A stretch of 63,219 nt of DNA, from positions 1-63,219 of the forward strand of contig JADGQK010000005.1 in NCBI GenBank assembly GCA_017881915.1, in the 5' to 3' direction. This document shows, one piece after another, positions 1 to 63,219 of the stretch. The notes under the pieces were generated by a model. The model was not told where the DNA came from. It was given only the letters and a program-made list of their open reading frames with translations, and made no database searches. The DNA comes from Chloroflexota bacterium (GTDB lineage: Bacteria > Chloroflexota > Limnocylindria > Limnocylindrales > CSP1-4). Positions within the stretch are counted from its first letter, which is position 1. The number at the start of each line of letters is the position of its first letter. The position numbers and the translations under genes are program-made.

Positions 1-307
1 AGGTTGTTGAATGGGACGTCGGTGACCGTGACCGTGAGGCCGGGGTTCGCCGTCTTGACGGCGGCAACGATCTTGTCGAAGGCGTCCTTCTCGGCGGTAC
101 CGGACGCTCCGTATGCCTCCCAGATCGTCAACGCCCCGCTGAGCGCGGCGGCGCTCGGGCTGGCCGCGGCCGATGTGCCGGCCGATGGGACGGCCGACGT
201 GGCCGACGACGGCTGCGTCGTCGGCGCCGTGGTGGCGCCACCGCTGCACGCGCTGGCGATCAGCACCACTGCGCCGATCAACGCGCCAAATTGAGTCTTT
301 CTCAGCA
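1..307 (-). CDS. ABC transporter extracellular solute-binding lipoprotein, N-terminal part (gene continues past the window start)
   Basis: Reverse translation from the ATG at 307 gives MLRKTQFGALIGAVVLIASACSGG..., a signal peptide with a lipobox Cys. It continues ...LTIWEAYGASGTAEKDAFDKIVAAVKTANPGLTVTVTDVPFNN, typical of family-1 sugar binding proteins. A GGAGGAGG SD lies about 10 nt upstream. The ORF is absent from the track because the window edge truncates it. Confidence 0.75.
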
Positions 308-432
308 TCCTGGTTGGACCTCCTCCGTGATCTGGCTGCCCGCCTGGACCGATCGTCGGCCCGCGTCGGCGGTAGACAGGCTGTTCGTTCGGCCGGATCC
401 GGCCTCGCTCGATGGCTTCGTGGGCACCTCCT

Positions 433-1512
433 TCAGTCGGCGCGGCGTCGATCGATCGGCGCGGGCCCGGTGGACGCTCGGGCCACGAGCCGGGTCGCGA
501 GGGTTTCGTGGATCGGCTCGGCGGCATCGCCGCCGAGGATGGCAATCAGGAGACGGACGGCCTGCTCGCCCTTGCGGGCGATCGGCTGGTGGATCGTGGT
601 CAGCGCCGGATCGGCGAAGCGAGCGAGGTCGACGTCATCAAAACCGACGACGCTGATGTCCCCGGGCACGCTGAGCCCCCGCTCGCGGGCCGCGCGCATC
701 GCCCCGACCGCAGTGGCGTCGCTCATCGCCAGCACCGCGGTCGGGCGCTGACCGGCGTCCCACGCTTCGGCGAACGAGGCGGCACCGCCCGGGATGGTCG
801 CCTCGGAGGTGACGATCGCCTCGTCGGGCAGGGCGATCCCGGCCGCCGCGAGGGCGGCTCGATAGCCGCGCAGACGGCGGGCCGGCACGCCGTCGGGGTC
901 CTCGCCGCTGACCCGCTCCGAGGGCGCGATCGAGAGGACCACGAAGGCCCGATGGCCCAACCCGACCAGGTGCTCCGCTGCCAGGCGCGCGCCACCTTCA
1001 TCGTCGACCTCGATCGAGGGTTGATCCGGCAGGGCACTCGAGTCGACCAGGACCATCGGCAGGCCGGCCCGGCGGATCTGCTCGACCTCGGGATGATCGG
1101 CCGACAGGCCGACCGCCACGACGCCGTCCACGGTCGCCCGGCCAACCGCCCGGGCCAGCGAGCCCTGCAGCGGCGAGATGAAGTGGAGGGCATACCCGGC
1201 GGCCTCGGCCGCCACGGCTACGCCCGCATTGAACGTCCCGAAATAGGGGTTCTCGAAGACGATTGCGAGCGCCTGCGGGGTCAGGATCCCGATTGAGCGC
1301 GTTCGGCCCTGGGTCAGCATCCGGGCGACCGGGTGGGGCCGATAGCCGAGCGTGTCGGCCACCGATCGAATTCGGCTCGCCGTGTTCGGAGCGAGCCGGC
1401 CGGGCTGGTTGAACGCGAATGACACGGCGGTCTTCGATACCCCGGCCGCGCTGGCCACATCGGAGATCGTCGGACGCCGGACCAGTTGATTCACGCGGTC
1501 GTCAACCCTCAT
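433..1512 (-). CDS. LacI family transcriptional regulator
   Basis: The N-terminal HTH reads TISDVASAAGVSKTAVSFAFNQPGRLAPNTASRIRSVADTLGYRPHPVARML, followed by a periplasmic-binding-protein-like sugar-binding core. The start is set at the internal Met (MRVDDRV...); the longer ORF to 1593 adds a non-homologous Arg-rich leader. Confidence 0.9.
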   Translation of the reverse strand: MRVDDRVNQLVRRPTISDVASAAGVSKTAVSFAFNQPGRLAPNTASRIRSVADTLGYRPHPVARMLTQGRTRSIGILTPQALAIVFENPYFGTFNAGVAVAAEAAGYALHFISPLQGSLARAVGRATVDGVVAVGLSADHPEVEQIRRAGLPMVLVDSSALPDQPSIEVDDEGGARLAAEHLVGLGHRAFVVLSIAPSERVSGEDPDGVPARRLRGYRAALAAAGIALPDEAIVTSEATIPGGAASFAEAWDAGQRPTAVLAMSDATAVGAMRAARERGLSVPGDISVVGFDDVDLARFADPALTTIHQPIARKGEQAVRLLIAILGGDAAEPIHETLATRLVARASTGPAPIDRRRAD

Positions 1513-1592
1513 CGGTCGCTGATCCGTCGCGTCGGGGCGGCCGACCGGCCCGCCAGCGGTGATCTGCCGCCGAACGACGTGGAACTCTGCCA

Positions 1593-1615
1593 AAACCGGT
1601 TTAGCAAACCGGTTT
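1593..1615. promoter_or_regulatory. Tandem palindromic operator candidate (2 x AAACCGGTTT)
   Basis: The perfect 10-bp palindrome AAACCGGTTT occurs twice (1593-1602 and 1606-1615), as AAACCGGTTTAGC AAACCGGTTTAGG. It sits in the divergent region between the LacI gene and the SMP-30 gene. The core resembles LacI/GalR-type AANCGNTT operators. Confidence 0.45.
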
Positions 1616-1806
1616 AGGCGACGCTAGCAGGTCGTCGCTCGGCCGTCAAGATGCGCATGTCACGGAGTCAACATCGGTCAACGGCGGCCGGCTGCGGCCC
1701 GATCAGCGCTCCAATTCCGTGCCCTGATCCGGGCCGCCCGAGGCCAGGACGCGTTCCTGGCCGGGGATCGCCGCAGCCCGGTGTCCGCGGACGCTACAGT
1801 TGGCGG

Positions 1807-2730
1807 GTGAGCAGCGCGATCCGGGTCGTCCACGCGGAGCTCGTCGATATTGACCTCGGCCCGGACGAGATCGGCGAGGGGCCGGTCTGGCTGACGGACC
1901 GCGCCGAGCTTGCCTGGGTGGACATCGAGCGTGGGCTGATCCACCTGCTCGACGTCGCAGCCGGTCGGGTTCGGACCATCGCAGTCGGCGAGATGGTCGG
2001 GGCCATCGCACCAACGCGGTCCGGCTCCCTGGTCGCGGCGGTCGCCACGGGATTCGTGCTCGTCGATCCGACCAGCGGGCGTATTCACCGAATCGTCGAT
2101 CTCGATCCGATCGATCCCACGATTCGGATGAACGACGGCAAGGCCGATCCGTGGGGGCGATTCTGGGCCGGGACGATGGGGCTCGACAAGCGCCCCGGTG
2201 CCGGGAACCTGTACTGCCTGGAGTCCGGCCAGCCGGTCAGCTTGGCGGTCGAGGGCGTCACGATCTCGAACGGCCTCGACTGGAGCGACGACCGCTCGAC
2301 GATGTACTACGTCGATACGCCCACCCGGAGGGTCGACCGCTTCGATCTCGACAGCACAGGGACCACGCTCACGAACCGGCGACCGTTCATCCTGGTGCCC
2401 GCTGCCCTGGGAACGCCCGACGGGCTGACCGTGGACCGGGCGGGGCAGTTGTGGCTGGCCCTGTGGGGCGGCTCGGCCGTGCGCTGCTATTCATCTGGCG
2501 GAGAGCCCGGCACGATGATCGAGCTGCCGACCAGCCACGTCACGAGCTGCACGTTCGGCGGACCTGACCTGGCAGATCTGTACATCACGACTGCCCGGAG
2601 CGAGCTCAACCCGGTCCAGCTCCACCGAGAGCCACTGGCAGGACGCCTGTTCCGCTGCCGTCCCGGGGCCCTGGGGCGACCGGCGAATCTATTCGACGAC
2701 TCGAGCCCGGAGCTTCGCCGCGCCGGCTGA
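1807..2730 (+). CDS. SMP-30/gluconolactonase/LRE family lactonase
   Basis: Family motifs seen: EGPVWL, ISNGLDWSDD..MYYVDT, PDGLTVDRAGQLWLALWGG and TSCTFGGPDLADLYITTA. The start is placed at the GTG at 1807 (307 aa, the usual family length). The upstream part of ORF 1651..2730 is Arg/Pro-rich and non-homologous. Confidence 0.85.
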   Translation: MSSAIRVVHAELVDIDLGPDEIGEGPVWLTDRAELAWVDIERGLIHLLDVAAGRVRTIAVGEMVGAIAPTRSGSLVAAVATGFVLVDPTSGRIHRIVDLDPIDPTIRMNDGKADPWGRFWAGTMGLDKRPGAGNLYCLESGQPVSLAVEGVTISNGLDWSDDRSTMYYVDTPTRRVDRFDLDSTGTTLTNRRPFILVPAALGTPDGLTVDRAGQLWLALWGGSAVRCYSSGGEPGTMIELPTSHVTSCTFGGPDLADLYITTARSELNPVQLHREPLAGRLFRCRPGALGRPANLFDDSSPELRRAG

Positions 2731-2740
2731 GCCCGTTCGG

Positions 2741-3211
2741 TCAGGGTGCCGCCAGGGCTTGCGCGACCGCCAGGTACTCGCCGGCGGTCACATGCCGGCG
2801 GGAGGTCTCGAGCAGGTAGCGTTCGATGCTCCCTGTCGGGTCCGCCATGACCGCCCGCGCTCCGTCGCCCGGAGCCGCCACCTCGCCCCGATAGGCGACC
2901 AGCGTGCGACCCGGGAGCAGGATCGTGAACCCGTGATAGCCCAGGCCGCCAACCGGGGGCGTGCGCGTGCTCTGCGGCAGGGCCAGCAGGGCCGCATCCA
3001 GGGCGGCGGCCTCCTCCCCCGTCAATGCCCACTGTGGATCGGGCCGGCCGGAGTACAGGCCCATGACCACGGTCACCGCTTCCGCCGGACCGACGCTTCC
3101 CGACGCAGCTGTGCTCGGCGCGGGCGCCCTCGGGCTTGGCGTGACGGAGCTTGCGCAGGCCGCGACCAGGAACAGGCCGATGATGAATGCCAGGTCTCGA
3201 GGGGTCCTCAC
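2741..3211 (-). CDS. Hypothetical secreted lipoprotein
   Basis: The start is a GTG at 3211 with a GGAGGG SD 4 nt upstream. The signal peptide and lipobox read VRTPRDLAFIIGLFLVAAC, followed by a Pro/Ser/Ala linker and then a domain of about 100 aa with no family I recognise. It is the last gene of the long minus-strand operon. Confidence 0.55.
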   Translation of the reverse strand: MRTPRDLAFIIGLFLVAACASSVTPSPRAPAPSTAASGSVGPAEAVTVVMGLYSGRPDPQWALTGEEAAALDAALLALPQSTRTPPVGGLGYHGFTILLPGRTLVAYRGEVAAPGDGARAVMADPTGSIERYLLETSRRHVTAGEYLAVAQALAAP

Positions 3212-3233
3212 GGGCCCTCCATTCGCGGGGGCA

Positions 3234-4097
3234 TCACGCAGGGGCAGCTCCGTAGTGCTGGGCAACCTTCCGCTTCATGAACGCGAGGCCTTCCGTGGCC
3301 ACCTGGTCCGGCGAGTCGAAGAGCGGGCGCCAGATCTTCGTTGCGGCAGCGAGGTTGGGCAATGCGTCGCCAAACGACTCCACCGTGAGCCAGCCGTCGT
3401 AGCCGATCGCGTGGAGTGCGGCGAACGTCGCGTCCCAGGCCACGTGGCCGGTGCCCGGCACGCCCCGATCATTCTCCGAGATGTGGACATACCCGATCCG
3501 GGGACCGGCCGCCCGGATCGAATCGCCGGGCAGCTTCTCCTCGATGTTGGCGTGGAACGTATCGAGATGGACGAGGCAGTTCGGCTGGCCGACCTCGTCG
3601 ACGAAGCGGATCGCCTGCGCCATCGTGTTGAGGAGGTACAGCTCGAACCGGTTCACGACTTCCTCGGTGAGCGTCAGGCCTGCTCCGGCCGCATATTCGG
3701 CGACCCGGCGAATGTGATCCACGCTCCGTGACCACTCTTCGTCGGTCGGGCCACGCCCGCTGAATACGCCCAGGGCAATCTGGTGCGGCCCGGCCAGGAT
3801 CGTGGCTCCGACGGCCGCGCAGCAGTCGACCACCTTCTGCATGTGCTCGTAGGCGCGGCGCTGGACCGTCGGGTCCAGGCTGACCGGGTTGTACTCGGGC
3901 GCGACGACGTGGTTGGCGGTTCGCTCGAGCCCGAGGTCGTCCAGGCGACGCGCCCACGTCGCCCACTTCGAGGGGTCGAGGTCGAACACGGGGACCTCAA
4001 CTCCGTCGTACCCGGTCCGACGCAGGGACTCCAGCACCGGCAGGAGACCGTCATCCATGTCATCGGCCCACAGCATCAGGTTCATGCCGTACTTCAT
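3234..4097 (-). CDS. Sugar phosphate isomerase/epimerase (xylose isomerase-like TIM barrel; ketose 3-epimerase-like)
   Basis: MKYGMNLMLWADD...GYDGVEVPVFD...HLDTFHANIEE...GYVHISENDRGVPGTGHV is typical of the AP_endonuc_2 / tagatose-psicose 3-epimerase family. A GGAGG SD precedes the ATG at 4097. Confidence 0.85.
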   Translation of the reverse strand: MKYGMNLMLWADDMDDGLLPVLESLRRTGYDGVEVPVFDLDPSKWATWARRLDDLGLERTANHVVAPEYNPVSLDPTVQRRAYEHMQKVVDCCAAVGATILAGPHQIALGVFSGRGPTDEEWSRSVDHIRRVAEYAAGAGLTLTEEVVNRFELYLLNTMAQAIRFVDEVGQPNCLVHLDTFHANIEEKLPGDSIRAAGPRIGYVHISENDRGVPGTGHVAWDATFAALHAIGYDGWLTVESFGDALPNLAAATKIWRPLFDSPDQVATEGLAFMKRKVAQHYGAAPA

Positions 4098-4205
4098 TGG
4101 TCGATCCTCCTGCTGCCGTGAAGACCGCGACCCGATATCGGCCGGGCCGGCGTCATGCGTGGGCATGCCTGGCCAGCCAGGCGCCGATCGCGTCGGCCGC
4201 GCAGC

Positions 4206-5315
4206 CTACGCGACCGGCTGTGGACTCAACAGCTCAACGCGATGGGCGAATTCGTCAAGCTGGTCGACGCCTTCGAGCGCGCCCATCTCGAGGTCGTAGG
4301 TGCGCCGCTCCCCAGGGCCAAGCTCGATCAGCTCGCCCCTGCTGCGGGCGTCCCAGCGACCTGCGTCGCGATTGGTGCTCGCCTCGAGGGCGACCACGTA
4401 GAGGTCCTCGCCCAGCATGCGCCAGGTCGTCTGGTGCGGGAGCTGGGCCTTGTTGTACAGCTGATAGACGCCGATCCCGAGCCGTCGATTGATGATGCCG
4501 ACGGGCACTATGCCGTCTGGCTCGGCCACGACGTCATGCTCGAAACAGCGCTCCATGAGATTTGGTATCGGCGCTTCGAGCCTCCGATAGTTTCCGGCCG
4601 GTGCCGGATCGGTGGGCACGCCGGGCCCTGGGACCAGCAATTGCGCCCCGTCATCCACGACCGGGAAGCCGACGTTGCAGTGGTACAGGAGCATGTGGGT
4701 GGTACGCGTATGGCCGGTGTTCTCAACCTCGTCGTGGATCCGGAACGAGGACTTGCCGACGACTGCCTCCACCCGTCGGCGGAGCGTCAGGTTCTCGCCG
4801 AAGATGGCGACCTGCTGAACCACGCCCTCTGCCCAGAGGACGCACTCGTCGCCGTCCCAGCGCTCCCCGTACCCAGTCAACCGGGCGGGTAGGGTCCAGA
4901 CACGGCCCATCAGGCCATACATGTCCGTCGTCTTGAGATGGGGCTGGTTGAACTGCTCGGCCGTGTCTTCGCCGCCCAGCAGGGTGTGGTCCAGTCCCGC
5001 TGTCGAGACCATCCCGCCGGGGAAGCTGCGGAACCAGCCGAGTCCCGCAGACTCGGAGAACCACGGCCCCACGAAACCAGGCGGTGAGATCCAGGCCATC
5101 GGCGTCCCGTTCTTCTCGCAGCGCCCGATATCGAACGCTCGGTCGACGACGACATCGAAAGCGAAGCCGGTCCCCGTGCGGAATTCAAGGAAGCGGATGC
5201 CCCGCTCGGTCCCGTCACCGGCAGTCACCAGGCGAACACCGGCGACCTGCTCCAGGCGGCCAATCCGGCGCATGAGCTCTGATCGGTCGTAGTGACCTTC
5301 AAATAGGTTCGGCAT
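4206..5315 (-). CDS. Aldose 1-epimerase-like protein (DUF4432-like)
   Basis: The 369-aa product has a mutarotase-fold-like sequence (…GIRFLEFRTGTGFAFDVVVDRAFDIG…YGLMGR…HMLLYHCNVGFP…). The start is the MPNLFEG Met, with a GAGGAG SD. Confidence 0.7.
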   Translation of the reverse strand: MPNLFEGHYDRSELMRRIGRLEQVAGVRLVTAGDGTERGIRFLEFRTGTGFAFDVVVDRAFDIGRCEKNGTPMAWISPPGFVGPWFSESAGLGWFRSFPGGMVSTAGLDHTLLGGEDTAEQFNQPHLKTTDMYGLMGRVWTLPARLTGYGERWDGDECVLWAEGVVQQVAIFGENLTLRRRVEAVVGKSSFRIHDEVENTGHTRTTHMLLYHCNVGFPVVDDGAQLLVPGPGVPTDPAPAGNYRRLEAPIPNLMERCFEHDVVAEPDGIVPVGIINRRLGIGVYQLYNKAQLPHQTTWRMLGEDLYVVALEASTNRDAGRWDARSRGELIELGPGERRTYDLEMGALEGVDQLDEFAHRVELLSPQPVA

Positions 5316-5423
5316 GGACGACTCCTCGGTGATGGAGGCCTGGCACGGATCTTCGCAAGCGGCGCCAGGACGGCCGCCCACCGATGGCCGCGCGGTTAGG
5401 CGGCCATCGGTGGTCGACGCCAG

Positions 5424-6866
5424 CTACGCTTCGCCGATTGCCTCGCCGGCTTTCAGGAGCCAGTCTTCCTCGCCTCGCGCCCGCAGGTAGAACAGGATCG
5501 CGATGCCAATGATCAGCCAGACCCCGTCGATCAACGGGGCGTAAACGTACGGTGCCGCGGGCAACGTCGGGAAGAACGACGCATACACGGCATAGATCAG
5601 CACGGCCGAACCGATGAACGGGAAGATCACGTGCAGGAAGATGTTGAACTCGTCCTTGTGCTCACCCCGGTAGAACATGAACACGGCCAGGTTGGCCATC
5701 AGGTAGACCACGGTCACGCCCAGGACCAGGATCAGGCCGTCCACGAAGAAGAACGACACATCCGGGCCGAACCAGAACGCCGGCAGGAGCCCGATCCCGA
5801 GGGACAGGACCATCTGCATCAGGATCGCGTTGGTCGGGGTCTTGTGCTCCGTATGGGTCACGGCCAGGGCCTTGGGGAAGGACCCGCTGCGGGCCATGCT
5901 GTACCACATCCGGGTGCTCACGTTGGCCGTCGAAAGACCGTTGCCGATGACGCTGTTCAGGAACGCGATGAGGATCAGGATCCAGCCCGCGCCCCACACC
6001 CGGTGGGCCAGGTCCAGGGCCGGCAGCTCCTTGTCGTTGATGATGTCGTTGACGTTGTTGATCCCGAAGCCGGTGATCACGCCCCAGAAGACGATCACCA
6101 GGTAGATCCCGATGATCACGATCGAGAGGTAGACCGACAAGGGGACATTTCGCTTCGGGTTCGTCGTTTCCTCGCCGAGAGGCGCGGCGGCCTCCCAACC
6201 CGTGAGCCCCTGCACGGAGAACACGACGGCCAGGGCAAATGACGACAAGCCGAGCCACTTGCCCGGATCAAAGACCGAGACTGACACTCCGCCGGGCCCG
6301 GGCTCAATGAATCCGGTGATGGCCAATGCGAGCACGATCAACATCTCGAGCCCGCCGGTGATCACCAGGGCCCTGGCCGAGAGCTTCAGGCCGCGGTGCT
6401 GCATGTAGGCGATCATCGGCGCGAAGACCACCACGCTCAATGCCCACAGCCAGGGCATGTCGATGCTGTAGTTCGACTTCAGCTCGTTCTGAACGATGAA
6501 GCCGAAGAATGCATAGACTGGTCCCGATGCGATCGGCGAATAGAGGATGAACATCCACGACGTGAGGAAGCCCGCCCGAGGGTGGATGGCCCGACTGACG
6601 TAGGTGTAGTACCCGCCGGCCGACGGCAGGTGCTTGGACAGCTGGACCAGGGTGCTGCCAAGCAGCAGCACGATGATGAACCCGGCGACATAGGCAAGAG
6701 GCGCCGTGATTCCCGCGAGGGAGATCACGAACTGGGTGAAGAACAGCGCGGCGATTGCAGGCGAGATGTGGGTGATCGCCTGCATCGTGGCGCCGACGAG
6801 CCCGATCTGATCCTTTTCAAGATCGTTGGTTATCGGGCTCGCCGGGCTGGGCGACGATTGACTCAT
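5424..6866 (-). CDS. APC superfamily amino acid/amine permease
   Basis: The product is about 480 aa with roughly 12 hydrophobic segments and an APC-like N-terminus (…GLVGATMQAITHISPAIA…). The ATG at 6866 has an AAGGAG SD 8 nt upstream. Confidence 0.85.
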   Translation of the reverse strand: MSQSSPSPASPITNDLEKDQIGLVGATMQAITHISPAIAALFFTQFVISLAGITAPLAYVAGFIIVLLLGSTLVQLSKHLPSAGGYYTYVSRAIHPRAGFLTSWMFILYSPIASGPVYAFFGFIVQNELKSNYSIDMPWLWALSVVVFAPMIAYMQHRGLKLSARALVITGGLEMLIVLALAITGFIEPGPGGVSVSVFDPGKWLGLSSFALAVVFSVQGLTGWEAAAPLGEETTNPKRNVPLSVYLSIVIIGIYLVIVFWGVITGFGINNVNDIINDKELPALDLAHRVWGAGWILILIAFLNSVIGNGLSTANVSTRMWYSMARSGSFPKALAVTHTEHKTPTNAILMQMVLSLGIGLLPAFWFGPDVSFFFVDGLILVLGVTVVYLMANLAVFMFYRGEHKDEFNIFLHVIFPFIGSAVLIYAVYASFFPTLPAAPYVYAPLIDGVWLIIGIAILFYLRARGEEDWLLKAGEAIGEA

Positions 6867-7003
6867 AGTCTCCACTCCTTCACGAACTCACGCTACCTGG
6901 GTCATTGCGTGCTGCTGATCTCGCTGGGCAATCCGCCCAATTCGCACCAATCACCAACTGGTTATGGCTTCCTCCTTCGCACCCAATTGCCCAGACGACG
7001 CGG

Positions 7004-7981
7004 TCAGAAGATCGCGAGTGGATTCCAGGGCGAGCCCGTCGCCCGGGGCAGTCGGAGCGGTGCTCCGACGACAAGAAAGTCGAACCGGCCGAGCTCCTGG
7101 CTCACCTTGGCCAGGTCCTCGAACTGGAGGCTGTCAGAGCAGGCCATGCCCATCCCGACGATCTGGAGAGCGTGGATCGGGTAGAGGATGCCGTCGACGG
7201 AGCTCGGGACGGCCTCGCCGTCACCGTCGGGCAGGAAGGCCGCGATCCGGCGTTCGTGCATCCACGGAATCGTGTCGACGTGCAGGCCGGCCTTGCCTTC
7301 ACCGGCGTAGCCGTTGTCCCACGCTCCCAGCTCGAGCCGGCGGCGGTGGTGACCCGTCCGATAGACCAGGATGTCACCCTCCCCGAGCTGGACACCCTCG
7401 GCCCGCTCGACCTCCTCGAGCTCGGCCCGGGTCACGGCTTCGCCCGGCTCGAGCCACTTGACACCGCGGAAGCGCGGCACGTCCAGGAGCACGCCCCGCC
7501 CGATGATGCCGTTGGCATAGTTCGCAATGTCGAGGCTGGTGGCCCCATGCGAGGTCACGACGCTCTCGGCCGGCCGTCCGTTGTACACCGTGCCGTTGTA
7601 GGCGAGGTGGCACAGTGCGTCGACGTGGGTGTGGCAGTCGCCGTGGAAGTTCATCCCGAGGAAGTCGGTGGCGAACCGGAGGCTCCCCGAGCCGAGGTCC
7701 CAATCGTGCATCTGGCTCATGTAGTGAATGGCCGGATTCGGGTTGTCCGGGCCGGCCGTCGTGTTGATCGGGATGGACAGCGAGACGCTGCGGCCCGCGC
7801 GAACGAGCGCCGCGGCGGCCCGGACGTGGTCTGGCGTGATGTAGTTGAGGGTCCCCAGCTGGTCGTCCGGTCCCCAGCGCCCCCAGTTCTTGACCGACTC
7901 GAGGAGTGCCTCGAACTCGGCCAGCGAGATATTCGGGGCGCGCCGGGCGACGCTGGCCACGGGCAGCTGGCTGGCGGTCAT
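7004..7981 (-). CDS. Putative cyclase family protein (kynurenine formamidase-like metal hydrolase fold)
   Basis: Motifs seen: NWGRWGPDDQLGTLNYITPD and the metal motif HGDCHTHVDALCH. The start overlaps the stop of the upstream SDR gene by 4 bp (ATGA). Confidence 0.8.
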   Translation of the reverse strand: MTASQLPVASVARRAPNISLAEFEALLESVKNWGRWGPDDQLGTLNYITPDHVRAAAALVRAGRSVSLSIPINTTAGPDNPNPAIHYMSQMHDWDLGSGSLRFATDFLGMNFHGDCHTHVDALCHLAYNGTVYNGRPAESVVTSHGATSLDIANYANGIIGRGVLLDVPRFRGVKWLEPGEAVTRAELEEVERAEGVQLGEGDILVYRTGHHRRRLELGAWDNGYAGEGKAGLHVDTIPWMHERRIAAFLPDGDGEAVPSSVDGILYPIHALQIVGMGMACSDSLQFEDLAKVSQELGRFDFLVVGAPLRLPRATGSPWNPLAIF

Positions 7982-8784
7982 CGGACGCCACCGGGAACCA
8001 GCGGCACATCGAGCTGGCCGGGCACCGGCAGCCCCACGGAGTACGCGCCGTCAACGACCATCAGGGCGCCGCTCATGTACGACGCGTCCTCGGAACACAT
8101 GTACAGGATCGGCTTCGCCATTTCGATCGGCTCCGCGAAGCGGCCCAGCGGCGTGCGATCGAGGAAGACCTTCGACTGGACCGGGTCCTGGATGACGAAC
8201 CAGGACAAGCGCGTGTTGATGATCCCCGGGGCGATCCCGTTCACCCTGATGCCCAGCTTGCCCAGCTCCATGGCCGCCGTGTGCATGATCGCCACCTGGC
8301 CGGACTTCGACGTGTTGTAGAAGACGCCTTCCTGCTCCGGCTGGTAGGCGTTCGTCGAGGAGACGACAACGATCGCGCCGCCGTGGCCTTCCTTGACCAT
8401 CTGGCGAGCCGACTCCTGGACCGACAGCCAGGTTCCCTTGAGGTCGATCCCGATCTGCTGCTCCCAGGATTCGTCGCTGCCCTCCAGGAATGGCACGAAG
8501 TCGGCGATGCCGGCATTCGCGACCATGTAATCGTGGCTCCCGAACCGCTCGGAGCAGGCCGCGACGGCCCGTTGCACGTCGGCCCGCTTCGAGACGTCGC
8601 CGACGACGACCTCGCACTTGCCACCCGCTGCCCGGATCGCCTGCGCGACCTCCTCGAGCACATCGGCATGCCACCCGAACAGTACGACGCCAGCGCCCTC
8701 CTCGGCGAAGCATTCAGCGGTCGCTCGGCCGATCCCGCGTCCGGCACCGGTCACGACCGCCCCCTTGCCCTCAAACCTCTTCAT
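7978..8784 (-). CDS. SDR family oxidoreductase
   Basis: MKRFEGKGAVVTGAGRGIGRA carries the TGxxxGIG motif. The NAG motif and an S…YxxxK catalytic pattern (YNTSK) are also present. Confidence 0.9.
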   Translation of the reverse strand: MKRFEGKGAVVTGAGRGIGRATAECFAEEGAGVVLFGWHADVLEEVAQAIRAAGGKCEVVVGDVSKRADVQRAVAACSERFGSHDYMVANAGIADFVPFLEGSDESWEQQIGIDLKGTWLSVQESARQMVKEGHGGAIVVVSSTNAYQPEQEGVFYNTSKSGQVAIMHTAAMELGKLGIRVNGIAPGIINTRLSWFVIQDPVQSKVFLDRTPLGRFAEPIEMAKPILYMCSEDASYMSGALMVVDGAYSVGLPVPGQLDVPLVPGGVR

Positions 8785-8850
8785 CGCCTCTCCTTGTGAT
8801 GGCTCGGACGCCGCGTGTTGGAGCACGCCGATCGTTCTCGTGTGAGGCCC

Positions 8851-10014
8851 TTAGCCGGCCGCGAGGCCGTGGTGGCCGGGTCCGCGCGGGATCACCGGCC
8901 AGATGTCGACGACGACGTTGTCGTGGACCACGTGGTATGCGTCGTACCAGTTCACCGTGGCTGGTGAGTAACCCGGGATGAGGGCGACGCTATCCCCCAC
9001 CCGGAGCCTGGTCTCGCCGGTCACATCGAAGAGGCCGTGTTCCTCGTCGAAGCGGAACACCGGCAGATCGTGGCCCTGGATCTCGCACAATGCAGGTGCG
9101 CCCATCGACTTGTTGCCGGCATCGACCGTGAGGCGCTGGCCGACGCGGCTGATGACCCGCGCCTGGACCGTGAGCGCGAATTCGAAATCGGGCGCCATGT
9201 GGCCGTGGAACTTGTCGATCACGACATAGGTGCCGGCCTGGATCTCGGTCACGCCGGGGAACTGCGCGGTCAGCTCCCATGTGCCTGTCCCTCCGGCGGA
9301 AACGATCGGGCACGCCAGTCCGTTCGACCGGAGCAGGTCGGCGATGCCGACGAAGAAGGACATGGCCGTCTTTTCACGCTGAGCGCGCAGATCCGCCTCG
9401 GGAGTCGTCGAGCAGTGTCCCTCGTAGCCGGTCACGCCCTCGAGGCGCAGGCCTGGCAGGCCGGCCACCTGCTCGGCGAGAGCGAGCGCCTCCTCCGGCG
9501 TGTCGACGCCGCAACGGTCCATGCCCGTGTCGATCTCGATCATCGCGCCGAGGACGGACCCGGCGCGCACAGCGGCTGTCGAGACAGCTTCCGCGTTGGC
9601 CCGATCGTCGACCGCAACCAGCACGCGTCGCTCACGCGCCAGCTCGGCCACGATCCGAATCTTCTCGGGGCCGGCGATCTCATTGACGATGAACAGGTCG
9701 TCGATGCCGGCCGCGGCCATGACCAGCGCCTCCCAGACGGTGGCCGTCGAGAGCCCGATCGCCCCGGCTTCGACCTGGCGCAGCGCGAGCTCGGGGCTCT
9801 TGTGGACCTTGATGTGGGGCCGGATCCGGGCGGGCATGGACCGCAGGCGTTCGGCCCTCCGGTCGATATTCCGCTGGGCCACATCGATGTCGAGGACGAG
9901 GGCCGGGGTAACGAGCTCCTCACGCGGTCTTCCGATCGCCGACCCGTACTCATCACGGACGCGTTCGCGCGTTTCCTTGAGCAGCGCGACGGCCTGGGCA
10001 ACCGGCTGGGTCAT
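8851..10014 (-). CDS. Fold-type III PLP enzyme, D-serine dehydratase / D-threonine aldolase-like (alanine racemase N-terminal domain), paralogue A
   Basis: TPALVLDIDVAQRNI…IRPHIKVHKSPELA contains the PLP lysine context, followed by …GYEGHC… and a C-terminal DSD1-type domain. The start is the MTQPVA Met, which overlaps the stop of the rpe-like gene (ATGA). The upstream ORF extension is Arg-rich junk. Confidence 0.8.
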   Translation of the reverse strand: MTQPVAQAVALLKETRERVRDEYGSAIGRPREELVTPALVLDIDVAQRNIDRRAERLRSMPARIRPHIKVHKSPELALRQVEAGAIGLSTATVWEALVMAAAGIDDLFIVNEIAGPEKIRIVAELARERRVLVAVDDRANAEAVSTAAVRAGSVLGAMIEIDTGMDRCGVDTPEEALALAEQVAGLPGLRLEGVTGYEGHCSTTPEADLRAQREKTAMSFFVGIADLLRSNGLACPIVSAGGTGTWELTAQFPGVTEIQAGTYVVIDKFHGHMAPDFEFALTVQARVISRVGQRLTVDAGNKSMGAPALCEIQGHDLPVFRFDEEHGLFDVTGETRLRVGDSVALIPGYSPATVNWYDAYHVVHDNVVVDIWPVIPRGPGHHGLAAG

Positions 10015-10763
10015 TTCTCCCTCGCTCCTGGGCTGCCGGCAAGCTGCCGCCGCCCGCGTATCTCCCCGAGCATCAGTGCGGCGTTTTCCTCGGGGGTCCT
10101 GCCGTCGAATATCGCGGACCCGGTCACGATCACGTCGACGCCGAGCGTCGCGACGTGGCCGAGGTTCGCCCTCGTGATGCCCCCATCCGCACCCAGGAGG
10201 ATCGGCCGGCCGGACCGGGCGATCAGCTCGGCGACTGCGGCGAGCTTGTCCTCCATCGCCGTGATGAAGCCTTGCCCGGACCACCCGGGGTTGACGGCCA
10301 GGACGAGCACGTACTCGAGGTCGTCGAGCAGCGGCTCGAGTGCGCCCGCGGGCGTACCCGGGTTCAGGGCAACACCCCGAACGATCCCGCGTTCGGGATC
10401 GTTGGCATTCGTTGCCTTGCCGAGCACCTGGAGCACGCGGTGGGGATGGCGCGTGCCCTCGACCTGGAAGGTGATCATGTCCGCTCCGGCGTCCACGAAC
10501 GCCTGGACCTTCTCGACTGGGTCCTCGATCATGAGGTGGGCGTCTTTCAGCAGAGTCGTCCGCTGCGCCTTCACGAACGGGGGGCCGACGGTGAACATCG
10601 GCGAGAAGACCCCATCACCAACGTCCGTGTGGACGATCCGCGCCCCGACCCGCTCGAGCAGTGCCAACTCGTCGCCGAGATGGAGTAGATCGGCGGTCAG
10701 GATTCCGACGCTGAGATGAGGCCCAGTCGCCCGGAGGTCCGCGACGAGCTCGGCTACGCTCAT
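10011..10763 (-). CDS. rpe: Ribulose-phosphate 3-epimerase family protein (Rpe / LsrE-like)
   Basis: [16 protein letters not shown]…[12 protein letters not shown]…[10 protein letters not shown]…[12 protein letters not shown]…DGGI matches the Rpe family pattern. Both ends overlap neighbouring genes by 4 bp. Confidence 0.85.
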
Positions 10764-11668
10764 CGCGCAGACACCAGCGGCTGCGGATCGTGCTCGCGAC
10801 GCAACGTCTCGTAAAGCTCGAGTGCCTCCCTCGGCGGCATGTTCTCGTGGACGACCTTGCGCACCGCCCGGAGCATTGCGATCGGTGAGTCACTCTGGAA
10901 GATATTGCGACCCATGTCCACGCCGGCCGCGCCGCCCTGGATGGCGTTGTATGCCATTTCGAGCGCAGCCAGCTCCGGCAGCTTCGTGCCGCCGGCCATG
11001 ACGATCGGGACTGGGCACGCCGCCGTCACCTTGTCGAAGTCGGGATCGCAGTAATACGTCTTGACGACCTGGGCGCCAAGCTCGGCGATGATCCGGCACG
11101 CGAGGCCCAGATAGCGCGCGTCTCGGGCCAGTTCGCGCCCGACCGCGGTGACACCCAGGACCGGCACCCCGTGACGGAGCCCCGCGTCGACCAGGCGGGT
11201 CATGTTGTGGACGGTCTTCGTCTCGAACGGACCGCCGATGAATACCTGGACGCCCACGCCAACCGCGTTCAAGCGAAGCGCGTCCTCCATGTCCAGGGCG
11301 ATCTCCTCGTCGGAGAGCTCCTTGAGGATCGATGGGCCGCCGCTGGCGCGGAGCCAGATGGGCGCCTGGGTCATGGCGGGCACGACCGACCGGACGATCC
11401 CGCGCGTCACGAACAAGGCATCGACGTACGGGACGAGCGGCAGGACGTCGACATCGATCCGCTCCAGGCCCGTCGTGGGCCCCTGGAAGTAGCCGTGATC
11501 AATGGCCAGCATCACCGCCCGGCCGCTGTCGGGCCGGAACACCCGGGCGAGCCGGTTCTGCATGCCCCAGTCGTACGCCCCGGAGCCCTTCAGGAAGAAC
11601 GGCGTGTTCTTCTGGAGGATGTCCTGGTGGTATTGCTTGGCTTCCAACGGGCTGTCGGCGTCAGGCAC
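10760..11668 (-). CDS. lsrF: LsrF-like class I aldolase-fold enzyme (3-hydroxy-5-phosphonooxypentane-2,4-dione thiolase family)
   Basis: The sequence lines up almost residue by residue with E. coli LsrF as I remember it: [46 protein letters not shown], …RASGG.SIL…, [51 protein letters not shown]. Confidence 0.85.
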
Positions 11669-11700
11669 GCTTTCTCCTCATTTCGGGCGCGTCGCTTGCG

Positions 11701-11731
11701 CTCAGCATTGGCCACGCCCATGGCGTGCTGA
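11701..11731. other. Intercistronic stem-loop between lsrK-like and lsrF-like genes
   Basis: The sequence is CTCAG-cattgg-CACGCC-cat-GGCGTG-CTGAG. It forms a 6-bp inner stem and a 5-bp outer stem within the 75-nt gap. Its function is unknown. Confidence 0.25.
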
Positions 11732-11743
11732 GATGCATCGATG

Positions 11744-13309
11744 TCATGTGCCCGCCGCCCGCCAGAGCGGGGGCAACAGGCCGGCTTCTGCGATCTCGAG
11801 CTGACGGCCGTACACCGCAGCCCACCGTTCGTAGAGGTCGTCGTACTGGATGTGGGCAGCCATCTCCGGGTCGACGGTTCGCTCGAACCGGACGATCCGG
11901 CGGGCGGCCTCGTCGAGGTCCGGGTACAGGCCGGCACCGACTCCCGCGCACATCGCTGCGCCCAGCGAGGTGGACTCGCGCACGACCGGAATGCGCACCG
12001 GCACGCCCAGCACGTCGGCCACGATCTGCGGCCAGAGACTGCCCTTGGAGGCACCGCCGGTGAACACGGCCTCCTCGAAGATATGACCGGTCAGATCCTC
12101 GATGATCCGAAGGTGGCCCCGCGCCACGTACGCGGCGCTCTCCTCAATGGCCCGGATGCACTCCCGCCGACCCGAGCGCTCCGGATGGCCCACGTCAAAG
12201 CCGAGGAACGACGGTGACGCGTGGACCCAGTGCTTCGCGTTCATCAGGTTCGAGAAGATCGGCACGATCCCGTTCGAGCCGACCGGGACTGCCGCAGCCG
12301 CCTCCTCCATCAGGCCGTACGCGTCCCGTCCTTCGCGTGCCGCCCGCTCGACCTCGGCGTCGCAGAAGGCATCCCGGAACCAGCGCATCGTCAATCCTGG
12401 GTAGAAGCCAATCCCTTCGATCATCCACTGGCCAGGGCGCACATGGCAGAGCGTCCGCAGGCGCATCTCCGGGTCGATCAGTGGCCGGTCGAGGACGACG
12501 GTCGCCTGCCAGAAGCTGCCACCCACGATCGAGAAACGATCGGGCTGGGCCACGCCGATCCCGAGCAGCGCGAGCTGCGTGTCCGCGCCGCCGGCCACGA
12601 CGAGCGTGCCCGCGCGGAGACCCGTCTGCTCGGCTGCGGCCTCGGTCACGGCGCCGACGACCGTGCCCGGTTCAACGACCGGCGGGAACACTCGCGGGTC
12701 CAGGCCCAGGAGCGCGATGGAATCCGGCGACCATGTCCGTTCCGCCAGGTCGAACAGGTCCGAGCTCGACCCGCAAGTCGCGTCGGTGACGTATGCGCCG
12801 GACAGTCGCGTGAGCACCCAGTCGCTGAGCATCCCCACGTGGGCGATCCGCTCCCAGATGTCGGGCTGGTGGCGCTGGATCCAGAGGAATCGGGCCGGCG
12901 AAGTGATGGCGACCCAGTCGCCGCCCCGCCGATAGATCCGCTCGGCCTCCCCGCTCGCGACGAGCTCGCCGACCTCCACCGACGCGCGTGAGTCCACATT
13001 GGGACAGGCCCAGATCTCGGCCCCCGCCGCGTCGTACAGGACCATTCCTTCTCGCATGGCCGTGCTGCTCACGGCCGCGATGCGCCCTGGTGCGATCCCG
13101 GAGCGAGCCAGGGCCTCGCTCACGCACGAGATCACGAGCGGCCAGTTTCGCTCGGTCTCGAAGACCTGCGAGCCGGGGGCATCCGGCAGCTCGGGATGCG
13201 ACCACTCGCGCTGTCCGATCCCGACCTGGGTCCCGGCCCCATCGAAGATGACTGCGCGGCACATCCCGGTCCCGAGATCGATCGCGAGGGTGCAGTCGGC
13301 CTCAGGCAC
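11744..13309 (-). CDS. lsrK: FGGY-family kinase, LsrK (autoinducer-2 / DPD kinase)-like
   Basis: Several blocks shared with E. coli LsrK are recognisable: AIDLGTG..RAVIFD, REW.H…PD.PGS..F, MREG.VLYD..G..IWAC.NVD.RA, GLTMRWFRDAFC, GGASKG.LW.QI.ADV.G.PV.IPVV.E.T.LG, and a C-terminal PLWRAAG. Confidence 0.85.
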   Translation of the reverse strand: MPEADCTLAIDLGTGMCRAVIFDGAGTQVGIGQREWSHPELPDAPGSQVFETERNWPLVISCVSEALARSGIAPGRIAAVSSTAMREGMVLYDAAGAEIWACPNVDSRASVEVGELVASGEAERIYRRGGDWVAITSPARFLWIQRHQPDIWERIAHVGMLSDWVLTRLSGAYVTDATCGSSSDLFDLAERTWSPDSIALLGLDPRVFPPVVEPGTVVGAVTEAAAEQTGLRAGTLVVAGGADTQLALLGIGVAQPDRFSIVGGSFWQATVVLDRPLIDPEMRLRTLCHVRPGQWMIEGIGFYPGLTMRWFRDAFCDAEVERAAREGRDAYGLMEEAAAAVPVGSNGIVPIFSNLMNAKHWVHASPSFLGFDVGHPERSGRRECIRAIEESAAYVARGHLRIIEDLTGHIFEEAVFTGGASKGSLWPQIVADVLGVPVRIPVVRESTSLGAAMCAGVGAGLYPDLDEAARRIVRFERTVDPEMAAHIQYDDLYERWAAVYGRQLEIAEAGLLPPLWRAAGT

Positions 13310-14399
13310 GCGCGGTCACCTCGGCGGTCGTCCGACGCTGCTCCAGCGCCGTCCGATTCGCGACGTTCAACAGCGGATCTCCCACTGCGAAGCGGGTGAT
13401 CTCGGCCGCGGCCATCTCGCCCCCCCGCAGCAGCGTCTCGTGGGTCGAGCCGCCGATGTGGGCGACGATCGCGACATTGGGCATCTCGAGCAGGCGATGG
13501 CGCCGCCCGAGCTCAAGTGGCTCGTCCGGCCCGGGCGCTCGGACGACGTCGAGACCGGCACCGCCCAGGTGGCCGGACCGGAGCATGTCGTAGAGCGCGT
13601 CCTCGTCGACGAGCGTGTCGCGGGCGGTGTTGATGAAGATCGCGCCCGGCTTCATCCGCGCGAATGCGTCGCGCCCGATCAAACCACGGTTCTGCGCCGT
13701 TGAGCGCGCGTGGAGCGACACGAAATCCGACCGGGCGAGCAAGTCCTCCAGGCTCGCCGACTCCAGGCCGGCCGCCTCAATCACCCCCGGCTCCACGAAC
13801 GGGTCATAGACGATGACGCGCATGCCCCAGGCGAGCGCGAGCCGTGCGACGCGGTGGCCGATATGGCCGTATCCGACGAGCCCGAGCGTCCTGCCGGCGA
13901 GCTCGAACCCGAACCACATCGCGCCCTCGTAGTTGTCTCGCCCGAGTGCCCCACCGCCCTCGATGTAGCGGGTCACGGCGGGGATCTTCCGGGCGAGGGT
14001 GATCATCAGCGCGAACACGAGCTCGGTCACGGCCTGGGCGTTCTTCCCGGGCGCGGTCACGACCGGGAGACCGCGGGCCGTCGCCGCTGAAACGTCGATA
14101 TTGGCCGGTCCGCCGCGAGCCACGCACAGGAGGCCCAGGCTGGGGCAGCTGTCCAGGACCACATCGGTTACGGGAGCGCCCTGGACGACCAGTACGTCAT
14201 GTCCGTCGAGCAGCCGGATCAGCTGCGCCGGGCTGCCCAGGTACTCCTTGATCTGCAGCTCCGAGGCACTCGTGGGCTGCCAGCTTGGCTCGTCGATCAG
14301 ATCGACGAAGGTGATCTCGTGTCTCCGGCCCAGTTCGTCGAAGGCCGGGCGCAGGGCTGACGATGGACAGTACGAATCACCGGCCACCAGGATCTTCAT
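13302..14399 (-). CDS. D-isomer-specific 2-hydroxyacid dehydrogenase family (PGDH-like), with an N-terminal extension
   Basis: GRTLGLVGYGHIGHRVA is the NAD-binding GxGxxG motif. …FVSLHA… and the catalytic-type pattern RG…E…H (IVAHIGGST) are present. The stop overlaps the lsrK-like start by 8 bp. Confidence 0.85.
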   Translation of the reverse strand: MKILVAGDSYCPSSALRPAFDELGRRHEITFVDLIDEPSWQPTSASELQIKEYLGSPAQLIRLLDGHDVLVVQGAPVTDVVLDSCPSLGLLCVARGGPANIDVSAATARGLPVVTAPGKNAQAVTELVFALMITLARKIPAVTRYIEGGGALGRDNYEGAMWFGFELAGRTLGLVGYGHIGHRVARLALAWGMRVIVYDPFVEPGVIEAAGLESASLEDLLARSDFVSLHARSTAQNRGLIGRDAFARMKPGAIFINTARDTLVDEDALYDMLRSGHLGGAGLDVVRAPGPDEPLELGRRHRLLEMPNVAIVAHIGGSTHETLLRGGEMAAAEITRFAVGDPLLNVANRTALEQRRTTAEVTARA

Positions 14400-14456
14400 G
14401 CCACCCCTTTCGCCGAACGCCTGGTTGTCAGCACTGCCCCGGCGGGCGACACGCCG

Positions 14457-14978
14457 TCAGGCCTTGGTCTCGGCAGGCTGCGGTGGGTACTGGCGGACGG
14501 GCTCCAGGTCGATCGCGTGGCCCGATCCGCTTTCGGCCACGAAATGGACGGCGGGCATGGTGTCCACGTAGTAGAACTCGATCGTCTCGCCGATCCGCCC
14601 GCCCATCGTCACTTCGAAGCCGGCTTCCTGAAAGCGCTCCTTGAAGGCGTCCGACTCCTGCTGGGTGTGGTGCATCATCGCGATGTGCTGCACACCCTCG
14701 CCATACGTCGCGAGATGGTCCTTGTAGATGGAGTCGCCCTCGAGCGGCTGAATCAGCTCGAACACCAGGCCCGGCTGCACCTCGCATTCCGCGCCGATCA
14801 TCGAGTAGTTGGCGGGCTTCCCGTGCAGGTGCTGGTCGTGCAGCTTCGGCGGTACGTGCTCATAGACGTTCCACGGACCCCACCCGAAGAGCTCGTGGTA
14901 GGTCTTCATGGCCGCGTCGAGGTCTCGCACGACCACGGCGATCTGCGAGATGCGGTAGGGCTTCTCCGGGGGTTGCAT
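14457..14978 (-). CDS. VOC (glyoxalase / methylmalonyl-CoA epimerase-like) family protein
   Basis: ISQIAVVVRDLDAAMKTYHELFGWGPW…GVQHIAMM… shows paired beta-alpha-beta-beta-beta module signatures. It is the first gene of the minus-strand operon. Confidence 0.75.
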   Translation of the reverse strand: MQPPEKPYRISQIAVVVRDLDAAMKTYHELFGWGPWNVYEHVPPKLHDQHLHGKPANYSMIGAECEVQPGLVFELIQPLEGDSIYKDHLATYGEGVQHIAMMHHTQQESDAFKERFQEAGFEVTMGGRIGETIEFYYVDTMPAVHFVAESGSGHAIDLEPVRQYPPQPAETKA

Positions 14979-15281
14979 CGCGCTCTCCTTCCCCGCTCAA
15001 GCGGGCTCCTCGCGCCAATCGACCACCACTCCCACGCACTGCGAGGGAGATGGCATGCGGACCCGGCCGCCGACCCAATTCTTGCAGCCATGTCAAGACC
15101 TTGCAGGACCACCATGTCAGGGGCCTCTATGTCGAGGCAGGTGATGGGCTCGATGATGCAGGACATACACGATCCTGCCGAACCCCACTCCGGTGCGGTC
15201 GCCCTGACGGCCCAGTCGTGATAGCCTCGCATCGCAACACAGTTCGGCCAGGGCCAGCTGGCCGGCGAGCGAGGTGCAGGA

Positions 15282-16271
15282 GTGGACCCAAAGGGGCTGC
15301 CGGACAGACGCCCATCGCATCCGGGCGCGGCAGGGTCTGTGATCGACCAGGTCGTCGAGGTCGCATCGCAGTTCTACGTGCTGCGCCGTACCCAGGTCGA
15401 CATCGCCCACTCCATGGGGCTCGACCCGTCGACGGTCTCGCGCTACCTCAGGCGCGCCCGGGACGAAGGGATCGTGCGGATTGAGATCAGGCCGCCAATG
15501 GATGAGCAGGCGGGGCTCGGGCTTGCGTTGGCCGATCGCTACGGGCTTGCCCGCGCCATCGTTGTCCTGGGCGAGGACCTCTCCGTGGAGGACGTCGCAT
15601 CCGTTGCGGCGGACCACATTGGGGGCTTGCTCCAATCGGGCATGCGTCTCGGCGTTTCGTGGGGCCAGACGCTGTCGGCCGTCGTCCACAGCCTGCCGCC
15701 CGGGATCGTGTCGGACCTCGACATCGCACAGACCGCGGGCGGGCTTGGGAACACGACACCCGGTGTGCAGGGAAGCGAGCTGGTGCGCTACCTCGCCGAG
15801 CTGTACCCGCCCAGCCACGTCCACTACCTGCACGCCCCCGCGATCGTCGACTCGGTCGACATCCAGCAGGCAATCCTTAGCGATAGCTCGGTGCAGGCCG
15901 CCCTCGCCGCCGCCGTGCCCAGCGAGCTCGCGCTGATCGGAATCGGCACGCTCGGGGACGACGCGACGCTCGTCCGAGGTGGCCACCTCTCCGCCGAGGA
16001 CCGGATGCTTCTCCTCGAGCACGGCGCGGTCGGCACCATGAACACGCGATTCTTCGACGACGAGGGGCGTCCAGTCGCCGACCTCGAGGAGCGCACGATC
16101 GCGATCAACTGGGAGGAACTCCGGCGCGTGCCGACGGTCGTGGCGGTCGCGGTGGGAACAGCCAAGTGCCGTGCGATCAGGGGCGCGCTCAAGACTGGCT
16201 GTATTGACATCCTGGTCACGGATGCCCCTACGGCTCGCCTCCTTCTTGAGACTGCGCCAGCGGCTGCCTGA
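15282..16271 (+). CDS. SorC/DeoR-type sugar-phosphate-binding transcriptional regulator (LsrR-like)
   Basis: The HTH is VASQFYVLRRTQVDIAHSMGLDPSTVSRYLRRARDEGIVRIEI, followed by a SorC sugar-binding domain (…GVSWGQTL…IGIG…VGT…VAVAVG..K..AI.GAL..G.I..LVTD). It has a GTG start and is divergent from the lsrK/lsrF operon. Confidence 0.8.
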   Translation: MDPKGLPDRRPSHPGAAGSVIDQVVEVASQFYVLRRTQVDIAHSMGLDPSTVSRYLRRARDEGIVRIEIRPPMDEQAGLGLALADRYGLARAIVVLGEDLSVEDVASVAADHIGGLLQSGMRLGVSWGQTLSAVVHSLPPGIVSDLDIAQTAGGLGNTTPGVQGSELVRYLAELYPPSHVHYLHAPAIVDSVDIQQAILSDSSVQAALAAAVPSELALIGIGTLGDDATLVRGGHLSAEDRMLLLEHGAVGTMNTRFFDDEGRPVADLEERTIAINWEELRRVPTVVAVAVGTAKCRAIRGALKTGCIDILVTDAPTARLLLETAPAAA

Positions 16272-16281
16272 AGAGGCATCA

Positions 16282-16443
16282 AGGGGCAACCCGCCCGAAG
16301 CCATCGAGTCGAGCCTTGAGCGCGCCGAGGAACCGCGCCGCCTCGGCGCCGTCAACGGCGCGATGGTCCGCCGAGAGCGTGGCCGTCATCACCGAACGGA
16401 TGGCGACGGCGTCGTCGACGACAACAGGCCGCCGGACTGCGCG
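16282..16443 (-). pseudogene. Relic C-terminus of a 2-oxoacid dehydrogenase E2 (lipoamide acyltransferase) catalytic domain
   Basis: The reverse frame between stop codons at 16444-16446 and 16279-16281 reads RAVRRPVVVDDAVAIRSVMTATLSADHRAVDGAEAARFLGALKARLDGFGRVAP*. This is the canonical E2 C-terminal block, including the DHRxxDG active-site motif. There is no upstream catalytic domain. It overlaps the TIM-like gene 3' end in another frame. Confidence 0.6.
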
Positions 16444-17207
16444 TCAGCCTCCAGGTCGAGCGGTCGAACGCGGGCGTGGGCGATCCGGGCGAATTCCACA
16501 GGATCGAGGGCTGCTCGCCCGACGAAGAGCCCGTCCACCCCCGGTTGGGCGAGCAGCTCCCGGCACGTGTCGAAGTCGACGCTTCCGCCGTAGATGACCC
16601 GCGGTGCCGCGCAGCCGAGCCGAACGAGATAATCCCGGACCGCCAGGTGGATCGCCGAGACGTGCTCGCCCGAGGCGACGCTTGCACCCGCACCAATGGC
16701 CCAGTACGGCTCGTAGGCCACCACGACCCGGGCCAGCTCGTCCGGCCGGATGGCTCCGAGAATCGCGCCCAGATGGCGGAGGACGACGGCGCGGGCCGTC
16801 GAGGTCGGCATCGCAACGCGTTCGCCGACGCACACGATCACCTCGAGTCCGCAGTGAACCCCCGTGGCGACCTTCCGGGCGATCTGCCGATCTCCTTCGC
16901 CATGATCGCGGTGCCGCTCGGAGTGGCCGACCTCTACGAACCGGCAACCCAGATCAACCAGCATCGGGGCGGAGATGTCGCCCGTATGCGCACCCGAGAT
17001 ACTCTCGTGGACGTCCTGCGCCCCCCACGCAATTGCCGTGCCGGCCAGCTCCTCGCGCGCGACCCACAGGGCAGTGAACGGTGGCAGGACGAACAGATCC
17101 CGATCGTCGATATCGGCGACGAGTGGGACCAACGCCTGGAAGTACGCCCGAGCCTCGGTAGCCGTGAAGTTCATCTTCAGACTCGTCCCGACCAGCTCCC
17201 GGGTCAT
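16389..17207 (-). CDS. tpiA: Triose-phosphate isomerase family protein (paralogue-like; possibly a tetrulose/triose phosphate isomerase)
   Basis: GTSLKMNF carries the catalytic Lys (with Ser where TIM has Asn), VEVGHSERH the catalytic His, and VVAYEPYWAIGAG the catalytic Glu loop. The last roughly 14 residues (…GGLLSSTTPSPSVR) are read out of frame from the E2 relic. The start overlaps the RLP stop by 4 bp. Confidence 0.85.
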   Translation of the reverse strand: MTRELVGTSLKMNFTATEARAYFQALVPLVADIDDRDLFVLPPFTALWVAREELAGTAIAWGAQDVHESISGAHTGDISAPMLVDLGCRFVEVGHSERHRDHGEGDRQIARKVATGVHCGLEVIVCVGERVAMPTSTARAVVLRHLGAILGAIRPDELARVVVAYEPYWAIGAGASVASGEHVSAIHLAVRDYLVRLGCAAPRVIYGGSVDFDTCRELLAQPGVDGLFVGRAALDPVEFARIAHARVRPLDLEADAQSGGLLSSTTPSPSVR

Positions 17208-18397
17208 TGCGGATCGCTCGGCGACAGCGCCTCGTCGATCGCCACCCTGATCGCGCGGGCCCCGGCCTGGGCGCCTCCGGGATGCCCCTGGATCGCGCCG
17301 CCGACACCCAGGATGACGTCGATTCCCGACTGCTGGACCAGCGGCCCGATCATCGCGGCGGTCACGCCGCCGGCGAGCATGGGCATGGCCGGCTTGAGCT
17401 TCCCTCTCGGCTCAGCCAGCCACCTGAGCGTCTGTTCATAGACGCGACGCGGAGTCGAGCGAGCGTACGGCGTGGTCGTGAACACGGCATCCGCTCCGGC
17501 CAGGCGGAGCAGCTTCCCGAACAGGACGGCCTGCCCGATCCCCGTGCTGACGGCTCCGGTAAACACCTCCGCGGCGGCGGTGTGGACCAGGATCGGCACG
17601 CCAAGCTCGCTTTCGACGAGCGCCTGGAACGGATCCAGCCCGACCACGAGCGCATTGACCATGACCGCGTCCGCGCCGCCATCGACGGCCGCCCGGGCGG
17701 TATCGACGAGACGGATCGACCGGTCGGTGACGTTGGCGATGTACCTGGCCCGCTGGCCGGTCTCCTCCGCCACGCGGTCCAGCCGCTCGCGGTACACCCG
17801 CGAGCGCTCGGCAACCCGGTTGAACGGCGCATCCCCGAGCAGCTCGTCATCCTTGATCAGGTCGGCCCCGCCGCGCGCGGTCTGCTCGAGCAGGTTGGCT
17901 CCGACCTTCGGCGAGTACCCCGTACATGGCTTGATCATGTTCAGGAGCAGGGGCCGGTGCCAGACGCCGGTCGTCTGTCGCCAGCCGGCCACGCCCCACT
18001 GCGGCCCGGGAAAGGCTGCCTCGTAGGACGCCGGCAGGTCGATGTCGACGAGTCGGGCGGTCAGCGACGTCGAAGGGTCATTGCCGACGAGCGTGGTCAG
18101 CATCATCGGGAACTGCGGCCCGAAGTTCTCGGTTGGGAAGGCGACCCGCAGGAGCCAGCGAGAGCCGATCGATTCCCCGCCGACCTCGCCCGCCGGCGGA
18201 CCATGGCCAACCTCGACCACCCGGGCTCCGTGCTGGCGGCGCATCCTCGGGCTGATCCCGGGCACGGGCACCCACGTGCCGATGCTCTGACCCGTGGCGA
18301 ACGCGTCGGCCGCCTCCGTCACGTGGTCGGCAGGTAGCTCGGCCAGGTACGTCGCCACGAGTTCCTGCCGCTCACGCCGTGCGGTCATGCTCTCCAC
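17204..18397 (-). CDS. RuBisCO large-subunit-like protein (form IV, RLP)
   Basis: GGADLIKDDELL matches the RuBisCO GxDFxKDDE carbamate/metal motif. NMIKPCTG corresponds to IKPKLG with the second Lys replaced by Cys. ILVHTAAA corresponds to the HIHRA block, with Thr at the position that appears to correspond to the Arg. MLAGG…ILGVGGAIQGHPGG corresponds to the C-terminal phosphate-binding loops. There is no small-subunit gene and no PRK gene nearby. Confidence 0.85.
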   Translation of the reverse strand: MESMTARRERQELVATYLAELPADHVTEAADAFATGQSIGTWVPVPGISPRMRRQHGARVVEVGHGPPAGEVGGESIGSRWLLRVAFPTENFGPQFPMMLTTLVGNDPSTSLTARLVDIDLPASYEAAFPGPQWGVAGWRQTTGVWHRPLLLNMIKPCTGYSPKVGANLLEQTARGGADLIKDDELLGDAPFNRVAERSRVYRERLDRVAEETGQRARYIANVTDRSIRLVDTARAAVDGGADAVMVNALVVGLDPFQALVESELGVPILVHTAAAEVFTGAVSTGIGQAVLFGKLLRLAGADAVFTTTPYARSTPRRVYEQTLRWLAEPRGKLKPAMPMLAGGVTAAMIGPLVQQSGIDVILGVGGAIQGHPGGAQAGARAIRVAIDEALSPSDPQ

Positions 18398-18439
18398 TTC
18401 CGTGATGTCGCACCTGGGACGCCCGAGCGCGGATTTGTC

Positions 18440-19198
18440 CTAGTGCATCCCGCGCCCACCGGCGACGATCAACAGCTCGCCGGTGATGAAGTCGGCATCG
18501 GTCGAGGCCAGGAACGCGGCCGAAGCGGCAACGTCCGCAGGTGTGCCCCAGCGCCCCAGCGCCGTCTCGGCGAGGATCCGTTCGTGCACCTCCGGGTCAA
18601 TGTCTTCCATCATGTCGGTCCTGATCCAGCCCGGGCAGATGGCATTGACCCTGATGTGCGGCCCGAGGGCGAGCGCCATCGCCTTGGTCAGGCCGTTCAT
18701 GCCGGCCTTCGAGGTGACGTACTCGGTGAAGCGCATCGCCGAAGGGTGGTACAGGCCCGAGTTCGACGAGATGTTGATGATCGTGCCGGACTGCTGCGCC
18801 AGCATGATCGGGGCGACCTCCTTCGAGCACAGGTAGGCGCCCTTCAGGTTGATGTCGATCGTCCGGTCCCAGTCATCCTCGGTTGTCTCCAGGACGCCCT
18901 TGGTGACCATCACCCCCGCGTTGTTGACGAGGATGTCGATCCGCCCGAAGCGTTCCATGGTGGCCCGAACGAGGCGCTGGACATCGCCGCTCCTTGACAC
19001 GTCGGCCTGGACCGTGAGGGCGCCAACCCCCGCGGCCTCGATCGCCCGGGCGGCCGCGGCGGCCTCCGGCTCCTTCGAGACGTAGTTAATGGTGACGGCG
19101 GCGCCCTCGTCAGCGAAACGCTGGGCGATGGCCAGGCCGATCCCGCGGGATGAGCCGGTCACGATTGCGACCTTGCCCGCCAGTCGTTGCTCGCTCAT
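18440..19198 (-). CDS. SDR family oxidoreductase (FabG-like)
   Basis: The signatures AGKVAIVTGSSRGIGLAIA, NNAG and S…YVTSK are present. Confidence 0.9.
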   Translation of the reverse strand: MSEQRLAGKVAIVTGSSRGIGLAIAQRFADEGAAVTINYVSKEPEAAAAARAIEAAGVGALTVQADVSRSGDVQRLVRATMERFGRIDILVNNAGVMVTKGVLETTEDDWDRTIDINLKGAYLCSKEVAPIMLAQQSGTIINISSNSGLYHPSAMRFTEYVTSKAGMNGLTKAMALALGPHIRVNAICPGWIRTDMMEDIDPEVHERILAETALGRWGTPADVAASAAFLASTDADFITGELLIVAGGRGMH

Positions 19199-19216
19199 GG
19201 TGCTTCCTCCTAGGGT

Positions 19217-20212
19217 TCAGGTGCCGGCCGCGGCTCCGGACTGGACCACAGAGCGCACGCCCGCCACGATGTCATCGACCTGCGGGACGGATGCTTTCTC
19301 GAGTCCGAGGTTGAACGGGATCGTCGTGTTCCAGCCGGCCACCCGCACGATCGGAGCGCGGAGATGGTCGAAGGCCCGCTCGGCCACGATCGCCGCGACG
19401 TCGCTGCCCACGCCACCCCGCTTGATCGCCTCCTGGGCGATCACCAGCCGGCCGGTCCGGCGCACCGAGTCGAGCACGCAGTCGACATCCATGGGCACGA
19501 GCGTCCGCAGGTCGATGACCTCGGTGGAGATCCCTTCTGCGGCGAGCAGCTCGGCCGCCTGCAGGCTCTTCACGACCATGTGCGACCAGGCGACCAGGGT
19601 GACGTCCGATCCCGAGCGCTTGATGTCGGCCTGGCCGAGCGGAATGAGATAGTCCTCGGCGGGAACCTCGCCGTCGGTCATGTACAGCAGCTTGTGCTCG
19701 ATGAAGATCACCGGGTCATCGTCGCGGATGGCGGACTTCAACAGGCCCTTGGCATCGCGGGGGGTCGCGGGCATGACCACCTTCAGCCCCGGCACGTGGT
19801 AGTACAGCGCCTCGAGGCTCTGCGAGTGCTGGCCGGCCAGCGAGTTCCCGGTCCCGCCCTGGGTGCGCACGACGAGTGGGACGCGGCCCTCTCCGCCGGA
19901 CATGAAGCGGTATTTGGCTGCCTGGTTGACCACCTGGTCCATCGCCTGCAAGAGGAAGTCGATGAACAGGATCTCCACGACCGGGCGCTGGCCTGCGATC
20001 GCCGCTCCGGCGCCAAGCCCGACGAAGCCGGCCTCGCTCAAGGGCGTGTCGATGACCCGGCCCGGACCGAACTGGGCAAGGAGCCCCTCGGTGACCTTGT
20101 ATGAGCCGCCCCGCTCACCGATCCCCTCGCCAACGCAGAACACGGTCGCATCGCGTTCCATCTCTTCCTGAAGAGCGGCCCGGAGGGCCTCCCGGTATTT
20201 CATCGTGACCAT
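19217..20212 (-). CDS. TPP-dependent 2-oxoacid/acetoin dehydrogenase E1 component, beta subunit
   Basis: MVTMKYREALRAALQEEMERDATVFCVGEGIG…GRVIDTPLSEAGFVGLGAGAA..G.RPVVE… is a typical E1-beta / transketolase pyrimidine-binding and C-terminal domain. The start is set at the internal Met with an upstream GGAAGGA SD. Confidence 0.9.
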   Translation of the reverse strand: MVTMKYREALRAALQEEMERDATVFCVGEGIGERGGSYKVTEGLLAQFGPGRVIDTPLSEAGFVGLGAGAAIAGQRPVVEILFIDFLLQAMDQVVNQAAKYRFMSGGEGRVPLVVRTQGGTGNSLAGQHSQSLEALYYHVPGLKVVMPATPRDAKGLLKSAIRDDDPVIFIEHKLLYMTDGEVPAEDYLIPLGQADIKRSGSDVTLVAWSHMVVKSLQAAELLAAEGISTEVIDLRTLVPMDVDCVLDSVRRTGRLVIAQEAIKRGGVGSDVAAIVAERAFDHLRAPIVRVAGWNTTIPFNLGLEKASVPQVDDIVAGVRSVVQSGAAAGT

Positions 20213-20285
20213 GTTCCTTCCGGCTCGGGTGAGCCGACGGGCCGGCTGCCTCGTCCGTCGGCGCTGGTCTGGACGGAGGTCGGCG

Positions 20286-21248
20286 CTACAGCGTCGCGAC
20301 CTCCGCAAGAAAGTCTTCGACCGATGGGTTCGGGCTGGCAGTGGCGAACTCGACGGCCTCGTCGATCAGGCGCTCGACCCGTTCGTCGATCAGCGTGATG
20401 GCGGCTTCGTCGACACCGGCCCGGGCGAGGCGGGCGCGGAGCACGATCAGGGGGTCGTGGGCCTTCCAGCGCTGGAGCTCCTCGGGCGGCAGGTAGAGGC
20501 CCGGGTCGTTCACGTGGTGGCCACCATGGCGGTAGGTCAGGCACTCGACCAGCGACGGCCCCTCGCCGGCTCGCGCTCGACGCAGGGGTTCCTGCATCGC
20601 GCCGTAGACGATCGCGGCATCGTTGCCGTCGACGGTCACCCCGGGCATGCCATAGCCGGCGGCGCGCTGGGACAGGTGTTCGACGCGGGCCGAGTCCCGG
20701 ATCGGAGTGGAGACGGCGTACTGGTTGTTCTCCAGGACGAAGATCACGGGGAGGTCCCAGATCGCTGCCAGGTTCATCGATTCGTGCCAGATGCCGTTGG
20801 CCGACGAGCCGTCGCTGCAGAATGCCACGACGACTTCGGGACCTTCTCGCTGCTTGATCGCGAGCGCCGCCCCAGCGGCAATCGCCAGTCCGCCACCGAC
20901 GATGCCGTTCGCCCCGAGGTTCCGGACCGATCGACTCGCGACGTGCATCGATCCGCCCCGCCCCCGGCAGTACCCGGACTCCTTGCCGAACAGCTCCGCC
21001 ATCATCCGCCTGGGCTCGTGCCCCTTCGCCAGCGCATGCCCGTGACCGCGATGGGTGCTCACGATGTAGTCATCGGGCTCGATGGCGGCCATCGCACCGA
21101 CTGCGATCGCCTCCTCGCCCAGGTAGGGATGGAAGTAGCCGCGGATGTTCCCCAGGCGGTACTGCGCGATGGCCTGTTGCTCGAACCTTCGGATCGTCTC
21201 CGTCATCTCGTACATGGACAGGAGCAGGTCCGCCCCGATCTCGCTCAT
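20286..21248 (-). CDS. TPP-dependent 2-oxoacid/acetoin dehydrogenase E1 component, alpha subunit
   Basis: The E1-alpha TPP-binding pattern is present: …RRFEQQAIAQYRLGNIRGYFHPYLGEEAIAVG…STHRGHGHALAKG…GSMH…FCSDGSSANGIWHESMNLAAIWDLPVIFVLENNQYA. Confidence 0.9.
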   Translation of the reverse strand: MSEIGADLLLSMYEMTETIRRFEQQAIAQYRLGNIRGYFHPYLGEEAIAVGAMAAIEPDDYIVSTHRGHGHALAKGHEPRRMMAELFGKESGYCRGRGGSMHVASRSVRNLGANGIVGGGLAIAAGAALAIKQREGPEVVVAFCSDGSSANGIWHESMNLAAIWDLPVIFVLENNQYAVSTPIRDSARVEHLSQRAAGYGMPGVTVDGNDAAIVYGAMQEPLRRARAGEGPSLVECLTYRHGGHHVNDPGLYLPPEELQRWKAHDPLIVLRARLARAGVDEAAITLIDERVERLIDEAVEFATASPNPSVEDFLAEVATL

Positions 21249-21281
21249 TGTTCGATGGTCTCCCTTGCGCTCGCGAATTGA

Positions 21282-22220
21282 TCAGTATTCGGGAACGACC
21301 CGGCCGGCCATCACGTCCAGCTGGATCTGCTCCACCTCTGCGCCGTCGATCGAGGCGGTGACCGCGCCGAGCACGCCGGCGTCGACGCTCCGCCCGACAA
21401 GCACCGCCCGCGTGTCCCGATCACCGACCCGTTCGCGAACGGCCGGCGAGAGCGGCCGATCAAGCACCCCGTCGGGCCACCTGACCCGCATCTCGTCGAT
21501 CGTCCACACGGCGGCATCGCCGTGCCCTTCCCCAAGCAGCCGGGCGATCTGGACGCCCATGGCCGGCAGCAGGTGAACATCGGCCCCGCTGAATTCCAGG
21601 GAAGTCAGGAGTTGCTGGTCGGCCGAATGGCGGTCGACGATGACCCGCAGCGGGTGCGAGTCCGTTCCCGTCGACGTATAGAACACCCGGTGCCCGGTGT
21701 TGTAGGTGAGCGGCGGGAGTTCGACGACGACCGAATCATCCGGACTGCACAGCTCCCCGGCTGCGAAGCTCGACATCGCGGCGAGGTGGCAGCGTCCTTC
21801 GCGAACTGCCTGAAGACGCTGTCGGGATCCCCGCACGAAGACGAGGAATACCTCCATCGACTCCCGGGTGAGGATCTGCTTGATCGCGGTCGCGAGCGCC
21901 TCGTAGCGCGGCGACGACGCGAGCGGCAGGGCGATGACGAGCGGCCGCCCGTTCTCCGCGACGGCCCACAGCCGACTGAGCGACCGCCCGATCATGAAGG
22001 CTCCCCGGCGCCCTCGCGTCTCGATGTCGACCGTCCCGGCCTCCTCGAGCCGCCCGATCGCGAAATGGATCGACGAAAGGCTCGAGTGATGCTGGCGGGC
22101 AAGCTCCCGGACCGTCGGCAGTCGGGTCGGTGGCTCGGCCGCGGTCAGGAACTGTCGAGCGAGGGCTGGCACGATGTCGGCGACGGCTCGAGACCGATTG
22201 CGTTCGTAATTGCCAAACAC
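21282..22220 (-). CDS. YhfZ-like transcriptional regulator (GntR-type wHTH with a YhfZ C-terminal domain)
   Basis: ADIVPALARQFLTAAEPPTRLPTVRELARQHHSSLSSIHFAIGRLEEAGTVDIETRGRRGAFMIG aligns by eye with the N-terminus of E. coli YhfZ (…LARYLLGEK…LKTIDELA.E.RSSVG…AL..LE..GAI.IE.RGR.G…). The start is set at the GTG at 22220 (313 aa); upstream of that the long ORF is non-homologous. Confidence 0.7.
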   Translation of the reverse strand: MFGNYERNRSRAVADIVPALARQFLTAAEPPTRLPTVRELARQHHSSLSSIHFAIGRLEEAGTVDIETRGRRGAFMIGRSLSRLWAVAENGRPLVIALPLASSPRYEALATAIKQILTRESMEVFLVFVRGSRQRLQAVREGRCHLAAMSSFAAGELCSPDDSVVVELPPLTYNTGHRVFYTSTGTDSHPLRVIVDRHSADQQLLTSLEFSGADVHLLPAMGVQIARLLGEGHGDAAVWTIDEMRVRWPDGVLDRPLSPAVRERVGDRDTRAVLVGRSVDAGVLGAVTASIDGAEVEQIQLDVMAGRVVPEY

Positions 22221-22657
22221 AATCCGAGGATACGCCCTGAGCGTCCGGGGGTCCAGTCCTCGATGATCGGGAGCTCGGAGAATGTCAGCGCTGGGCACCG
22301 AGTGGCGACCTCGACACCCTTCTCGGCTCGGGTCCCCGCGCTTGACATGCCAGCCTACAATTCCTTTGTTCTGAACTCCGAAACAGAGACCGTGGAGGCG
22401 GCGACGCGTGGTCAGCCGAGTCACGGCCCGCCCGAACTCTGGTGAGGCCGGGAGTGGTCACGCGCCAAGTCACAGGCGGACCGGCACACCCAGGATCGGG
22501 AACGGACGGTTACTGGCCGGATCCCGAGCCGTCCAGCTCAGGTGCTCTCCAACCGCACGTCATCCGTCGGGGTAGGCGGGCGGGGAGCCGTCGGACTCAG
22601 GGCACCGGCCAAACTCAGATCGCCCAGAGTCGAACGAATCGCAAAGGAGCCACGTAC

Positions 22658-23425
22658 ATGGAAAAGCGCTTCGTGGGCAAGGTTGCCCTGGTTACCGGCG
22701 CGACGAGCGGGATCGGGCAGGCCACGGCCGTCCGCCTCGCGGCCGAGGGGGCCGTCGTGGGCGTGAACCAGCGCCCGACGGGCGATCCCAGTGTCACCCT
22801 GCAGTTGATCAAGGATGCCGGCGGCGAGGCGTTCCCGGTGATCGCAGACATGCGCGTTCCGGCGCAGGTGATCGCGATGGTCCACGAGGTCGCCGAGAAG
22901 GCTGGCCGGCTCGACTACCTCGTGTCCAATGCAGCGATCAATCCATTCATGCCCTGGGACAAGACCACTGTCGAGGACTGGGACGAGCTCTGCGAGACGA
23001 ACCTGCGCGGGACCTGGGTGGTCACCACAGAGGCCGCCAAGCAGATGGTCAAGGAGGGCCACGGCGGCGCCATCTGCTGCGTCAGCTCCATTTCGGCCCA
23101 CGTTGGTTCGCCGTTCCAGACCGCGTACTGCGCGACCAAGGGCGGGATCTCCATGTGGGCGAAGGCCCTCGGGTCTGTCGTGGGTGTCCATGGGATCCGG
23201 GTCAATGCGGTCGAGCCAGGCTGGGTGCTGACGAAGATGGCGGCCCCGATGTTCGACGATCCGGCCGCCGTGAAGTACTACGAGGAGCGGATCGCGCTGC
23301 ATCGGCCGGCCGAGCCGAGTGAGCTGGCCGCAACCATCGCGTTCCTGCTGTCCGATGACTCGACCTACGTGACGTCCGCAACGCTGCTCGTCGACGCCGG
23401 CTTTATCGTCAACGCGGAGCTGTAG
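22658..23425 (+). CDS. SDR family oxidoreductase
   Basis: MEKRFVGKVALVTGATSGIGQA, NAA and S…YCATK are present. An AAGGAG SD lies 8 nt upstream of the ATG at 22658. Confidence 0.9.
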   Translation: MEKRFVGKVALVTGATSGIGQATAVRLAAEGAVVGVNQRPTGDPSVTLQLIKDAGGEAFPVIADMRVPAQVIAMVHEVAEKAGRLDYLVSNAAINPFMPWDKTTVEDWDELCETNLRGTWVVTTEAAKQMVKEGHGGAICCVSSISAHVGSPFQTAYCATKGGISMWAKALGSVVGVHGIRVNAVEPGWVLTKMAAPMFDDPAAVKYYEERIALHRPAEPSELAATIAFLLSDDSTYVTSATLLVDAGFIVNAEL

Positions 23426-23457
23426 GGCTTCGGGCGCCCACGAGGAGGGTTCTGTAC

Positions 23458-23721
23458 GTGGCTGTGAAAGTCGTCATGCCCCAGGCGGGCCAGGACCTGG
23501 AGACCGGGACGGTCAAGCTCTGGCTCAAGGCCGTGGGCGACACCGTGGCCAAGGGCGAGTCGATCGTCCAGATCGAGACGGAGAAGATCACCCTCGATGT
23601 CGAGGCGCCGGCCGCGGGGGTCCTCCTGAAGATCCTCGTCCCGGATGAGACGGAGACAGCGATCTTCTCCACGATTGCGATCATCGGCCAGCCGGACGAG
23701 GACATCTCCGGTATCGAGTAG
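23458..23721 (+). CDS. Stand-alone biotinyl/lipoyl attachment domain protein (E2 N-terminal lipoyl-domain-like)
   Basis: The 87-aa product reads VKVVMPQAGQDLETGTVKLWLKAVGDTVAKGESIVQIETEKITLDVEAPAAGVLLKI. ETEK occupies the position of the lipoyl-lysine motif ETDKA. The ORF stops right after the domain, with no linker, PSBD or catalytic domain. Confidence 0.8.
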   Translation: MAVKVVMPQAGQDLETGTVKLWLKAVGDTVAKGESIVQIETEKITLDVEAPAAGVLLKILVPDETETAIFSTIAIIGQPDEDISGIE

Positions 23722-23729
23722 GGCGTCAT

Positions 23730-23753
23730 GCCCGACTGTCAGGGCAGTCGGGC
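23730..23753. terminator. Stem-loop between convergent genes (candidate bidirectional terminator)
   Basis: GCCCGACTG-tcaggg-CAGTCGGGC forms a perfect 9-bp stem. It lies between the lipoyl-domain gene stop (23721) and the ABC ATPase stop (23768). There is no clear U-tract. Confidence 0.45.
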
Positions 23754-23767
23754 CGCCCAGCTGGCCG

Positions 23768-25303
23768 CTACTCCTGAACGGCTCGAGATAGCGCCTCTTC
23801 CGACAGGTCGCCGGCGGCGGAACGCTCGAGGACGGCGCGCACGGCGTGATCCCGCATGACGAGGACCCGGTCGGCCAATCCGCTGAGCACCTCCAACTCC
23901 GACGAGACCAGCATGACGCCTGTGCCGTGCGCTGCCAGCTCGCGCACCTCCATGAGGATCTCGCGCTTCGAACCGACATCGACGCCGACCGTGGGGTCGT
24001 CGAGGAGCAGGACCCTCGGTGAGGCCGACAGGTTCTTGGCGACAACGACTTTCTGCTGGTTGCCTCCCGACAGGGTCTTCACCGGCGGCTGGAGCCCCTG
24101 CGTGCGGATGCGGAGCTGCTCCACGAAGGAGCCGGCGGCGGTGTTCGCGGCGCGGTCGTCGACGAAGCCGCCGCGCGCATAGCGGGTCCAGGAGGCCATC
24201 AGGATGTTGTGGCCGACGGAGTGCTCCCGTACCAGGCCGGCCCTCCCCCGGTCCTCGGGGACCAGGGCGATCCCGACGCGCAGGGCGTCGGCCGGGTTGC
24301 GGATGTGGGCCGGGCGGCCGCGGAGCTCGACCGTCCCCGCATCCAGCCGGTCGATCCCGAAGATCGCCCGCAGGAGCTCGCTCTTTCCGCTGCCGAGGAG
24401 ACCGGCGACCCCGAGGATCTCGCCCGCCCAGAGCTCGCAGGACACGTCATGGACGCGGCTGTTGCGCAGGCCGGCGACCCGTAGAAGCGGCGGCCCCGTG
24501 CGATCCACGTCGCGTGCCTGGTAGGCGAGTGCGCTCTCGAGCGACTTGCCGAGCATCGCCTCGATCATGGTCGAGAGGGTCACCTCGGAGGTCGGCCCGG
24601 AGAGCGTGACGTTGCCGTCGCGCAGCACCGTGACCCGGTCGCAGATGTCCACGACCTCGTTGAGGTGGTGCGAGATGAAGACGACGGAGATGCCGTGCGT
24701 CGTGAGGTTGCGGATGGCTTGGCTCAGCGACTGGATCTCCGTCGCGGAGAGGGAGGCCGTGGGCTCGTCGAGGATGAGGATGCTCGCGTCCTGGGAGATC
24801 GCCTTGGCGATCTCCACGAGCTGACGCGATCCGACCGGCAGGTCCTCGACCAGGCGGTCCGGGTCGATGTCCGCCCCGACCCGGGCGAGGGCCGCCTGCG
24901 CGCGTCGTCGCACCTCGCGGTCGTCGATCAGTCCGCTCCGGCCGGTGGGCTCACGGGCGAGGAGGATGTTCTGGCCCACCGACATCGATGTGATGAGGCT
25001 GAACTCCTGGAACACCATGGCGATGGCGCGCTTGCCGGCCTCATCCCGGCCCCGCACGACTGCCGGCGTCCCGTTGATCTCCAACTCCCCGGCGTCGCCC
25101 GCGTAGACCCCGTTGAGGATCTTGACCAGCGTGGACTTGCCAGCGCCGTTCTGGCCGACGAGCCCATGCACCTCGCCGCGGTGCAGGGTGAAGTCGACGC
25201 CGTGGAGGACCTCGACCCCGTGGAACGACTTGCGCACGCCGCGCGCGGCCAGCGCGACCGGTCCCGTCGTCGGGCCGACGGGCGCCGTGGGCGAGGCGGT
25301 CAT
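23768..25303 (-). CDS. Sugar ABC transporter ATP-binding protein (CUT2 family, duplicated ATPase, RbsA/LsrA-like)
   Basis: The 511-aa product has two ABC cassettes: Walker A GQNGAGKST, the signatures LSATE…/LSGGNQQK, and the Walker B motifs ILILDEPT and VLLLDDPT. Confidence 0.9.
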   Translation of the reverse strand: MTASPTAPVGPTTGPVALAARGVRKSFHGVEVLHGVDFTLHRGEVHGLVGQNGAGKSTLVKILNGVYAGDAGELEINGTPAVVRGRDEAGKRAIAMVFQEFSLITSMSVGQNILLAREPTGRSGLIDDREVRRRAQAALARVGADIDPDRLVEDLPVGSRQLVEIAKAISQDASILILDEPTASLSATEIQSLSQAIRNLTTHGISVVFISHHLNEVVDICDRVTVLRDGNVTLSGPTSEVTLSTMIEAMLGKSLESALAYQARDVDRTGPPLLRVAGLRNSRVHDVSCELWAGEILGVAGLLGSGKSELLRAIFGIDRLDAGTVELRGRPAHIRNPADALRVGIALVPEDRGRAGLVREHSVGHNILMASWTRYARGGFVDDRAANTAAGSFVEQLRIRTQGLQPPVKTLSGGNQQKVVVAKNLSASPRVLLLDDPTVGVDVGSKREILMEVRELAAHGTGVMLVSSELEVLSGLADRVLVMRDHAVRAVLERSAAGDLSEEALSRAVQE

Positions 25304-25308
25304 CGCCG

Positions 25309-26292
25309 CTACCCCTCCGGCGCTTCGCGGAGGCTCAGGGCCACGGCGACGATGATGATGACGCCGCGGGCGATGTCCTGCTCGGTGATCGAGAAGCCCA
25401 TCAGGATCAGGCCGTTGTTCAGGACGCCCATGACCAGCGAGCCGAGGAGGGCGCCCATGATCGAACCGCGCCCGCCGGCCATGCTCGTGCCCCCGATCAC
25501 GGCGGCCGCGATGACCGTGAGCAGGTCAGTCTCGCCGAGGGTGTACCGGGCGCTGTGCAGGCGACCGACGTACAGCAGCCCGGCGAGCGACGCGGTCACC
25601 GAGCAGATGACCAGCGACGCGATCCGGATGCGGGCCGTGTTGATCCCCGAGTAGCGCGCCGCGATCCGGTTGCCGCCCGTAGCCAGGAGCTGGCGCCCGA
25701 ACGTTGTCTTGCGGTACACGAGATGGGCGACGAGGAGAACTGCAATGGTCCACACGAACAGCGTCGGGAAGGGCCCGATGTTGCCGGACCCGAAGACGAA
25801 CGTGTAGTTATCGTCCAGGACGGGCACCGGCTGGAGGTTGGTGATCCAGCGCGAGAGGCCGCCGATGATCCCGCCCATGCCCAGCGTGATGAGGAACGAG
25901 GGAACCCGGAGCTTGGTCGTCAGCAGGCCGTTGGTGAGCCCTGTGATGACTCCCACGGACAGGCCGGCCGGCACCGCGACGAGCGCGTTCATGTCGCGCA
26001 GGAGGACGGCCGTGACCATGGCGGTCAGCGCGACGACCTGTCCGATCGAGAGGTCGATTTCCCCGGCCGACAGGGCGAAGGTCGTGCCGAAGGCCATCAC
26101 CGAGACGAAGGCGGTCTGGCGCAGCACGTTGAGCTGGTTGTCGATGGTCAGGAACCCGTTGTCGCGCAGGGTGACGGCGAAGAACAGGAAGATGCCGACG
26201 AAGCCGATGTAGACGACCGCGCCGCTCGGCAGGCGCCGCGGGATCCGCAGCCGCCCCCTACCCGGGACGACTGCGCTCTGCCCGTCGCTCAT
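25309..26292 (-). CDS. Sugar ABC transporter permease (RbsC/BPD_transp_2 family)
   Basis: The 327-aa polytopic membrane protein contains …EIDLSIGQVVAL…, typical of CUT2 permeases. Confidence 0.9.
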   Translation of the reverse strand: MSDGQSAVVPGRGRLRIPRRLPSGAVVYIGFVGIFLFFAVTLRDNGFLTIDNQLNVLRQTAFVSVMAFGTTFALSAGEIDLSIGQVVALTAMVTAVLLRDMNALVAVPAGLSVGVITGLTNGLLTTKLRVPSFLITLGMGGIIGGLSRWITNLQPVPVLDDNYTFVFGSGNIGPFPTLFVWTIAVLLVAHLVYRKTTFGRQLLATGGNRIAARYSGINTARIRIASLVICSVTASLAGLLYVGRLHSARYTLGETDLLTVIAAAVIGGTSMAGGRGSIMGALLGSLVMGVLNNGLILMGFSITEQDIARGVIIIVAVALSLREAPEG

Positions 26293-26383
26293 GTGCTACC
26301 ACTCCTGCGCAAGGACGCGAGAGCGCGCGCGGACCTGGTTCGGTCCGCGCGCGCCGTCATGACCCGATCGGTCGGTGGACGGT

Positions 26384-27619
26384 CTACTGGCCCAGTGCCT
26401 TCATGACGTCCGCCGGCGGAGTTGCGTGGAACCCGTCCTGCCACGCCTGGACCAGGTTGTCCCTGGTCACGGCGAGGGCAGGCACCACGATGAAGGGCGG
26501 GACGTCGACGCCGCAGCGCTTGAGCACAGCGGCCTTCACGGTGTTCGCACCTTCGTCATAGGTGTGCTCGATGGCGGTCCCGTAGTAGTTGCTGCCCGCC
26601 GTCGCCATGATGACGTCGTTCGCGGCGTCGAGGTCGTGGGTGACGACCTTGACGTGCTTGTTGTTGGCAGCCTGGAGTGAGGCGAAGACCCCAGCGGCGG
26701 CGCCGCTGTAGGAGATGTAGATCCCGTCAAGATCCGGGTGCTGGGTGAGCATCGCGTCGGTCGCCGCGCCCACGGTGGCCGCGTCGGTGAAGCCGGCCCA
26801 GGCCACGTTCTTCATGTTGGGGTACTTCTGCGCCATCTCGGCGAGGAAGCCCTTCTCGCGGTTGTTGCTGTTGTAGAAGGCGACGTCCAGCTGGATGAAG
26901 CCGTATGTGCCCTTCTCGCCGAGCGCCTTCGCGAGCAGGTCGGCCGCGTCCTTCCCCATCCGGTAGTGATCGCCGGTGCTGATCGTGACGTACTCCTTGC
27001 CGGCGGTCCAACCGTCGACGGGGTTGTCGTAGAACACGATCGTGGTGCCGGCGTCGACGGCGGGCTTGTAGTCCGCCTTCCCCGCTACCGGGTCGACCGG
27101 GATGGTGACGAGGATGTCCGGCTTGCCGGCCATGACAGTCTCGACGGCCGCGGCCTCCTTCGCGGGGTCGAAGTCCGTGGCCGCTGTCATGGTCACGTTG
27201 ATCCCGTACTCGGCGGCCTTCTCACGGACGCCCTTTTCGATGGCCGCCATCCAGGTGTTGCCCGACAGCCCGTTGAGGAAGGCGAGCTTCAAATGGGCGT
27301 TCTTGATCTGCGTCACACACGCGGCGGTCGGATCCGGGACGTCCGCCGCGTTCGTCGAATGCTCGCCGTTCGGCCCCGGCGTGAAGCCGGTGAGGTCGAC
27401 GGACATGGGATCGAAGCCCTTGAAGATGTCGCTCTGCGCCCAAGCCTGGGGCGCCGCGCTGGGGGCTCCGGTCGCGGGGGCTGCGGCCGTCGGGGCCGCG
27501 GCCGTCGGGGCCGCACTCCCAGGGGCCGCGCTCCCAGGGGCGGCGGTCGCCGTGCTCGAGCAACCCGCGATGAGAGCAACGGTCGCCAGCGCCGTGATCA
27601 GTTTCCGCGAACTTCTCAT
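26384..27619 (-). CDS. Sugar ABC transporter substrate-binding lipoprotein (type I periplasmic binding protein fold)
   Basis: The signal and lipobox are MRSSRKLITALATVALIAGCSS, followed by a repetitive Ala/Pro/Gly/Ser linker and then a PBP1 core (LKLAFLNGLSGNTWMAAIEKG…). A GGAGGAG SD precedes the ATG at 27619. Confidence 0.85.
   Translation of the reverse strand: MRSSRKLITALATVALIAGCSSTATAAPGSAAPGSAAPTAAAPTAAAPATGAPSAAPQAWAQSDIFKGFDPMSVDLTGFTPGPNGEHSTNAADVPDPTAACVTQIKNAHLKLAFLNGLSGNTWMAAIEKGVREKAAEYGINVTMTAATDFDPAKEAAAVETVMAGKPDILVTIPVDPVAGKADYKPAVDAGTTIVFYDNPVDGWTAGKEYVTISTGDHYRMGKDAADLLAKALGEKGTYGFIQLDVAFYNSNNREKGFLAEMAQKYPNMKNVAWAGFTDAATVGAATDAMLTQHPDLDGIYISYSGAAAGVFASLQAANNKHVKVVTHDLDAANDVIMATAGSNYYGTAIEHTYDEGANTVKAAVLKRCGVDVPPFIVVPALAVTRDNLVQAWQDGFHATPPADVMKALGQ
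27483..27542. repeat. Two pairs of 15-bp tandem repeats inside the SBP linker-coding region
   Basis: GCGGCCGTCGGGGCC occurs twice (27483-27512), followed by GC(A/G)CTCCCAGGGGC(C/G) twice (27513-27542). These encode AAPGS AAPGS AAPTA AAPTA on the minus strand. Confidence 0.6.
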
Positions 27620-27692
27620 GTGCGTACTCCTCCTCGCCAGTCCTGGACGACGTAGCGGTCGAGTCGCCGGTCGGCCACTCGTTCCGCGATCG

Positions 27693-28421
27693 TCAGTCGT
27701 TGTAGGTGTCCACCTCGAAGGACGAGAACCCGTGGTCCACATTGGTATCCCCCACGCCGAAGTTGAAGCCGATGCCCGGACTGCCCGCGTCGTAGGTGTC
27801 GTCCGTTGCGGATATCACCTCCACGCCGTTGATGAACCCCTTGAGCACGTTGCCGACGATCGTTGCCTCCACCAGGTCCCCATCCTTGACGCCGTATTCC
27901 GGACCGATGAGCTTCTTGAGCGACGTGAAATCGGCGATCCTCCCGTTCCAGCGCACGATCTCTGCGTAGCCACCCTCCGTCTTGAGGCAGCGCCAGAACA
28001 CCTCGTAGCCCGTGCATCGGTGCGCTGTGATCGTGCTGCGCAGGCGGATCTCGACTTCCTGGAAGTACTCGTCCGTCGGGTTCCTGCTGAACACCGTCGC
28101 CTTCCCGTGCTGGTTCTTCCCCCAGGTGCCCGCAAGCACCGCGGTCGGATCGTCGTAGTCGCCCTCGGGAAGAGCGTCGTCAGGGGTCGCAGACTCGAGG
28201 TTGCCTTGCTCGACGCGACGTTCCGCGACGCGCATGCGGGTCCGCCCGCCGTAGGCCACCCCGCTCCTCGTGACGACGTCGACCCAGGCCAGCCCATCCG
28301 TCCCACCGTTGATCCACATCCCGCCCTCCGAGATCGGATCCTCGTCGAGCTCGAAATGTGTGCTGTACGACCGTACTGAAGCGACCCTGGATCCTCGTGG
28401 GTCCATCGGCTGGGCTGTCAT
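27693..28421 (-). CDS. Hypothetical protein (no signal peptide; possibly a beta-sandwich/LamG-like fold), first gene of the ABC importer operon
   Basis: The 242-aa ORF runs from MTAQPMDPRG and has an AGGAG SD about 11 nt upstream. Codon usage is coding-like. I recognise no family. It contains …GMWINGG…YEVFWRC…GFINGVEV…GSPGIGFNFG…. Confidence 0.5.
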   Translation of the reverse strand: MTAQPMDPRGSRVASVRSYSTHFELDEDPISEGGMWINGGTDGLAWVDVVTRSGVAYGGRTRMRVAERRVEQGNLESATPDDALPEGDYDDPTAVLAGTWGKNQHGKATVFSRNPTDEYFQEVEIRLRSTITAHRCTGYEVFWRCLKTEGGYAEIVRWNGRIADFTSLKKLIGPEYGVKDGDLVEATIVGNVLKGFINGVEVISATDDTYDAGSPGIGFNFGVGDTNVDHGFSSFEVDTYND

Positions 28422-28510
28422 GGCGTTCGCTGATCTCCTGTCTGGCACAGATCCGAGAAGGGCCTTGCTCGGACCGGGACGGGGCCATCCCGTTTGACCG
28501 TTTCGTACCA

Positions 28511-28524
28511 CTGTTTGCAAACAG
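28511..28524. promoter_or_regulatory. Perfect 14-bp palindrome CTGTTTGCAAACAG (operator candidate)
   Basis: It lies in the 371-bp divergent region between the gene at 27693-28421 (-) and the FGGY kinase gene (+). This is a relatively AT-rich stretch that also contains TTCCAA-17 nt-TATTAT (28703-28731), a sigma70-like promoter facing the kinase gene. Confidence 0.3.
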
Positions 28525-28792
28525 AGAACAGAACGAGTGTAGTGCCGGTTCGGCGCTCGGGTCAAGGTTAGAAACGGCACGTCGGGCGAGCCACGCCGAC
28601 CGCGCGCGGCGGGCATCTGCGTTCACCGACCGGCCCGGGCGAGAGGGATCGGCATGCCTCGATCGACGTCAGGGCGCCGATGTGTGCCGATGGCCCGTTC
28701 CGTTCCAAAGTCAGAAACATTTCGCTATTATTGGGGCAGTCTCACGTGTCCGAACGCGCCGTGCATGCCCAACGGCTGAAGGAGCGACCAGG

Positions 28793-30241
28793 ATGAGCCT
28801 CGTAGGGATCGACCTTGGGACGAGCTCGATCAAGGTGGTCGCCTATGCCGCCGACGGGGTCGTGCTGGCGGAAGCCAACCGGGCGGTGCCGGGCTATCGC
28901 CCCGAGCCGGGCCATTGGGAGGTCAATGTCGTCGAGCACCGCGAGGCATTCCGGGCCGCCCTGGCCTCGGTTGGTGCGGACCCGCAGGTCAGGCTGGATC
29001 CGCCCGTCGCGGTCTCCTTCAGCTCATCCGGCCGGGAGGTGTTCCCGGTTGCCCAGGACGGCACGCCGCTCGGTCCGTGCCTCATGACGCCCGACATCCG
29101 CGGGGACGACGTCGCCGCGGAGACGGCCGCCCGGCGGTCACCCGAGGACTGGTTCCGCCTGACCGGGCATGTCCCCCGGCGGATGGACCCGGTCAACCGG
29201 GCGCTGTGGTGGCGCAAGACCGACCCCGGGGTGGCCGCGAACGCGCGCTGGTTCATGAACTGGCACGAGTACTACTCGCTCCTCCTGAGCGGCCGAGCGG
29301 TCGTCGACTGGAGCGACGCCGGAACGTGGGCGACGTACGACGTGGCCACGGCAAACTGGTCACCCGAGCGGATCGACGAGACGGGGATCGACCCGAGGTG
29401 GCTGCCCGAGATCCAGCCCAACGGGACCCCGATCGGGACGATCCTGGGCCAGGCCGCCAGGGACTTTGACCTGCCCCAGGACACGCTCATCGTCACCGGC
29501 GCCTACGACGCCTACGCCGCGGCAGTTGGCTCGGCCGCGGTGGATCCGGGCTTCGTCGCGCTCGCCTGCGGGATGTGGCAATCGTTCACCATGCCGGTCC
29601 TGCCCGGCTGGCCCGTCGAGCTCGTCCACGACGGGATGAACGTCTTTCCCCACCCCGGCCCGACTGGCTTCGGGATCCTGGCCACGGACCCGAACGGGAT
29701 GAGCGTGATCGACTGGGTCCGGGATCTCGTGCACCTCTCGATCCCGGAGCTGGAGGCGGGGTTGGCGGCCGCCGGCCCGGGACCGGGCCACGTGTTCGCC
29801 GATGCAGCATTCACGCCGCTCCCCCATGTCTTGGCGATCCCGGGCTTCGGCGGCACGTTCTCGGGCGTGACCCTCGCGTCGACCCCGCTGGACATCGTAC
29901 GGGCCCTCCTCGAAGGGATCGCCTGCGAGTTCTCGCTCAGCCTCGATCGCCTCCGGAAACGGGGCGTCGAGGCGACCCTGATCAGGGCCACCGGCGGCGG
30001 CGCGAAGAATGCCTGGTGGCTCCAGCTCATGGCCGATGTCTGCGGGATCCCCATCGAGGTCGTCGCGCAAGATGAGCCGGGCGCCTTTGGCGCCGCGATC
30101 CTGGCCGGCGTTGGGGCAGGGGTGTACGGGTCCGTGTCTTCGGCGGTGGCTCAGCTCGTCACGGTCTCTCGGCGCTTCGAGCCGGACAGAGAGCGGGGCG
30201 CACTCTACGCCGGGGTGCATGCGCGACTCGCCGCAGGCTGA
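28793..30241 (+). CDS. FGGY-family carbohydrate kinase (xylulokinase-like)
   Basis: MSLVGIDLGTSSIKVVAY… and the C-terminal block GGGAKNAWWLQLMADVCGIPI…EPGAFGAAILAGVG are present. A GAAGGAG SD precedes the ATG at 28793. The upstream part of the track ORF is non-homologous. Confidence 0.85.
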   Translation: MSLVGIDLGTSSIKVVAYAADGVVLAEANRAVPGYRPEPGHWEVNVVEHREAFRAALASVGADPQVRLDPPVAVSFSSSGREVFPVAQDGTPLGPCLMTPDIRGDDVAAETAARRSPEDWFRLTGHVPRRMDPVNRALWWRKTDPGVAANARWFMNWHEYYSLLLSGRAVVDWSDAGTWATYDVATANWSPERIDETGIDPRWLPEIQPNGTPIGTILGQAARDFDLPQDTLIVTGAYDAYAAAVGSAAVDPGFVALACGMWQSFTMPVLPGWPVELVHDGMNVFPHPGPTGFGILATDPNGMSVIDWVRDLVHLSIPELEAGLAAAGPGPGHVFADAAFTPLPHVLAIPGFGGTFSGVTLASTPLDIVRALLEGIACEFSLSLDRLRKRGVEATLIRATGGGAKNAWWLQLMADVCGIPIEVVAQDEPGAFGAAILAGVGAGVYGSVSSAVAQLVTVSRRFEPDRERGALYAGVHARLAAG

Positions 30242-30253
30242 CGGGAGGAGCCA

Positions 30254-31339
30254 ATGAGACCAGTCGCAATGTCGACCCCGCTCCCGTCCGCGCTGACGGT
30301 CTCGACCCCGGCCCTGGTCGTGGACCTCGACATCTTCGAAGCCAACGTAGCGGCGCTGGACGCGCTCCTGCGCGGCACCGGCAAGACGGTCCGCCCGCAC
30401 GTCAAGACGCACCGGACCCCCGAGCTCGCTCGGCGTCAGCTCGGCGGCTCGGTCACGGGCCTCACCAGCAGCACCGTGGGCGAGGCAGAAGCCATGGTCG
30501 ACGCGGGCTTCGACGACCTGCTGGTGGCCAACGAGGTCGTCGATCCGGCCAAGATCGCCCGCCTCGTCGCCCTCGCCGACCGGGCCAGCATCACGGTGGC
30601 CGCGGACGACCCCGAGCCGGTCGCTGCCCTCTCGCGCGCTGCCACGGCGGCCGGCGTGACCGTCGGCGTGCTCATCGACGTGGACATCCTGCTCCACCGC
30701 TGTGGGGTGGGGTCCGCCCGGGACGCCATCGCCCTGGCCGGCCAGATCGAGCGCCTGCCCGGCCTGAGGCTGCGCGGGATCATGGGCTATGAAGGACGTC
30801 TGCGCCTGACCGACGACGACCGCAGCGGCAAGATCGCCGGCGCCTACGCGGCCCTCGCGGAGACGGCCGCTGCCCTGCGCGACGCCGGCTTTCCGGTCGA
30901 TGTCGTCTCGGCCGCCGGAACCTCCACGCTCCGGGAGGCGCTGGCCGACCCAACGATCACCGAGATCCAGGCCGGTGTCTACGCACTCATGGAGCCTGAG
31001 CTGCTGATCATGGACCTGCCCTTCCGCTGCGCAGCGGTCCTCAGGGGCACGGTCATCAGCCGCCACCCGGGCCGGATCGTGCTGGACGTGGGCCGCCGTG
31101 TCGTCGGCATGGAGTACGGCCCGCCGGTCCCGGTCGGGTTTGCGGTCCAGGCGATCTCCATCGGCGACGAGCACGCCACGATGATGATGGAGGATCCGCT
31201 GCCGCCCCTCGGCAGCCAGCTCGACCTCACGCCGGGCCAGGTCCGCACGACGTTCAACCTCCACGACCACGTCTGGGTAAGCCGGGGCGACAGCATCGTC
31301 GACCGCTGGCCGATCACCGCGCGTGGCAGCTCCCAGTAG
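30254..31339 (+). CDS. Fold-type III PLP enzyme, D-serine dehydratase / D-threonine aldolase-like, paralogue B
   Basis: TPALVVDLDIFEANV…VRPHVKTHRTPELA shows the PLP-Lys context, then …GYEG… and a C-terminal DSD1-type domain. A GGGAGGAG SD is present. Confidence 0.8.
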   Translation: MRPVAMSTPLPSALTVSTPALVVDLDIFEANVAALDALLRGTGKTVRPHVKTHRTPELARRQLGGSVTGLTSSTVGEAEAMVDAGFDDLLVANEVVDPAKIARLVALADRASITVAADDPEPVAALSRAATAAGVTVGVLIDVDILLHRCGVGSARDAIALAGQIERLPGLRLRGIMGYEGRLRLTDDDRSGKIAGAYAALAETAAALRDAGFPVDVVSAAGTSTLREALADPTITEIQAGVYALMEPELLIMDLPFRCAAVLRGTVISRHPGRIVLDVGRRVVGMEYGPPVPVGFAVQAISIGDEHATMMMEDPLPPLGSQLDLTPGQVRTTFNLHDHVWVSRGDSIVDRWPITARGSSQ

Positions 31340-31395
31340 ACGCTGCCCCGGCTGAATTGGGCCAGACAGCCGGGACACGAGAAGGAGAGACCCCG

Positions 31396-32583
31396 ATGCG
31401 AGATCCGGCGCCGGTCATCGTCGAAGCTCACGACCACGTCCGCGACCTGTATGGCGCAGCGCTCGGCAGGAGCAAGTACGACGTCGTCACTCCGGCACTC
31501 ATCGTCGACCGCGACGTGCTGCGCTCGAATCTCTCGTTCATGGAGGCCCGCCTGCCTGCTCTCCATGCGCGCCTGCGCGGCCACGTGAAGAATCACAAGA
31601 GCCCACACATCGCCCGGATGCAGCTCGAGCACGGCGCATTCGGCCTGTGCGCCGCGACGGTCTGGGAGGCGATCGTCATGGTTCGGGCGGGCGCCGACGA
31701 CGTCCTGATCGCGAACCAGCTCGTGGTGCCCCAGAAGCGCCGCGCGGCCGCGCTCCTGGCCCGTGAGGCAAATGTCCTGGTCAACGTGGACGACATCGGC
31801 GATGCCGAGGGACTCTCGGCCGCCGCTGTCGAAGCCGGCACGACGCTTGGTGTCCTGGTCGAGGTTGACACCGGCATGCACCGGGCCGGGGTCGACTCTC
31901 CCGAAGAAGCGCTGGTCGTTGCGCAGCGGATCCAGGCGTTGCCCGGCCTGCGCATGGACGGGCTCTCGGGTTACGAGGGTCATTGCTCGATGGAGATGGA
32001 TCGCGACACGCGCCACGAGAAGCAGGCCGTCGCGATGCGCTACTTCGTCGAGGTCGCCGACTTCCTCGAGGCGAACGGCGTGCCCTGCCCGATCCTTTCG
32101 GCAGCCGGGACCGCGACGGCGTTCTGGACCGGGGCGGATCCGCGGATCACCGAGCTCCAGCTGGGCTCATACGCGGCGATGGACGACTATCACTACCTCA
32201 TGGAGCCGAGCTTCAAGAAGGCGACTTCGGCGGTCGTGACGGTGATCAGCCGGCGCAAGGACCGGATCGTCCTCAACCTCGGCAAGAAGACGTTCGGCGC
32301 GGCCGACGTCGCGGGGATCCCGGCCTACCCGCGGATCATGGGCCACGAGCAGCTGGTTCCCTACCGCTTCGACGAGGAGCACGCGACCTACGAGGCGGAT
32401 GCCTCGTGCACCCTGAAGGTCGGCGACGTGGTTGGCTTCCACCTGGGTTACACGCCGTTTGCGGTCAACTACTTCGACGCCTACCACGTGGTCGAGAACG
32501 ACAAGGTGGTCGATATCTGGCCGATCATTCCGCGTGGGCCGCTCCATGGCGGGCTGCTCACGATGCTCGAGGCCGGCCGCTGA
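31396..32583 (+). CDS. Fold-type III PLP enzyme, D-serine dehydratase / D-threonine aldolase-like, paralogue C
   Basis: TPALIVDRDVLRSN…LRGHVKNHKSPHIA…GYEGHCS…DIWPIIPRGP resembles paralogue A (8851-10014) along its whole length, including the C-terminal DIWP(V/I)IPRGP. A GAAGGAGAG SD precedes the ATG at 31396. Confidence 0.8.
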   Translation: MRDPAPVIVEAHDHVRDLYGAALGRSKYDVVTPALIVDRDVLRSNLSFMEARLPALHARLRGHVKNHKSPHIARMQLEHGAFGLCAATVWEAIVMVRAGADDVLIANQLVVPQKRRAAALLAREANVLVNVDDIGDAEGLSAAAVEAGTTLGVLVEVDTGMHRAGVDSPEEALVVAQRIQALPGLRMDGLSGYEGHCSMEMDRDTRHEKQAVAMRYFVEVADFLEANGVPCPILSAAGTATAFWTGADPRITELQLGSYAAMDDYHYLMEPSFKKATSAVVTVISRRKDRIVLNLGKKTFGAADVAGIPAYPRIMGHEQLVPYRFDEEHATYEADASCTLKVGDVVGFHLGYTPFAVNYFDAYHVVENDKVVDIWPIIPRGPLHGGLLTMLEAGR

Positions 32584-32619
32584 CCAAGCCGAAGCGCCGC
32601 CAGCCGCGACGGGCGTGGC

Positions 32620-33651
32620 TCAGGCGTCCGACACAACTGGCCCGGGGTCCCGCGACACACGGCCAACGACCGGGTAGTTCGGGTCGTGGTAGCCGTAGGT
32701 CGACGCATAGCCCGGCGGGACGAGACGGTCGACCAGCGCTGAATCGTCGGCGTCGAAGTCATGCTCCAGCGCGCCGAGGTACTCGGTCCACTGGTCGAGC
32801 GTTCGCGGCCCGGCCAGGACGGCCGAGACCAGGGCATTGCCGAGCAGCCAGTTCAGGGCGAACTGCCCGGTGGTCATGCCCTTTCGCTCTGCGTGCTCGC
32901 GCAACTGCTGGGCAATCTGGAGGGACTCGTCGCGCCACTCTCTGAGCATCAGGTCGGCGTCGTTCCGACCAGCCCGGGAATCCGGCGGGGGTTCCGCCCC
33001 GGGACGGTACTTGCCGGTGAGGACGCCGCGAGCGAGCGGACTGAAGGGAATGACCCCGAGGCCGAAATGGGCAGCAGCGGGCAGGAGCTCGACCTCAGGC
33101 AGGCGGTTCAGGGCGTGGTAATAGGGCTGGAGGGCGATCGGCGTCGGGATGCCCAGCTCCCTGCAGATGGCCACGGCCTCGGCGAGCCGCCAACCGCGGA
33201 AGTTCGACAGGCCGAGGTAGAGCACCTTGCCCGCCCGGATCAGGTCGCCGACGGCCTGCAGCGATTCACGCAGGGGCGTCGTCTCGTCGTCGCGGTGGAG
33301 ATAGTAGAGATCGACATGGTCGGTGCGCAGCCGCCGGAGGCTCCGTTCAATCGACGCCTGGATCTGGCGGCGGTTGGTACCGTCCTCGTTGGGCCCACTG
33401 CCGGTCCGAGAGCCGACCTTGGTGGCGATGACCCACCAGTCCCGATCCGAGGCCAGCAGGTCTCCCACGATCGCCTCCCCCTTGCCGCCGGCGTAGGAGA
33501 CCGCGGTGTCGATGAAGTTGATGCCCGCATCCCGGGCAGAGCCGACGATCAGGGCCGCTTCGGCTTCGTCCGTGCGCGATCCGAACAACATCGTGCCGAG
33601 GCAAATCGGCGACACCTTGAGGCCGCTGGCTCCCAGGACGCGGTAGTTCAT
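32620..33651 (-). CDS. Aldo/keto reductase
   Basis: MNYRVLGASGLKVSPICLGTMLFG…INFIDTA..Y…DLYYLHR.D…LGLSNF… are standard AKR signatures. Confidence 0.9.
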   Translation of the reverse strand: MNYRVLGASGLKVSPICLGTMLFGSRTDEAEAALIVGSARDAGINFIDTAVSYAGGKGEAIVGDLLASDRDWWVIATKVGSRTGSGPNEDGTNRRQIQASIERSLRRLRTDHVDLYYLHRDDETTPLRESLQAVGDLIRAGKVLYLGLSNFRGWRLAEAVAICRELGIPTPIALQPYYHALNRLPEVELLPAAAHFGLGVIPFSPLARGVLTGKYRPGAEPPPDSRAGRNDADLMLREWRDESLQIAQQLREHAERKGMTTGQFALNWLLGNALVSAVLAGPRTLDQWTEYLGALEHDFDADDSALVDRLVPPGYASTYGYHDPNYPVVGRVSRDPGPVVSDA

Positions 33652-33670
33652 CGTGGCCCTCCTGCGGTCC

Positions 33671-34417
33671 CTAGCCCTGGAGCGGGATCCCCAGCTCATC
33701 GAGCGAATCGAGCAGCTCCTGCGGATCGCGGTAGACTCGGAAGGCTCCCGCCTGCAGCAGCTCGTCGACGCCGTATCCCCCGCTCAGAAGCCCGACGCTG
33801 AGCATGCCGGCGCGGCGCGCGGCCAGCAGGTCCCAGACGGCGTCGCCAACCACGTAGACCTCCTCGCGCCGGACACCCATCCGCTCCTGGCAGGCGAGGA
33901 AGAGGTCCGGCTCGGGCTTCGCTCGCAGCACGTCGCCCCGGCTCACGACGATTACGTCCGCAGGCAGGCCCAGGACCCCCAGCGACGCGTCAATGTCGGG
34001 GTGCCGCCCGGAGGTCGCGATTCCGAAGGGCACGCCATTCTCGCGCAGCCAGCCGACCAGCTCACGCGCGCCGGGCAGGGGCCGGCGCACGGGCAGGAGG
34101 GCCTGGTAGATCTCGCCGTGACGTTGCTGCAGCCGCTCCTGCTCGGCCGCTGAGAGCGACCGCCCGATCTCGCGCGCGAGGGCGCGAGCGGACAGCCCAC
34201 CGCTCATGCCGATGCGCCGATGGACGAGCCAGCCGGGAACTTCCAGGCCCGCCTCCGCGAGCGCCTGCTGGAGGGCCAGCACGTGGGCATAGACCGTGTC
34301 GACGAGGGTGCCGTCGAGGTCGAAGATGAACGCACGCACGCCTGTAAGTCTGGCACGTCGGTTCCGCCCTGCGCCACCTTGCCCAGGTTCGCTCTGCCTG
34401 CTAGACTGAGCAAACAT
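33671..34417 (-). CDS. HAD-IA family phosphatase (phosphoglycolate phosphatase / beta-PGM-like)
   Basis: FIFDLDGTLVDT is motif I, …ATSG… motif II and …VGDAVWDL… motif IV. The true start may be the GTG at 34339 (VRAFIFDLDG). Confidence 0.8.
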   Translation of the reverse strand: MFAQSSRQSEPGQGGAGRNRRARLTGVRAFIFDLDGTLVDTVYAHVLALQQALAEAGLEVPGWLVHRRIGMSGGLSARALAREIGRSLSAAEQERLQQRHGEIYQALLPVRRPLPGARELVGWLRENGVPFGIATSGRHPDIDASLGVLGLPADVIVVSRGDVLRAKPEPDLFLACQERMGVRREEVYVVGDAVWDLLAARRAGMLSVGLLSGGYGVDELLQAGAFRVYRDPQELLDSLDELGIPLQG

Positions 34418-34431
34418 TCACGACTGAGCAA
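34404..34431. promoter_or_regulatory. Direct repeat GACTGAGCAA x2 (operator candidate) overlapping a sigma70-like promoter
   Basis: GACTGAGCAA occurs at 34404-34413 and 34422-34431, immediately upstream of the SorC-type regulator gene. TTGCCC-17 nt-TAGACT lies at 34379-34407. Confidence 0.3.
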
Positions 34432-35496
34432 TTGATCGCCGCAAGCGAGGGCGCCGTGCGTTTGCCAGCCGACTTCCGGCAGGACGATTTCGAGCTCCTC
34501 GCACGGATCGCCCAGCGCTACTACATCGACGACCAGACGCAGGCGCAGATCGCCCGGGAATTCGCGCTCTCGCGTCCGAAGGTGCAACGTCTCCTCGAGC
34601 GGGCGCGCTGGTCGGGCATCGTCGACATCCACATCCAGGCTCCGCCCGGGCTCAACCTGGACCTCGAGCTCGAGCTGCGCAAGGCGTTCCACCTGACCGA
34701 CGCGATCGTTAGCCCGTCACGGGCGGACGCGCAGTCGCAACGGGAGGCCGTAGCACGCAGCACGGCGCACTACCTGGTCCAGCACCTGCGCGATGGCACG
34801 CTCGTCGCGGTGGGCCATGGCCGCGACACCGGGGAGGTGCCGCGCTTCTTCCATCCTGCGCACGGGCTCGACTGCACGTTCGTCAGCGCCATGGGTGGTT
34901 CGCCACGCGCCGACGCCCCCACGAACCCGAACGAGATCTGTCGGGCGCTGGCGGAACGCTGCGGCGGTCATGCCGTGAGCCTGTATGCCCCCGCCTACGT
35001 CGACAGCGCCGAGATGCGCAACCGCCTGCTCGAGCAGGAGGCGGTCGCGCACACGCTGGCGGTCGCCGCGCAGGCGAGCGTCGCCCTGGTCGGGATCGGG
35101 GGCACGGACGATGGCTGCACGATGGTCCGCAATGGCTGTCTGTCCGTTGACGAGATCGCCCGGCTGAGGAGTGAGGGCGCCGTGGGAGACGTCCTCGGGA
35201 ACTACGTGGACGTCGAAGGCAGGTTGATCGAATCGCCGCACCGGCTGATTGCCCTTTCGCTTGAGCAACTCGAGCGGATCGAGACGGTGATCGCGGTGGT
35301 CAGCGAAGTCGAGAAGCCGCCCGCCATCCTGGGGACCCTGCGGGCGGGGGTCATTGACGTGCTCATCGTGGACGCGGGCAACGCCCGAGCCGTCCTCGAC
35401 CTCGACGAGGCGTCGAGGTCAACCCAGCACCTGCCGACGGCGCCGCGCCGTGACGCGCGCCTGGCGGGCACCCAGACAGCGTCGCAGCGGAGGTAA
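34432..35496 (+). CDS. SorC/DeoR-type sugar-phosphate-binding transcriptional regulator
   Basis: The HTH is [47 protein letters not shown], followed by a SorC sugar-binding domain. The start could be the TTG at 34432 or the GTG at 34456. Confidence 0.85.
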
Positions 35497-35501
35497 TTCC
35501 A

Positions 35502-36356
35502 GTGCCGATCGTACCTACCAAGGAGATCCTGGATCGTGCCTTTGCCGCGCGCTACGGCGTGGCCGCGATCAACGTCTTCAATGACCTCACGATGGAGGCC
35601 GTGCTGGCCGCCGCCGAGGAGTTGCGGGCGCCCGTCATCCTCCAGACATCGGTGAAGCACGTGAAGATGACCGGAGTCGATGCCATGTACGCAATGTGGC
35701 GGGCGTACGCCGGCCACGTATCGGTCCCGACGGCCCTCCACCTCGACCACTGCCCCGAGCGCGAGGTCATCTCCGCATGTCTCGCCAGGGGTTGGAACTC
35801 CATCCTCTTCGACGCCAGCAAGCTGTCGGTCGAAGAGAACAAGCGCCAGTGTGCTGAGGTCGTCGCCGAGGCCCGCCGCTATGGCGCCAACGTCGAGGGC
35901 GAGATCGAAGGCTTCAAGCGGACCGAGGAGATGACCGGCGACGAGGCCGAGCACGTCCAGACGTTGGAGACAGTCATCGACTTCATCAAGGTCACGGGTG
36001 TCGACGTGTTCGCGCCGGCCATCGGCAACGCCCACGGGACGTACAAGGCGGCACCCAAGCTCGACTCACAGCGAGTCACCGACATCGTCGAGGCGACCGG
36101 CCTCCCGGTTGCCCTGCACGGCGGCACCGGCATGACCCCGGAGCAGTTCAGCGACCTCATCGCCCGGGGCTGCGCCAAGGTCAACATCAGCACCGCAGTC
36201 AAGATCGCCTTCATGAAATCCGGCTACGACTTCATGACCGAGCGCCCGGGTGACTACGACCCGCCCAAGCTGTTCACCGCCCAGCGCGCCGCCGTCATCG
36301 AGATGGCCAAGTACCACATCCGGCTCTTTGGCAGCGAAGGGAAGGCCTGGACATGA
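35502..36356 (+). CDS. Class II fructose/tagatose-bisphosphate aldolase family protein
   Basis: [19 protein letters not shown]…APVILQTS…ALHLDHC…EGEIE…AIGNAHG…LHGGTG matches the FbaA/KbaY/GatY pattern. It has a GTG start with a GGAGG SD. Confidence 0.85.
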
Positions 36357-37126
36357 ACGCCCTCGTCTTCGACTGCGATGGCGTCCTTGCCGACACCGAG
36401 CGGTACGGTCACCTGCCGGCCTTCAACGCGACCTTTCGAGAGGTCGGGCTCCCACTGCAGTGGTCGGAGCAGGACTATGGCCGCAAGCTCCAGATCGCTG
36501 GCGGCAAGGAGCGCATCGCCAGCGAGCTGACGCCCGAGTTCGTCCGGGCCAACGGCCTGCCGGCCGACCCGGACGCGCTGGCCGCCGAAGTTGCGAAGTG
36601 GCACAAGCGCAAGACTCAGATCTACACCGAGATGGCGGGCACAGGCATGCTCCCGCCGCGGCCCGGCATCACCCGGCTGATCCGCGCTGCCCAGGACGCC
36701 GGCTGGCTGATGGCCGTTGCCTCGACATCGGCCGAGCCTTCGGTGCGGGCCATCCTTGGCAATGCCGCGGGTCCCGAGCGTGCCGCCCGGTTCGACCTGG
36801 TCCTGGCCGGCGACTGCGTCCCGAACAAGAAGCCCGCCCCCGACATCTACCTCCTCGCCGTCGAGCAGCTCGGCGTCGACTCCGCCGAGGTCCTGGTGAT
36901 CGAGGACTCGCGCAACGGCCTCGAGGCGGCGGACGCGGCCGGCCTGCGCTGTCTGATCACGGTCAACGGTTATACGGAGCAGGAGGACTTCCGCGAAGCG
37001 ATTCTCGTCGTTTCGTCCCTCGGGGACCCGGATGGAGAGACGACGACGATCATGGCCAATCGTTCGGCCGCACGGCCGGGCGCGTTCGTCGCGCTTGCTG
37101 ACCTGGAGGCCTGCCTCGCCAGGTAG
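36353..37126 (+). CDS. HAD-IA hydrolase, CbbY-like sugar-phosphate phosphatase
   Basis: [22 protein letters not shown]…VASTS…[11 protein letters not shown] is CbbY-like. The start overlaps the aldolase stop by 4 bp. Confidence 0.8.
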
Positions 37127-37214
37127 CTCCGACCCGCGCCCCTTGCCGGCAATTGACTGAGGTCCGCATGATGAAGGCGTCCCTCGACGACCTCGCAACC
37201 GAAGGAGTTCCGCA

Positions 37215-37685
37215 TTGGCCAAACCCGTGGCGATCGGCAGCGACGAGGCCGGCTTTCAGCTCAAGATCCTGATCTCTGGCCTGCTCCGCGAGGAAGGTCT
37301 GGAAGTCACTGATTTCGGCTGCGAATCCGAGGATCCGGTCGACTACCCCGATGTCGCATTCGCGCTGGCGAAGGCGGTCTCCCGCGGTGAACACGACCGG
37401 GGCATCCTGATCTGCGGCACCGGGATTGGCATGGCGATCACAGCCAACAAGGTTCCCGGAGTGCGGGCGGCGCAGGCCCACGATCCCTATTCCGCCGAAC
37501 GCGCCCGCATGTCGAACGATGCGCAGATCCTTGCCCTGGGCGCCCGGGTGATCGGCCCGGAGCTGGCCAGGTCGATCGTCCGAGCCTGGCTTCGGGCAGA
37601 ATTCGCCGGAGGAAACTCGGCGCGCAAGGTGGACAAGATCACGGCGGGCGAGGAAGCGCTGGGGCGGGTCGGGCAGGCCGACTGA
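37215..37685 (+). CDS. rpiB: RpiB/LacA/LacB family sugar-phosphate isomerase
   Basis: VAIGSDEAGFQLK…DFG…DYPD…GILICGTGIGMAITANKVPGVRAA…ERARMSNDAQILALGARVIG is the RpiB pattern. It has a TTG start at 37215 with a GAAGGAG SD 7 nt upstream. Confidence 0.85.
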   Translation: MAKPVAIGSDEAGFQLKILISGLLREEGLEVTDFGCESEDPVDYPDVAFALAKAVSRGEHDRGILICGTGIGMAITANKVPGVRAAQAHDPYSAERARMSNDAQILALGARVIGPELARSIVRAWLRAEFAGGNSARKVDKITAGEEALGRVGQAD

Positions 37686-37713
37686 CGCCCGGCAGCAAGC
37701 GGGAGGAGCGGAC

Positions 37714-38736
37714 GTGGCCCAGGGACCCGAAAAGCGAAGCGGGGTCTTGAAGAAGCTCCTCAATGACCCGTTCGATGCAGTCGACGAGATGGTCGAAGGC
37801 TTCGTCGCCGCTCATGAGGATCTGGTCCGGCTGGTCGGTCCGCGGGTCGTCTGCCGCAAGGCAGCCGAACGGACCAAGGTGGGCATCGTCACCGGCGGTG
37901 GGTCGGGCCACGAGCCGGCCTTCCTCGGCTACGTTGGTCGCGGATTGGCGGACGCGGCCGCGATCGGCAACGTGTTCGCCGCCCCCTCCCCCGATGTCTG
38001 CCTCGAGGCGATCCGGGCTGCGTCAGGCGGCCTGGGCGTGCTCCTTCTCTATGGCAATTACAGCGGCGACATCCTCAACTTCGGGATCGCCGCCGAGCGC
38101 GCGGCAGCCGAGGGGATCGCGACCCGGACCGTCGTGGTCACCGACGACGTCGCGTCCGCTGGCCGTGTCGAGGTCAACAAGCGGCGGGGCATCGCGGGCG
38201 ACGTCTTCGTGATCAAGTGTGCCGGCGCCATGGCTGAGCGAGGCGCCTCCCTCGACGACGTCGAGCGCGTCGCGCGCGACGCCAATCGAGCGACTCACAG
38301 CATGGGCGTCGCACTGTCCGCCTGCGAGGTGCCGGGCTCGGAGCGCCTGTCGTTCGAGCTGGCAGATGACGAGATGGAGATCGGGCTGGGCATTCACGGT
38401 GAACCCGGCGTTCGGCGCGGCCCGCTGATGACCGCGGACGAGATCGCGGCGATCCTGGTCGAGGCACTCCTGGCCGATCTCGATCAGCCCACGGGCAACG
38501 ACCTGGCGCTCCTGGTGAACGGCCTGGGAGCCACCGCGCGTCTCGACCTGTACGTCCTCTACCGGGCGGCTCGGCAGGGACTCGAACGCGCCGGCAATCG
38601 GGTCAGCCGGAGCCTTGTTGGCGAGTACGTCACCTCGCTCGAGATGGCCGGTGCGTCGGTCACGGTCACGACCCTCAACGCCGAGCTCGCCGAACTCCTC
38701 GACGCGCCGGCTCGCGCCGTCGGATTCGTGCGGTGA
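37714..38736 (+). CDS. dhaK: Dihydroxyacetone kinase family, DhaK (substrate-binding) subunit
   Basis: KKLLNDPFDAVDEMVEGF…VGIVTGGGSGHEPAFLGYVG…AAPSP is the Dak1 domain signature. Confidence 0.85.
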   Translation: MAQGPEKRSGVLKKLLNDPFDAVDEMVEGFVAAHEDLVRLVGPRVVCRKAAERTKVGIVTGGGSGHEPAFLGYVGRGLADAAAIGNVFAAPSPDVCLEAIRAASGGLGVLLLYGNYSGDILNFGIAAERAAAEGIATRTVVVTDDVASAGRVEVNKRRGIAGDVFVIKCAGAMAERGASLDDVERVARDANRATHSMGVALSACEVPGSERLSFELADDEMEIGLGIHGEPGVRRGPLMTADEIAAILVEALLADLDQPTGNDLALLVNGLGATARLDLYVLYRAARQGLERAGNRVSRSLVGEYVTSLEMAGASVTVTTLNAELAELLDAPARAVGFVR

Positions 38737-39353
38737 GCGATTCACTCCGGACCGCGATCCTGGCCGCAGCGTCGGCTGTCGACGGCGCCCGCGCTGAGCT
38801 TGGTGTCCTTGACGGCGCGGCCGGCGATGGCGACCACGGGATGACGATGAGCATCGGGGCGCGGAACGTTCGGCGGCGACTCCAGGCATCGGATCGCACG
38901 GCGCCCGCGGACGTGGTCCGCGAAGTCGCCCTTGGCATGAGCGACGTCGGTGGCGCCATCGGACCGCTCTATGCCACCGCCCTGGATGCGATCGCGGCCG
39001 TACTCGAGGCCGCCGGTCTCGGCGCGACCGCGGATGTGCCCCTCCTGCGCCGCTGCGCCGAGGTCGCCGAGCAGGCCGCCTCGAACCTTGGGCACGCCCA
39101 GCCCGGTGACAAGACCGTGATCGATGCCCTGCACCCCCTCGTCGTCGCGCTGCGTGATGCCGAGGCGCGGTCGGTGGACCTCAACACGGCGATCGGCCTC
39201 GCGGTTCAGGCCGCAGCTACGGGCGTGGAAGCCACGACCGACATGGTTGCGCGCATTGGTCGTGCCAGCCGGCTCGGCGAACGCAGTCGGGGCATGCCGG
39301 ACGCGGGCGCCACGTCGTTCGCCATCGTGGTTCGCGCCCTGGCGGCTGGCTAG
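38733..39353 (+). CDS. dhaL: Dihydroxyacetone kinase family, DhaL (nucleotide-binding, Dak2) subunit
   Basis: LDGAAGDGDHGMTMSIG…GGAIGPLY…GDKTVIDAL…GRASRLGERS is the Dak2 pattern. The start overlaps the dhaK stop by 4 bp. Confidence 0.85.
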   Translation: MSDSLRTAILAAASAVDGARAELGVLDGAAGDGDHGMTMSIGARNVRRRLQASDRTAPADVVREVALGMSDVGGAIGPLYATALDAIAAVLEAAGLGATADVPLLRRCAEVAEQAASNLGHAQPGDKTVIDALHPLVVALRDAEARSVDLNTAIGLAVQAAATGVEATTDMVARIGRASRLGERSRGMPDAGATSFAIVVRALAAG

Positions 39354-39384
39354 GCCCGACACGTAGCCAGCCCCATCGACGGCA

Positions 39385-40251
39385 TCAGACCCGGGGTGCT
39401 GCCTCGTCGGCGGATCGCGCCGCGGCCAGCTCATCCTGCCATCGGTAGTCCGGCTCGTAGCCCAGCAGGCGGCGGGCCCGCTCGATCGACAGGAGCGTCT
39501 CACGGCCCTCGACCGGGTGGCGCAGGGGAACCGAGGGGAAGACCTCGGCCATGAGCCCGGCACTGGCCCGCACCATCACCGTGTCGGCCGCCGCGACGAT
39601 GCATACCTCCGCACCGGTCACGTCCGCTTCCAGTCCCCGCCGGACGGCCTGGGCGACGTCGCGCACGTCGACGTAGCCCCACAGGTTCCACTTCCGGATC
39701 GACGGGTCGTCCTGCCACGTGGGGAACCGAGCGTAATCGTCCGGCTCCATGATGTTCGAGATCCGCAGGCCGACGAAGGGGATCCCCGTCCGGCGGCTGA
39801 ACTGGACGGCCATCGCCTCGCCCACCACCTTCGACAACGAATACGAGCTCTCGGGGCGGACTTCGATCGATTCGTCGATCGGGGCGAACAGGGGCGGGTT
39901 GTCGAAGGGCAGGCCGAGGACGGTCTCGCTCGATGCCCAGACCACGCGCTGGACCCGATGCGCCTCCGCCGCCGAGAAGACGTTGTAGGTGGACAGGGCG
40001 TTGATCCGGAACGTCTCCGCGGGGGAGCGCAGCTCGGGGGCCGGGATCGCCGCGAGGTGGACGATCGCGTCCGCTCCGGAGGTCAGCTCGAACGCCTGAC
40101 CCGGGTCGGTGAGGTCGGCGACGGCGCACAGCCCGAAGTCGCTGCCGTCGTGCCGGACGTCGACGTTGAGGACATCGTGGCCGCGTTCTCGCAGGTGTCG
40201 GACGGCCCACCGCCCCGCCTTCCCGCTGCCTCCCGTGACCACGATCCGCAT
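39385..40251 (-). CDS. NAD-dependent epimerase/dehydratase family protein
   Basis: MRIVVTGGSGKAGRWAV is the Rossmann GxxGxxG motif, and …SYSLSK… is the extended-SDR YxxxK motif. Confidence 0.85.
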   Translation of the reverse strand: MRIVVTGGSGKAGRWAVRHLRERGHDVLNVDVRHDGSDFGLCAVADLTDPGQAFELTSGADAIVHLAAIPAPELRSPAETFRINALSTYNVFSAAEAHRVQRVVWASSETVLGLPFDNPPLFAPIDESIEVRPESSYSLSKVVGEAMAVQFSRRTGIPFVGLRISNIMEPDDYARFPTWQDDPSIRKWNLWGYVDVRDVAQAVRRGLEADVTGAEVCIVAAADTVMVRASAGLMAEVFPSVPLRHPVEGRETLLSIERARRLLGYEPDYRWQDELAAARSADEAAPRV

Positions 40252-40716
40252 CTCGTCAGCCTAGCGCGTCCTCGGCGCGAGGGCGGCGTTCACCGACCAG
40301 TCGGTGGCGAACGGCCCCATCGAGCGTCCGCTTCGCTGCCAAACGGCACTTGTTCCATTGGCCCGTGGGGACGATGCTGATGGCGAAGCGCAGGGGGCTT
40401 CGAAGCGCGGACCATCCAACGGCCGCCCCGGCCGCGCCGAGCCACTGGCGGGACCGACCCGCGCCGAGCGGAGGCTGCGGCCATGTCGCCGGTGCTGGTC
40501 CTCGCGGCAGTCGTCATCGCCGCCCTGGTGATCCGGGCGCTCCTCGAAGCACTGCTCTCGGGGCGGGGACCGCTCGGCCGATAGGCTTGGCGGTTCGGTA
40601 CTCCCGAGGATTGCGGTCCTGTCCGGCTGCGACGGCTGATCAGGCCGAACGCACGCGAAGGCGAGGCCGGGATGACGCCCGGTGCAACCGTCGGCTGAGC
40701 GCCTATCCTTGGCAGG

Positions 40717-42471
40717 ATGCGACCGATCCCACACCCGTTCGACCAAATGATCGCGGGCGAGGCGATCTCCGTCGAGGAGACCGGCTCGGACCTCCTGGGC
40801 CGGCGCCTGTTCACCAAGGATCTTGCGTTCAGTGCGACGGAGCGGGTCGAGCTTGGCCTGCGCGGACTCCTTCCAGATCGCGTCCTGACGATCGAGGAGC
40901 AGGTCGGTCTCGAGGTCGAGCACATCCGGCGCAAGACAGACGATCTGGAGCGCTACATCGGGCTGGCGGCCCTCCAGGACCGCAACGCCACGCTGTTCTA
41001 TCGGGTGCTGGCCGAGAACCTCGAGGAGTTCCTGCCGATCGTCTACACGCCCACCGTGGGTCGCGCCTGTCAGCAATTCAGCCACATCCTGCGGCGCACC
41101 CGGGGCGTGTGGATCACCCCCAGTGACCAGGACCGGGTCGCGACGGTTCTGCAGGCGGCGCCGTTCCACGACGTCCGGCTCATCGTCGTGACCGACAACG
41201 AACGAATCCTGGGGCTGGGCGACCAGGGAGCCGGCGGGATGGCCATCCCGATCGGGAAGCTCGCCCTGTACACGGCCGTGTCAGGGATCCATCCGGCCGT
41301 CACCCTGCCGGTCTCGCTGGACGTGGGCACCGACAACCGTGCCCTGCGCGACGATCCGCTCTACGTCGGGCACGCTGAACCTCGCCTGCGCGGGCCCGCC
41401 TACGACGCGCTCGTCGAGGCGTTCGTCGAGGGCGTCGAGGCCTCCTGGCCGGGCTGCCTCATCCAGTGGGAGGACTTCAAGGGGCCAAACGCCCTGCGGA
41501 TCCTGGACCGCTATCGAGATCGCGTCCTGTCGTTCAACGATGACGTCCAGGGGACAGCGGTCGTCGTCCTGTCGGCGATCCTGGCAGGCCTGGGCCACCT
41601 CGGCCGCCGCTGGGCAGACGAGCGGATCGTGATCGCCGGTGCCGGAGCGGCAGGTATCGGGATCGCCCGTCTGCTCCGACTCGCGATGGCCCGGGCGGGC
41701 CTTTCGGCGGGAGCCATCGCGCGCTCGCTCGTCCTCGTTGACTCGCACGGCCTGGTCCACGACGGTCGGGTCGACCTCGAGGAGCCAAAGCGAGCCGTGT
41801 CGCTGCCGACGGCCGTCGCCGACGACCTGGGGCTGATCCAGGATGGCCGCGTGGTGGTGTCCCTCGAGGAGGTGGCGGCCGCCATCCGGCCGACGATCCT
41901 GGTGGGCACCACGGCCGTCGCCGGGGCGTTCACGGAGGCCGTGATCCGGTCTCTTGCCAGCGAACTGCGACCGATCGTCCTGCCGCTCTCCAATCCGACC
42001 GCGCTGTCGGAGGCCACCCCGGCCAATGTCCTCGGCTGGACGGACGGCCGCGCCCTCGTCGCGACGGGCTCGCCGTTCCCACCGGTTTTGCTGCCGGAGG
42101 GCAGGCGCGAGGTCGCCCAGGCGAACAACGTATTCGTCTTCCCCGGGCTCGGCCTCGGAGCGATCGTGGCGGAGGCCCGTGCGGTCACCGACGGGATGCT
42201 GCTGGCTGCCGCCCGCGCCGTCGCTGCGGCGGTCTCGGATGATCGGGTTGCAGCCGGGGCGCTCCTGCCGCCCATCGCCAACCTCCGGGCGATCGCCCGG
42301 GATGTCGCCATCGCCGTGGCCGAGGAGGCGCGCCAGGCAGGCGTGGCCGGACTCCGGGCGGAAGCGGACATCGTGGCGGAGGTCGACGCCGCCATCTGGT
42401 GGCCGGCGTACGTGCCGTACAGCCATGCTCGCGAGCCCCACCTCGAACGTCGCCGCAGGGTCGCCGGCTGA
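40717..42471 (+). CDS. NAD(P)-dependent malic enzyme
   Basis: …LLPDRV.TIEEQV…L..LQDRNATLFYRVL…EFLPIVYTPTVG.ACQ.FS…FNDD.QGTA.V.L…GAGAAGIG… are classic malic enzyme blocks. Confidence 0.9.
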   Translation: MRPIPHPFDQMIAGEAISVEETGSDLLGRRLFTKDLAFSATERVELGLRGLLPDRVLTIEEQVGLEVEHIRRKTDDLERYIGLAALQDRNATLFYRVLAENLEEFLPIVYTPTVGRACQQFSHILRRTRGVWITPSDQDRVATVLQAAPFHDVRLIVVTDNERILGLGDQGAGGMAIPIGKLALYTAVSGIHPAVTLPVSLDVGTDNRALRDDPLYVGHAEPRLRGPAYDALVEAFVEGVEASWPGCLIQWEDFKGPNALRILDRYRDRVLSFNDDVQGTAVVVLSAILAGLGHLGRRWADERIVIAGAGAAGIGIARLLRLAMARAGLSAGAIARSLVLVDSHGLVHDGRVDLEEPKRAVSLPTAVADDLGLIQDGRVVVSLEEVAAAIRPTILVGTTAVAGAFTEAVIRSLASELRPIVLPLSNPTALSEATPANVLGWTDGRALVATGSPFPPVLLPEGRREVAQANNVFVFPGLGLGAIVAEARAVTDGMLLAAARAVAAAVSDDRVAAGALLPPIANLRAIARDVAIAVAEEARQAGVAGLRAEADIVAEVDAAIWWPAYVPYSHAREPHLERRRRVAG

Positions 42472-42483
42472 CATAATCCGCGC

Positions 42484-44010
42484 GTGCGACCATCCCTGAC
42501 CGTCCTCGACCTGGCGCTCATCGAGCGGATCCTCGATGAGGCGCTGCGGGTCCTGGCCGAGATCGGCATGGAGATCCGCGGGCCGGCCATGCGCCAGCTC
42601 CTGATCGAGCGCGGCCTGCCCCAGGACGCGAACGGCCGGATCCTCTTCCCCCGCGACGTCGTGGAGAAGGCCATCGAGTCGGCTCCCAAGTCGTTCTGGC
42701 TGTACGACCGGGAGGGCGCGGCGCACGCCGACCTTGGCGGCGACCGGGTCCATTTCGTGCCCGGCTCGAGCGGCCTGAAGGTCCTCGACCATCGGACCGG
42801 CGCGGCCCGCCTGGCGAATTCGATCGACTTCGTGGAGTACGTCCGCCTGTGCGACGGGCTGTCGAACATCGCCTACCTCGCCACCGCCTTCTCGACGAAT
42901 GCGGACATCGAGGCCCAGGTCTCCGACGCCTGGCGCCTCTACCTGTGCCTGACGAACTCGCGCAAGCCCGTTGTCTCCGGTGCGTTCACCGAGCACGGCG
43001 TGCCCCGGATGGTGGAGATGATGCAGTGCTTCCGGCGCGACCGGGCCGACCTCATCGCTCGCCCGATGAGCATCTTCACCGTCACCGCGACGGGCAACTT
43101 CCGCTACGGCGAGGACTCCTGCCAGAACATCATCGACTGCGCCGAGGCGGGCATTGCGATCGAGATCGTGCCGGTGACGCTGATGGGCCTGATCGCCCCG
43201 GTCACGATCGTCGGCGCGACCGTCTTCCATACCGTCGATGTCCTGGCCGGGATCACGATGGCCCAGATCGTCCGGCCAGGCACGCCGGTCCTCTTCGGTG
43301 GCGCGCCGGCAACGTTCCACATGAAGATGGCCAGCTCGCCGATGGCGGCGATCGAGGCGCTCAAGCTCGATGCGGCCTACGTCGGCGTAGCGAAGTCGCT
43401 GGGCCTGCCCTGTCAGGCGTACATGGCCCTGTCCGACAGCAAGGTCCTCGATGCGCAGGCCGGCGCGGAGACGTTCGGGAGCGCCCTGCTCGCCGCCCTG
43501 GCCGGCGTCAACTCGGTGTCCGGGCCCGGGATGCTCGACTTCGTCCTCGTGTTCAGCCTGGCCAAGCTCGTCTTCGACGACGAGATGTGCGGTCAGGCGC
43601 TCCATTTCGTACGCGACGCAGCCCCGCTCGACGACCTGCCCACGACCGAGCTCATCCGCCAGCTCATGGCCGACCAGCACCTGATCATGGCCGATCACAC
43701 CCTGGCCCATTGGCCGGCTGAGCTGTACCTCACGGGCCCCGTGGTGGACCGCGACAATCGCGAGAACTGGATGAAGCAAGGGGCGCTGGACGCGCATCAG
43801 CGGGCGAACGCGGAGGTTGACCTGCGCCTGGCGGCCTACCGCCCGATCGAGACGGATCCGGCGATCGACCGGGAGCTCCGCCGGATCATCCGATCGGGAC
43901 TCGGTGAGCAGGAGACGCTGCCCTACATCCCACCCGCGCCCGAGCCGGTCGCGATCCTGTCGGCCGCCGACCGGCGCCGCCCCAACCGCCGGCGGGGAGC
44001 CCTGACATGA
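42484..44010 (+). CDS. MttB-superfamily (trimethylamine methyltransferase-like) protein, non-pyrrolysine type
   Basis: The 508-aa product begins …[24 protein letters not shown]… and ends with …[19 protein letters not shown]…, as in MttB/MtgB-like proteins. The frame is uninterrupted, with no in-frame TAG. Confidence 0.85.
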
Positions 44011-44029
44011 CCGCCGACCGGCGCGTCGG

Positions 44030-45328
44030 ATGAGTGCTCCGCGGATCCTCGCGATCATCGGATCCGGGGAGACCGCGCCCACGATGGCCAAGGTCCATCG
44101 GGCGCTCTTCGAGCGCCTTGGGCCTGAGCCCGTCGCCGCCGCCATCCTCGACACCCCCTACGGCTTCCAGGAGAATGCCGACGAGCTGAGTGCCCGGACC
44201 GTCCGATTCTTCGCGGAAAGCGTCGGTCGCGAGGTGACGGTCGCCTCCTATCGGTCTCGTGACGTCGACGCCCTGACCGCCGCCACGGCCGTTGCCCGGA
44301 TCCGCGAGGCACGCTACCTGATGGCCGGGCCGGGTAGCCCGAGCTACGCCCTCGGCCAGTGGGCCGGCGGGCCGATTCCCGGCGCACTGGCCGACCGGCT
44401 TCGGGACGGCGCCATCGTCACGATGGCCAGCGCGGCAGCCCTGACCCTCGGAACGGTCACGATTCCCGTCTACGAGATCTACAAGGTGGGGGCGGATCCG
44501 AGCTGGCTTCCGGGACTCGATCTCCTCGGACCGGCGACCGGCCTGCAGGCCGCGGTCGTCCCCCACTATGACAACGCGGAGGGCGGCAACCACGACACCC
44601 GCTTCTGCTACATGGGTGAGCGCCGGCTGCGCGTCCTCGAGCAGCAGCTGCCGCCGGGCACGTTCATCCTGGGCGTTGATAGCCACACCGCGCTCATGCT
44701 CGATCTCGAGCGCCGGACCGCAACGGTTGCCGGACTCGGCGGCGTGACGGTCCGGGTCAATGGCCGGGGCACGGTCTTCCCGAGCGGGAGCGAGGTGGGT
44801 ATCGAGGTCCTGGCCGATGTCGCCCGCGACCTGGCCGCCGGCGAGACGGTCGACATCGGCTGGGAGCCCGGCGCCGGCGTTCCGCGACGCCCGGATCGCA
44901 CCGGAGGGCAGGCACCCCGAGCGACAGAGTCGCTGCGCGACGAGATGGCCGAGCTGGAGGGGGCGTTCATCGCTGCCCTCGGACACGGCGAGGGCCGAAC
45001 GGCCGTGGCGGCGCTCCTCGAGCTCGACTCGGCGATCGAGGGGCGGATCCGGGCCGGCGAGGACAGCCCCGACCTCGACAACGCACGGTCCACGTTCCAC
45101 GCGCTCATCGCCCGCCTCGGCGAAGCCGTCGGAACCGGCGCTGCCGATCCGCGGGGCATGATCGAGCCCTTCGTCAAGGCCTTGATCGCCCTGCGGGCTC
45201 GAGCCCGAGAGGCCAGCGACTGGGCAACGGCAGACTTCATCCGCGAGCAGCTCAGCGCTGCCGGCGTGGAGGTCCGCGATGACGCCGCGGGCTCCAGCTG
45301 GGTCCGGGCTGGATCAGCGCCGTCCTGA
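44030..45328 (+). CDS. Uncharacterised fusion protein: N-terminal S51 peptidase / class-I GATase-like domain with a C-terminal region resembling the CysRS/MshC C-terminal domain
   Basis: The N-terminus (ILAIIGSGETAP…YLMAGPGSPSY…VTMASAAAL…) has an S51/cyanophycinase-like layout. The C-terminus (…FIAALGHGEGRTAVAALLELD… and ALIALRARAREASDWATADFIREQLSAAGVEVRDDAAGSSW) matches the characteristic tail of actinobacterial cysteinyl-tRNA synthetases (…AR..KDWA.AD.IRD.L...GI.V.DT..G..W). Confidence 0.6.
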   Translation: MSAPRILAIIGSGETAPTMAKVHRALFERLGPEPVAAAILDTPYGFQENADELSARTVRFFAESVGREVTVASYRSRDVDALTAATAVARIREARYLMAGPGSPSYALGQWAGGPIPGALADRLRDGAIVTMASAAALTLGTVTIPVYEIYKVGADPSWLPGLDLLGPATGLQAAVVPHYDNAEGGNHDTRFCYMGERRLRVLEQQLPPGTFILGVDSHTALMLDLERRTATVAGLGGVTVRVNGRGTVFPSGSEVGIEVLADVARDLAAGETVDIGWEPGAGVPRRPDRTGGQAPRATESLRDEMAELEGAFIAALGHGEGRTAVAALLELDSAIEGRIRAGEDSPDLDNARSTFHALIARLGEAVGTGAADPRGMIEPFVKALIALRARAREASDWATADFIREQLSAAGVEVRDDAAGSSWVRAGSAPS

Positions 45329-45460
45329 CCCGCCGGCGGCGGTGTGACCGATGGCTCTGGCGGCGGACGGCCAGGCGTGCCGAGAATCACGACGCTACGC
45401 GGGCGCGGCGATCGCTGGACCGCGCGATCGCGTCCGGTCTCAGCCGAAGCAGGTGATCAC

Positions 45461-45952
45461 ATGAAGGCCGTCGTCGTCTACGAGTCGCATTGGGGCAACA
45501 CGGCCGCGATCGCGCGAGCGATCGCGGACGGCATCGGACCCGACACGCGGGTCCTCACCACCGACGAGGCGTCCGGCCCGGAGATCGCCGATGTCGACCT
45601 CCTCGTCGCGGGTGCACCCGTCCTCGCCTTCGGCCTGCCCTCCGAGCGCATGCAGGAAGCCGTCGCGGCAACCGCGGGCGAGGCACCTGCACCACCAGAT
45701 GTCTCGCACCCGTCACTGCGCTCATGGCTCGCGGCGCTGCCGCCTGGTCGTGGCCGCGCCGCGGCGTTCGAGACGCGCGTGCGCTGGTCGCCAGGCGGCG
45801 CGACCGGGGCCATCGAGCGCGGGCTGGAGCGCGCGGGCTACCGGGCCGCGGCCGAGTCGGGCAAGTTCATCGTGAAGGGCCGCTACGGTCCCCTCCGCGA
45901 CGGCGAGTTCGAGCGCGCTCGGCGCTGGGGAACGGAGCTCCGCCAGGGCTGA
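45461..45952 (+). CDS. Flavodoxin family protein
   Basis: MKAVVVYESHWGNTAAIARAIADG… is a flavodoxin-like FMN-binding N-terminus. The start is set at the internal Met. Confidence 0.75.
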   Translation: MKAVVVYESHWGNTAAIARAIADGIGPDTRVLTTDEASGPEIADVDLLVAGAPVLAFGLPSERMQEAVAATAGEAPAPPDVSHPSLRSWLAALPPGRGRAAAFETRVRWSPGGATGAIERGLERAGYRAAAESGKFIVKGRYGPLRDGEFERARRWGTELRQG

Positions 45953-46023
45953 GGGTGCTCAGCGCGAACCGTCCGGGGCGCGATCGAACCTGATCCTCCT
46001 GCCGTCGGGCTATCCTCGTCGAT

Positions 46024-46233
46024 ATGGCCGACCTGAAGCCCGAGCAGATCGTCGCGCTGCTCGTTCCGATCATCGTGATCCAGGTCGGGCTGATGATCGC
46101 CGCGCTGATCGATCTCGAGCGCGACGAACGACAGGTTCGCGGCGGTAACAAGCTGGTCTGGGCGCTGGTGATCGTCTTCGTCAACCTCCTCGGCCCGATC
46201 GTCTACTTCGTGGCCGGACGGGAGGAGGCGTGA
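46024..46233 (+). CDS. PLDc_N (cardiolipin synthase N-terminal-like) small membrane protein
   Basis: The 69-aa product has two TM helices and the family signature …ALIDL…R..NKLVWALVIVFVNLLGPIVYF..GR. Confidence 0.7.
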   Translation: MADLKPEQIVALLVPIIVIQVGLMIAALIDLERDERQVRGGNKLVWALVIVFVNLLGPIVYFVAGREEA

Positions 46234-47264
46234 CTGCGCCCGTGCCCGCCGCCGTGACGGCCGTCCCGACGACCGGGCCGGCGATCGAAGCCCACGGGCT
46301 CACCAAGCAGTTCGGGCGGATCCTTGCCCTCGACCGGCTTGATCTGATGGTGCCCCGCGGCTCGATCTTCGGCCTGCTCGGCCCGAACGGGGCGGGCAAG
46401 ACGACGACGATCCGGATCCTGACCGGACTCGCCCGACCCACCGCCGGCAGCGCCTCGGTCGCCGGGGTGAAGGTGAGCCTGGATCAGCCGGAGCTTCAGC
46501 GCCGCCTCGGCTACCTCGACCAGGATCCGCGCTTCTATGGCTGGATGACCGGGCGAGAGCTCCTCGAGCTCGTCGGCCGGCTGCACGGGCTCAGCGGGCG
46601 GGAGCTCCGAGCGCGGGTCACGGAGATGCTCGAGCGGACGGGCCTGAGCGCGGTGGCCGGGCGGCGGATCGGGGGCTACTCGGGCGGGATGCGCCAACGA
46701 CTGGGCCTCGCCCAGGCCCTCCTTCACCGGCCGCAGCTCCTCTTCCTCGACGAGCCGGTCAGCTCGCTCGACCCGGAGGGACGGCGCGACCTGCTCGAGC
46801 TGATTGCCGGCCTGCGGGGCGAGGCGACGGTCGTCTTCTCGAGCCACGTCCTCTCGGACGTCGAGCGGATCTGCGATCGGGTCGCGATCCTCGACCGGGG
46901 ACGCCTCGTCACGGAAGGCCCGCTCGAGGAGTTGCTGGCCGCCCATGCCCGGCCGATCTACCGGCTCATGCCCGCGCCCGGGCAGGACGCCCTGGTCGGT
47001 GACCTCGTCGCTCGGCTGCGGGCGGCCCCCTGGTCGACCGAGGTCTCGGTCAGCGTCGGCCTCGTCCGGGTGACGGTCTCGGATCCGGGCCTGGCCGCGG
47101 GTGCAGTCCTGCCCCTGGTCGTCGCCAGCGGCGTGGTCCTCGAGTCGTTCGAACGAGCCCGGCCCACGCTCGAGGACGTCTTCCTCGAGCTCGTCGGTCC
47201 CCCCGCTGCAGACCAGCTCGACGGCCGCGGCTTCGTCCGGCCGCGAGAGGTCGCGGACCGATGA
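46230..47264 (+). CDS. ABC transporter ATP-binding protein (ABC-2 exporter type)
   Basis: GLLGPNGAGKTT, YSGGMRQRLGLA and LLFLDEP are present. It has a GTG start overlapping the upstream stop by 4 bp. Confidence 0.9.
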   Translation: MTAPVPAAVTAVPTTGPAIEAHGLTKQFGRILALDRLDLMVPRGSIFGLLGPNGAGKTTTIRILTGLARPTAGSASVAGVKVSLDQPELQRRLGYLDQDPRFYGWMTGRELLELVGRLHGLSGRELRARVTEMLERTGLSAVAGRRIGGYSGGMRQRLGLAQALLHRPQLLFLDEPVSSLDPEGRRDLLELIAGLRGEATVVFSSHVLSDVERICDRVAILDRGRLVTEGPLEELLAAHARPIYRLMPAPGQDALVGDLVARLRAAPWSTEVSVSVGLVRVTVSDPGLAAGAVLPLVVASGVVLESFERARPTLEDVFLELVGPPAADQLDGRGFVRPREVADR

Positions 47265-48022
47265 GCGGCTTTGCGGCCCTCCTGCGCAAGGAGCTGCTCG
47301 AGCAGTGGCGGACGATGCGCCTGCCGCTCGTCGCGACCGTCTTCCTGCTGGTTGGCCTGTCATCGCCGCTCCTCGCCCGGTTCACCCCGGAGATCCTCAG
47401 GGCCGTCGGGGGCGACCAGTTCCAGATCGTCCTGCCGACGCCAACGGCCGCGGCTGCCTACGACCAGCTGGCGAAGAACCTGGGCCAGTTCGGGGCGCTC
47501 GTTGCGGTTCTCCTGGCGATGGGCTCGGTCGCCACGGAGAAGGAGCGCGGCACGGCGGCCCTCATCCTGACGAAGCCGGCGAGCCGGGGTGCCTTCCTCC
47601 TGGCGAAGATCGTCGCGATCGGGACGACCCTCGGCATCTCGACGGCGATTGCGGCCGCCGGGGCGTGGTTCTACACGTTGATCCTGTTCGAGCCGCTGCC
47701 GCTCGGCGGGTTCGTGGCCGCGCTGGTCCTGCAGTGGCTCGCCCTCGTCGCCTATGCCTCGATCACGTTCCTGGGCAGCACGCTGACGCGCTCGGCGCTC
47801 GCGGCGGCCGGGCTCGGAGTCGCGGCGTTCATCGTCCTGGGGATCCTGGGCATCGTTCCGGCAATCGGGCGCTACCTGCCGACCGGCCTCGGCGCACCGG
47901 CCCGTGCCCTGGCGCTCGGCCAGCCTGGCGTGGACGCCCTCGGCCCGACGGTCGCGTCGGTCGCTCTGATCGCCGGTCTATTGCTCATCGCCTGGCTCGC
48001 CTTCCGTCGCCAGGAGCTGTGA
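47261..48022 (+). CDS. ABC-2 type transporter permease
   Basis: The 253-aa product has about 6 TM segments and follows the ATPase with a 4-bp overlap. Confidence 0.75.
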   Translation: MSGFAALLRKELLEQWRTMRLPLVATVFLLVGLSSPLLARFTPEILRAVGGDQFQIVLPTPTAAAAYDQLAKNLGQFGALVAVLLAMGSVATEKERGTAALILTKPASRGAFLLAKIVAIGTTLGISTAIAAAGAWFYTLILFEPLPLGGFVAALVLQWLALVAYASITFLGSTLTRSALAAAGLGVAAFIVLGILGIVPAIGRYLPTGLGAPARALALGQPGVDALGPTVASVALIAGLLLIAWLAFRRQEL

Positions 48023-48942
48023 TGCGTCGACTGTTGTTGTGGATGGCCGGCAATGGCTGGCTTCGCCAGCGGATCCCGCGCCTGCCGATGGCCCGGCGGG
48101 CGATCCGTCGGTTCATGCCCGGCGAGGATCCGGAGGCGGCACTTAGCCAGGCCGAGGCGTTCCGGGATGAGCACATCGGCAGCCTCTTCACCCGCCTCGG
48201 CGAGAACGTCGTCCGGATCGAGGAAGCGGACGCGACCGCCGAGCATTACCTCGGCCTCCTCGACCAGATCGCAGCCCGGGGCATTCCGGGCGAGCTGTCG
48301 GTCAAGCTGACCCAGCTCGGCCTCGACATCGACGCCGACCGGGCCATGCGCCATGTCGAGCGCCTGGTCGAGCGGGCGGCGGACGGCGGCGGCGTCCTCT
48401 GGATCGACATGGAGGGCAGCGCGTACACCGAGCGCACGGTGGCCCTCTACGAGCAGCTCAGGGCCAGGCACACGAACGTGGGCATCTGCCTGCAGGCCTA
48501 CCTGCGCCGGAGCGCCGCCGACGTGGCCCGCCTCCTGCCGTTGGATCCGGCGATCCGCCTCGTGAAGGGCGCCTACGACGAGCCCGTCGCGCTGGCCTAC
48601 CGGACGCGCGGCGCGGTCAGCACGAACTACGCCGCGCTTTCGATCGAGCTGCTCGCCGCGATCGCCGCGGGCCGTCCGGTCCGCCTTGGCCTGGGCACCC
48701 ACGACGTGGCGCTCATCGAGCAGCTCGCCGCGCACGCGACCGCGCTCGGCCTCGGGCACCAGGCGTTCGAGGTCCAGATGCTCTACGGAATCCGCCTGGC
48801 GGAACAGCGCCGGCTCGCGGCCGAGGGCTACCGGGTGTCCGACCTGATCGCCTACGGAACGGCGTGGTACCCGTGGTACATGCGCCGGCTGGCCGAGCGC
48901 CCCGCGAACGTGCTCTTCGCGCTGCGCCAGATCGTGGGCTGA
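48022..48942 (+). CDS. Monofunctional proline dehydrogenase
   Basis: …FMPGED.EAAL..A…G…SVKLTQLGL…IDMEGS.YTE.T…Q.YL.R…RLVKGAY.EP…THD… is the PutA-PRODH barrel pattern. The ATG overlaps the permease stop (TGATG). The upstream part of ORF 47101..48942 is out of frame over the ABC genes. Confidence 0.85.
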   Translation: MRRLLLWMAGNGWLRQRIPRLPMARRAIRRFMPGEDPEAALSQAEAFRDEHIGSLFTRLGENVVRIEEADATAEHYLGLLDQIAARGIPGELSVKLTQLGLDIDADRAMRHVERLVERAADGGGVLWIDMEGSAYTERTVALYEQLRARHTNVGICLQAYLRRSAADVARLLPLDPAIRLVKGAYDEPVALAYRTRGAVSTNYAALSIELLAAIAAGRPVRLGLGTHDVALIEQLAAHATALGLGHQAFEVQMLYGIRLAEQRRLAAEGYRVSDLIAYGTAWYPWYMRRLAERPANVLFALRQIVG

Positions 48943-49037
48943 GCCGCTTCGGGCGGTGGGCCGTCGCATCCGCAACGTCTGGCCCTTGTGGACCACGCCT
49001 GGCGGTGCTAGACCAGACGGGCATTGGAGGTGCCGCC

Positions 49038-49241
49038 ATGTCCACCAAGGCTGGAGACCGGATCATCATCGAGTCGGAGAAGGTCGGCAAGCCGGCCCGC
49101 GAAGGCGAGATCCTGGAGCTGATCAAGTCCACGCTCGGCCTGCGCTATCGCGTGCGCTGGGCCGACGGGCACGAGAGCACGTTCCTGCCCGCCGCCGGCA
49201 GCGCCCGGATCGTCCCGGCCCGAAAAGGCAAGCCTGCGTAG
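49038..49241 (+). CDS. DUF1918 domain protein
   Basis: The 67-aa product reads KAGDRIIIESEKVGKPAREGEILE…YRVRWADGHESTF.P. A GGAGG SD lies 7 nt upstream. Confidence 0.65.
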   Translation: MSTKAGDRIIIESEKVGKPAREGEILELIKSTLGLRYRVRWADGHESTFLPAAGSARIVPARKGKPA

Positions 49242-49252
49242 GTCTCCCGGCC

Positions 49253-50023
49253 ATGACCACGAAGGACTACGAAGAGGCGCTGGCCCGGCTGTACGTCGAG
49301 CTGGTCAAGTGGCAGGAGTGGGTCCGCGCCGAGGGACTCAAGCTGGTCGTCGTCTTCGAAGGCCGCGACGCGGCCGGCAAGGGCGGCGCGATCAAACGGA
49401 TCACCGAGCCGCTCAATCCCCGCTTCGCGCGGGTCGTGGCCCTGCCCGCTCCCACCGAACGGGAGCGGACGCAGTGGTACTTCCAGCGCTACGTCGAGCA
49501 CCTCCCGGCCGCCGGCGAGATCGTCTTCTTCGACCGCTCCTGGTACAACCGCGCGGGCGTCGAGCGGGTGATGGGCTTCTGCACCGACGACGAGTACCAG
49601 GAGTTCCTGCGTTCGTGTCCGGAGTTCGAGCGGATGCTGGTCCGCAGCGGCATCCTCCTGATCAAGTACTGGTTCAGCGTGAGCGACGCCGAACAGGACC
49701 GCCGGTTCACCGCCCGGATCGACGATCCAACGAAGCGCTGGAAGCTGTCGCCGATCGACCTCGCCTCGCGGGCACGCTGGCTCGACTACTCAAAGGCCAA
49801 GGATGAGATGTTCGCCCACACGGACATCAAGCAGGCGCCCTGGTGGGTCGTCCGTTCCGACGACAAGAAGCGGGCCCGGCTCAACGTGATCAGCCATCTC
49901 CTCTCGCAGGTTGCCTACGGGGACCTGACGCCGGAGCCGGTCACGCTGCCACCGCGCCAGACGCAGAGCGGCTACGTCCGCCCGCCGCTGGCCGACCAGA
50001 CGTTCATCCCGGAGGTCTTCTGA
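49253..50023 (+). CDS. ppk2: Polyphosphate kinase 2 (PPK2) family protein
   Basis: YEEAL..L..ELVK.QEWV…L.VVFEGRDAAGKGG.IKRITE.LNPR….LP.PTERE..QWYFQRY…LP..GEIV.FDRSWYNRAGVE.VMGF is the canonical PPK2 pattern. Confidence 0.9.
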   Translation: MTTKDYEEALARLYVELVKWQEWVRAEGLKLVVVFEGRDAAGKGGAIKRITEPLNPRFARVVALPAPTERERTQWYFQRYVEHLPAAGEIVFFDRSWYNRAGVERVMGFCTDDEYQEFLRSCPEFERMLVRSGILLIKYWFSVSDAEQDRRFTARIDDPTKRWKLSPIDLASRARWLDYSKAKDEMFAHTDIKQAPWWVVRSDDKKRARLNVISHLLSQVAYGDLTPEPVTLPPRQTQSGYVRPPLADQTFIPEVF

Positions 50024-50069
50024 CGGGGCGTCGCGGGGAACGAAGGGGTTCCGCGGGGATTGGGGGTCG

Positions 50070-51242
50070 TCAGCGCCAGAGCCTGCCGTAGGGGTGCTCG
50101 CCCACCAGCAGGCGTCCCGCGGCGAACCGGTCCAGGGCATAGCCGGCGATGTCCACGGTCGTCGCGCGGCCGTCGAGGATGAGCTCCGCGAGGCAGGCCC
50201 CGACGGCCGGCGCGGTCTTGAAGCCCGTGCCCGAGAACCCGCAGGCGAGGAAGAACCCATCCGGACCGGCCGGGCCCAGGATCGCGCGCTGGTCCGGGGT
50301 GATCCCATCCTGGCCCCCGTGGGTCGTGCGCAACGTGCCATCGGCCATCCAGGGGACCCGGGCGCAGACCCGGGCCACCATCTCCTCGAGGGCCGCCGAG
50401 CCCAGGGCCGCGAGAGGCCGCTCCGGTGACCCACCGATCTCGTTGCCGCTCTCCAGGCCGACCAGCATCGTCTCGCGGCCTTCGGACCGGAAGTACACCT
50501 CGTTGATCTCATCGATCACGATCGGGAAGTCGGGTCCGCGGCCGGCGGGCAAGCCGAAATAGGCGGTCGGGTGACGCCACGCCTGGACCGGGACCTCCAG
50601 CCCGACGGTCCGGGCCAGCTCCTGCGCCCAGGCGCCGGCCACATCTACCACGACGGGAGCGGCGAACCGACCACGGTTCGTTTCGACTCCGACGACGGCC
50701 TCGCCCTCCACCAGGACCGAGTCCACCCGGCAGCCCTGGATCAGCACGGCACCGCTGCCGCGAGCCGCGGCCAGGAAGCCGGCCGCCGTCCCGGACGGAT
50801 CCGCGTACCCGGAGGCCGCCTCGTGGGCTCCGACCGTGATGTCTTCCGTCACGGCGCCCGGAACGAGGCGGGCGACCTCGGTCGCGTCCACGACCCGGGT
50901 CTCGATCCCGAGCCGCCGCTGCATCTCGACGTTGGCCCGCAGGTCAGCGGCCAGCGCTGCGGGAACGAGCTGGAGGAAGCCGGTTTGCACGAAGCCACAA
51001 TCACCGGCACCAACGAGGTCCGCCCAGTCCCGGAAGTACGGGAACGATGCCCAGGCGAGCTGCGACTCGCTTTCCAGGTCGTAGTGCATCCGAACGAAGC
51101 CAGAGGAACGGCCGGTGGCGCCGGCTGCGATCGTCTCGCGTTCCAGGACCAGGACGCGCGCACCGCGTCGGGCCAGGTGGAAGGCAAGGCTGGCGCCCTG
51201 CACGCCGGCACCCACGATGATGACGTCGGCCGTCCCGGTCAT
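50070..51242 (-). CDS. FAD-dependent oxidoreductase (DAO family; sarcosine / dimethylglycine oxidase-like)
   Basis: MTGTADVIIVGAGVQGASLAFHLARRGARVLVLE is the GxGxxG FAD motif. A GAAGGAGG SD is present. The ATG overlaps the stop of the upstream GcvT-family gene (ATGA). Confidence 0.85.
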   Translation of the reverse strand: MTGTADVIIVGAGVQGASLAFHLARRGARVLVLERETIAAGATGRSSGFVRMHYDLESESQLAWASFPYFRDWADLVGAGDCGFVQTGFLQLVPAALAADLRANVEMQRRLGIETRVVDATEVARLVPGAVTEDITVGAHEAASGYADPSGTAAGFLAAARGSGAVLIQGCRVDSVLVEGEAVVGVETNRGRFAAPVVVDVAGAWAQELARTVGLEVPVQAWRHPTAYFGLPAGRGPDFPIVIDEINEVYFRSEGRETMLVGLESGNEIGGSPERPLAALGSAALEEMVARVCARVPWMADGTLRTTHGGQDGITPDQRAILGPAGPDGFFLACGFSGTGFKTAPAVGACLAELILDGRATTVDIAGYALDRFAAGRLLVGEHPYGRLWR

Positions 51243-52408
51243 GTCCTGGGAACCTCCTTCTTCACATCGAGGAACGGGAGCGCCGCCGTCCGTGCCGTCC
51301 AGCGCGAGCCATCCCGGGCGACGATCTCGAGGGGGGTCCCGGCCGCCGAGAGCTCGATCGGTACCCAGACGTAGCCGATGTTCCTGCGCAGGCGCGGCGA
51401 CCAGATGAGATCGGTGATCTGGCCAACCTGCTCGCCACGGTGGAGCGCCGGACGCTTCTCGGAGATCTCGAACGAGAGCGCGTCGCCCTCGACCTCGATG
51501 CCGACGAGCTTGCGGCCCACACCCTTGACCCGGATCTCCTCCAGGGCGGCCTTGCCGATGTAGTCGGCTGCCTGGGGCTCGACCAGGCGCTCGAGGCCCA
51601 TGATCTCGAAGGGGTTGTTGGCGATCGTCATGTCCGAGCCGTAGTTGAAGATCCCGGCCTCGATCCGGCGCGCCTCGCACGGCGCGATCGGGCGGATGTC
51701 GTGCGGTTTGCCCGCTTCCATCACCCGGTCCCACAGGTCGCCACCGCGCGACGGATCACGCAGGTAGATCTCGTAGCCGACCTCTCCGGTCCAGCCCGTC
51801 CGGCTGATGACGACCGGGATGCCGTCAAGCTCGGTCGTCAGCGTCCAGTAGTACTTGATGTCAAGGACGGCATCGCCGAAGAGCGTCCGGAGCACGTCCC
51901 TGGACCTGGGGCCCTGCACCTGGATCGGGTAGATCTCGGGCTCGCGGACCGTGACGTCCAGGCCGGAGTGGACGGCGACGCCCCGCGCCCAGAGCCCCGC
52001 GTCGCTATCGGCGAGGGCAAGCCACCAGCGGTCCGCCTCGACCCGCAGGAGGACCGGGTCGTTGACGATCCCGCCGTCCTCGGCCGTGATCAGGACGTAC
52101 TTGCCCTGGCCGACGGCACATTTGGTCAGGTCGCGGCAGGTCAGCGTGTTGACGAACGCCGACGCGTCCGGGCCGGTGATCTCGACGATCCGTTCGACCG
52201 ACACGTCCCACACGGTCACCGCGTTGAGGAGATGCCAGTACTCCTCGATCGGGTCGGCGTAGTAGCCCGGCAGGTACATGTGGTTGTAGATGTCGTAGGC
52301 GCTGCAGCCGGCCGCGAGCGTCTTCTCGAAGAACGGCGAGCGCCGATACCATGGCCCGAAGTAGAGGGTGCTCGAGGTGGCGTGATCGGCGGGGGGAACC
52401 ACTGCCAT
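51239..52408 (-). CDS. Aminomethyltransferase (GcvT) family, folate-dependent demethylase-like protein
   Basis: …YFGPWYRRSPFFEKT…VTVWDVS…ITGPDA..F….D…GQGKY…VQGP.S… has the GcvT fold pattern. The start is the MAVVPP Met at 52408 with a GGAGG SD. The rest of the 667-aa track ORF is not homologous. Confidence 0.8.
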   Translation of the reverse strand: MAVVPPADHATSSTLYFGPWYRRSPFFEKTLAAGCSAYDIYNHMYLPGYYADPIEEYWHLLNAVTVWDVSVERIVEITGPDASAFVNTLTCRDLTKCAVGQGKYVLITAEDGGIVNDPVLLRVEADRWWLALADSDAGLWARGVAVHSGLDVTVREPEIYPIQVQGPRSRDVLRTLFGDAVLDIKYYWTLTTELDGIPVVISRTGWTGEVGYEIYLRDPSRGGDLWDRVMEAGKPHDIRPIAPCEARRIEAGIFNYGSDMTIANNPFEIMGLERLVEPQAADYIGKAALEEIRVKGVGRKLVGIEVEGDALSFEISEKRPALHRGEQVGQITDLIWSPRLRRNIGYVWVPIELSAAGTPLEIVARDGSRWTARTAALPFLDVKKEVPRT

Positions 52409-52672
52409 GGGGGCCTCCACGTGCGAGAACTGGACCGGGACCAGGCGCCATCGTACGAGCGACGACCCATCCTGCGCTGGACGCGTCCCACCCGGCGCGT
52501 CGGACGGAGCCGATGAGGTTGGTCCAGTCCGCCAATTGGTGACGGATGGCTCTTCGCTCGGCGCCCCACGGCGCTCACGATCGGACAGGGTCGACTCGCA
52601 CCGCGACAAGCGACCCCAACGAGGCCGCAGCGCCCCCGGGCCGACCGAACGCGCCCTGGAAGGAGACCCGAT

Positions 52673-53236
52673 ATGCATGTCCTGGTTGCGTACGCGAGCC
52701 GGCACGGTGCCACCCAGGGGATCGCCGAACGGATCGCCGTGGCCCTGCGGGGGGCCGGCCTCGACGTCGAGGTCCGGCGGGCGTCCTCGGTCAAGAACCT
52801 GGCCGAGTACGACGCATTCGTGATCGGGAGTGCCGCCTACATGTTCCACTGGCTGAAGGACGGCCTGCAGCTCGTCCGCCGCAACCGGGCGATCCTGGCC
52901 GGCAAGCCCGTCTGGCTGTTCAGCAGCGGCCCACTCGGTACCGAGGCGATCGATGCCAAGGGCCGGGACCAGAAGGTCGCTGCAATGCCCAAGGAAATCG
53001 CCGAGCTCAACGAGGCCATCAAGATCCGTGACCATCGGGTCTTCTTCGGCGCCTACGAGCGGGATCGCAAGCCGATTGGGATCGCCGAGCGGTTCGTCGC
53101 GCTGATGCCGGCCGCCCGGGAGAGCCTCCCGGAGGGCGACTTCCGGGATTGGCCGGAGATCGATGCGTGGGCGGCCTGGATCGCCCGGGATCTCGAGCTG
53201 GCGGTCCGGGAGTCGGCCTCCGCGAACGCGTCCTAG
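52673..53236 (+). CDS. Flavodoxin-domain protein (HemG-like long flavodoxin)
   Basis: MHVLVAYASRHGATQGIAERIA…YDAFVIGSAAY….W. A GGAAGGAG SD is present. Confidence 0.75.
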   Translation: MHVLVAYASRHGATQGIAERIAVALRGAGLDVEVRRASSVKNLAEYDAFVIGSAAYMFHWLKDGLQLVRRNRAILAGKPVWLFSSGPLGTEAIDAKGRDQKVAAMPKEIAELNEAIKIRDHRVFFGAYERDRKPIGIAERFVALMPAARESLPEGDFRDWPEIDAWAAWIARDLELAVRESASANAS

Positions 53237-53288
53237 CTGCACAATGAGCTGACGACAAGCTGCCGACGCCCGACCAGAGGAGGACCGG

Positions 53289-53684
53289 ATGGCCTACGAC
53301 TTCGAGGTATCCGACGTGCTCCCGGCGACACCCGAGGCGATCTATGCGGCCTGGCTGACGAGTGACGGCCACAGCGCGATGACCGGCTCGCAGGCTCGGG
53401 TCGATGCCCGCGTTGGCGGGGAGTTCGAGGCGTGGGACGGCTATATCAGCGGTCGCACGCTCGCCCTCGAACCAGGGCGGCGGATCGTCCAGTCATGGAG
53501 GACGGCTGAGTTCTCGGCGGCCGACGAGGATTCCCGGATCGAGGTGCTACTGGAGCCGCTGGCTGGGGGAACGAGGATCACGCTCCGGCACACGAACGTG
53601 CCCAACGACCAGCGTGGCTACGAACAGGGCGGCTGGCAGGAGAACTACTTCGACCCGATGCGCGCGTACTTTCGCGGGCGCTGA
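53289..53684 (+). CDS. SRPBCC superfamily protein (AHSA1 / Aha1-like)
   Basis: …PATPEAIYAAWL…H.AMTG…GG.F.AWDGYI.G..L.LEPG.RIVQSWR…T..H….GW…YF.PM is typical of AHSA1-domain proteins. Confidence 0.8.
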   Translation: MAYDFEVSDVLPATPEAIYAAWLTSDGHSAMTGSQARVDARVGGEFEAWDGYISGRTLALEPGRRIVQSWRTAEFSAADEDSRIEVLLEPLAGGTRITLRHTNVPNDQRGYEQGGWQENYFDPMRAYFRGR

Positions 53685-53936
53685 CGGCGTGCGGACTTGA
53701 TGTGCTGACGCCGGCCATCCCCGACGGGCCCCTGAGCGCGGCGGGGATCTTCGTCGACAGGGGTACCCCGCGACCCGGTACCACTGCGTGGCGTTCGGGC
53801 CGTGGGGCGACGCCCAACATGGGTCCATGACCCTGCGCGATGCGCTTCGACCACACCGGGTCCGCCCCGGCATGCTCCGAATCAGCGGGGCGATCGTGCG
53901 GCCGCGCCGTCGGAACCCACCCAGCGCCCGCGCCTG

Positions 53937-54482
53937 ATGTTCATCCTGTACGCGATCGTCATCGGGCTCGTCGCCGGACTGATCGTCGGCGGGCGGCCCG
54001 CGGGGATCGGCGCGATCCGGTTTCGGTGGGGCTGGCTGGCCGTCCTGGGCTTCGGGCTCCAGGTCATCCTGTTCTCGGCCCCGGTCACAGAGCGGATCGG
54101 TTCGTTCGGCGTTCCGCTCTACGTCGGCTCGACCGCACTGGTACTCGCCGCGCTCGTCCGCAATATCTCCGTGCCCGGCCTGTGGATCGTGACCCTGGGT
54201 GCCCTTGCGAACATGTCCGCGATCGCCACCAATGGGGGCTACATGCCGGCAGCTCCGGGCGCCCTCGCGGTCCTCGGCCGAGGGCAGGAGACGGTCTATT
54301 CGAACAGCGCGGTCCTGGCCCATCCGGCTCTCGAACCGCTGACCGACATCTTCGCAATCCCGCGCGGCATCCCCTTCGCCAACGTGTTCAGCGTTGGCGA
54401 CGTGCTCATCGGGCTGGGGATCGCCGTCGCGATCGTGGTGGCGATGAAACGGGCAACCGGCGCGGATCGGGTGCAGTCCTAA
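53937..54482 (+). CDS. DUF5317-like integral membrane protein
   Basis: The 181-aa product has 4-5 TM segments (MFILYAIVIGLVAGLIVGG…ANMSAIATNGGYMP…FSVGDVLIGLG). The start is set at the Met that begins the first TM helix. Confidence 0.65.
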   Translation: MFILYAIVIGLVAGLIVGGRPAGIGAIRFRWGWLAVLGFGLQVILFSAPVTERIGSFGVPLYVGSTALVLAALVRNISVPGLWIVTLGALANMSAIATNGGYMPAAPGALAVLGRGQETVYSNSAVLAHPALEPLTDIFAIPRGIPFANVFSVGDVLIGLGIAVAIVVAMKRATGADRVQS

Positions 54483-54513
54483 CCGAGCAGGCGTTCCGCA
54501 GCTCTAACGAGGC

Positions 54514-54572
54514 ACGCGGACGGAATCGGACAGGTGACCCCCCCCCTGACTTCCGCCCGATTCCGTCCGCGT
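54514..54572. terminator. Long stem-loop between convergent genes (candidate bidirectional terminator) with a C9 tract in the loop
   Basis: ACGCGGACGGAATCGG (54514-54529) pairs perfectly with CCGATTCCGTCCGCGT (54557-54572), giving a 16-bp stem. The 27-nt loop contains nine consecutive C. It lies between the DUF5317 gene stop and the XRE-TPR gene stop. Confidence 0.5.
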
Positions 54573-55876
54573 CACGGTGTCTTCAGCGCCAGTGCCTCGC
54601 GCGTGAGCTCATAGGCCCGCTGGACCTCGCCCTGGTCGGCGAGCAGGTCGGCCCATTCGGTCAGCACGGATCGAAGTTGTGAAGGGCGCTCACGTTCTCG
54701 AGCTCGTAGCGCGGCCTGTTCGAGGGAGACCCGGGCCCCGCTCGGGTCACCCAACTGACGCTGCGCTCGGGCCAGCGTCAGGCTAGAGCTGATGAAGGCC
54801 TTGTGGTTGCCGGTGGCCTGCGCCAGACGCCTGGCGTCATCGGCGAGGCGCGCGGATTCCGTCAGCGAGCCCGCAGCGAGTTCGATCTGCGCCGACGTTT
54901 CGACCACGTGGGCGCGCCAAAACTCCTCGCCGAGGCGCCGAAAGCGCTCGTCGGCGAGGGCCGCATGGCCGCGGGCGCGTTCTATCGAGCCGAGTGCAAG
55001 ATGGGTCAGCGCCAGCTCGTTCTCGAGGACGGCGATCTCCCTGTCGCCCTCCACTGCCTGGAACCGGGCCAGGGCCTGGTTGGCCAGCCCGATCGCCGCC
55101 TCGAGGTCCCCGCTTTCCCTGTAGCCAATGGCCAGCGACGTAAGGAACGTCGCCTGGCGGCGATCATCGAGGTCTCCGACGAGCGCTCGTGCCTCGTCGA
55201 GATAGGTCAGTGATCGCGCCGGCTCCCCCGCAAACGAGTCGACCGTCGCGAGGGCAATGAGGAGCCGAAGCGCGAATCCCGGTTCGACCGCCAGACCTGC
55301 CCGGAGCTGGTCCAGAAGCGTACGGAAGATCGATCGAGCCTCGCTGTCATTGCCTTGCTGCAGGAGGGCGTAGCCCTGCCAGTAGCGTGCCCCAAAGGCA
55401 TCGGACACCCGTCCGAGGGCATCAAAGGCCGCGGCAGCGGACGTCGCGGAGCGAAGGGCCTCCGCTGATCGCTCCAGCCGGCACGACGCCTCCGCCAGGC
55501 CACGCTCGAGCTCGGCTCGGCGCAGGGCGGCGGTTTCGCCCTCGAGTAGCGTCGCATAGGCATCGGCTGCGGCCGCCCAGTCGCCACTGGCGAGTCGAAG
55601 ATCGGCCTCGAGCCGCGTCCAGGTCGGCAGGTTGCCATCGACGAGGCTGGCCGTGCTCACGCCAAGGCGTCCGGCGAAGAAGTTCAGGGCAGCCATCGAC
55701 GGCTTGGCGAGGCCCTTTTCAAGAGCGCTGACGTACGCCTTCGTGTAGCGCCCCTCGGCCAGCTTGCTCTGGGTCAGGCCAGCCCGCACCCGCTGCGCGC
55801 GCAGGCGTGCGCCGATGTCGCGCGCCAGTCCGACGTCGAGCTGGGCCCGGGACAGGGTGCGCGGCTTTGTCTCCAT
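54572..55876 (-). CDS. XRE-family HTH transcriptional regulator with a long TPR domain
   Basis: The HTH is IGARLRAQRVRAGLTQSKLAEGRYTKAYVSALEKGLAKPSMAALNFFAGRLGV, followed by about 350 aa of TPR-like repeats (recurrent A..Y…AL…G….A pattern). The start is set at METKPRT (55876). Confidence 0.8.
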   Translation of the reverse strand: METKPRTLSRAQLDVGLARDIGARLRAQRVRAGLTQSKLAEGRYTKAYVSALEKGLAKPSMAALNFFAGRLGVSTASLVDGNLPTWTRLEADLRLASGDWAAAADAYATLLEGETAALRRAELERGLAEASCRLERSAEALRSATSAAAAFDALGRVSDAFGARYWQGYALLQQGNDSEARSIFRTLLDQLRAGLAVEPGFALRLLIALATVDSFAGEPARSLTYLDEARALVGDLDDRRQATFLTSLAIGYRESGDLEAAIGLANQALARFQAVEGDREIAVLENELALTHLALGSIERARGHAALADERFRRLGEEFWRAHVVETSAQIELAAGSLTESARLADDARRLAQATGNHKAFISSSLTLARAQRQLGDPSGARVSLEQAALRARERERPSQLRSVLTEWADLLADQGEVQRAYELTREALALKTP

Positions 55877-56153
55877 GGGTGGGAGTGTACCCGATGGGTG
55901 CATCCGACTTGACTCCGGCGATGAGGTCCGCGGGGTCGAGTCCGAGCCGCTCGGCGATGGCAAACAGGCTGGCCAGCGAGGGCGCGATCTGCCCGTGCTC
56001 GACCTGCGAGACGAACGAGCGCGTTCGAGGCGAACCGAGGGCTGCCTGGCTGAGCCCCGAGGCGACCCGCCGCGCACGAATTCGTTCGCCGATGGCCAGC
56101 CTCGCCAGCGGCCCGAGGAAGTCGCCGTCGGCATGTTTAGGAATACTTGACAT
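55719..56153 (-). CDS. Small XRE-family HTH protein (3' part overlaps the downstream regulator out of frame; possibly frameshifted)
   Basis: The first roughly 85 aa are HTH-like: IGERIRARRVASGLSQAALGSPRTRSFVSQVEHGQIAPSLASLFAIAERLGLDPADLI. The remaining roughly 55 aa are Arg/Pro-rich and overlap gene 54572..55876 by 158 nt. Confidence 0.5.
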   Translation of the reverse strand: MSSIPKHADGDFLGPLARLAIGERIRARRVASGLSQAALGSPRTRSFVSQVEHGQIAPSLASLFAIAERLGLDPADLIAGVKSDAPIGYTPTHGDKAAHPVPGPARRRTGARHRRTPARAAGAGWPDPEQAGRGALHEGVRQRS

Positions 56154-56226
56154 CTCTTCCTGCGAACCTTAGCATCCGGGGCGGAGATCGTGCCACGGGC
56201 GAACGGCGAGAAGGGAGCTATCCCAG

Positions 56227-56352
56227 ATGCGTCGTTCCCGTTTCGTTCAATTGCGTCCGACCATTCTTGCGACGATGTTTGCGCTCTTGAGCGCCCTGGT
56301 CGTCGCCGGAGTCGCGCTCGCTGATGGTGGGGCTGGCCCGCTACCGCACTGA
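56227..56352 (+). CDS. 41-codon ORF encoding a putative secreted pro-peptide
   Basis: The product is MRRSRFVQLRPTILATMFALLSALVVAGVALA|DGGAGPLPH*. It has a basic n-region, a hydrophobic core and an AxA-type (ALA) cleavage site that would leave a 9-aa tail. A GGGAG SD lies 9 nt upstream. It is too short for the ORF track. GC3 is only about 60%, atypical for this genome. Confidence 0.35.
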   Translation: MRRSRFVQLRPTILATMFALLSALVVAGVALADGGAGPLPH

Positions 56353-56536
56353 CGAGCTGCAGGAATCCACCAGGAAGTCCGATCGAGCGCCGTTCGCCCG
56401 TTAGCCCCTTCGAAATCCGGCTGCCGACTCATCCTCGACGCCGGTCACGTCGCCCGCAGTGGGGGCGATCATGGTGTGCTTATACTTGATCTCGTGATGA
56501 GCCGAGCGTGCCGGGCTGATCCTTCGGACTTGCGGA

Positions 56537-57247
56537 ATGTCTGACATGCCCCTCGCCGGAATCCTGCGGCGCTTCGAATCTCCTGCCCTCGCCGGTACCT
56601 CCTTCAGCAGATTGCCCACGGCGGAGCAGGACGTCCTCCTCGAGTCTGGGTCACTGATCGAGGTTCCTCGACGCCGGGTCATCTTCAGCTCGAGCGGCCC
56701 ACCGCGGGTCGGGTTTGTCGTGGCCGGACTTGCCCGCACCTGCCTCGAGGCTCGTGACGGCCGAAGGCTCACGGTTCGCTTCGCCCTTGAAGGCGAGATC
56801 GTCGGTGATATCCCCGGAGATCCGGCCGTGCGCGCACCACTCAGCGTTGCTGCCGTCACCGACTGCACGATCCTCGAGGTCGACATCGACACCCTGTCTC
56901 GGTTCGTCGCGGCCGATCCACGAGTCGGCGCCGCTCTCGCCGTCGAGATCGCGATGCGACTTCAGGATACGTACGCAACCCTCGCCGCGAGCAGCCTGGG
57001 CTCGATCCAGGAGCGGGTCGCGTGGCGCCTGCTCGATCTCGCCTTCGAGGCGCCGGCGGACGGAGGACTGATCGTCACGCTGACGGAGCAACAGCTCGTC
57101 GACGGCATCGGGACGGCGAACGAGGCCGCTCCTGTGCTTCGAGAGCTCCGGATCGCCGGGATCGTGGTCGCGACGGCGGGCCAGCTCGAGATCGCCGATC
57201 CGGTCCGCCTGGCAGCCATTGCCGGCCGGCGAATCGGCTCCGGGTAG
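56537..57247 (+). CDS. Crp/Fnr family transcriptional regulator
   Basis: An N-terminal cNMP-binding-like beta-barrel (…RRRVIFSSSGPPRVGFVVAGLART…DGRRLTVRFA.EGEIVG) is followed by a C-terminal HTH (LTEQQLVDGIGTANEAAPVLRELRIAGIV). Confidence 0.8.
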   Translation: MSDMPLAGILRRFESPALAGTSFSRLPTAEQDVLLESGSLIEVPRRRVIFSSSGPPRVGFVVAGLARTCLEARDGRRLTVRFALEGEIVGDIPGDPAVRAPLSVAAVTDCTILEVDIDTLSRFVAADPRVGAALAVEIAMRLQDTYATLAASSLGSIQERVAWRLLDLAFEAPADGGLIVTLTEQQLVDGIGTANEAAPVLRELRIAGIVVATAGQLEIADPVRLAAIAGRRIGSG

Positions 57248-57331
57248 GAGCACCCGCGGGACGGCCCGACCGGGCTGACCGATCCGGTCCATGGCCAGGC
57301 CCGTACCCATGCCATGACGCAGCCAGGATCA

Positions 57332-57354
57332 GCCCAGCCGTCGCGCGGCTGGGC
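57332..57354. terminator. Stem-loop between convergent genes
   Basis: GCCCAGCCG-tcgcg-CGGCTGGGC forms a perfect 9-bp stem. It lies between the Crp gene stop (57247) and the ADH gene stop (57433). There is no U-tract. Confidence 0.4.
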
Positions 57355-57432
57355 ACTCGGCTTCCGGGCGCTCTATAGGGCGCTACTGCCGCCTGGAGCT
57401 GGACGTGGCTGGATAGCCTCGCACACCCACGG

Positions 57433-58446
57433 TCATTGGCGCGGGTCGACCTGAATCTTGGGGCCCAGGCCCGCCCCGTCGGGACGCCAACCCGACAGCA
57501 CCTCGCCGACCTGCTCGAGGCCAACCGTGGCCGCAACGAGTGGCCGCGGGTTCACGTCCCCGGCGGCGTAGTGCTCGATCGTGCCGGCGAGGCCGGCCGA
57601 GGCGCTCAGGATCCCGACCGCGGTGACGTCCTTGAGCGCGAGCGTCCGGGTATCGATCAGGCTGGGCGTGCCGGCCAGGCCGACATACACGATCCGCTTG
57701 CCGGGCTCCACGAGCTCCAGGGCTAGGGCGGGCAGTCCCTCGGCGTTCGATGCGTCGATCACCGCGTCCCAGGCCAGCCGAGGAATCTCGTCGGCCCGCC
57801 AGACGCCGCGGAACCCCAGCGTCCTGGCAAAGCCCAGCGAGCGTGGCGAGCGCCCCACGAGGTGGACCTCCGCGCCCTGGGCCACGGCGAACAGCGACGC
57901 GAGGAGTCCGATCGTTCCCGGCCCGAGAACGAGGACTCGATCGCCCGACGACAATGCCGCGGCCCGGACCGTGCGCAGCGCGTTTCCGCCCGGCTCCACC
58001 AGGGCGCCGGCCGCGTCGTCGACGCCATCAGGAAGGGCGTGGAGCGCGGTCACCGGTAGCGCCAGCTGTTCGGCCAGGGCGCCTGGAAAGCCGCCGCGGA
58101 TCCCAATCTCGAGGCGTTCCTCGCAGACGTGCTGGCGGCCGGTCAGGCAGCGCTGGCAACGGCCGCAGCCGAGCATCGTGTCGCCCGTCACCCGGCGGCC
58201 CAACCAGGCGGGATCGACGCCGTCACCCACCGCCGAGACCGCTCCACACCACTCGTGGCCGAGCCGCATCGGATAGCGCGCGTGACCCTGGTGCAGGTAG
58301 GCCATCTCGCCGGTGAAGAACTCGATGTCCGTGCCGCACACCCCGACCCGGGCAACCTCGACCACGACCTGGCCGGCTTCAGGCCTGGGCGGCTCGACCT
58401 CCTGCACCGACGACTGGCGTGGTCCGCTGACGACAAAGGCCCGCAT
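57433..58446 (-). CDS. Zinc-dependent alcohol/polyol dehydrogenase (MDR family)
   Basis: VGVCGTDIEF…LGHEWCG carries the catalytic Zn motif, C..C..C…C the structural Zn motif, and VLVLGPGTIG the Rossmann motif. Confidence 0.9.
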   Translation of the reverse strand: MRAFVVSGPRQSSVQEVEPPRPEAGQVVVEVARVGVCGTDIEFFTGEMAYLHQGHARYPMRLGHEWCGAVSAVGDGVDPAWLGRRVTGDTMLGCGRCQRCLTGRQHVCEERLEIGIRGGFPGALAEQLALPVTALHALPDGVDDAAGALVEPGGNALRTVRAAALSSGDRVLVLGPGTIGLLASLFAVAQGAEVHLVGRSPRSLGFARTLGFRGVWRADEIPRLAWDAVIDASNAEGLPALALELVEPGKRIVYVGLAGTPSLIDTRTLALKDVTAVGILSASAGLAGTIEHYAAGDVNPRPLVAATVGLEQVGEVLSGWRPDGAGLGPKIQVDPRQ

Positions 58447-58459
58447 CAGGACGCCCGCA

Positions 58460-60241
58460 TCAGTGGGATTCGCGCGAAACCTGATCGCCGCTCGATCCGA
58501 CGAGGAAGTCCAGGTCGGCGCCGGTGTCGGCCTGGCGCACCGTGTTCACGTACAGGCGTTCCCAGCCGCGCGTCGGCGCAGCGTAGGCAGCCACCGTGGC
58601 CTCGGCCGGAACGCGCCGGCTCAACTCATCGTCACTGATGTCCAGGTCAAGACGCCGCCCTTCGACGTCGAGGGTGATGTAGTCCCCCGTCCGGACCAGG
58701 CCGAGCGGTCCACCCGCCGCGGCTTCCGGGGTGACGTGCAGGACGACCGTGCCGTAGGCGGTCCCGCTCATCCGCCCATCGCACACCCGGACCATGTCCC
58801 GGATGCCCTGCTGCAGCAGCTTTGTGGGCAGCGGCAGGTTGGCGACCTCGGGCATCCCCGGGTAGCCGCGCGGCCCGCAGCCGCGCAGCACGAGCACGGA
58901 ATCGGCATCCGCGTCGAGGTCGGGATCGTCGATCCGGGCGCGCAGGTCCTCGATCGAGTCGAAGACCATCGCCCGACCCCGGTGTTGGAGCAGGTGCGGA
59001 GACGCGGCGGCCGGCTTGATGACCGCCCCCGTGGGCGCAAGGTTGCCGTACAGGACGGCGATCCCGGCATGCGCCTGGAGCGGCTCGGCGCGGACCCGGA
59101 TGACCTCGGGGTCCCAGATCCTGGCGTCGTCGAGGTAGTCGACCAGCGGCTTGCCGGTCACGGTCAGCGCGGCCGGGTCAAGCAGATCACGGACCTCGCG
59201 CAAGACCGCCAGCAATCCACCCGCCCGGTACAGATCGTCCATCAGGAACCGGCCGGCGGGCTGGAGGTCGACCAGCAGGGGGACGCCGGCTCCCGTTCGG
59301 TCGAAGTCGTCCAGGGTCAATTCGATCCCGAGCCGCCCGGCGATTGCGAGCAGGTGGACGACGGCGTTGGTCGACCCGCCCACGGCGGCGAGGGCGACGA
59401 TCGCATTGAGGAACGAGCCGCGGGTCAGGATGGTGCTCGGTCGCCGGCCCTGCTCAACGAGCTCGACCGCGAGCCGGCCGGTGTCGTGGGCCGCCTCCAG
59501 CAGGCGACTGTCGGGCGCCGGGGTGCCCGCCAACCCGGGAATCGTGGTGCCCAGTGCCTCGGCGACCACGGCCATCGTGGATGCGGTGCCCATCGTGTTG
59601 CAATGCCCACGGCTGCGGATCATCGAAGACTCGGACGTCAGGAAGTCCCGCTCCGAGAGCGTTCCGGCGCGAACCTCTTCGGACAGGCGCCAGACGTCGG
59701 TGCCGCAGCCGAGGGCCGCTCCCCGGAACGTGCCGGTCAGCATCGGCCCACCGGGGATCACGACGGCCGGGAGGTCGACCGAGGCCGCGGCCATCAACAG
59801 CGCCGGGATCGTCTTGTCGCAACCGCCGAGCAGGACCACGCCGTCGATCGGATTGGCCCGGAGCATCTCCTCGGTGGCCATCGCGGCCATGTTTCGCCAG
59901 AGCATTGCCGTCGGCCGGACCTGGGTCTCGCCCAGCGACACGACCGGCAGGTTCAGCGGGATGCCGCCCGCCTCGTAGACCCCCTGCTTGACGCTCTCGG
60001 CGACCTCGTCGAGGTGGGCGTTGCAGGGGTTCAGGTCAGACGCGGTATTCGCGATCGCGATGTGCGGACGCCCATCGAATGCATGGGCAGGCAACCCCCG
60101 CCGCATCCACGCCCGATGGATGTAGGCATTCCGGTCCGTGCCGGCGTACCACTGCGAGCTGCGCCGTTCTCCCACCGACCTAGGATGCCACGCGGCCGAT
60201 GCCGACGCGGTCGCGGGCCGCCGTGGAGGTCGCCCCGTCAC
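58460..60241 (-). CDS. IlvD/Edd family dehydratase (sugar-acid / dihydroxy-acid dehydratase)
   Basis: …SSQWYAGTDRNAYIHRAWMRRGLP…FDGRPHIAIANT.SDLNPCN.HL…LLGGCDKT.PA…GHCNTMGTASTM…GGSTNAVVHL…ALITDGRMSG-like (VCDGRMSGTAYG). The conserved N-terminus begins near the GTG at 60175, so the real start may be there. Confidence 0.85.
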   Translation of the reverse strand: MTGRPPRRPATASASAAWHPRSVGERRSSQWYAGTDRNAYIHRAWMRRGLPAHAFDGRPHIAIANTASDLNPCNAHLDEVAESVKQGVYEAGGIPLNLPVVSLGETQVRPTAMLWRNMAAMATEEMLRANPIDGVVLLGGCDKTIPALLMAAASVDLPAVVIPGGPMLTGTFRGAALGCGTDVWRLSEEVRAGTLSERDFLTSESSMIRSRGHCNTMGTASTMAVVAEALGTTIPGLAGTPAPDSRLLEAAHDTGRLAVELVEQGRRPSTILTRGSFLNAIVALAAVGGSTNAVVHLLAIAGRLGIELTLDDFDRTGAGVPLLVDLQPAGRFLMDDLYRAGGLLAVLREVRDLLDPAALTVTGKPLVDYLDDARIWDPEVIRVRAEPLQAHAGIAVLYGNLAPTGAVIKPAAASPHLLQHRGRAMVFDSIEDLRARIDDPDLDADADSVLVLRGCGPRGYPGMPEVANLPLPTKLLQQGIRDMVRVCDGRMSGTAYGTVVLHVTPEAAAGGPLGLVRTGDYITLDVEGRRLDLDISDDELSRRVPAEATVAAYAAPTRGWERLYVNTVRQADTGADLDFLVGSSGDQVSRESH

Positions 60242-60274
60242 GGTTGTACAGGACCCACTTCCTGCGCTGGTAGG

Positions 60275-60715
60275 TCAGACGGCCATCCCCTGGTCGGCGA
60301 GCGCGGCGGTCACCGCCGCCACCAGGTCCTCGGGGCTCGGATCGCCCGCCAGTGACGTGACCCGCAGGGGGCCCTCCGTCTCGACCCACGCGAGGCTCTC
60401 GTCGACGGAGGTCAGCACGAGCGGCAGGTCGGCGTACGTCTCGCGCAGCTCCGCGACGAGCTGGCGGCCGGCGTCACCGCTGCCGGCGACCCAGGCATCG
60501 TAGATGAGCACGTCGGCGCGGTCGACGATCGGGCAAGGCAGGCCGCCGACGACCGGACAGGCCTCCTGCTGCGGGCCGCCGCAGGTTTCGACGTCATAGC
60601 CGGCCGCCCGCAGTACCTCGGCCTGGCGGCTGGCGGTGGCCGGATCGCGGTTGACCAGGGCGGCCCGCGGCCGGGTCGCTCGCGCTGGGGTCGGGTGCGG
60701 GTTCGTCGCGGTCAT
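60275..60715 (-). CDS. Hypothetical protein with a degenerate receiver (CheY-like) layout and a Cys-containing insert
   Basis: AALVNRDPATASRQAEVLRAAGYDVETC… DVLIYDAWVAGSGDAGRQLVAELRE…PLVLTS follows the REC beta-alpha pattern, but the N-terminal acidic pair is N-R-D. An insert, CGGPQQEACPVVGGLPCP, carries 3 Cys. Confidence 0.45.
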   Translation of the reverse strand: MTATNPHPTPARATRPRAALVNRDPATASRQAEVLRAAGYDVETCGGPQQEACPVVGGLPCPIVDRADVLIYDAWVAGSGDAGRQLVAELRETYADLPLVLTSVDESLAWVETEGPLRVTSLAGDPSPEDLVAAVTAALADQGMAV

Positions 60716-60833
60716 CGTTGGTCACCCTGTGCGTCGATCCGGGTCGCCTCGCAGGCGCGAGCCTGCCCCTAGGCTAGCGCAGCGATGACCCGATGGTATA
60801 TGCCCTTGGAAGGGCCAACCCTCCTCGGGTCGA

Positions 60834-62201
60834 TTAGCTCAGGTTCCCTCCGGGCCGCCGACCTCTAGGACCCGGTTGCAGGCGGGCCTGCGCGCGGATG
60901 CCGTGGACGACCAGCAGCGGCAAGAGCCAGGAACTGGTCAACAGGGCTGCGATGATCGGGCCCACCAGCGCAGCCTCCTGGCCGACTACGCCAGCTAACA
61001 GGAAGACCAGGATGAGGCTGAGAACGCTCCGGAGGAGGAGGACCGCCGCGAGACTGCCCGCACGGCCGAGCCCGAACAGCAAGGTTTGGGTCACGTTCTC
61101 GAACGAGAAGGTGATGATCAGCCCTCCCGCGGCAACCAGGAGGTCGAAGGACATCGAGATCCGGCCGCCGGTCCACAGTTCGACGAATCTCTCGCCGCCT
61201 ACGACGACAACCAGGGCGGCAACGATCGCATACGCCATCACCAACGCCGCCCCACGACCGCCCGCCCTCGCGATCCAGTGAACATCGCCGTCTTTGGCCG
61301 CCTCCGCGATCGCCGGCCACAACGGCACCATGATGATCGCGACGATACTGAGAACCAGGGGAAGCACGCGTAGCACGAGAGCAGCCTCGGGTACCTGGGT
61401 CGTCCCCAGCTTCGCGGCCACGACAAGCAACCCGGCATCCAGCGATAGGAACGATGCGAACGAGATGGCGGCAAAGACGAGGCCACGCCCGGCGATCCGT
61501 GGAGCCGCCCGCCAGGCGATATCCCTGATCCTGCCCCACAGTCCTGGCTCGACGCGGTGGAGCACGAAGGCGGATACGGCTCTGCCGAGCACGACCGGAC
61601 CAAGGGTTGCGAGAACCATCGCACCGACTGTCGGGGCGATGATTGCCGCAGCCACGGTCGCCCCGATGGCGACCAGGGAGGACGCAAAACTCAGCAGGTT
61701 CGTCACGTACGAGCGCTGGAGCCCGAGGAGTCCGGAGTCAAACACGCCCCCGCCTACTGCCAGGCCGGTCGCGAGTCCCGCGAACAGGAGTGCCGTCTGG
61801 TCCGGCTGCCCTGCGGGCCTCGATAGGAACAGGAGCGAACCGCCCAGGAAGAAGACGCCCAGTAAAGCGCCGGATACGGACAGGGCAGTCATGAACGTCC
61901 CGCGCGTCTGGTCGGAGATGGGCCGGGAGCTGTCCGAGGCGATCCGCTCAGTGACGGCCGAGCCCAGGCCCACGAACAACGGCCCCAGCCAGCCGAATGC
62001 CGCGAGAACCACGGCAAACTGGCTGTACCCATCCGAGCCCACCGACGCGATGATCACGGGGACCGCAATGATCTGGTAGGCGACGGAACTAACCTTCGAC
62101 AGCGCCGAGGAGGCCACCGCGGCCAGCAGGCGACGTGCTCGGGCGCGAGACCGTATGTCGGGCTCAACCGACAGGTCAGCCACGATCCTTCCTCGCTCCA
62201 T
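60834..62201 (-). CDS. Polysaccharide/oligosaccharide flippase-like membrane protein (MOP/Wzx superfamily)
   Basis: The 455-aa product has about 12-14 TM segments. The N-terminus (…SALSKVSSVAYQIIAVPVII..VG…YSQFAV) is typical of Wzx-like polysaccharide biosynthesis proteins. Confidence 0.75.
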   Translation of the reverse strand: MERGRIVADLSVEPDIRSRARARRLLAAVASSALSKVSSVAYQIIAVPVIIASVGSDGYSQFAVVLAAFGWLGPLFVGLGSAVTERIASDSSRPISDQTRGTFMTALSVSGALLGVFFLGGSLLFLSRPAGQPDQTALLFAGLATGLAVGGGVFDSGLLGLQRSYVTNLLSFASSLVAIGATVAAAIIAPTVGAMVLATLGPVVLGRAVSAFVLHRVEPGLWGRIRDIAWRAAPRIAGRGLVFAAISFASFLSLDAGLLVVAAKLGTTQVPEAALVLRVLPLVLSIVAIIMVPLWPAIAEAAKDGDVHWIARAGGRGAALVMAYAIVAALVVVVGGERFVELWTGGRISMSFDLLVAAGGLIITFSFENVTQTLLFGLGRAGSLAAVLLLRSVLSLILVFLLAGVVGQEAALVGPIIAALLTSSWLLPLLVVHGIRAQARLQPGPRGRRPGGNLS

Positions 62202-62424
62202 TCGTGCGCCGGGGTTACCGACTCAAAGCGCTCCTGGGATCCGCCGGGTCATCGGTCGCGTGGCGCTCGAGCCGTCGCAAACCGGTTCTCGGCGGCGCGT
62301 GCCGCATTGTACTTGGGGTCGCGGAAACCAAGGCCCGGCTGTTCGTCCCCGTTGTCCACGACGACGCTCAGGGGCAGATCGGAGAAGTCAAGTAGGCTTC
62401 CAGACCTGCGCGAGGCTGCCCAAG

Positions 62425-63042
62425 ATGCTCACCGAGATCGTGCCCTATCAGGCTGACCACATTCCGGAGGTCCTGGCGTTCAATGCGCGGCTGCGTGCGG
62501 CCGGAGTGGACGTGGCGTTCGGGATGCGATCTCTGCTCCGCGAGACCAACGAGGTGCCCGCCAGATCACCGGGGTCGGGTCTCTTCGAAGAGTCATTTCT
62601 CGCCGTCGAGGGACAGGCGGTGCGCGGCGGATACATCCTCCAACACCAGGATTTCCTGCTGTACGGGAAAGTCGAGTCGATTGGTCTCTTCCGCCACCCT
62701 CTCTCCGAGGGCACGACAGACAGGCGCTACTCGCTCGTGGGCCCACGTCTTCTACGCGATGCGCTCAGGCGCCAGCCGCTTCTCCACGGAGCCGGCATCG
62801 GCGGGCACGACGTTGCGGCGGCTCGCCTGCTCAAGACGGCGGGGTTCGCGATCGTGACCGTGCCCTTTTACTTCCGGGTCGAGCATGCCGCTCGCTTCCT
62901 GCGCGAGGTTCGAATCCTGCGTTCCTCATCGCTCCGACGGCTGGCGGCCGATGTCGGGGCTGCGACGGGTATCGGTGCCGCGGGAATTGGGCTCGCGCAA
63001 CGCTATCGCTCGGGTCGCAGCAAACCTGGCGGAGCTTCATGA
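62425..63042 (+). CDS. GNAT-like (acyl-CoA N-acyltransferase fold) protein, apparently 3'-truncated
   Basis: The product begins MLTEIVPYQADHIPEVLAFNARLRAAG… The sequence after about 63005 (…GRSKPGGAS*) is the reverse complement of the SNF2 fragment, so the natural C-terminal part seems to be missing. Confidence 0.5.
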   Translation: MLTEIVPYQADHIPEVLAFNARLRAAGVDVAFGMRSLLRETNEVPARSPGSGLFEESFLAVEGQAVRGGYILQHQDFLLYGKVESIGLFRHPLSEGTTDRRYSLVGPRLLRDALRRQPLLHGAGIGGHDVAAARLLKTAGFAIVTVPFYFRVEHAARFLREVRILRSSSLRRLAADVGAATGIGAAGIGLAQRYRSGRSKPGGAS

Positions 63043-63219
63043 GCGCGTCGAGGATCGGGATCGTCGACGCCGCGAGCCCCTTCGTCCGGATGACTTTGCG
63101 AACGTCCGCGTGCGCGGCGATGCGAATGTGCTCGTAGAGCTCGCGCTGTTTGCCGCGAAGCTCGACGGGGTGAATCAGATCCGTCTTCGGCGGGAGCTCC
63201 TTGGCCACGTCGCGCTTCA
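63010..63219 (-). pseudogene. SNF2-family helicase fragment (N-terminal side continues past the window end; the helicase C-terminal domain is missing)
   Basis: The reverse frame reads …AKELPPKTDLIHPVELRGKQRELYEHIRIAAHADVRKVIRTKGLAASTIPILDALMKLRQVCCDP, the block that precedes the helicase-C domain in RapA/HepA-type SNF2 proteins. Homology stops at about 63010. The frame then runs through GNAT antisense sequence to a stop at 62831. Confidence 0.5.

Follow-up and report, generated by a model that had tools for sequence, protein, structure and literature searches.

Does a 63-kb window of DNA from a soil Chloroflexota bacterium (the window being the whole stretch that we read), in which an LsrK-like kinase gene is paired with an LsrF-like gene, encode an lsr system for autoinducer-2 (AI-2)? 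In enteric bacteria, LsrK and LsrF serve to break down AI-2. Here the LsrK/LsrF pair is the core of a nutrient-breakdown operon, in a conserved and previously uncharacterised form, and the pathway is a nutritional one and not a quorum-sensing circuit.

Operon layout and conservation

The operon comprises 11 genes in ~12 kb (3234-14978, minus strand). All genes named in an earlier note on this DNA were found where it had placed them, and its description holds of an operon opened by a VOC protein and a 2-hydroxyacid dehydrogenase and using an APC permease, which is encoded further down the same strand. The features discussed are as follows.

15282..16271, plus strand: SorC-family transcriptional regulator (Pfam Sugar-bind and HTH), divergent from the operon
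15075..15104, no strand assigned: conserved upstream element, GCAAGGTCTTGACATGGCTGCAAGAATTGG on the operon strand, 126 nt ahead of the VOC start
14457..14978, minus strand: VOC-fold protein, methylmalonyl-CoA-epimerase-like (Pfam Glyoxalase_4); first operon gene, candidate isomerase/epimerase for LsrG
13302..14399, minus strand: D-2-hydroxyacid dehydrogenase, phosphoglycerate-dehydrogenase-like (Pfam 2-Hacid_dh and 2-Hacid_dh_C)
11744..13309, minus strand: LsrK-family FGGY kinase (Pfam FGGY_N and FGGY_C), VOC-associated sister subclade of canonical LsrK
10760..11668, minus strand: LsrF-family class I aldolase-fold enzyme, predicted CoA-dependent thiolase (NF006081)
10011..10763, minus strand: ribulose-phosphate 3-epimerase (Rpe) homologue (PF00834; under all NCBIfam Rpe cut-offs)
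8851..10014, minus strand: D-threonine-aldolase-like fold-type III PLP enzyme (Pfam Ala_racemase_N and D-ser_dehydrat)
7978..8784, minus strand: short-chain dehydrogenase (SDR), sugar 1-dehydrogenase-like; related-locus copies 84-92% identical
7004..7981, minus strand: cyclase-family (PF04199) metal hydrolase; eight related loci have copies at 69-76% identity
5424..6866, minus strand: APC-superfamily permease, presumed importer (Pfam AA_permease; start checked)
4206..5315, minus strand: DUF4432 protein (Pfam), aldose-1-epimerase-like (match to the hypothetical aldose 1-epimerase 3TY1 in the PDB); eight related loci have copies at 60-67% identity
3234..4097, minus strand: xylose-isomerase-like TIM-barrel protein, ketose 3-epimerase-like (Pfam AP_endonuc_2); last recognisable operon gene
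16389..17207, minus strand: triose-phosphate isomerase (TIM) homologue (Pfam TIM), last gene of the neighbouring operon
17204..18397, minus strand: RuBisCO-like protein (RLP), most similar to the MtnW enolase type; link to the operon weak
19217..21248, minus strand: TPP-dependent E1 beta (19217-20212) and E1 alpha (20286-21248), acetoin/pyruvate dehydrogenase type

Stop and start codons overlap at four operon junctions. The 3′ end of the dehydrogenase gene overlaps the kinase start by 8 nt, and 4-nt overlaps join the LsrF stop to the Rpe start and the Rpe stop to the start of the PLP enzyme. Six more catabolic or transport genes of the operon are foreign to lsr, and overlaps occur at two of their junctions. 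The architecture had been thought unusual for an lsr-type system, but it recurs in at least 16 loci from Chloroflexota and Dormibacterota MAGs, with gene order kept at only 57-73% protein identity. The dehydrogenase-kinase-LsrF string is present in all 13 assessable related loci and Rpe in 13 of 16; VOC is found in 12 of 16, or in 11 of the 13 where the upstream region could be assessed (the exceptions are L015 and L024). The window as a whole holds many sugar kinases, SorC regulators, aldolases and transporters.

The regulator, to judge by its sequence, is a generic SorC protein and no LsrR orthologue. It scored 200 bits with the DeoR model (B. subtilis) and 117 bits with the LsrR model (LsrR cut-off 486), both under cut-off, and is 30% identical to LsrR. 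The earlier assignment as a divergent SorC/LsrR-type regulator therefore stands for the divergent SorC protein and not for the LsrR type, and nothing points to a quorum-sensing lsr system. In 9 of 14 related regions, the motif GCAAGGTCTTGAC-N5-6-CTGGCACAATCTT precedes the gene that opens the operon, and the element at 15075..15104 is likely an operator or promoter.

The LsrK-family kinase, the LsrF-family enzyme and their neighbours

By sequence, both the kinase and the protein with the aldolase fold truly belong to the LsrK and LsrF families, respectively, with similarity far beyond chance. The kinase scored 626.7 bits against the NCBIfam autoinducer-2 kinase model NF008187 (cut-off 528), with XylB as the second-best family at 203 bits, and aligned end to end with the E. 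coli LsrK structure 5YA0 (E 1e-149). The blocks from which LsrK had first been recognised, GLTMRWFRDAFC and PV.IPVV.E.T.LG, fall inside this alignment. Identity to the kinases of real lsr operons is about 45-51% (45% for Enterobacter LsrK, 51% for Bacillus LsrK), with 42% for L. paracasei LsrK; the distance to Enterobacter LsrK is about equal for our kinase and for L. paracasei LsrK (45% versus 44%). Trees place the kinase in a sister subclade of canonical LsrK and not within it, and its substrate could therefore differ.

The LsrF-like protein scored 463.9 bits against NF006081 (cut-off 297), and its residues 1-287 align without gaps to E. coli LsrF (3GKF, E 2.5e-109, 57% identity), again with the previously quoted blocks inside the alignment. 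All nine residues of E. coli LsrF named for catalysis and phosphate binding in the structure paper (D57, H58, K203, G226, G227, D251, M252, G253 and R254; PMC2728841) are identical here, and none of them varies among the 82 LsrF-like sequences compared. According to the same paper, Asp251 is swapped for Ser or Ala in related aldolases (PMC2728841). Genes of the LsrF family are also common outside lsr operons, where most lie next to dehydrogenase genes. A bifunctional aldolase/SDR takes the place of the LsrK-type kinase in 46 of 82 LsrF loci, and in Bacteroidota the LsrF-like genes are paired with DhaK/DhaL (DhaKL), without an LsrK-type kinase. Since so many of these contexts have no LsrK-type kinase, the family may accept other substrates.

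An Rpe homologue does follow LsrF, as had been noted by analogy with lsrE in Salmonella. It is 38% identical to Salmonella LsrE, but housekeeping Rpe is just as close. Rpe homologues (at least 45% identity) come after LsrF-like genes in 42 of 82 loci. The best PDB match of the PLP enzyme, which recurs in related loci, is D-threonine aldolase 4V15 (E 3.8e-58), and the product of 3234..4097 scored 168 bits with the NCBIfam D-psicose 3-epimerase model, under cut-off. In L098, an APC permease likewise heads the VOC-dehydrogenase-kinase string.

LsrG and its candidate replacements

The established route runs from LsrK through the isomerase LsrG to the thiolase LsrF and yields DHAP and acetyl-CoA (review PMC8016206). 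Using an HMM built from the E. coli LsrG sequence, verified against PDB 3QMQ, with all filters off, we found no LsrG match in any six-frame ORF of the window, whereas the identical search did detect LsrG in the Enterobacter (E 1e-58) and Salmonella (E 4e-56) control loci. The 16 related loci, read with as much as 10 kb of flanking DNA on either side, and the 82 LsrF-centred loci gave no LsrG match either. The window encodes a single sugar ABC transporter (23768-27814), which stays under the LsrA, LsrC and LsrD cut-offs and whose binding protein has no LsrB match; no LsrB or LsrACD orthologue was found within the window. The reported lack of LsrG and LsrACDB is thus borne out for these 63 kb.

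Enzymes other than LsrG probably fill the missing isomerase role in the operon. The earlier note had put forward the VOC protein or the RLP. A methylmalonyl-CoA-epimerase-like fold carries out enolate chemistry. The AlphaFold model of the VOC protein (pLDDT 88) has 3GM5 as its best Foldseek match (E 4.7e-12), with methylmalonyl-CoA epimerases next, and Q12, E74, H98 and E149 are invariant over 29 VOC homologues. Homologues with 57-68% identity adjoin an LsrK-type kinase in nine of nine sampled contexts outside the phylum (Alphaproteobacteria, Spirochaetia and metagenome contigs); LsrK was the best model for these kinases (478-592 bits). This association makes the VOC protein a credible LsrG substitute. 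The RLP, by contrast, shows no conserved association with the operon: related loci yielded no copy with at least 45% identity, and divergent RLPs (36-39% identity) occur in three only.

The dehydrogenase, overlooked in the earlier note as the kinase's invariant partner, immediately precedes the kinase gene in every one of the 13 assessable related loci. Its top NCBIfam and PDB matches are D-3-phosphoglycerate dehydrogenases. It stands beside the kinase in all sampled clusters with LsrF or a long class II aldolase homologue (predicted DHAP-forming); a variant cluster with E1/E2 is without it.

Proposed pathway and alternatives

We regard as most likely, at about an even chance, a function in which a DPD-type 1-deoxy keto-pentose is catabolised to DHAP and acetyl-CoA; a route for a different 1-deoxy-diketo-pentose phosphate, already raised as an alternative, is arguably the better reading. 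Under control of the SorC-family regulator and the upstream element, a five-carbon substrate (DPD itself or a 1-deoxy-pentulose) would either enter the cell as such or arise from an amino compound that the products of the downstream genes import and convert (APC permease, D-threonine-aldolase-like PLP enzyme, SDR, cyclase-family hydrolase, and mutarotase-like and epimerase-like proteins). The kinase would place phosphate on the primary hydroxyl, and the ester would become 3-hydroxy-2,4-pentanedione 5-phosphate without LsrG. Here the VOC protein, as a metalloenzyme, may perform an LsrG-type enediolate isomerisation, the dehydrogenase may oxidise the CHOH beside CH2OP, or both may contribute. 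The Rpe-like protein would probably adjust C3. The LsrF-family enzyme would then form a Schiff base via Lys203 and pass the acetyl unit on to CoA; of the two products, acetyl-CoA and DHAP, the latter would enter glycolysis via the adjacent TIM. TIM homologues adjoin the operon in seven related loci, and in L013 and L065 TIM lies inside it, directly upstream of the dehydrogenase; the TIM homologue is probably linked to the operon functionally.

We infer the substrate, the order of steps and the choice between VOC and dehydrogenase as maker of the beta-diketone. A VOC protein that carried out the LsrG step with phospho-DPD would leave the invariant dehydrogenase without an obvious role; if the dehydrogenase made the beta-diketone, the role of VOC would shrink to epimerisation. 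A further point against this route is that the APC permease and the D-threonine-aldolase-like enzyme, whose gene is tightly coupled, suggest a pathway starting from an amino-acid-like compound. That the substrate ends in CH3-CO- is suggested by the enzymes behind the VOC-kinase pair, which are of two unrelated acetyl-forming types: LsrF in our operon, and E1/E2 of the acetoin dehydrogenase type in a Spirochaetia MAG, where VOC-VOC-kinase is followed by E1 alpha/beta (42%/55% identical) and E2. The dehydrogenase, which accompanies the predicted DHAP-forming enzymes and is missing from the E1/E2 variant, points the same way. E1 genes also occur near LsrF in L037, L050, L059, L074, L076 and L077, and the E1 pair of the window may serve as a different acetyl-forming enzyme that cleaves substrates of this class.

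It is possible, though we think it unlikely, that the same scaffold serves a polyol, pentulose or amino-sugar-derived compound and not a 1-deoxy diketone. Kinase and dehydrogenase would then make a ketose-1-phosphate-type end (-CO-CH2OP), like GlpK/GlpD or EryA/EryB, and the LsrF-like protein would be an ordinary DHAP-forming class I aldolase or free another acyl, e.g. glycolyl. Such chemistry would fit the LsrF-like genes of Sagittula and Shinella, which lie beside a non-LsrK FGGY kinase (27% identical) as well as a dehydrogenase resembling GlpD, an arrangement that Quan and Bentley had described earlier for Rhizobiales (PMC3420918), and also the DhaK/DhaL pairing in Bacteroidota. A TIM and RpiB pair adjoins one related cluster, like tetritol pathways, and the accessory genes (D-threonine-aldolase-like, sugar-1-dehydrogenase-like SDR, mutarotase-like and epimerase-like) look like the opening steps of a route for amino sugars or hydroxy-amino acids. 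However, the kinase is clearly LsrK-type (627 bits versus 203 for XylB), Asp251 and all other LsrF-specific residues are kept, and the acetoin-dehydrogenase-type E1/E2 as alternative end enzyme favours a methyl-ketone end. An ordinary pentulose 5-phosphate, moreover, would feed the pentose phosphate pathway with no LsrF required.

True interception of AI-2 with signalling is improbable. In that case AI-2 from neighbours would be imported and phosphorylated, phospho-AI-2 would be the SorC effector and VOC a non-orthologous LsrG. The LsrK and LsrF families of the two enzymes, the divergent regulator from LsrR's own family, the conserved operator-like element and the VOC-kinase association would all suit it, but the window has neither an LsrB-type receptor nor an LsrACD importer, the regulator falls far short of LsrR, and the operon holds the six genes foreign to lsr. 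Among the papers searched, none ties lsr genes to Chloroflexota. Very improbable is an incomplete canonical lsr system with lsrG and lsrACDB elsewhere: inspection covered 63 kb of the genome and lsrG, lsrB or luxS could sit beyond, but none of the 16 related or 82 LsrF-centred loci has LsrG, although enteric controls were found at about E 1e-56 or better, and the LsrG position is filled by the operon's own conserved partners. A chance juxtaposition of unrelated, over-annotated sugar genes in a carbohydrate island is scarcely credible even in a window so full of them, given the gene order kept in at least 16 loci, the four stop/start overlaps and the common upstream motif.

The replacement of LsrG by another protein has a precedent. 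The lsr loci of Lactobacillus and Bacillus contain a cupin and lack LsrG, and a natural LsrK-cupin fusion exists (P0252).

Gene organization and conservation of the operon

G+C content is ~69% across the whole window, and frame-specific GC3 delimited a co-directional run of minus-strand genes from 14978 to 3234, from which a regulator gene diverges:

14457-14978, minus strand: VOC-fold protein (operon gene 1)
13302-14399, minus strand: D-2-hydroxyacid dehydrogenase (gene 2)
11744-13309, minus strand: FGGY kinase (gene 3)
10760-11668, minus strand: DeoC/LacD-fold, LsrF-like protein (gene 4)
10011-10763, minus strand: Rpe homologue (gene 5)
8851-10014, minus strand: fold-type III PLP enzyme (gene 6)
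7978-8784, minus strand: SDR (gene 7)
7004-7981, minus strand: cyclase-family hydrolase (gene 8)
5424-6866, minus strand: APC permease (gene 9)
4206-5315, minus strand: DUF4432 protein (gene 10)
3234-4097, minus strand: xylose-isomerase-like TIM-barrel protein (gene 11)
15282-16271, divergent from the operon: SorC-family regulator

Stop and start codons overlap at four junctions (dehydrogenase/kinase, LsrF/Rpe, Rpe/PLP enzyme and SDR/hydrolase). A 30-nt element, GCAAGGTCTTGAC-N5-6-CTGGCACAATCTT, lies 5′ of the first gene in nine of the 14 regions examined, and its copy in the window is at 15075-15104. Scans of 2800-22600 found no promoter-like sites and three terminator-like sites, fewer than in shuffled sequence; both scans are uninformative at this high GC.

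We scanned the LsrF-like protein against one genome per species and recovered 80 loci with flanks. Sixteen of these also encode an LsrK-like kinase (62–69% identical) and come from 15 Chloroflexota MAGs, titled Chloroflexota, Chloroflexia, Limnocylindria or Limnocylindrales, and one Dormibacterota. The string dehydrogenase-kinase-LsrF was present in all 13 loci with upstream sequence available, Rpe followed LsrF in 13 of the 16, and VOC was found in 12 (11 of the 13 assessable) and was missing from loci L015 and L024. Most of the 16 also have the PLP enzyme, SDR, hydrolase, APC permease and DUF4432 protein. Among named relatives, the nearest are Chloroflexota MAGs, Candidatus Limnocylindria and Limnocylindrales among them, so that the high-GC lineage of the earlier note is Chloroflexota. 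An identical LsrF protein is encoded on a metagenome contig whose downstream genes come in the same order. The conserved string and the shared upstream element argue against a chance juxtaposition, and the LsrK-LsrF locus is thus a conserved operon.

Farther upstream, likewise on the minus strand, is a second operon:

21282-22424 (ORF; probable start 22172), minus strand: YhfZ-like GntR regulator
20286-21248, minus strand: TPP-dependent E1 alpha
19217-20212, minus strand: TPP-dependent E1 beta, with no E2
18440-19198, minus strand: SDR
17204-18397, minus strand: RuBisCO-like protein (RLP)
16389-17207, minus strand: triose-phosphate isomerase (TIM), its start overlapping the RLP stop

Homologues of E1 alpha and beta adjoin LsrF or the VOC-kinase pair in loci L037, L050, L059, L074, L076, L077 and L093, so the second operon (16389-22424) may be part of the same metabolism. 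A TIM homologue is adjacent in seven of the 16 kinase-bearing loci and directly upstream of the dehydrogenase gene in two (L013 and L065).

Other sugar genes follow. The minus strand encodes a CUT2 sugar ABC transporter (ATPase 23768-25525, permease 25309-26295, binding protein 26384-27814). Divergent from it is a gene pair for a second FGGY kinase, XylB-like, with its domain at ~28.8-30.2 kb, and a second D-threonine-aldolase-like PLP enzyme (30242-31339); the pairing of a kinase with a PLP aldolase thus occurs twice in the window. A third sugar cluster (34405-38736, plus strand) comprises a second SorC-family regulator (34405-35496), a class II ketose-bisphosphate aldolase (35454-36356), a HAD phosphatase (36254-37126) and DhaK (37552-38736). 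A c-di-GMP-II riboswitch at 40384-40468 on the plus strand (Rfam RF03169, 58 bits, gathering score 40) lies ~230 nt 5′ of a malic enzyme gene (40699-42471), which is directly followed by a gene for an MttB-family (trimethylamine methyltransferase-like) protein (42472-44010, plus strand).

Family membership and missing lsr components

The window kinase carries the N- and C-terminal FGGY domains (PF00370 and PF02782) and scored 626.7 bits on the autoinducer-2 kinase model NF008187 (cut-off 528), the next family, XylB, reaching 203. The alignment with E. coli LsrK (5YA0, E 1e-149) pairs residues 8-520 of the window kinase with residues 25-539 and takes in both of the LsrK-like blocks quoted in the earlier note; identity is 45% with the LsrK of Enterobacter and 51% with that of Bacillus. 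By neighbour-joining without bootstrap, an LsrK super-clade is set well apart from other FGGY kinases, such as the 27% identical kinases of Sagittula and Shinella, and the VOC-associated kinases, that of the window included, are the sister group to the Enterobacter/Bacillus/L. paracasei LsrK clade. These comparisons show membership of the LsrK family at the level of sequence. DPD-binding residues were dropped as a substrate test since the published sites of LsrK are modelled rather than experimentally defined (PMC8028047).

Most long kinase fusions are enteric artefacts with autotransporter or HipA neighbours, and the LsrK clade has a cupin fusion only. More distant kinases, 33–35% identical to that of the window, are fused to a class II aldolase domain (P0330) or to a 2-hydroxyacid dehydrogenase domain (P0368), echoing the kinase-dehydrogenase-aldolase neighbourhoods.

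The product of 10760-11668 matches PF01791, scored 463.9 bits on the 3-hydroxy-5-phosphonooxypentane-2,4-dione thiolase model NF006081 (cut-off 297) and aligns to E. coli LsrF (3GKF) with zero gaps (E 2.5e-109, 57% identity), which shows by homology that it belongs to the LsrF family. In the E. coli enzyme, Lys203 is the Schiff-base residue and Asp57 the general base, Asp251 is specific to LsrF where other aldolases have Glu or Tyr, and His58, Gly226, Gly227, Gly253 and Arg254 form the phosphate site (PMC2728841). All of these, the catalytic Lys and Asp among them, are identical and at the same ungapped positions in the window protein. Nine functional residues are invariant in 82 of 82 LsrF-like sequences, which favours a chemistry conserved across the family. 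For E. coli LsrF, this is the CoA-dependent cleavage to DHAP and acetyl-CoA (review PMC8016206), and we propose by analogy that the window enzyme would form the same products.

By neighbour-joining without bootstrap, the Chloroflexota LsrF clade is the sister of a very large clade that spans Acidobacteriota, Planctomycetota, Verrucomicrobiota, Actinomycetota, Desulfobacterota and Alphaproteobacteria. In the same kind of tree, again without bootstrap, enteric LsrF clusters with its counterparts from Sagittula and Shinella, and that of L. paracasei diverges most, so that LsrFs of real lsr operons bracket the window protein. In 46 of the 82 LsrF-centred loci, LsrF occurs with a 700-residue bifunctional aldolase/SDR (NF006194, 900 bits) and with neither kinase nor transporter (L008, L011, L016, L020, L022, L034, L038, L054, L062, L064, L070, L072-L075, L080 and others). 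These LsrF copies keep all catalytic residues and are often trailed by the same Rpe subfamily, and many adjoin ruvABC; the trio is found in Acidobacteriota, Planctomycetota, Verrucomicrobiota, Actinomycetota, Alphaproteobacteria and other phyla. The Bacteroidota gene order is DhaK-DhaL-LsrF, on plasmids of Parabacteroides (L086, 7291-9873) and Aureibacter (L087, 7224-9894), and in Desulfobacterota LsrF is followed by a Zn-dependent alcohol dehydrogenase. Outside the enterics, the usual partner of LsrF is thus a dehydrogenase or else a small isomerase-type protein with a different fold. DhaK and DhaL are present, too, in two MAG loci with VOC-kinase clusters (L093 and L095).

The Rpe homologue matches PF00834, yet falls under every NCBIfam Rpe/epimerase cut-off. 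The earlier note had called it Rpe/LsrE-like, but it scored 130 bits against Salmonella LsrE (38% identity) and 141 bits against a solved Rpe; being equidistant from LsrE and housekeeping Rpe, it was not retained as a specific LsrE orthologue. The regulator, described there as LsrR-like, does belong to the SorC family and is divergently transcribed, but scored 117 bits on the LsrR model (cut-off 486) and 200 bits on the DeoR model; it is 30% identical to Enterobacter LsrR. An LsrG HMM, run with filters off on every six-frame ORF of at least 45 residues, had no match in the window nor in 82 related loci, while it detected the Enterobacter and Salmonella control loci (E 1e-58 and 4e-56); the E. 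coli LsrG query is a 100% match to PDB 3QMQ. The sole sugar ABC transporter of the window (23768-27814), of generic CUT2 type, stays below the cut-offs for LsrA (393 against 586), LsrC (101 against 388) and LsrD (89 against 500), and its binding protein did not match LsrB. Within the window, the reported lack of LsrG and of LsrACDB is therefore borne out, and the observation of the earlier note, taken as a whole, was confirmed in every particular. Three defining components of an lsr system are missing from the window, namely LsrB/ACD, LsrG and an LsrR orthologue.

The place of LsrG and the proposed route

The earlier note had named the RLP and the VOC protein as possible substitutes for LsrG, and the two fared differently. 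The RLP has RuBisCO large-subunit domains, does not reach the cut-offs of MtnW-type models (263 against 409 and 235 against 514) and has its best PDB match in a Geobacillus enolase (2OEK, E 1e-64). None of the related loci held an RLP at least 45% identical, and divergent copies (36–39%) lie inside the cluster in just three (L005, L028 and L030). On this account it was rejected as the LsrG substitute and kept as an accessory only weakly linked to the operon.

The VOC protein remains a credible candidate. Its family is small (492 clusters), and the Glyoxalase_4 fold with paired beta-alpha-beta-beta-beta modules (model pLDDT 88) contains a putative four-residue metal site, Q12, E74, H98 and E149, invariant in 29 homologues. 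The same Gln/Glu/His/Glu ligand set is found in human glyoxalase I. Foldseek returned the putative epimerase 3GM5 (E 4.7e-12) ahead of authentic methylmalonyl-CoA epimerases (~2e-8), enzymes that act via a metal-stabilised enolate; with 27.8 bits on the corresponding model (cut-off 115), the protein is not an equivalog of these. In nine of nine homologues on long contigs (57–68% identical), the VOC gene adjoins an FGGY kinase gene whose best model is LsrK (478–592 bits). Where measured, these kinases are 47–55% identical to the window kinase and 39–41% to enteric LsrK. These contexts come, among others, from the cultured Notoacmeibacter ruber, Roseovarius sp. and Microvirga sp. and from a Spirochaetia MAG.

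The dehydrogenase is most similar to D-3-phosphoglycerate dehydrogenases, which oxidise a CHOH group adjacent to CH2OP. It is encoded together with the kinase in every sampled cluster with LsrF or a class II aldolase homologue, both of them predicted to form DHAP, and is absent from the variant with E1/E2. In this small sample, the distribution fits a role in making the 4-keto group beside the phosphate ester, and we infer that the enzyme may oxidise a 1-deoxy-pentulose 5-phosphate to 3-hydroxy-2,4-pentanedione 5-phosphate rather than take part in an isomerisation of phospho-DPD.

Firmicutes lsr-like loci have a cupin and no LsrG (L088, 1207-1563, on an L. paracasei plasmid; L089, ~8680-9093, in Bacillus sp.), and in P0252, 653 residues long, an LsrK-clade kinase is naturally fused to Cupin_2, the protein falling in the Firmicutes LsrK clade. 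Together these suggest a second non-orthologous replacement of LsrG.

The end enzymes bear on the substrate. Chloroflexota-type loci and locus L097 use LsrF plus Rpe, and six sampled VOC-kinase clusters have instead a long class II aldolase homologue, corresponding to the N-terminal half of the NCBI bifunctional aldolase/short-chain dehydrogenase family. The Spirochaetia MAG has a complete acetoin-dehydrogenase-type E1 alpha/E1 beta/E2, whose E1 subunits share 42% and 55% identity with those encoded in the second operon of the window. That two unrelated types of acetyl-forming enzyme serve one entry module argues for a phosphorylated intermediate that would carry a CH3-CO- end, as in DPD and 1-deoxy-pentuloses.

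In the pathway as established, phospho-DPD is the product of LsrK and is isomerised by LsrG, after which LsrF transfers the acetyl group to CoA, giving DHAP and acetyl-CoA (review PMC8016206). For the window we propose that the kinase would phosphorylate a DPD-type 1-deoxy keto-pentose, that the VOC protein and/or the phosphoglycerate-dehydrogenase-like enzyme would yield a 3-hydroxy-2,4-dione phosphate, with the Rpe-like protein probably acting at C3, that the LsrF-like enzyme would release acetyl-CoA and DHAP, and that TIM would equilibrate DHAP with glyceraldehyde 3-phosphate. The steps are inferred from that pathway and the evidence above, and we regard the route as a whole as evenly poised between right and wrong. 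The PLP enzyme most resembles D-threonine aldolase, which together with the APC permease suggests that the imported compound may be amino-acid-like; hydroxy-D-amino acids, amino-aldonates, Amadori products and opines were considered, and none fits all accessory genes.

The strongest alternative, a minority prospect that we nevertheless take seriously, is that the same scaffold handles another sugar or a polyol, with LsrF as a plain DHAP-forming aldolase. The argument for a CH3-CO- end and the conserved LsrF residues speak for the proposed thiolysis, and a literature search for polyol with LsrF returned noise only. A true signalling role, for which the kinase family and the SorC-type regulator could be cited, seems to us improbable in a locus with neither LsrB nor an LsrR orthologue. 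Whether AI-2 is a signal or a mere metabolite for most bacteria has long been argued. A canonical lsr system split between sites would account for the components missing from the window, but LsrG was equally missing from the related loci, and we consider this reading very improbable. Chance juxtaposition, given the conserved string and upstream element, has next to no likelihood.

Beyond the proposed route for the window, we raise a broader idea, speculative and in our judgement rather unlikely to hold in full. On this view, non-orthologous proteins would have replaced LsrG at least twice: VOC would have taken over in Chloroflexota, Dormibacterota, Alphaproteobacteria and Spirochaetia, a cupin in Firmicutes. 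An LsrK-type kinase and its small partner would then be the way into a widespread network in which DPD (AI-2) or related 1-deoxy keto-pentoses are burnt to acetyl-CoA and triose phosphate. Three interchangeable enzyme types would cleave the C-C bond there: LsrF as a thiolase, E1/E2 of the acetoin-dehydrogenase type, and a long class II aldolase homologue supplied by an oxidation of the phosphoglycerate-dehydrogenase type. In that case, AI-2 would commonly serve as a carbon source in soils and sediments, in lineages far removed from the enterics and Bacillus, and the very large LsrF family of Acidobacteriota, Planctomycetota, Verrucomicrobiota and other phyla would perform the same thiolysis in undescribed pathways.

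Comparison with known systems

LsrK/LsrG/LsrF processing of AI-2 is documented, in the literature searched, for E. coli and Salmonella only. A full-text search gave nothing relevant linking lsrK with Chloroflexi, and we found no description of this operon. The locus shows that the two chemically distinctive enzymes of the lsr pathway exist in abundant uncultured soil phyla, with different partners and a different importer. If VOC or the dehydrogenase replaces LsrG, these would be new enzymes of phospho-DPD turnover and would provide a metagenome marker set for AI-2 consumers, and automatic 'lsrF' or 'autoinducer-2 kinase' labels in environmental genomes would not equate to quorum sensing. If the substrate differs, the operon would be an unknown catabolic route that reuses LsrF-type thiolysis. 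Interest would grow if the displacement of LsrG by VOC or cupin and the three alternative end enzymes hold.

The enteric lsr system and the window have in common an LsrK-family kinase, an LsrF with identical catalytic and phosphate-binding residues, and a divergent SorC-family regulator; an Rpe-family gene follows lsrF in the window, as lsrE comes after lsrG in Salmonella. Unlike the enteric system, the window is without LsrG, LsrB and LsrACD, its regulator is no LsrR orthologue and its kinase falls, in the trees without bootstrap, in a sister subclade. It also has VOC and the phosphoglycerate-dehydrogenase-like enzyme 5′ of the kinase and six extra genes 3′ (PLP aldolase-like, SDR, hydrolase, APC permease, mutarotase-like and epimerase-like).

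The Firmicutes lsr-like loci (L. paracasei plasmid pMGB0747-1 and Bacillus sp. N5-665) resemble the window in having LsrK and LsrF without LsrG, with a small protein of another fold in its place, but differ in their LsrB-like ABC importer, in having a cupin rather than VOC, and in lacking the dehydrogenase. The VOC clusters of Alphaproteobacteria (N. ruber, Roseovarius and Microvirga) and of the Spirochaetia MAG share with the window the VOC protein (57–68%) and the kinase subclade (47–55%). Those of Alphaproteobacteria also share the 2-hydroxyacid dehydrogenase and the SorC regulator, and some relatives hold APC, SDR and D-threonine-aldolase-like genes. In contrast to the window operon, they have a long class II aldolase homologue (Alphaproteobacteria) or E1/E2 (Spirochaetia MAG) in place of LsrF plus Rpe, and their uptake is by a CUT2 ABC transporter.

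In 2012, Quan and Bentley drew attention to an arrangement of LsrF, FGGY kinase and dehydrogenase as a 'putative Lsr system in Rhizobiales' that called for further work (PMC3420918). Like the window, the Rhizobiales, Sagittula and Shinella clusters combine LsrF, an FGGY kinase and a dehydrogenase acting beside a phosphate ester with a SorC/DeoR regulator and no LsrG; the Sagittula and Shinella clusters sit on plasmids. Their kinase is not of the LsrK type (27%), however, their dehydrogenase is GlpD-like, a class II aldolase homologue occurs together with LsrF, and they have an ABC importer. The trio of LsrF, Rpe and aldolase/SDR (NF006194) has a sister clade of the window LsrF (65–73% identical) and the same Rpe subfamily, but no kinase, VOC or transporter, and its neighbours are often housekeeping genes such as ruvABC. 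Set against all of these, and judged by analogy, the locus appears as a likeness of the cytoplasmic half of the lsr pathway.

Follow-up and report, generated by a model that had tools for sequence, protein, structure and literature searches.

The window, that is, the whole stretch of 63,219 nucleotides that was analysed, carries on its minus strand an operon headed by a YhfZ/GntR-like regulator gene (21282-22424). The regulator is followed by a full-length E1 alpha gene (20286-21248), which encodes a TPP-dependent dehydrogenase E1 component, and by an E1 beta gene (19217-20308) with transketolase-like pyrimidine-binding and C-terminal domains. The real start of E1 beta probably lies ~28 codons downstream of the listed TTG. 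Farther downstream are an SDR gene (18440-19198), 87% identical to its orthologue in genome G107, a gene for a RuBisCO-like protein (RLP; 17204-18397), and a gene for a TIM-family isomerase of 272 aa (16389-17207). The RLP stop overlaps the TIM start (ATGA). Profile matches uphold this order of E1 alpha, E1 beta, SDR, RLP, and TIM on one strand, which a first-pass annotation had read from the open reading frames.

A stand-alone lipoyl-domain protein of 87 aa (PF00364, motif IETEKI) is encoded on the plus strand (23458-23721). It is intact, and E1 alpha, E1 beta, and the lipoyl carrier are all full length in the window. On the other side of the operon, a SorC/LsrR-type regulator gene (15282-16271, plus strand) is convergent with the operon. 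The wider setting includes RLP-TIM(-RpiB) modules, an FGGY kinase, SDRs, a class II aldolase, HADs, and an ABC sugar importer. Judged from this gene content, it is a sugar or sugar-acid catabolic island. Source names of homologues and the labels of matching sequencing runs point to a probable Limnocylindria-type member of the Chloroflexota living in permafrost, peat, or soil.

The E2cat relic and the tail of TIM

Between the TIM gene and the SorC-type gene, 54 codons lie between two stops on the minus strand (16282-16443). The stop of this frame (16282-16284) is 10 nt from the stop of the SorC-type gene. The minus-strand translation of 16279-16446 is RAVRRPVVVDDAVAIRSVMTATLSADHRAVDGAEAARFLGALKARLDGFGRVAP, flanked by a stop on either side, and reproduces exactly the peptide first read there. 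The 54-aa peptide matches PF00198 (2-oxoacid_dh) at profile positions 180-226 of 232, with an E-value of 6.4e-14 and 52.4 bits against a cut-off of 23 (48.8 bits in the scan of the whole genome). It also matches an HMM that we made from 31 orthologous E2cat genes (E 7e-19, positions 174-219 of 220). The catalytic His and Asp of the DHRxxDG motif are kept as SADHRAVDG, which aligns with the motif of the intact orthologues. The DNA homology to intact E2cat genes begins at ~16446 and fades past the GFG codons at ~16295. The solved PDH and BCKDH cores (PF00198; 3b8k, 3l60, and 6zzn) share with the relic their last ~47 positions and the His and Asp of DHRxxDG. The first-pass proposal that this is the C-terminus of an E2 catalytic domain, including the active-site motif, is borne out by both profiles.

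A complete E2 catalytic domain (~230 aa) is a trimer-forming fold that binds CoA and lipoamide. The relic falls short of this fold, as it runs from position 174 (E2cat HMM) or 180 (PF00198) to the end and represents ~20% of the domain. It does not have a start of its own either: its frame opens right after a TGA, and the earliest GTG or ATG are codons 18-19. In a six-frame scan of the window with PF00198 and the E2cat HMM, the relic gave the sole significant match, and further E2-like sequence was not found in any frame. This agrees with the earlier remark that nothing upstream is E2-like; the DNA 5' of the relic is the full-length TIM gene.

The relic is 77-80% identical at the amino acid level to the E2cat proteins of G020 and G107, two genomes of the sister genus g6, and 71% identical to that of the metagenome locus L087, versus 47% to the housekeeping E2 of its own genome (contig C117). 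Therefore, we count the relic to the operon-linked E2cat group. Its strand and its position, downstream in the E1ab-RLP operon, match those of operon-linked E2cat genes. A copy of the housekeeping E2 was considered as its source and rejected on the same identities. At the level of sequence, the relic is confirmed as the 3' end of a stand-alone E2 gene that would have encoded the catalytic domain only (E2cat). The genome scanned is a metagenome-assembled genome (MAG) of 2.9 Mb in 166 contigs, 92% complete, and a dedicated acyltransferase core was not found in it; the scan returned the relic and the ordinary E2 on C117 only. The statement that the E1 has no cognate E2 core in cis thus stands.

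The TIM gene is complete. Its ORF matches PF00121 over the full length (residues 5-245, profile positions 2-244 of 245, E 8e-64; core 16473-17207), and the catalytic residues K11, H95, and E166 (Lys, His, and Glu) are invariant in an alignment of 13 relatives. The last 18 codons (DAQSGGLLSSTTPSPSVR, 16392-16445) and the stop are E2-derived DNA read in another frame, in accordance with the first-pass description of a TIM gene that ends inside the relic. In relatives, native TIM tails read ...IAHAG(L/V)xP... and continue for 3-25 residues. The operon TIM is 39.5% identical to the housekeeping TIM on contig C134 and is not the housekeeping copy. Its nearest non-conspecific relatives, P0004 and P0006, are 79% identical (76-79% for the set P0004-P0008), and in a scan of genome contigs the closest relative is 57-59% identical (MAGs of Limnocylindria and Chloroflexia).

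Three positions of the window TIM differ from other strains. The stop is TGA at 16389-16391, where all four other strains have TCA and then TGA and hence one extra Ser. The window has His99 (16912) and Gln24 (17137), where the four other strains and more distant relatives have Arg. These window-specific differences are either true changes or consensus errors of the MAG.

Intact E2cat genes in related operons

Both g6 genomes carry an orthologous operon (77-87% protein identity) with the gene order regulator-E1a-E1b-SDR-RLP-E2cat-HAD-FBA-HAD. Their E2cat has 236 aa, and its start overlaps the RLP stop (GTGGCTGA / ATGGCTGA) with no TIM in between. Intact E2cat genes in operons have ~236-248 codons and encode the catalytic domain only, with no lipoyl or subunit-binding domain. 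Each opens with the catalytic domain and has its own start codon, and the G020 E2cat aligns across the whole catalytic domain of the solved structures cited above. Classical E2s have lipoyl and peripheral-subunit-binding domains; in contrast, the parent gene of the relic had neither. In G020, the SDR gene beside this E2cat gives SDR matches in two overlapping frames (L015, 6332-7088; residues 1-157 and 152-252), which reflects either a frameshift or an assembly error.

At a cut-off of E<=1e-35, E2cat-type matches occur in 165 of the 401 genomes of the order, in open frames of ~230-245 aa. A separate 87-aa gene lies directly 5' of E2cat in 26 of 28 loci inspected, and its homologue in the window is a lipoyl domain, indicating that the E2 of such systems is naturally made of two genes. 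On gene content, the split into a lipoyl carrier and a catalytic-only E2 is the rule in this order for at least one 2-oxoacid-dehydrogenase-type system. In family f2, 39 of 42 streamlined genomes of 1.0-1.4 Mb have the 87-aa lipoyl gene directly followed by a catalytic-only E2 of 230-245 aa. In loci L056-L083, neither of the two genes has an obvious peripheral-subunit-binding domain.

Acyltransferase cores that are served by separate lipoyl domains are known elsewhere. In Corynebacterium and Mycobacterium, OdhA/Kgd act with AceF/DlaT, and E2 catalytic domains use lipoyl domains in trans. Like these systems, the parent system of the relic kept the acyltransferase core apart from the lipoyl carrier. 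Unlike the E2cat-E1 fusion of OdhA/Kgd, it would have comprised two separate small genes, a difference seen in the genes alone.

The split arrangement bears on a reading in which an inversion divided one classical E2 into the lipoyl ORF (23458-23721, plus strand) and the relic (16282-16443, minus strand). The two pieces are 7 kb apart on opposite strands and do recall both ends of an E2. However, separate genes are the rule in the order, intact orthologues have a start codon of their own at the beginning of the catalytic domain, and G107 has an SDR2-lipoyl arrangement, divergent from the regulator, beside an intact E2cat. In addition, an inversion would not account for the ~175 missing codons of the catalytic domain. 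Such an inversion is extremely improbable.

Comparison of synteny with related genomes also bears on the first-pass account, in which a classical E2 in an ancestral E1a-E1b-E2 operon was lost. The E2 ancestry held in this comparison and the E1a-E1b-E2 order did not, as the intact relatives have a catalytic-only E2cat downstream of RLP or TIM.

The junction and the loss of E2cat

The TIM/relic junction recurs in other samples. L084, a JGI contig of a different sample, matches the window at 98.5% identity over 3.2 kb and has the same order of RLP, TIM, relic, and SorC. Contigs of the peat run X5 and of the soil runs X6 and X7, from three further studies, also bridge the junction. With four other samples spanning it, the junction is, at the contig level, not an assembly chimera. 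The source is a MAG of 166 contigs, which might suggest a chimera at this point, but the independent contigs leave it a negligible probability. The first 233 nt of L084 depart from the window inside RLP (codon ~340; window 17378 onward). They have a lower GC content and are not found in this genome; they represent a chimeric end of the contig or else an insertion or rearrangement in RLP that is specific to this strain.

Between the window and L084, the relic differs at 5 of 162 positions (3.1%). The corresponding values are 0.5% for the TIM core, 1.8% for SorC, and 4.6% for intergenic DNA. This comparison, with only 5 substitutions in the relic, suggests that the relic may be neutral between strains. 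In strain X7, a 65-nt stretch (16315-16379) is deleted, and a contig of 3594 nt joins 16314 to 16380. The DHRxxDG codons are lost with it and the E2 frame shifts, yet the TIM stop and SorC are untouched. As the deletion takes out the active-site motif, we conclude that the relic is decaying. The X7 differences within TIM are mostly at third codon positions, indicating that TIM is under purifying selection.

Compared with functional orthologues, the relic has a dN/dS of 0.13-0.17, about the same as that between functional genes. This indicates that the relic was a working gene for most of its history and that the loss is recent. By these sequence distances, the loss is placed after the split from the sister lineages (dS ~1) and before the present strains (dS ~0.07; 1.5-2.5% differences). 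The first-pass notion of a datable scar is justified by this bracket.

We also considered whether the relic has a function, be it as a small ORF, as a recoding target through which TIM would gain an E2 C-terminus, or in regulation or termination. Consistent with a function, the 54 codons are still open with the catalytic motif intact, and 3 of the 5 differences between strains are third-position changes in the E2 frame. However, the first start codon comes no earlier than codon 18, ~80% of the fold is gone, and strain X7 lacks the motif. TIM orthologues elsewhere have unrelated tails of variable length, and no terminator-like or promoter-like site was found in a scan of 15900-16800. A functional relic is therefore very improbable. 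In the metatranscriptome run X20, only part of SorC and two spurious 18-nt pieces were matched.

How E2cat was lost is best addressed by comparing loci from metagenomes. Loci L085, L086, and L090 read lipoyl-E1a-E1b-RLP-TIM. Locus L087 has the same genes followed by a 44-aa HAD fragment and an intact E2cat. Locus L089 reads RLP-TIM-RpiB, convergent with SorC and then w14457-w13302-w11744, and this right-hand synteny is common to L089 and the window. In the RLP tree, the window, L085/L086, L087/L088/L090, and g6 form one clade (support 98/96), and the TIM tree recovers a corresponding clade with the TIMs of the RLP-clade loci (support 97/94). The window and L084-L090, including L089, all have the ATGA overlap between RLP stop and TIM start. 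Given the congruent trees and the conserved overlap, RLP and TIM are an old co-inherited pair. The outgroups of the RLP in-group clade are all RLP-TIM-RpiB, and this triad is the commonest setting of the RLP clade. A chimeric RLP made by recombination of two types was rejected: DNA identity to G020 extends to ~10 nt from the RLP stop, and the RLP falls in one clean clade.

The loss of E2cat by deletion can be seen in a second case. Over 6.8 kb, loci L088 and L087 share 99.3% identity, but 675 nt of E2cat are missing from L088. The deletion (L087 9656-10330; L088 6802-6807) has ~6 nt of microhomology at its junction, and L088 keeps a 38-aa E2 C-terminal relic that is fused in frame to the HAD N-terminal fragment. 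The breakpoints of L088 and the window differ (HMM position 190 versus 174), indicating that the two losses are independent. The HAD fragment itself is a 44-aa, HAD2-type N-terminal piece with DxDGVLxD (L087 9501-9638; L088 6653-6790), which in L087 separates TIM from E2cat. This further gene relic points to repeated shuffling of these operons.

The relic is most probably a non-functional 3' remnant, ~50 of ~240 codons, of a stand-alone E2cat that was lost by deletion. The first-pass annotation had instead proposed that an SDR-RLP-TIM block was inserted or substituted. A version of this proposal has TIM, or the SDR-RLP-TIM block, recombine into an RLP-E2cat ancestor and overwrite the first ~175 codons of E2cat. 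In its favour, RLP in g6 runs directly into E2cat with overlapping stop and start, an arrangement without an intervening TIM that counts against a deletion. The window shares the g6-like architecture from the regulator to SDR, and the TIM-containing metagenome loci are without SDR. In addition, the region is prone to rearrangement: HAD1, FBA, HAD2, and RpiB have moved to 33.6-37.7 kb in the window, apart from the operon. On the other hand, the TIM and RLP trees are congruent with the window TIM inside the operon-linked clade, the ATGA overlap is conserved, and every outgroup RLP is already linked to TIM. Intact E2cat occurs beside SDR-RLP in g6 (G020 and G107) and beside RLP-TIM in L087. As SDR-RLP and RLP-TIM each coexist with intact E2cat, we favour a deletion over the insertion of a block, which we consider rather unlikely. 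The RLP tree leaves the four in-group lineages as a polytomy, which weighs against certainty that TIM and a full E2cat stood in tandem in the ancestor.

In the deletion reading, an ancestral operon would have joined the lipoyl protein, E1 alpha, E1 beta, and E2cat with RLP and the TIM-family isomerase. A deletion in the ancestor of the species would have begun in the short, variable tail of TIM and ended near E2cat codon 175. It would have taken the stop of TIM with it, so that the last 18 codons of the ORF are now E2 remnant read in another frame. With no start and four fifths of the fold gone, the remnant cannot yield an acyltransferase. It would then drift neutrally, and one strain has already cut it further. 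This would leave E1ab and the lipoyl carrier without a core of their own; they may rely on the housekeeping E2, or they may be disappearing.

As in other remnants of microhomology deletions, the 3' end keeps its frame and stop, the neighbouring ORF is extended, and the decay is polymorphic. Compared with known bacterial deletion remnants, nothing is unusual in kind, and L087 and L088 catch the same gene in the course of being deleted. The relic is an ordinary kind of gene decay, unusually well documented here. Two tempting misreadings of the locus, the insertion of a block and the inversion of a classical E2, are corrected by these comparisons.

The right flank of the operon differs among relatives. 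The relic abuts the convergent SorC gene, L089 has RpiB, and g6 has HAD-FBA-HAD, and more than one rearrangement may have occurred at this flank. In g6, HAD1-FBA-HAD2 come right after E2cat, and in genomes of the same genus RpiB comes after TIM, indicating that the window is a mosaic of two ancestral loci. The stretch at 33671-38736 holds HAD1 (minus strand), a second SorC-type regulator, a class II FBA, HAD2, RpiB, and a 340-aa gene (plus strand).

Pathway context

E2cat is lost or absent in this species, in L088, and in L085/L086, where it was not found within 10 kb, and E1ab and the lipoyl carrier are intact in each. With L085/L086 also without an E2 within 10 kb, E2cat appears to be repeatedly dispensable. 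The relic marks a former complete split 2-oxoacid-dehydrogenase set in an RLP operon of a soil and permafrost lineage, and, taken with the second, independent deletion, it suggests that this pathway can do without the E2 core. That the RLP-linked module of E1ab and lipoyl carrier needs no dedicated acyltransferase core is a conceivable but doubtful generalisation of the repeated loss. If so, the acyl-lipoyl intermediate may be handed to the housekeeping E2 (C117), by analogy with the use of lipoyl domains in trans by OdhA in corynebacteria, or the TPP enzyme may be used for non-oxidative cleavage. Alternatively, selection on E1ab and the lipoyl carrier may be relaxed, with decay to follow. If the generalisation is true, the operon would represent a novel route of sugar or sugar-acid catabolism in which RLP is coupled to a split 2-oxoacid-dehydrogenase system. 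The relic in any case provides a lead for assigning a function to the RLP/E1ab/TIM operon.

In tetrose and D-apiose catabolism, RLPs reportedly act with LerI-type TIMs and DerI-type RpiBs. The RLP-TIM-RpiB triads that are common in this RLP clade resemble these modules, in which a LerI-like TIM and a DerI-like RpiB accompany the RLP. Unlike them, the operon in the window also contains E1ab, an SDR, and a lipoyl protein, and it once contained E2cat, a comparison made by genes alone. To our knowledge, none of the RLP pathways characterised so far has a context of E1ab, SDR, lipoyl protein, and E2cat. The connection of RLPs with apiose catabolism is attributed to Carter et al. 2018 (Nat Chem Biol 14:696) as cited in PMC10176493.

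In one relative, at locus L041 (G060, contig C13, ~941-2155, minus strand), the operon-linked TIM continues in frame into an RpiB domain (TIM::RpiB). The combination of PF00121 and PF02502 also occurs in two database proteins, P0034 and P0110.

Follow-up and report, generated by a model that had tools for sequence, protein, structure and literature searches.

When a RuBisCO-like protein (RLP) is encoded beside a TPP-dependent E1 and a TIM paralogue, the question arises as to which reaction it may catalyze and whether its neighbours take part in it. In the window, i.e., the whole analyzed stretch of 63,219 nucleotides from a Chloroflexota bacterium, YhfZ regulator, E1α, E1β, SDR, RLP and TIM form one minus-strand operon, with coding frames supported by GC3. 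The features of the operon and its surroundings are as follows (L numbers denote loci of other RLPs).

16279..16443, minus strand: relic of an E2 catalytic core (tblastn match to the L081 PF00198 protein)
16389..17207, minus strand: TIM paralogue with the LerI signature (PF00121, 215.8 bits)
17204..18388, alternative start 18397, minus strand: RLP (form IV) of the NMIKPCTG clade (PF00016, 124.7 bits, and PF02788)
18440..19198, minus strand: SDR, glucose-1-DH / FabG / BudC-like type (PF13561, 222 bits)
19217..20212, minus strand: E1 β subunit (PF02779 and PF02780; NF006667, 415.8 bits)
20286..21248, minus strand: TPP-dependent E1 α subunit, PDH/acetoin type (PF00676, 280.7 bits)
21282..22190, start approximate, ORF extending to 22424, minus strand: YhfZ-type GntR-like regulator (PF14503 YhfZ_C, 130.6 bits)
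22655..23425, plus strand: second SDR, divergent from the regulator (PF13561, 187.7 bits)
23458..23721, plus strand: stand-alone lipoyl-domain protein of 87 aa (PF00364, 56.1 bits)

No gene of the operon is disrupted. At 17207–17204 the stop codon of the RLP gene and the start codon of TIM are joined in ATGA, which is the 4-bp overlap that the original prediction gave for the order E1α-E1β-SDR-RLP-TIM; the regulator lies 33 bp upstream of E1α on the same strand, and the remaining intergenic gaps are 18–73 bp. The regulator scores 184.5 bits against NF041241 (cut-off 260) and is found upstream of E1α by synteny in L001–L003 and L088–L090. The operon SDR matches several NCBIfam SDR models, with meso-2,3-butanediol DH at 212 bits under its cut-off of 270; it is found in L001, L002 and L089 and is missing from L003, L088 and L090, while the second SDR is syntenic in L001, L002, L006, L083 and L089 at 78–85% identity. 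E1α, E1β, the lipoyl protein, RLP and TIM are under purifying selection, with pairwise dN/dS against relatives of 0.05–0.23 (E1α about 0.1, E1β 0.10–0.16, lipoyl protein 0.05–0.21); the outlier of 0.38 comes from a partial TIM alignment to L085 covering 193/272 residues.

In the alignments, the RLP contains the KDDE carbamate/metal motif (GGADLIKDDELL) and has IKPCTG instead of IKPKLG and VHTAAA instead of HIHRA (HT for HR), as had been read earlier. It keeps the catalytic core, namely the K175 equivalent, KDDE and the H294 equivalent, and the distal-phosphate and carboxylase residues are gone (K177 to C, R295 to T). Because it lacks equivalents of K177, R295 and H298, the RLP is predicted not to be a carboxylase, in line with the earlier claim. 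Its identity to Geobacillus and Bacillus MtnW is 34–35%; the MtnW models score it at 263 and 235 bits (cut-offs 409 and 514), the OiaX model gives 134 bits against a cut-off of 700, and the RLP stays under every curated family cut-off. These scores place it, as was also foreseen, outside all characterized subgroups, in what appears to be an uncharacterized, widespread form-IV clade. The clade is marked by NMIKPCTG and GND(P/A)STS, where MtnW has SIFKGxIG and FGK, and it appears closest to the MtnW enolases, yet distinct from them; the tree is a neighbour-joining, midpoint-rooted one with few outgroups. The N123 and K334 equivalents are kept in group 1, and the K334 equivalent is missing from the actinobacterial subclade, whose tetritol context is the clearest.

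The TIM paralogue, when aligned to TIM 1yya, has GTSLKMN and FVGRAAL in place of the canonical GNWKMH and VGGASL; the solved structure of LerI, the L-erythrulose-1-phosphate isomerase (11ef), has the akin motifs GTSWKMN and FIGRSAW. It was found that 41 of the 42 aligned TIM paralogues have G(T/S)(S/N)xKM together with FxGR, as 11ef does, the exception being L007, whose N-terminus is mis-called. By this signature the paralogue is a putative erythrulose-phosphate-type (LerI-type) isomerase, which agrees with the tie to tetrulose phosphates proposed before.

E1α scores 339.5 bits against TIGR03182, under the cut-off of 393.85, and its best match among solved structures is human PDH E1α (206 bits); its TPP motif, CSDGSSANG...ENNQYA, is unvarying across the Limnocylindria relatives. 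E1β clears the cut-off of the NCBIfam PDH E1β subfamily NF006667 (415.8 vs 321 bits). A lipoyl carrier had been guessed for this E1, and the divergently encoded protein at 23458–23721 is such a candidate: its sequence includes ...SIVQIETEKITLDVEAP..., and the 87-aa orthologue adjoins E1 or the sugar kinase FGGY2 in all close relatives with enough sequence. Neither an intact E2 nor any E3 was found in the window. Of the dedicated E2 core, destroyed in this stretch, a 3' relic downstream of TIM is left, comprising only the C-terminal ~55 codons, DHRxxDG included; it translates as RAVRRPVVVDDAVAIRSVMTATLSADHRAVDGAEAARFLGALKARLDGFGRVAP*, overlaps the TIM 3' end in a different frame and matches by tblastn the 222-aa PF00198 protein after the RLP in L081 (72.5% identity over 40 aa, E 4e-13).

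The survey for co-occurrence of RLP and E1αβ that had been suggested gives a positive answer: in ~24 of 115 loci a clade RLP has E1α/E1β no more than 10 kb away, and the majority of these loci also carry a lipoyl protein or E2. These comprise ~11 Limnocylindria contigs with three architectures, ~11 Actinomycetota (mostly Propionibacteriales) and one Clostridia MAG, and the order of E1/E2 beside the RLP differs among these lineages. The E1 context is thus real and conserved and no one-off, recurring in three bacterial phyla. Close relatives are of the types E1α-E1β-RLP-E2core, E1α-E1β-SDR-RLP-TIM and Lipoyl-E1α-E1β-RLP-TIM; E1β/RLP/E2core overlaps are 4 bp in L088 and L090, the RLP/E1α overlap is 16 bp in the Clostridia MAG locus L117, and the RLP of L089 is 72% identical to that of the window. 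Beyond these genes, the wider cluster comprises a second FGGY kinase and three D-serine-dehydratase-like (DSD-like) PLP enzymes, joined in relatives by an APC permease. The lipoyl gene, the E2-core relic, the three types of relatives and this PLP/FGGY/APC cluster were absent from the original prediction.

Across the clade, in 81 loci, the commonest neighbours of the RLP are the TIM paralogue (42), RpiB (34) and FGGY kinases (26), with GlpD-like or G1PDH-like polyol-phosphate dehydrogenases, DhaKL and GatC-type PTS also recurring. Among actinobacterial loci, L019, L043 and L093 are examples that combine FGGY, a GlpD-like dehydrogenase, TIM, RpiB, DeoR and an ABC transporter, matching the erythritol genes of Brucella except that RLP stands in place of EryC. 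That the clade as a whole is tied to RpiB and polyol-phosphate dehydrogenases had likewise gone unmentioned. Other modules of the window are listed below.

3234-4166, minus strand: xylose-isomerase-like TIM-barrel epimerase (Pfam)
4206-5381, minus strand: DUF4432 (Pfam)
5424-6875, minus strand: APC amino-acid permease (Pfam)
7004-7981, minus strand: cyclase-family protein (Pfam)
7978-8826, minus strand: SDR (Pfam)
8851-9990, minus strand: third DSD-like PLP enzyme (Pfam)
10011..14978, minus strand: lsr-like module of five genes (Pfam and curated-model scores), namely
10011-10763, minus strand: Rpe/LsrE-like gene
10760-11668, minus strand: LsrF (463.9 bits, cut-off 297)
11744-13309, minus strand: LsrK (626.7 bits, cut-off 528)
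13302-14399, minus strand: D-2-hydroxyacid dehydrogenase
14457-14978, minus strand: VOC/glyoxalase-family protein
15282..16271, plus strand: SorC/DeoR-type, LsrR-like regulator, convergent with TIM (PF04198, 188.9 bits)
23768..27742, minus strand: sugar-type ABC transporter with fused ATPase, permease and Peripla_BP_4 binding protein (ORFs, Pfam)
28790..30241, plus strand: FGGY2, FGGY-family sugar kinase, XylB-like (PF00370 and PF02782)
30254-31339 and 31357-32583, plus strand: two D-serine-dehydratase / D-threonine-aldolase-family PLP enzymes (PF01168 and PF14031)
34432..39353, plus strand: SorC regulator, class II aldolase, HAD phosphatase, RpiB, DhaK and DhaL (Pfam)

The genes of the block 3234..9990 directly flank the RLP in relatives (synteny in L002, L003, L006, L088 and L090). 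The ABC transporter sits between the lipoyl gene and FGGY2 as an insertion relative to most relatives, the two genes directly abutting in L001–L003, L088 and L090; FGGY2 is syntenic in relatives and under all curated cut-offs (TIGR01312, 197 bits vs 380). The two plus-strand DSD-like enzymes score 197 and 206 bits against the BhcC model (cut-off 690), and 2–3 such paralogues are syntenic in L003, L006, L088 and L090. The RpiB-DhaKL-aldolase module said to lie downstream was located at 34432–39353; it looks like an erythrulose-kinase / tetrose-phosphate isomerase module and does not itself include a TIM paralogue, and its RpiB is above the cut-off of NF004051 (189.8 bits, 135) and below that of the DerI model (156.6 bits, 240).

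The partnership of RLP, E1, lipoyl protein and LerI-type TIM suggests that a sugar or polyol is broken down by a route not yet described. Gene content, clade membership, kept and lost motifs, the LerI signature, synteny across phyla and purifying selection are observed; what the substrate is, what the reaction yields and in which order the steps follow is inferred. In the reading we prefer, with a probability of about 0.4, the RLP would be an enolizing, non-carboxylating enzyme acting on a short 1-phospho-2-ketose of the erythrulose-1-phosphate type, feeding the LerI-type isomerase and E1/lipoyl cleavage. The kinases and dehydrogenases of the cluster (FGGY2, DhaKL, SDRs) would make the monophosphorylated ketose; the RLP would bind it and, through the carbamyl-Lys/Mg2+ site (KDDE) and the K175-equivalent lysine, remove the carbonyl-adjacent proton to give a 2,3-enediolate. 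The enediolate may be reprotonated to an epimer or isomer, which the LerI-type TIM would convert to erythrulose-4-P and RpiB to erythrose-4-P, a fate likened to the role of EryC in Brucella erythritol catabolism; RpiB and DhaKL, present in the window and, with RpiB and Dak1 following the RLP cluster, in L088, count for this pathway. Alternatively, in E1-linked lineages including the window, that product or one derived from it would be an acyloin or 1-deoxy-2,3-diketone, which the TPP enzyme E1αβ would cleave onto the free lipoyl protein, with acyl-CoA release where an E2 core exists. The product-side logic is weak for E1 on a C4 ketose phosphate, as glycolyl or phosphoglycolyl units are expected. 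It also counts against this reading that E1β clears a PDH subfamily cut-off, so that E1 may merely act on pyruvate, and that the window has no intact E2 and no E3. The amino-acid permease and three PLP enzymes in close relatives point to an amino compound, unexplained by the erythrulose-1-phosphate model. Elsewhere in the clade, contexts that include an MtnX-like phosphatase, class II aldolase/adducin proteins, a lactonase, or UPF0261 together with PEP_hydrolase are just as compatible with the chemistry of an MtnW-like enolase or an OiaC-like decarboxylase.

Several other readings share this evidence. The RLP might turn a sugar-derived 2,3-diketo- or ketose-1-phosphate into an aci-reductone or 1-deoxy-2,3-diketone, acting either as an enolase of the MtnW type or by eliminating phosphate from the enediolate, and the product would be processed by E1/E2 (in an acetoin/diacetyl-like cleavage), SDRs, aldo-keto reductase and VOC protein; this is rather unlikely, although MtnW is the nearest characterized family, clade RLPs repeatedly have as neighbours an MtnX-like phosphatase (TIGR01489, 83.4 bits, cut-off 81.55), PEP_hydrolase-like and ComB-like phosphatases, and class II aldolase/adducin proteins related to MtnB, the window has BudC-like SDRs, AKR, VOC protein and the DPD-processing LsrK/LsrF, and L117 has a DXR-like (PF21135) oxidoreductase. 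However, no MtnB-like gene is found in the window, broad families underlie the dicarbonyl theme, and LerI-type TIM and RpiB are accounted for more poorly. In another reading the RLP is a β-keto-acid-phosphate decarboxylase like OiaC/OiaX of the apiose pathway, giving L-erythrulose-1-phosphate for the LerI-type TIM and RpiB; the downstream logic of OiaC reportedly has a LerI-type TIM with RpiB beside the RLP. Clostridial relatives add lactonase, UPF0261 kinase and class II aldolase-family proteins (best NCBIfam match 3-oxo-tetronate-4-P decarboxylase, 149 bits, cut-off 250), and group 1 retains the N123 and K334 equivalents; but the OiaX model gives only 134–225 bits, always below the MtnW models, DUF1537 kinase and ApnO-type oxidoisomerase were not seen in the neighbourhoods, and the subclade with the clearest tetritol context has no K334 equivalent, so a decarboxylase is unlikely. 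A true methionine-salvage DK-MTP-1-P enolase is very improbable: MtnW is the top NCBIfam and PDB family and the name used by the JGI auto-annotation, but both model scores are far under the cut-offs at ~34% identity, the signature motifs differ, mtnK, mtnA, mtnB and mtnD were not found within 63 kb, and the surroundings are those of carbohydrate catabolism.

The adjacent lsr-like operon was predicted to lack LsrG, and indeed LsrK and LsrF clear their equivalog cut-offs and no LsrG-sized coding ORF was found in the window. The RLP could then replace LsrG on phospho-DPD/P-HPD made by LsrK, with E1 or LsrF freeing acetyl units; phospho-DPD is a β-elimination side product of the RuBisCO enediolate, and the lsr-like block adjoins RLP-TIM also in L089, which has the order TIM-SorC-Glyoxalase-...-DeoC(LsrF)-Rpe with the SorC/DeoR-type regulator (117 bits against the LsrR model, cut-off 486) in the same position. 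As a general role of the RLP this proposal finds no support, because at least 9 Limnocylindria contigs and ~12 Actinomycetota/Clostridia loci keep the Lipoyl-E1-RLP module and none has an equivalog-level LsrK or any LsrF. Moreover, conversion of P-DPD to P-HPD is formally a TIM/LerI-type shift from 2-hydroxy-3-keto to 2-keto-3-hydroxy, and therefore LsrG could be replaced by either the neighbouring TIM paralogue or the VOC-family protein, both being, within the window, chemical candidates equally good as or better than the RLP; the substitution by the RLP is improbable. Finally, the adjacency of E1 and RLP may reflect co-regulation without chemical coupling, E1αβ and lipoyl protein being a pyruvate, 2-oxobutyrate or acetoin dehydrogenase for D-hydroxy-amino-acid (DSD-like) or DHAP/pyruvate branches, with RLP-TIM in another branch, that of tetrulose phosphate, within one shared catabolic island. 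E1 could simply oxidize pyruvate, since E1β clears the PDH subfamily cut-off, and E1α is nearest to human PDH E1α; the usual products of DSD-family enzymes are 2-oxo acids or glycine, and the window is a mosaic with insertions (ABC transporter, lsr-like block, TIM replacing the E2 core). Such uncoupled neighbours have a rather small chance, as against them stand the translational coupling in L088, L090 and L117 and the RLP-E1 association found in three phyla without DSD genes.

The RuBisCO-like protein (RLP) gene of the window belongs to a minus-strand operon at 16389-21248 that encodes E1α, E1β, an SDR, the RLP and a TIM paralogue, as the original prediction had it. All five genes are intact, and the 4-bp overlap described for the last two is confirmed, ATGA at 17207-17204 being common to the RLP stop and the TIM start. 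The remaining intergenic gaps are 18-73 bp, and the operon is preceded, 33 bp away on the same strand, by the gene for a YhfZ-type regulator. The GC content of the window is ~69%, its nearest relatives are 'Candidatus Limnocylindria/-ales' (Chloroflexota) MAGs, and a promoter and terminator scan of 15-24 kb, uninformative for a high-GC genome, gave no matches. The RpiB-DhaK-DhaL-class II aldolase module noticed earlier is also present, at 34.4-39.4 kb, and has no TIM of its own. The principal features are as follows.

16389-21248 operon (-): E1α, PF00676
16389-21248 operon (-): E1β, PF02779 and PF02780; NCBIfam PDH-E1β subfamily model, 415.8 bits against a cut-off of 321
16389-21248 operon (-): RLP, PF00016 (124.7 bits) and PF02788 (31.3 bits)
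16389-21248 operon (-): TIM-family protein, PF00121
22655-23425, divergent from the regulator: second SDR
~28790-30241: FGGY kinase
30254-31339 (+) and 31357-32583 (+): two PLP enzymes of the D-serine-dehydratase/D-threonine-aldolase family
3234-9990, beyond the lsr-like block: third such PLP enzyme (8851-9990, -), SDR, cyclase-family protein, APC permease, DUF4432 protein, xylose-isomerase-like epimerase

The RLP is a form IV member of the RuBisCO superfamily, with both large-subunit domains and full-length alignments to RLP and RuBisCO structures. The motifs quoted in the original prediction were found in the alignments. The KDDE carbamate/metal motif, the K175-equivalent lysine and the H294 equivalent are kept, and the protein is indeed not a carboxylase, with K177 replaced by cysteine (IKPCTG), R295 by threonine and H298 by alanine (VHTAAA). 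Since K177 and R295 are missing from the RLP clade, a monophosphate substrate is implied. The best curated models are those of MtnW (NF007095, 263.3 bits against a cut-off of 409; TIGR03332, 235.5 against 513.6), and the best solved structure is Geobacillus MtnW (E 1e-64, ~34% identity, full-length alignment). Structures of Photo-type RLPs, of form III and of other RLPs score below MtnW, and PDB RLPs outside the YkrW and Photo types reach 115 and 97 bits compared with 187-222 for YkrW-type chains. In a neighbour-joining tree, midpoint-rooted with few outgroups, all 90 retrieved loci belong to one large clade, to which neither MtnW nor the Alicyclobacillus RLP belongs. The E1-linked Limnocylindria RLPs form a monophyletic group, and among their nearest relatives in Limnocylindria is a group with the order FGGY-RLP-TIM-RpiB and an MtnX-like phosphatase. 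The clade is marked by the invariant motifs NMIKPCTG and GND(P/A)STS, where MtnW has SIFKGxIG and FGK-LS, and NCBIfam (June 2026) contains no model for it; one Bacillota relative narrowly exceeds one MtnW model (417.6 bits against 409). RLPs at 30-35% identity from Flavobacterium, Sphingobacterium and Kribbella are of another family (TIIKPSxG, IHGHRNGWG). A scan of species-representative genomes gave 373 relatives. Members of the clade come from Chloroflexota of soil, Propionibacteriales of wastewater and Clostridia of the human and animal gut; the plasmid collection held no clade member, its best match being MtnW at 36%. Recombination within the RLP gene was considered as the origin of the RLP-TIM junction and rejected: the window RLP resembles group 1 from end to end, which shows that the junction did not arise as a recombinant RLP.

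Neighbours of the clade RLPs were grouped by unsupervised clustering over 81 loci, with gene calls in the relatives' loci (numbered with L) taken from a simple GC3/longest-ORF caller. The most conserved are the TIM paralogue (42 loci), RpiB/LacAB (34) and FGGY kinases (26); GlpD-like or G1PDH-like polyol-phosphate dehydrogenases, fused DhaK-DhaL, GatC-type PTS or ABC transporters and DeoR/SorC/GntR regulators also recur, and some groups add lactonase, UPF0261 and class II aldolase/adducin proteins. The FGGY kinases beside clade RLPs are below all curated cut-offs, with a GlpK-like one in L107 as the exception, and give no substrate clue. It was shown in 2025 that UPF0261 is a kinase domain (PMC12624787). 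The clade TIM paralogues carry G(T/S)(S/N)xKM and FxGR(A/S)A, as does the solved L-erythrulose-1-phosphate isomerase LerI (11ef), while a canonical TIM (1yya) has GNWKMH and VGGASL. The window TIM has GTSLKMN, GHSERH, AYEPYWAIG and FVGRAAL, against GTSWKMN, GHSERR and FIGRSAW in 11ef, and thus combines the catalytic K, H and E of the TIM fold with the LerI/EryH signature (Ser/Asn-x-Lys, and F-x-G-R in loop 8); its overall score against LerI is 144.7 bits, not above ordinary TIMs (~121-162 bits), and it is by subfamily signature that it is a candidate LerI-type isomerase.

This context resembles the Brucella/rhizobial erythritol pathway (EryA, EryB, EryC, EryH=TpiA2 and EryI=RpiB) and the tetritol pathway of Mycolicibacterium smegmatis (LerK, LerI, DerI), with which the relatives share an FGGY kinase, a GlpD-like dehydrogenase, a LerI-type TIM, RpiB, DeoR/SorC regulators and an ABC transporter. 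For instance, the actinobacterial loci L019, L043 and L093 hold FGGY, a GlpD-like dehydrogenase, a LerI-type TIM, RpiB, DeoR and an ABC transporter, and in gene content such loci are the Brucella erythritol set with the RLP in the slot of the EryC racemase, a xylose-isomerase-like TIM barrel. The window itself has the LerI-type TIM, RpiB and DhaKL but lacks a GlpD-like EryB, and the E1/E2 genes have no counterpart in the erythritol and tetritol pathways.

Close Limnocylindria relatives, with RLPs 72-82% identical to that of the window, show three gene architectures. In architecture A, an APC permease is divergent from YhfZ-E1α-E1β-RLP-E2core, where E2core is a split-off acyltransferase core, and Lipoyl, FGGY2 (the window FGGY kinase), three D-serine-dehydratase-like PLP enzymes, cyclase and DUF4432 genes are nearby; E1β, RLP and E2core are joined by 4-bp overlaps in L088 and L090, and L088 also has RpiB and Dak1 nearby. 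Architecture B (YhfZ-E1α-E1β-SDR-RLP-TIM-SorC-glyoxalase-...-LsrF-Rpe-DUF4432-cyclase) is that of the window and of L089, on a 678-kb contig. In architecture C (L085-L087, which hold the RLPs closest to that of the window), a UPF0261 kinase, PEP_hydrolase-like proteins, Zn-ADH and a ComB-like phosphatase are followed by Lipoyl-E1α-E1β-RLP-TIM. The invariant core is therefore Lipoyl, E1α, E1β and RLP, then either the E2 core or TIM. Pairwise dN/dS is 0.09-0.11 for E1α, 0.10-0.16 for E1β, 0.05-0.21 for the lipoyl protein, 0.13-0.20 for the RLP and 0.18-0.38 for TIM, at dS values of 0.5-1.3 that are near saturation; the operon genes are under purifying selection.

The E1α/E1β pair carries the TPP-binding motif, in an unusual form (SDG...NN), of 2-oxoacid/acetoin dehydrogenase E1. 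In E1α, serine replaces the first glycine of GDG (CSDGS), which is invariant in all Limnocylindria orthologues; RLP-linked E1α proteins of actinobacteria and clostridia keep GDG. A stand-alone lipoyl-domain protein of 87 aa (PF00364), containing '...IETEKITLDVEAP...', is encoded at 23458-23721, divergent from the regulator. The window has no intact E2 with an acyltransferase core, only this free lipoyl domain and, directly after TIM at 16279-16443 (-), the relic of a 2-oxoacid-dehydrogenase E2 catalytic core, reduced to its C-terminal ~55 codons. The relic overlaps the TIM 3' end out of frame, keeps the DHRxxDG motif (DHRAVDG intact) and is 72.5% identical to a 222-aa PF00198 protein 3' of the RLP in L081; intact split cores are found in L001, L003/L081, L088 and L090. 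The window is thus of architecture B yet retains a trace of the architecture-A core, and the relic is a record of gene replacement or deletion in the window lineage, in which the core was displaced by TIM or else lost its 5' part through a deletion. In L083/L084 the same gene has decayed differently, an IS (rve_3) insertion having truncated it after 64 codons. No E3 dihydrolipoamide dehydrogenase was found in the window, and it may be encoded elsewhere in the genome.

The link with E1 is found beyond Limnocylindria. In the co-occurrence survey suggested by the original prediction, E1α/E1β lie ≤10 kb from a clade RLP at roughly 24 of 115 loci in three phyla; gene orders differ among these phyla, E1 there is 35-54% identical to that of the window, and the linkage is far beyond chance adjacency. 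Actinobacterial examples come from Micropruina spp., Tessaracoccus, two Propionibacteriaceae isolates and Branchiibius, and their loci also hold FGGY kinases (one GlpK-like), Zn-ADH, class II aldolase, G1PDH-like Fe-ADH and a LerI-type TIM. Most E1-linked loci of the second genome scan have a full-length E2. In L117, from a Clostridia MAG, the RLP and E1α genes share 16 bp; next come E1β, a 2-hydroxyacid dehydrogenase and two FGGY kinases, together with RpiB, Zn-ADH and a DXR-like oxidoreductase (PF21135 DRL_cat, 18096-19403, +), which hints at 1-deoxy-ketose-phosphate chemistry. An 85-aa ORF after E1β in L117 was considered as a lipoyl protein and rejected, as it is not one. Among the E1-linked RLPs of different phyla, no convergent active-site changes were found.

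These observations are consistent with a model in which the RLP would act on a short 1-phospho-2-ketose of the erythrulose-1-phosphate type and convert it to the 2,3-enediolate. Reprotonation would yield an epimer or isomer on which the LerI-type TIM and, after it, RpiB would act, so that the RLP would play a part like that of EryC. Where the RLP is linked to E1, E1αβ would cleave this product, or an acyloin or diketone derived from it, onto the lipoyl protein and, where an E2 core is present, the acyl group would leave as acyl-CoA. This model as a whole is given a probability of about 0.4. It is conceivable, if rather improbable, that in non-Brucella tetritol/erythrulose pathways the missing enediolate-forming step is carried out by NMIKPCTG-clade RLPs, as epimerase or phosphate-eliminase, and that these RLPs are coupled physically or metabolically, in several phyla, to a split E1αβ/lipoyl-protein/E2-core system, which would lead C4/C5 ketose phosphates (and possibly AI-2-type diketones) directly to acyl-CoA. 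If so, that system would be the first known 2-oxoacid-dehydrogenase-type complex to cleave a sugar-phosphate-derived acyloin or 1-deoxy-diketone.

The RLP is very unlikely to be a true MtnW. MtnW/YkrW (form IV-YkrW; PDB 2oek, 2zvi) is its best-scoring characterised relative, and the two share the K98 (K175) and H264 (H294) equivalents, KDDE and the GKL motif and both lack K177 and R295; however, no methionine-salvage genes (mtnK/A/B/X/D) occur among the called and scanned genes of the 63-kb window, an MtnX-like phosphatase is found only in the sister Limnocylindria group, and the neighbours of the RLP are a LerI-type TIM, RpiB, sugar kinases and E1/E2 rather than methionine salvage. A further alternative is that the RLP, as a phosphate-eliminase or an enolase like MtnW, supplies dicarbonyl chemistry, which fits the BudC-like SDRs, AKR, VOC protein, LsrK/LsrF and phosphatase among the neighbours. 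In Rhodospirillum rubrum and Rhodopseudomonas palustris, the DeepYkr RLP is a 5-methylthioribulose-1-P 1,3-isomerase (PMC5893883). Compared by description, it is an RLP that moves a carbonyl along a ketose-1-phosphate via enediolates, and its DXP-type 1-deoxy-ketose phosphate product is of the kind of acyloin that a TPP E1 could cleave, but the window has no mtnP/mtnA context and no cupin methylsulfurylase gene was seen adjoining the RLP. The RLP might also be an OiaC-like decarboxylase. The 3-oxo-isoapionate-4-phosphate decarboxylase and transcarboxylase of the apiose pathway (OiaC/OiaT/OiaX) are also RLPs in a carbohydrate catabolic cluster. Reportedly, in the 2018 work of Carter et al., the OiaC product L-erythrulose-1-P is passed to LerI and then to DerI homologues. 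To our knowledge, E1/lipoyl genes are no part of these pathways, and no DUF1537 kinase or oxidoisomerase neighbours were found in the RLP neighbourhoods. The window RLP scores 133.9 bits with the OiaX model NF042437 (cut-off 700) and its relatives 192-225 bits; the comparison with the apiose-pathway RLPs consists of these model scores.

The E1 may be a pyruvate- or acetoin-type enzyme merely co-regulated with the RLP. Acetoin and pyruvate dehydrogenases (AcoABC(L), PDH E1αβ-E2-E3) have the same heterotetramer-type E1α/E1β with TPP motif and lipoyl domain, the E2 catalytic core with DHRxxDG is present in the relatives, and the window operon includes a butanediol-DH-like SDR; they differ in that here E2 is split into the 87-aa lipoyl protein and a 222-237-aa core with the RLP between E1β and the core, the TPP motif has SDG and not GDG, no E3 is nearby and the core of the window is a relic. 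The original prediction had offered the RLP as an LsrG substitute acting on phospho-DPD. Phospho-DPD is a side product of RuBisCO. The lsr-like operon at 10011-14978 (-) encodes LsrK and LsrF at equivalog level and an Rpe/LsrE-like protein; a SorC regulator and, at 23768-27742 (-), an LsrB-type ABC transporter accompany it. The system is incomplete, as was foreseen: LsrK and LsrF are above their cut-offs, and the window has no LsrG-sized coding ORF, a VOC/glyoxalase-family protein and a D-2-hydroxyacid dehydrogenase standing in place of LsrG. The idea is weak, as the Lipoyl-E1-RLP module is conserved without lsr genes. Formally, the conversion of P-DPD to P-HPD is a shift of the TIM/LerI type, which makes the TIM paralogue or the VOC protein a better candidate for the LsrG step than the RLP, and either could be a non-orthologous replacement of LsrG.

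The enediolate model leaves one part of the Limnocylindria clusters unexplained, namely the amino-acid permease and the three PLP enzymes. In the window, L003, L088 and L090, three paralogous fold-type-III PLP enzymes (D-serine dehydratase/D-threonine aldolase/BhcC) accompany the APC permease and YhfZ regulator, which suggests that the substrate is a D-β-hydroxy-amino-acid or an amino-sugar-acid; in L088, genes of glycine cleavage (T, H and P) are located 7 kb from the cluster.

The few known RLP functions, as summarized in a review, are enolase, 1,3-isomerase, decarboxylase/transcarboxylase and oxygenase (PMC10176493). The searchable literature yielded nothing that links an RLP to erythrulose/tetritol genes, FGGY kinases or an E1/E2 system, so the RLP-E1 context is apparently undescribed, as had been supposed, and the uncharacterised clade has a real, conserved pathway context. 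Assigning its reaction would add a chemistry or pathway to the RuBisCO superfamily, would show the role of a TPP/lipoyl E1 within a sugar-phosphate operon and could possibly explain tetritol/erythrulose catabolism in many bacteria without EryC. The matter is open to direct experiment, because the module occurs in several organisms in culture, among them Micropruina sonneratiae, Tessaracoccus sp. SD287, Pseudonocardia charpentierae, Enterocloster lavalensis, Clostridium lamae and Caproiciproducens galactitolivorans.

Several further gene sets were observed. UPF0261 (MarK-type kinase domain) and a PEP_hydrolase-like protein (PF09370), the two halves of plant Tm-1, recur as a pair beside clade RLPs, often with a ComB-like phosphatase (L085-L087, L054, L063, L069, L070, L095, L106, L110, L111 and L123), and look like a further uncharacterised module. 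In the Limnocylindria sister group (L022, L037, L067), an MtnX-like HAD-IB phosphatase (TIGR01489, above cut-off) adjoins RLP-TIM-RpiB, with an IMPase-like gene and APC permease (L022) or a HisC-like aminotransferase (L037) upstream; this set could be an amino-polyol route. In the window, the ORFs 60275-60715 (-), 60834-62201 (-) and 54803-55213 (+) are coding-like by GC3 with no Pfam match. The genes at 42484-44010 (+) and 51239-53242 (-) comprise an MttB-superfamily methyltransferase, which adjoins malic enzyme, and a 667-aa protein with a C-terminal GCV_T domain, and they probably serve methylamine or glycine-betaine-type C1 metabolism unrelated to the RLP.
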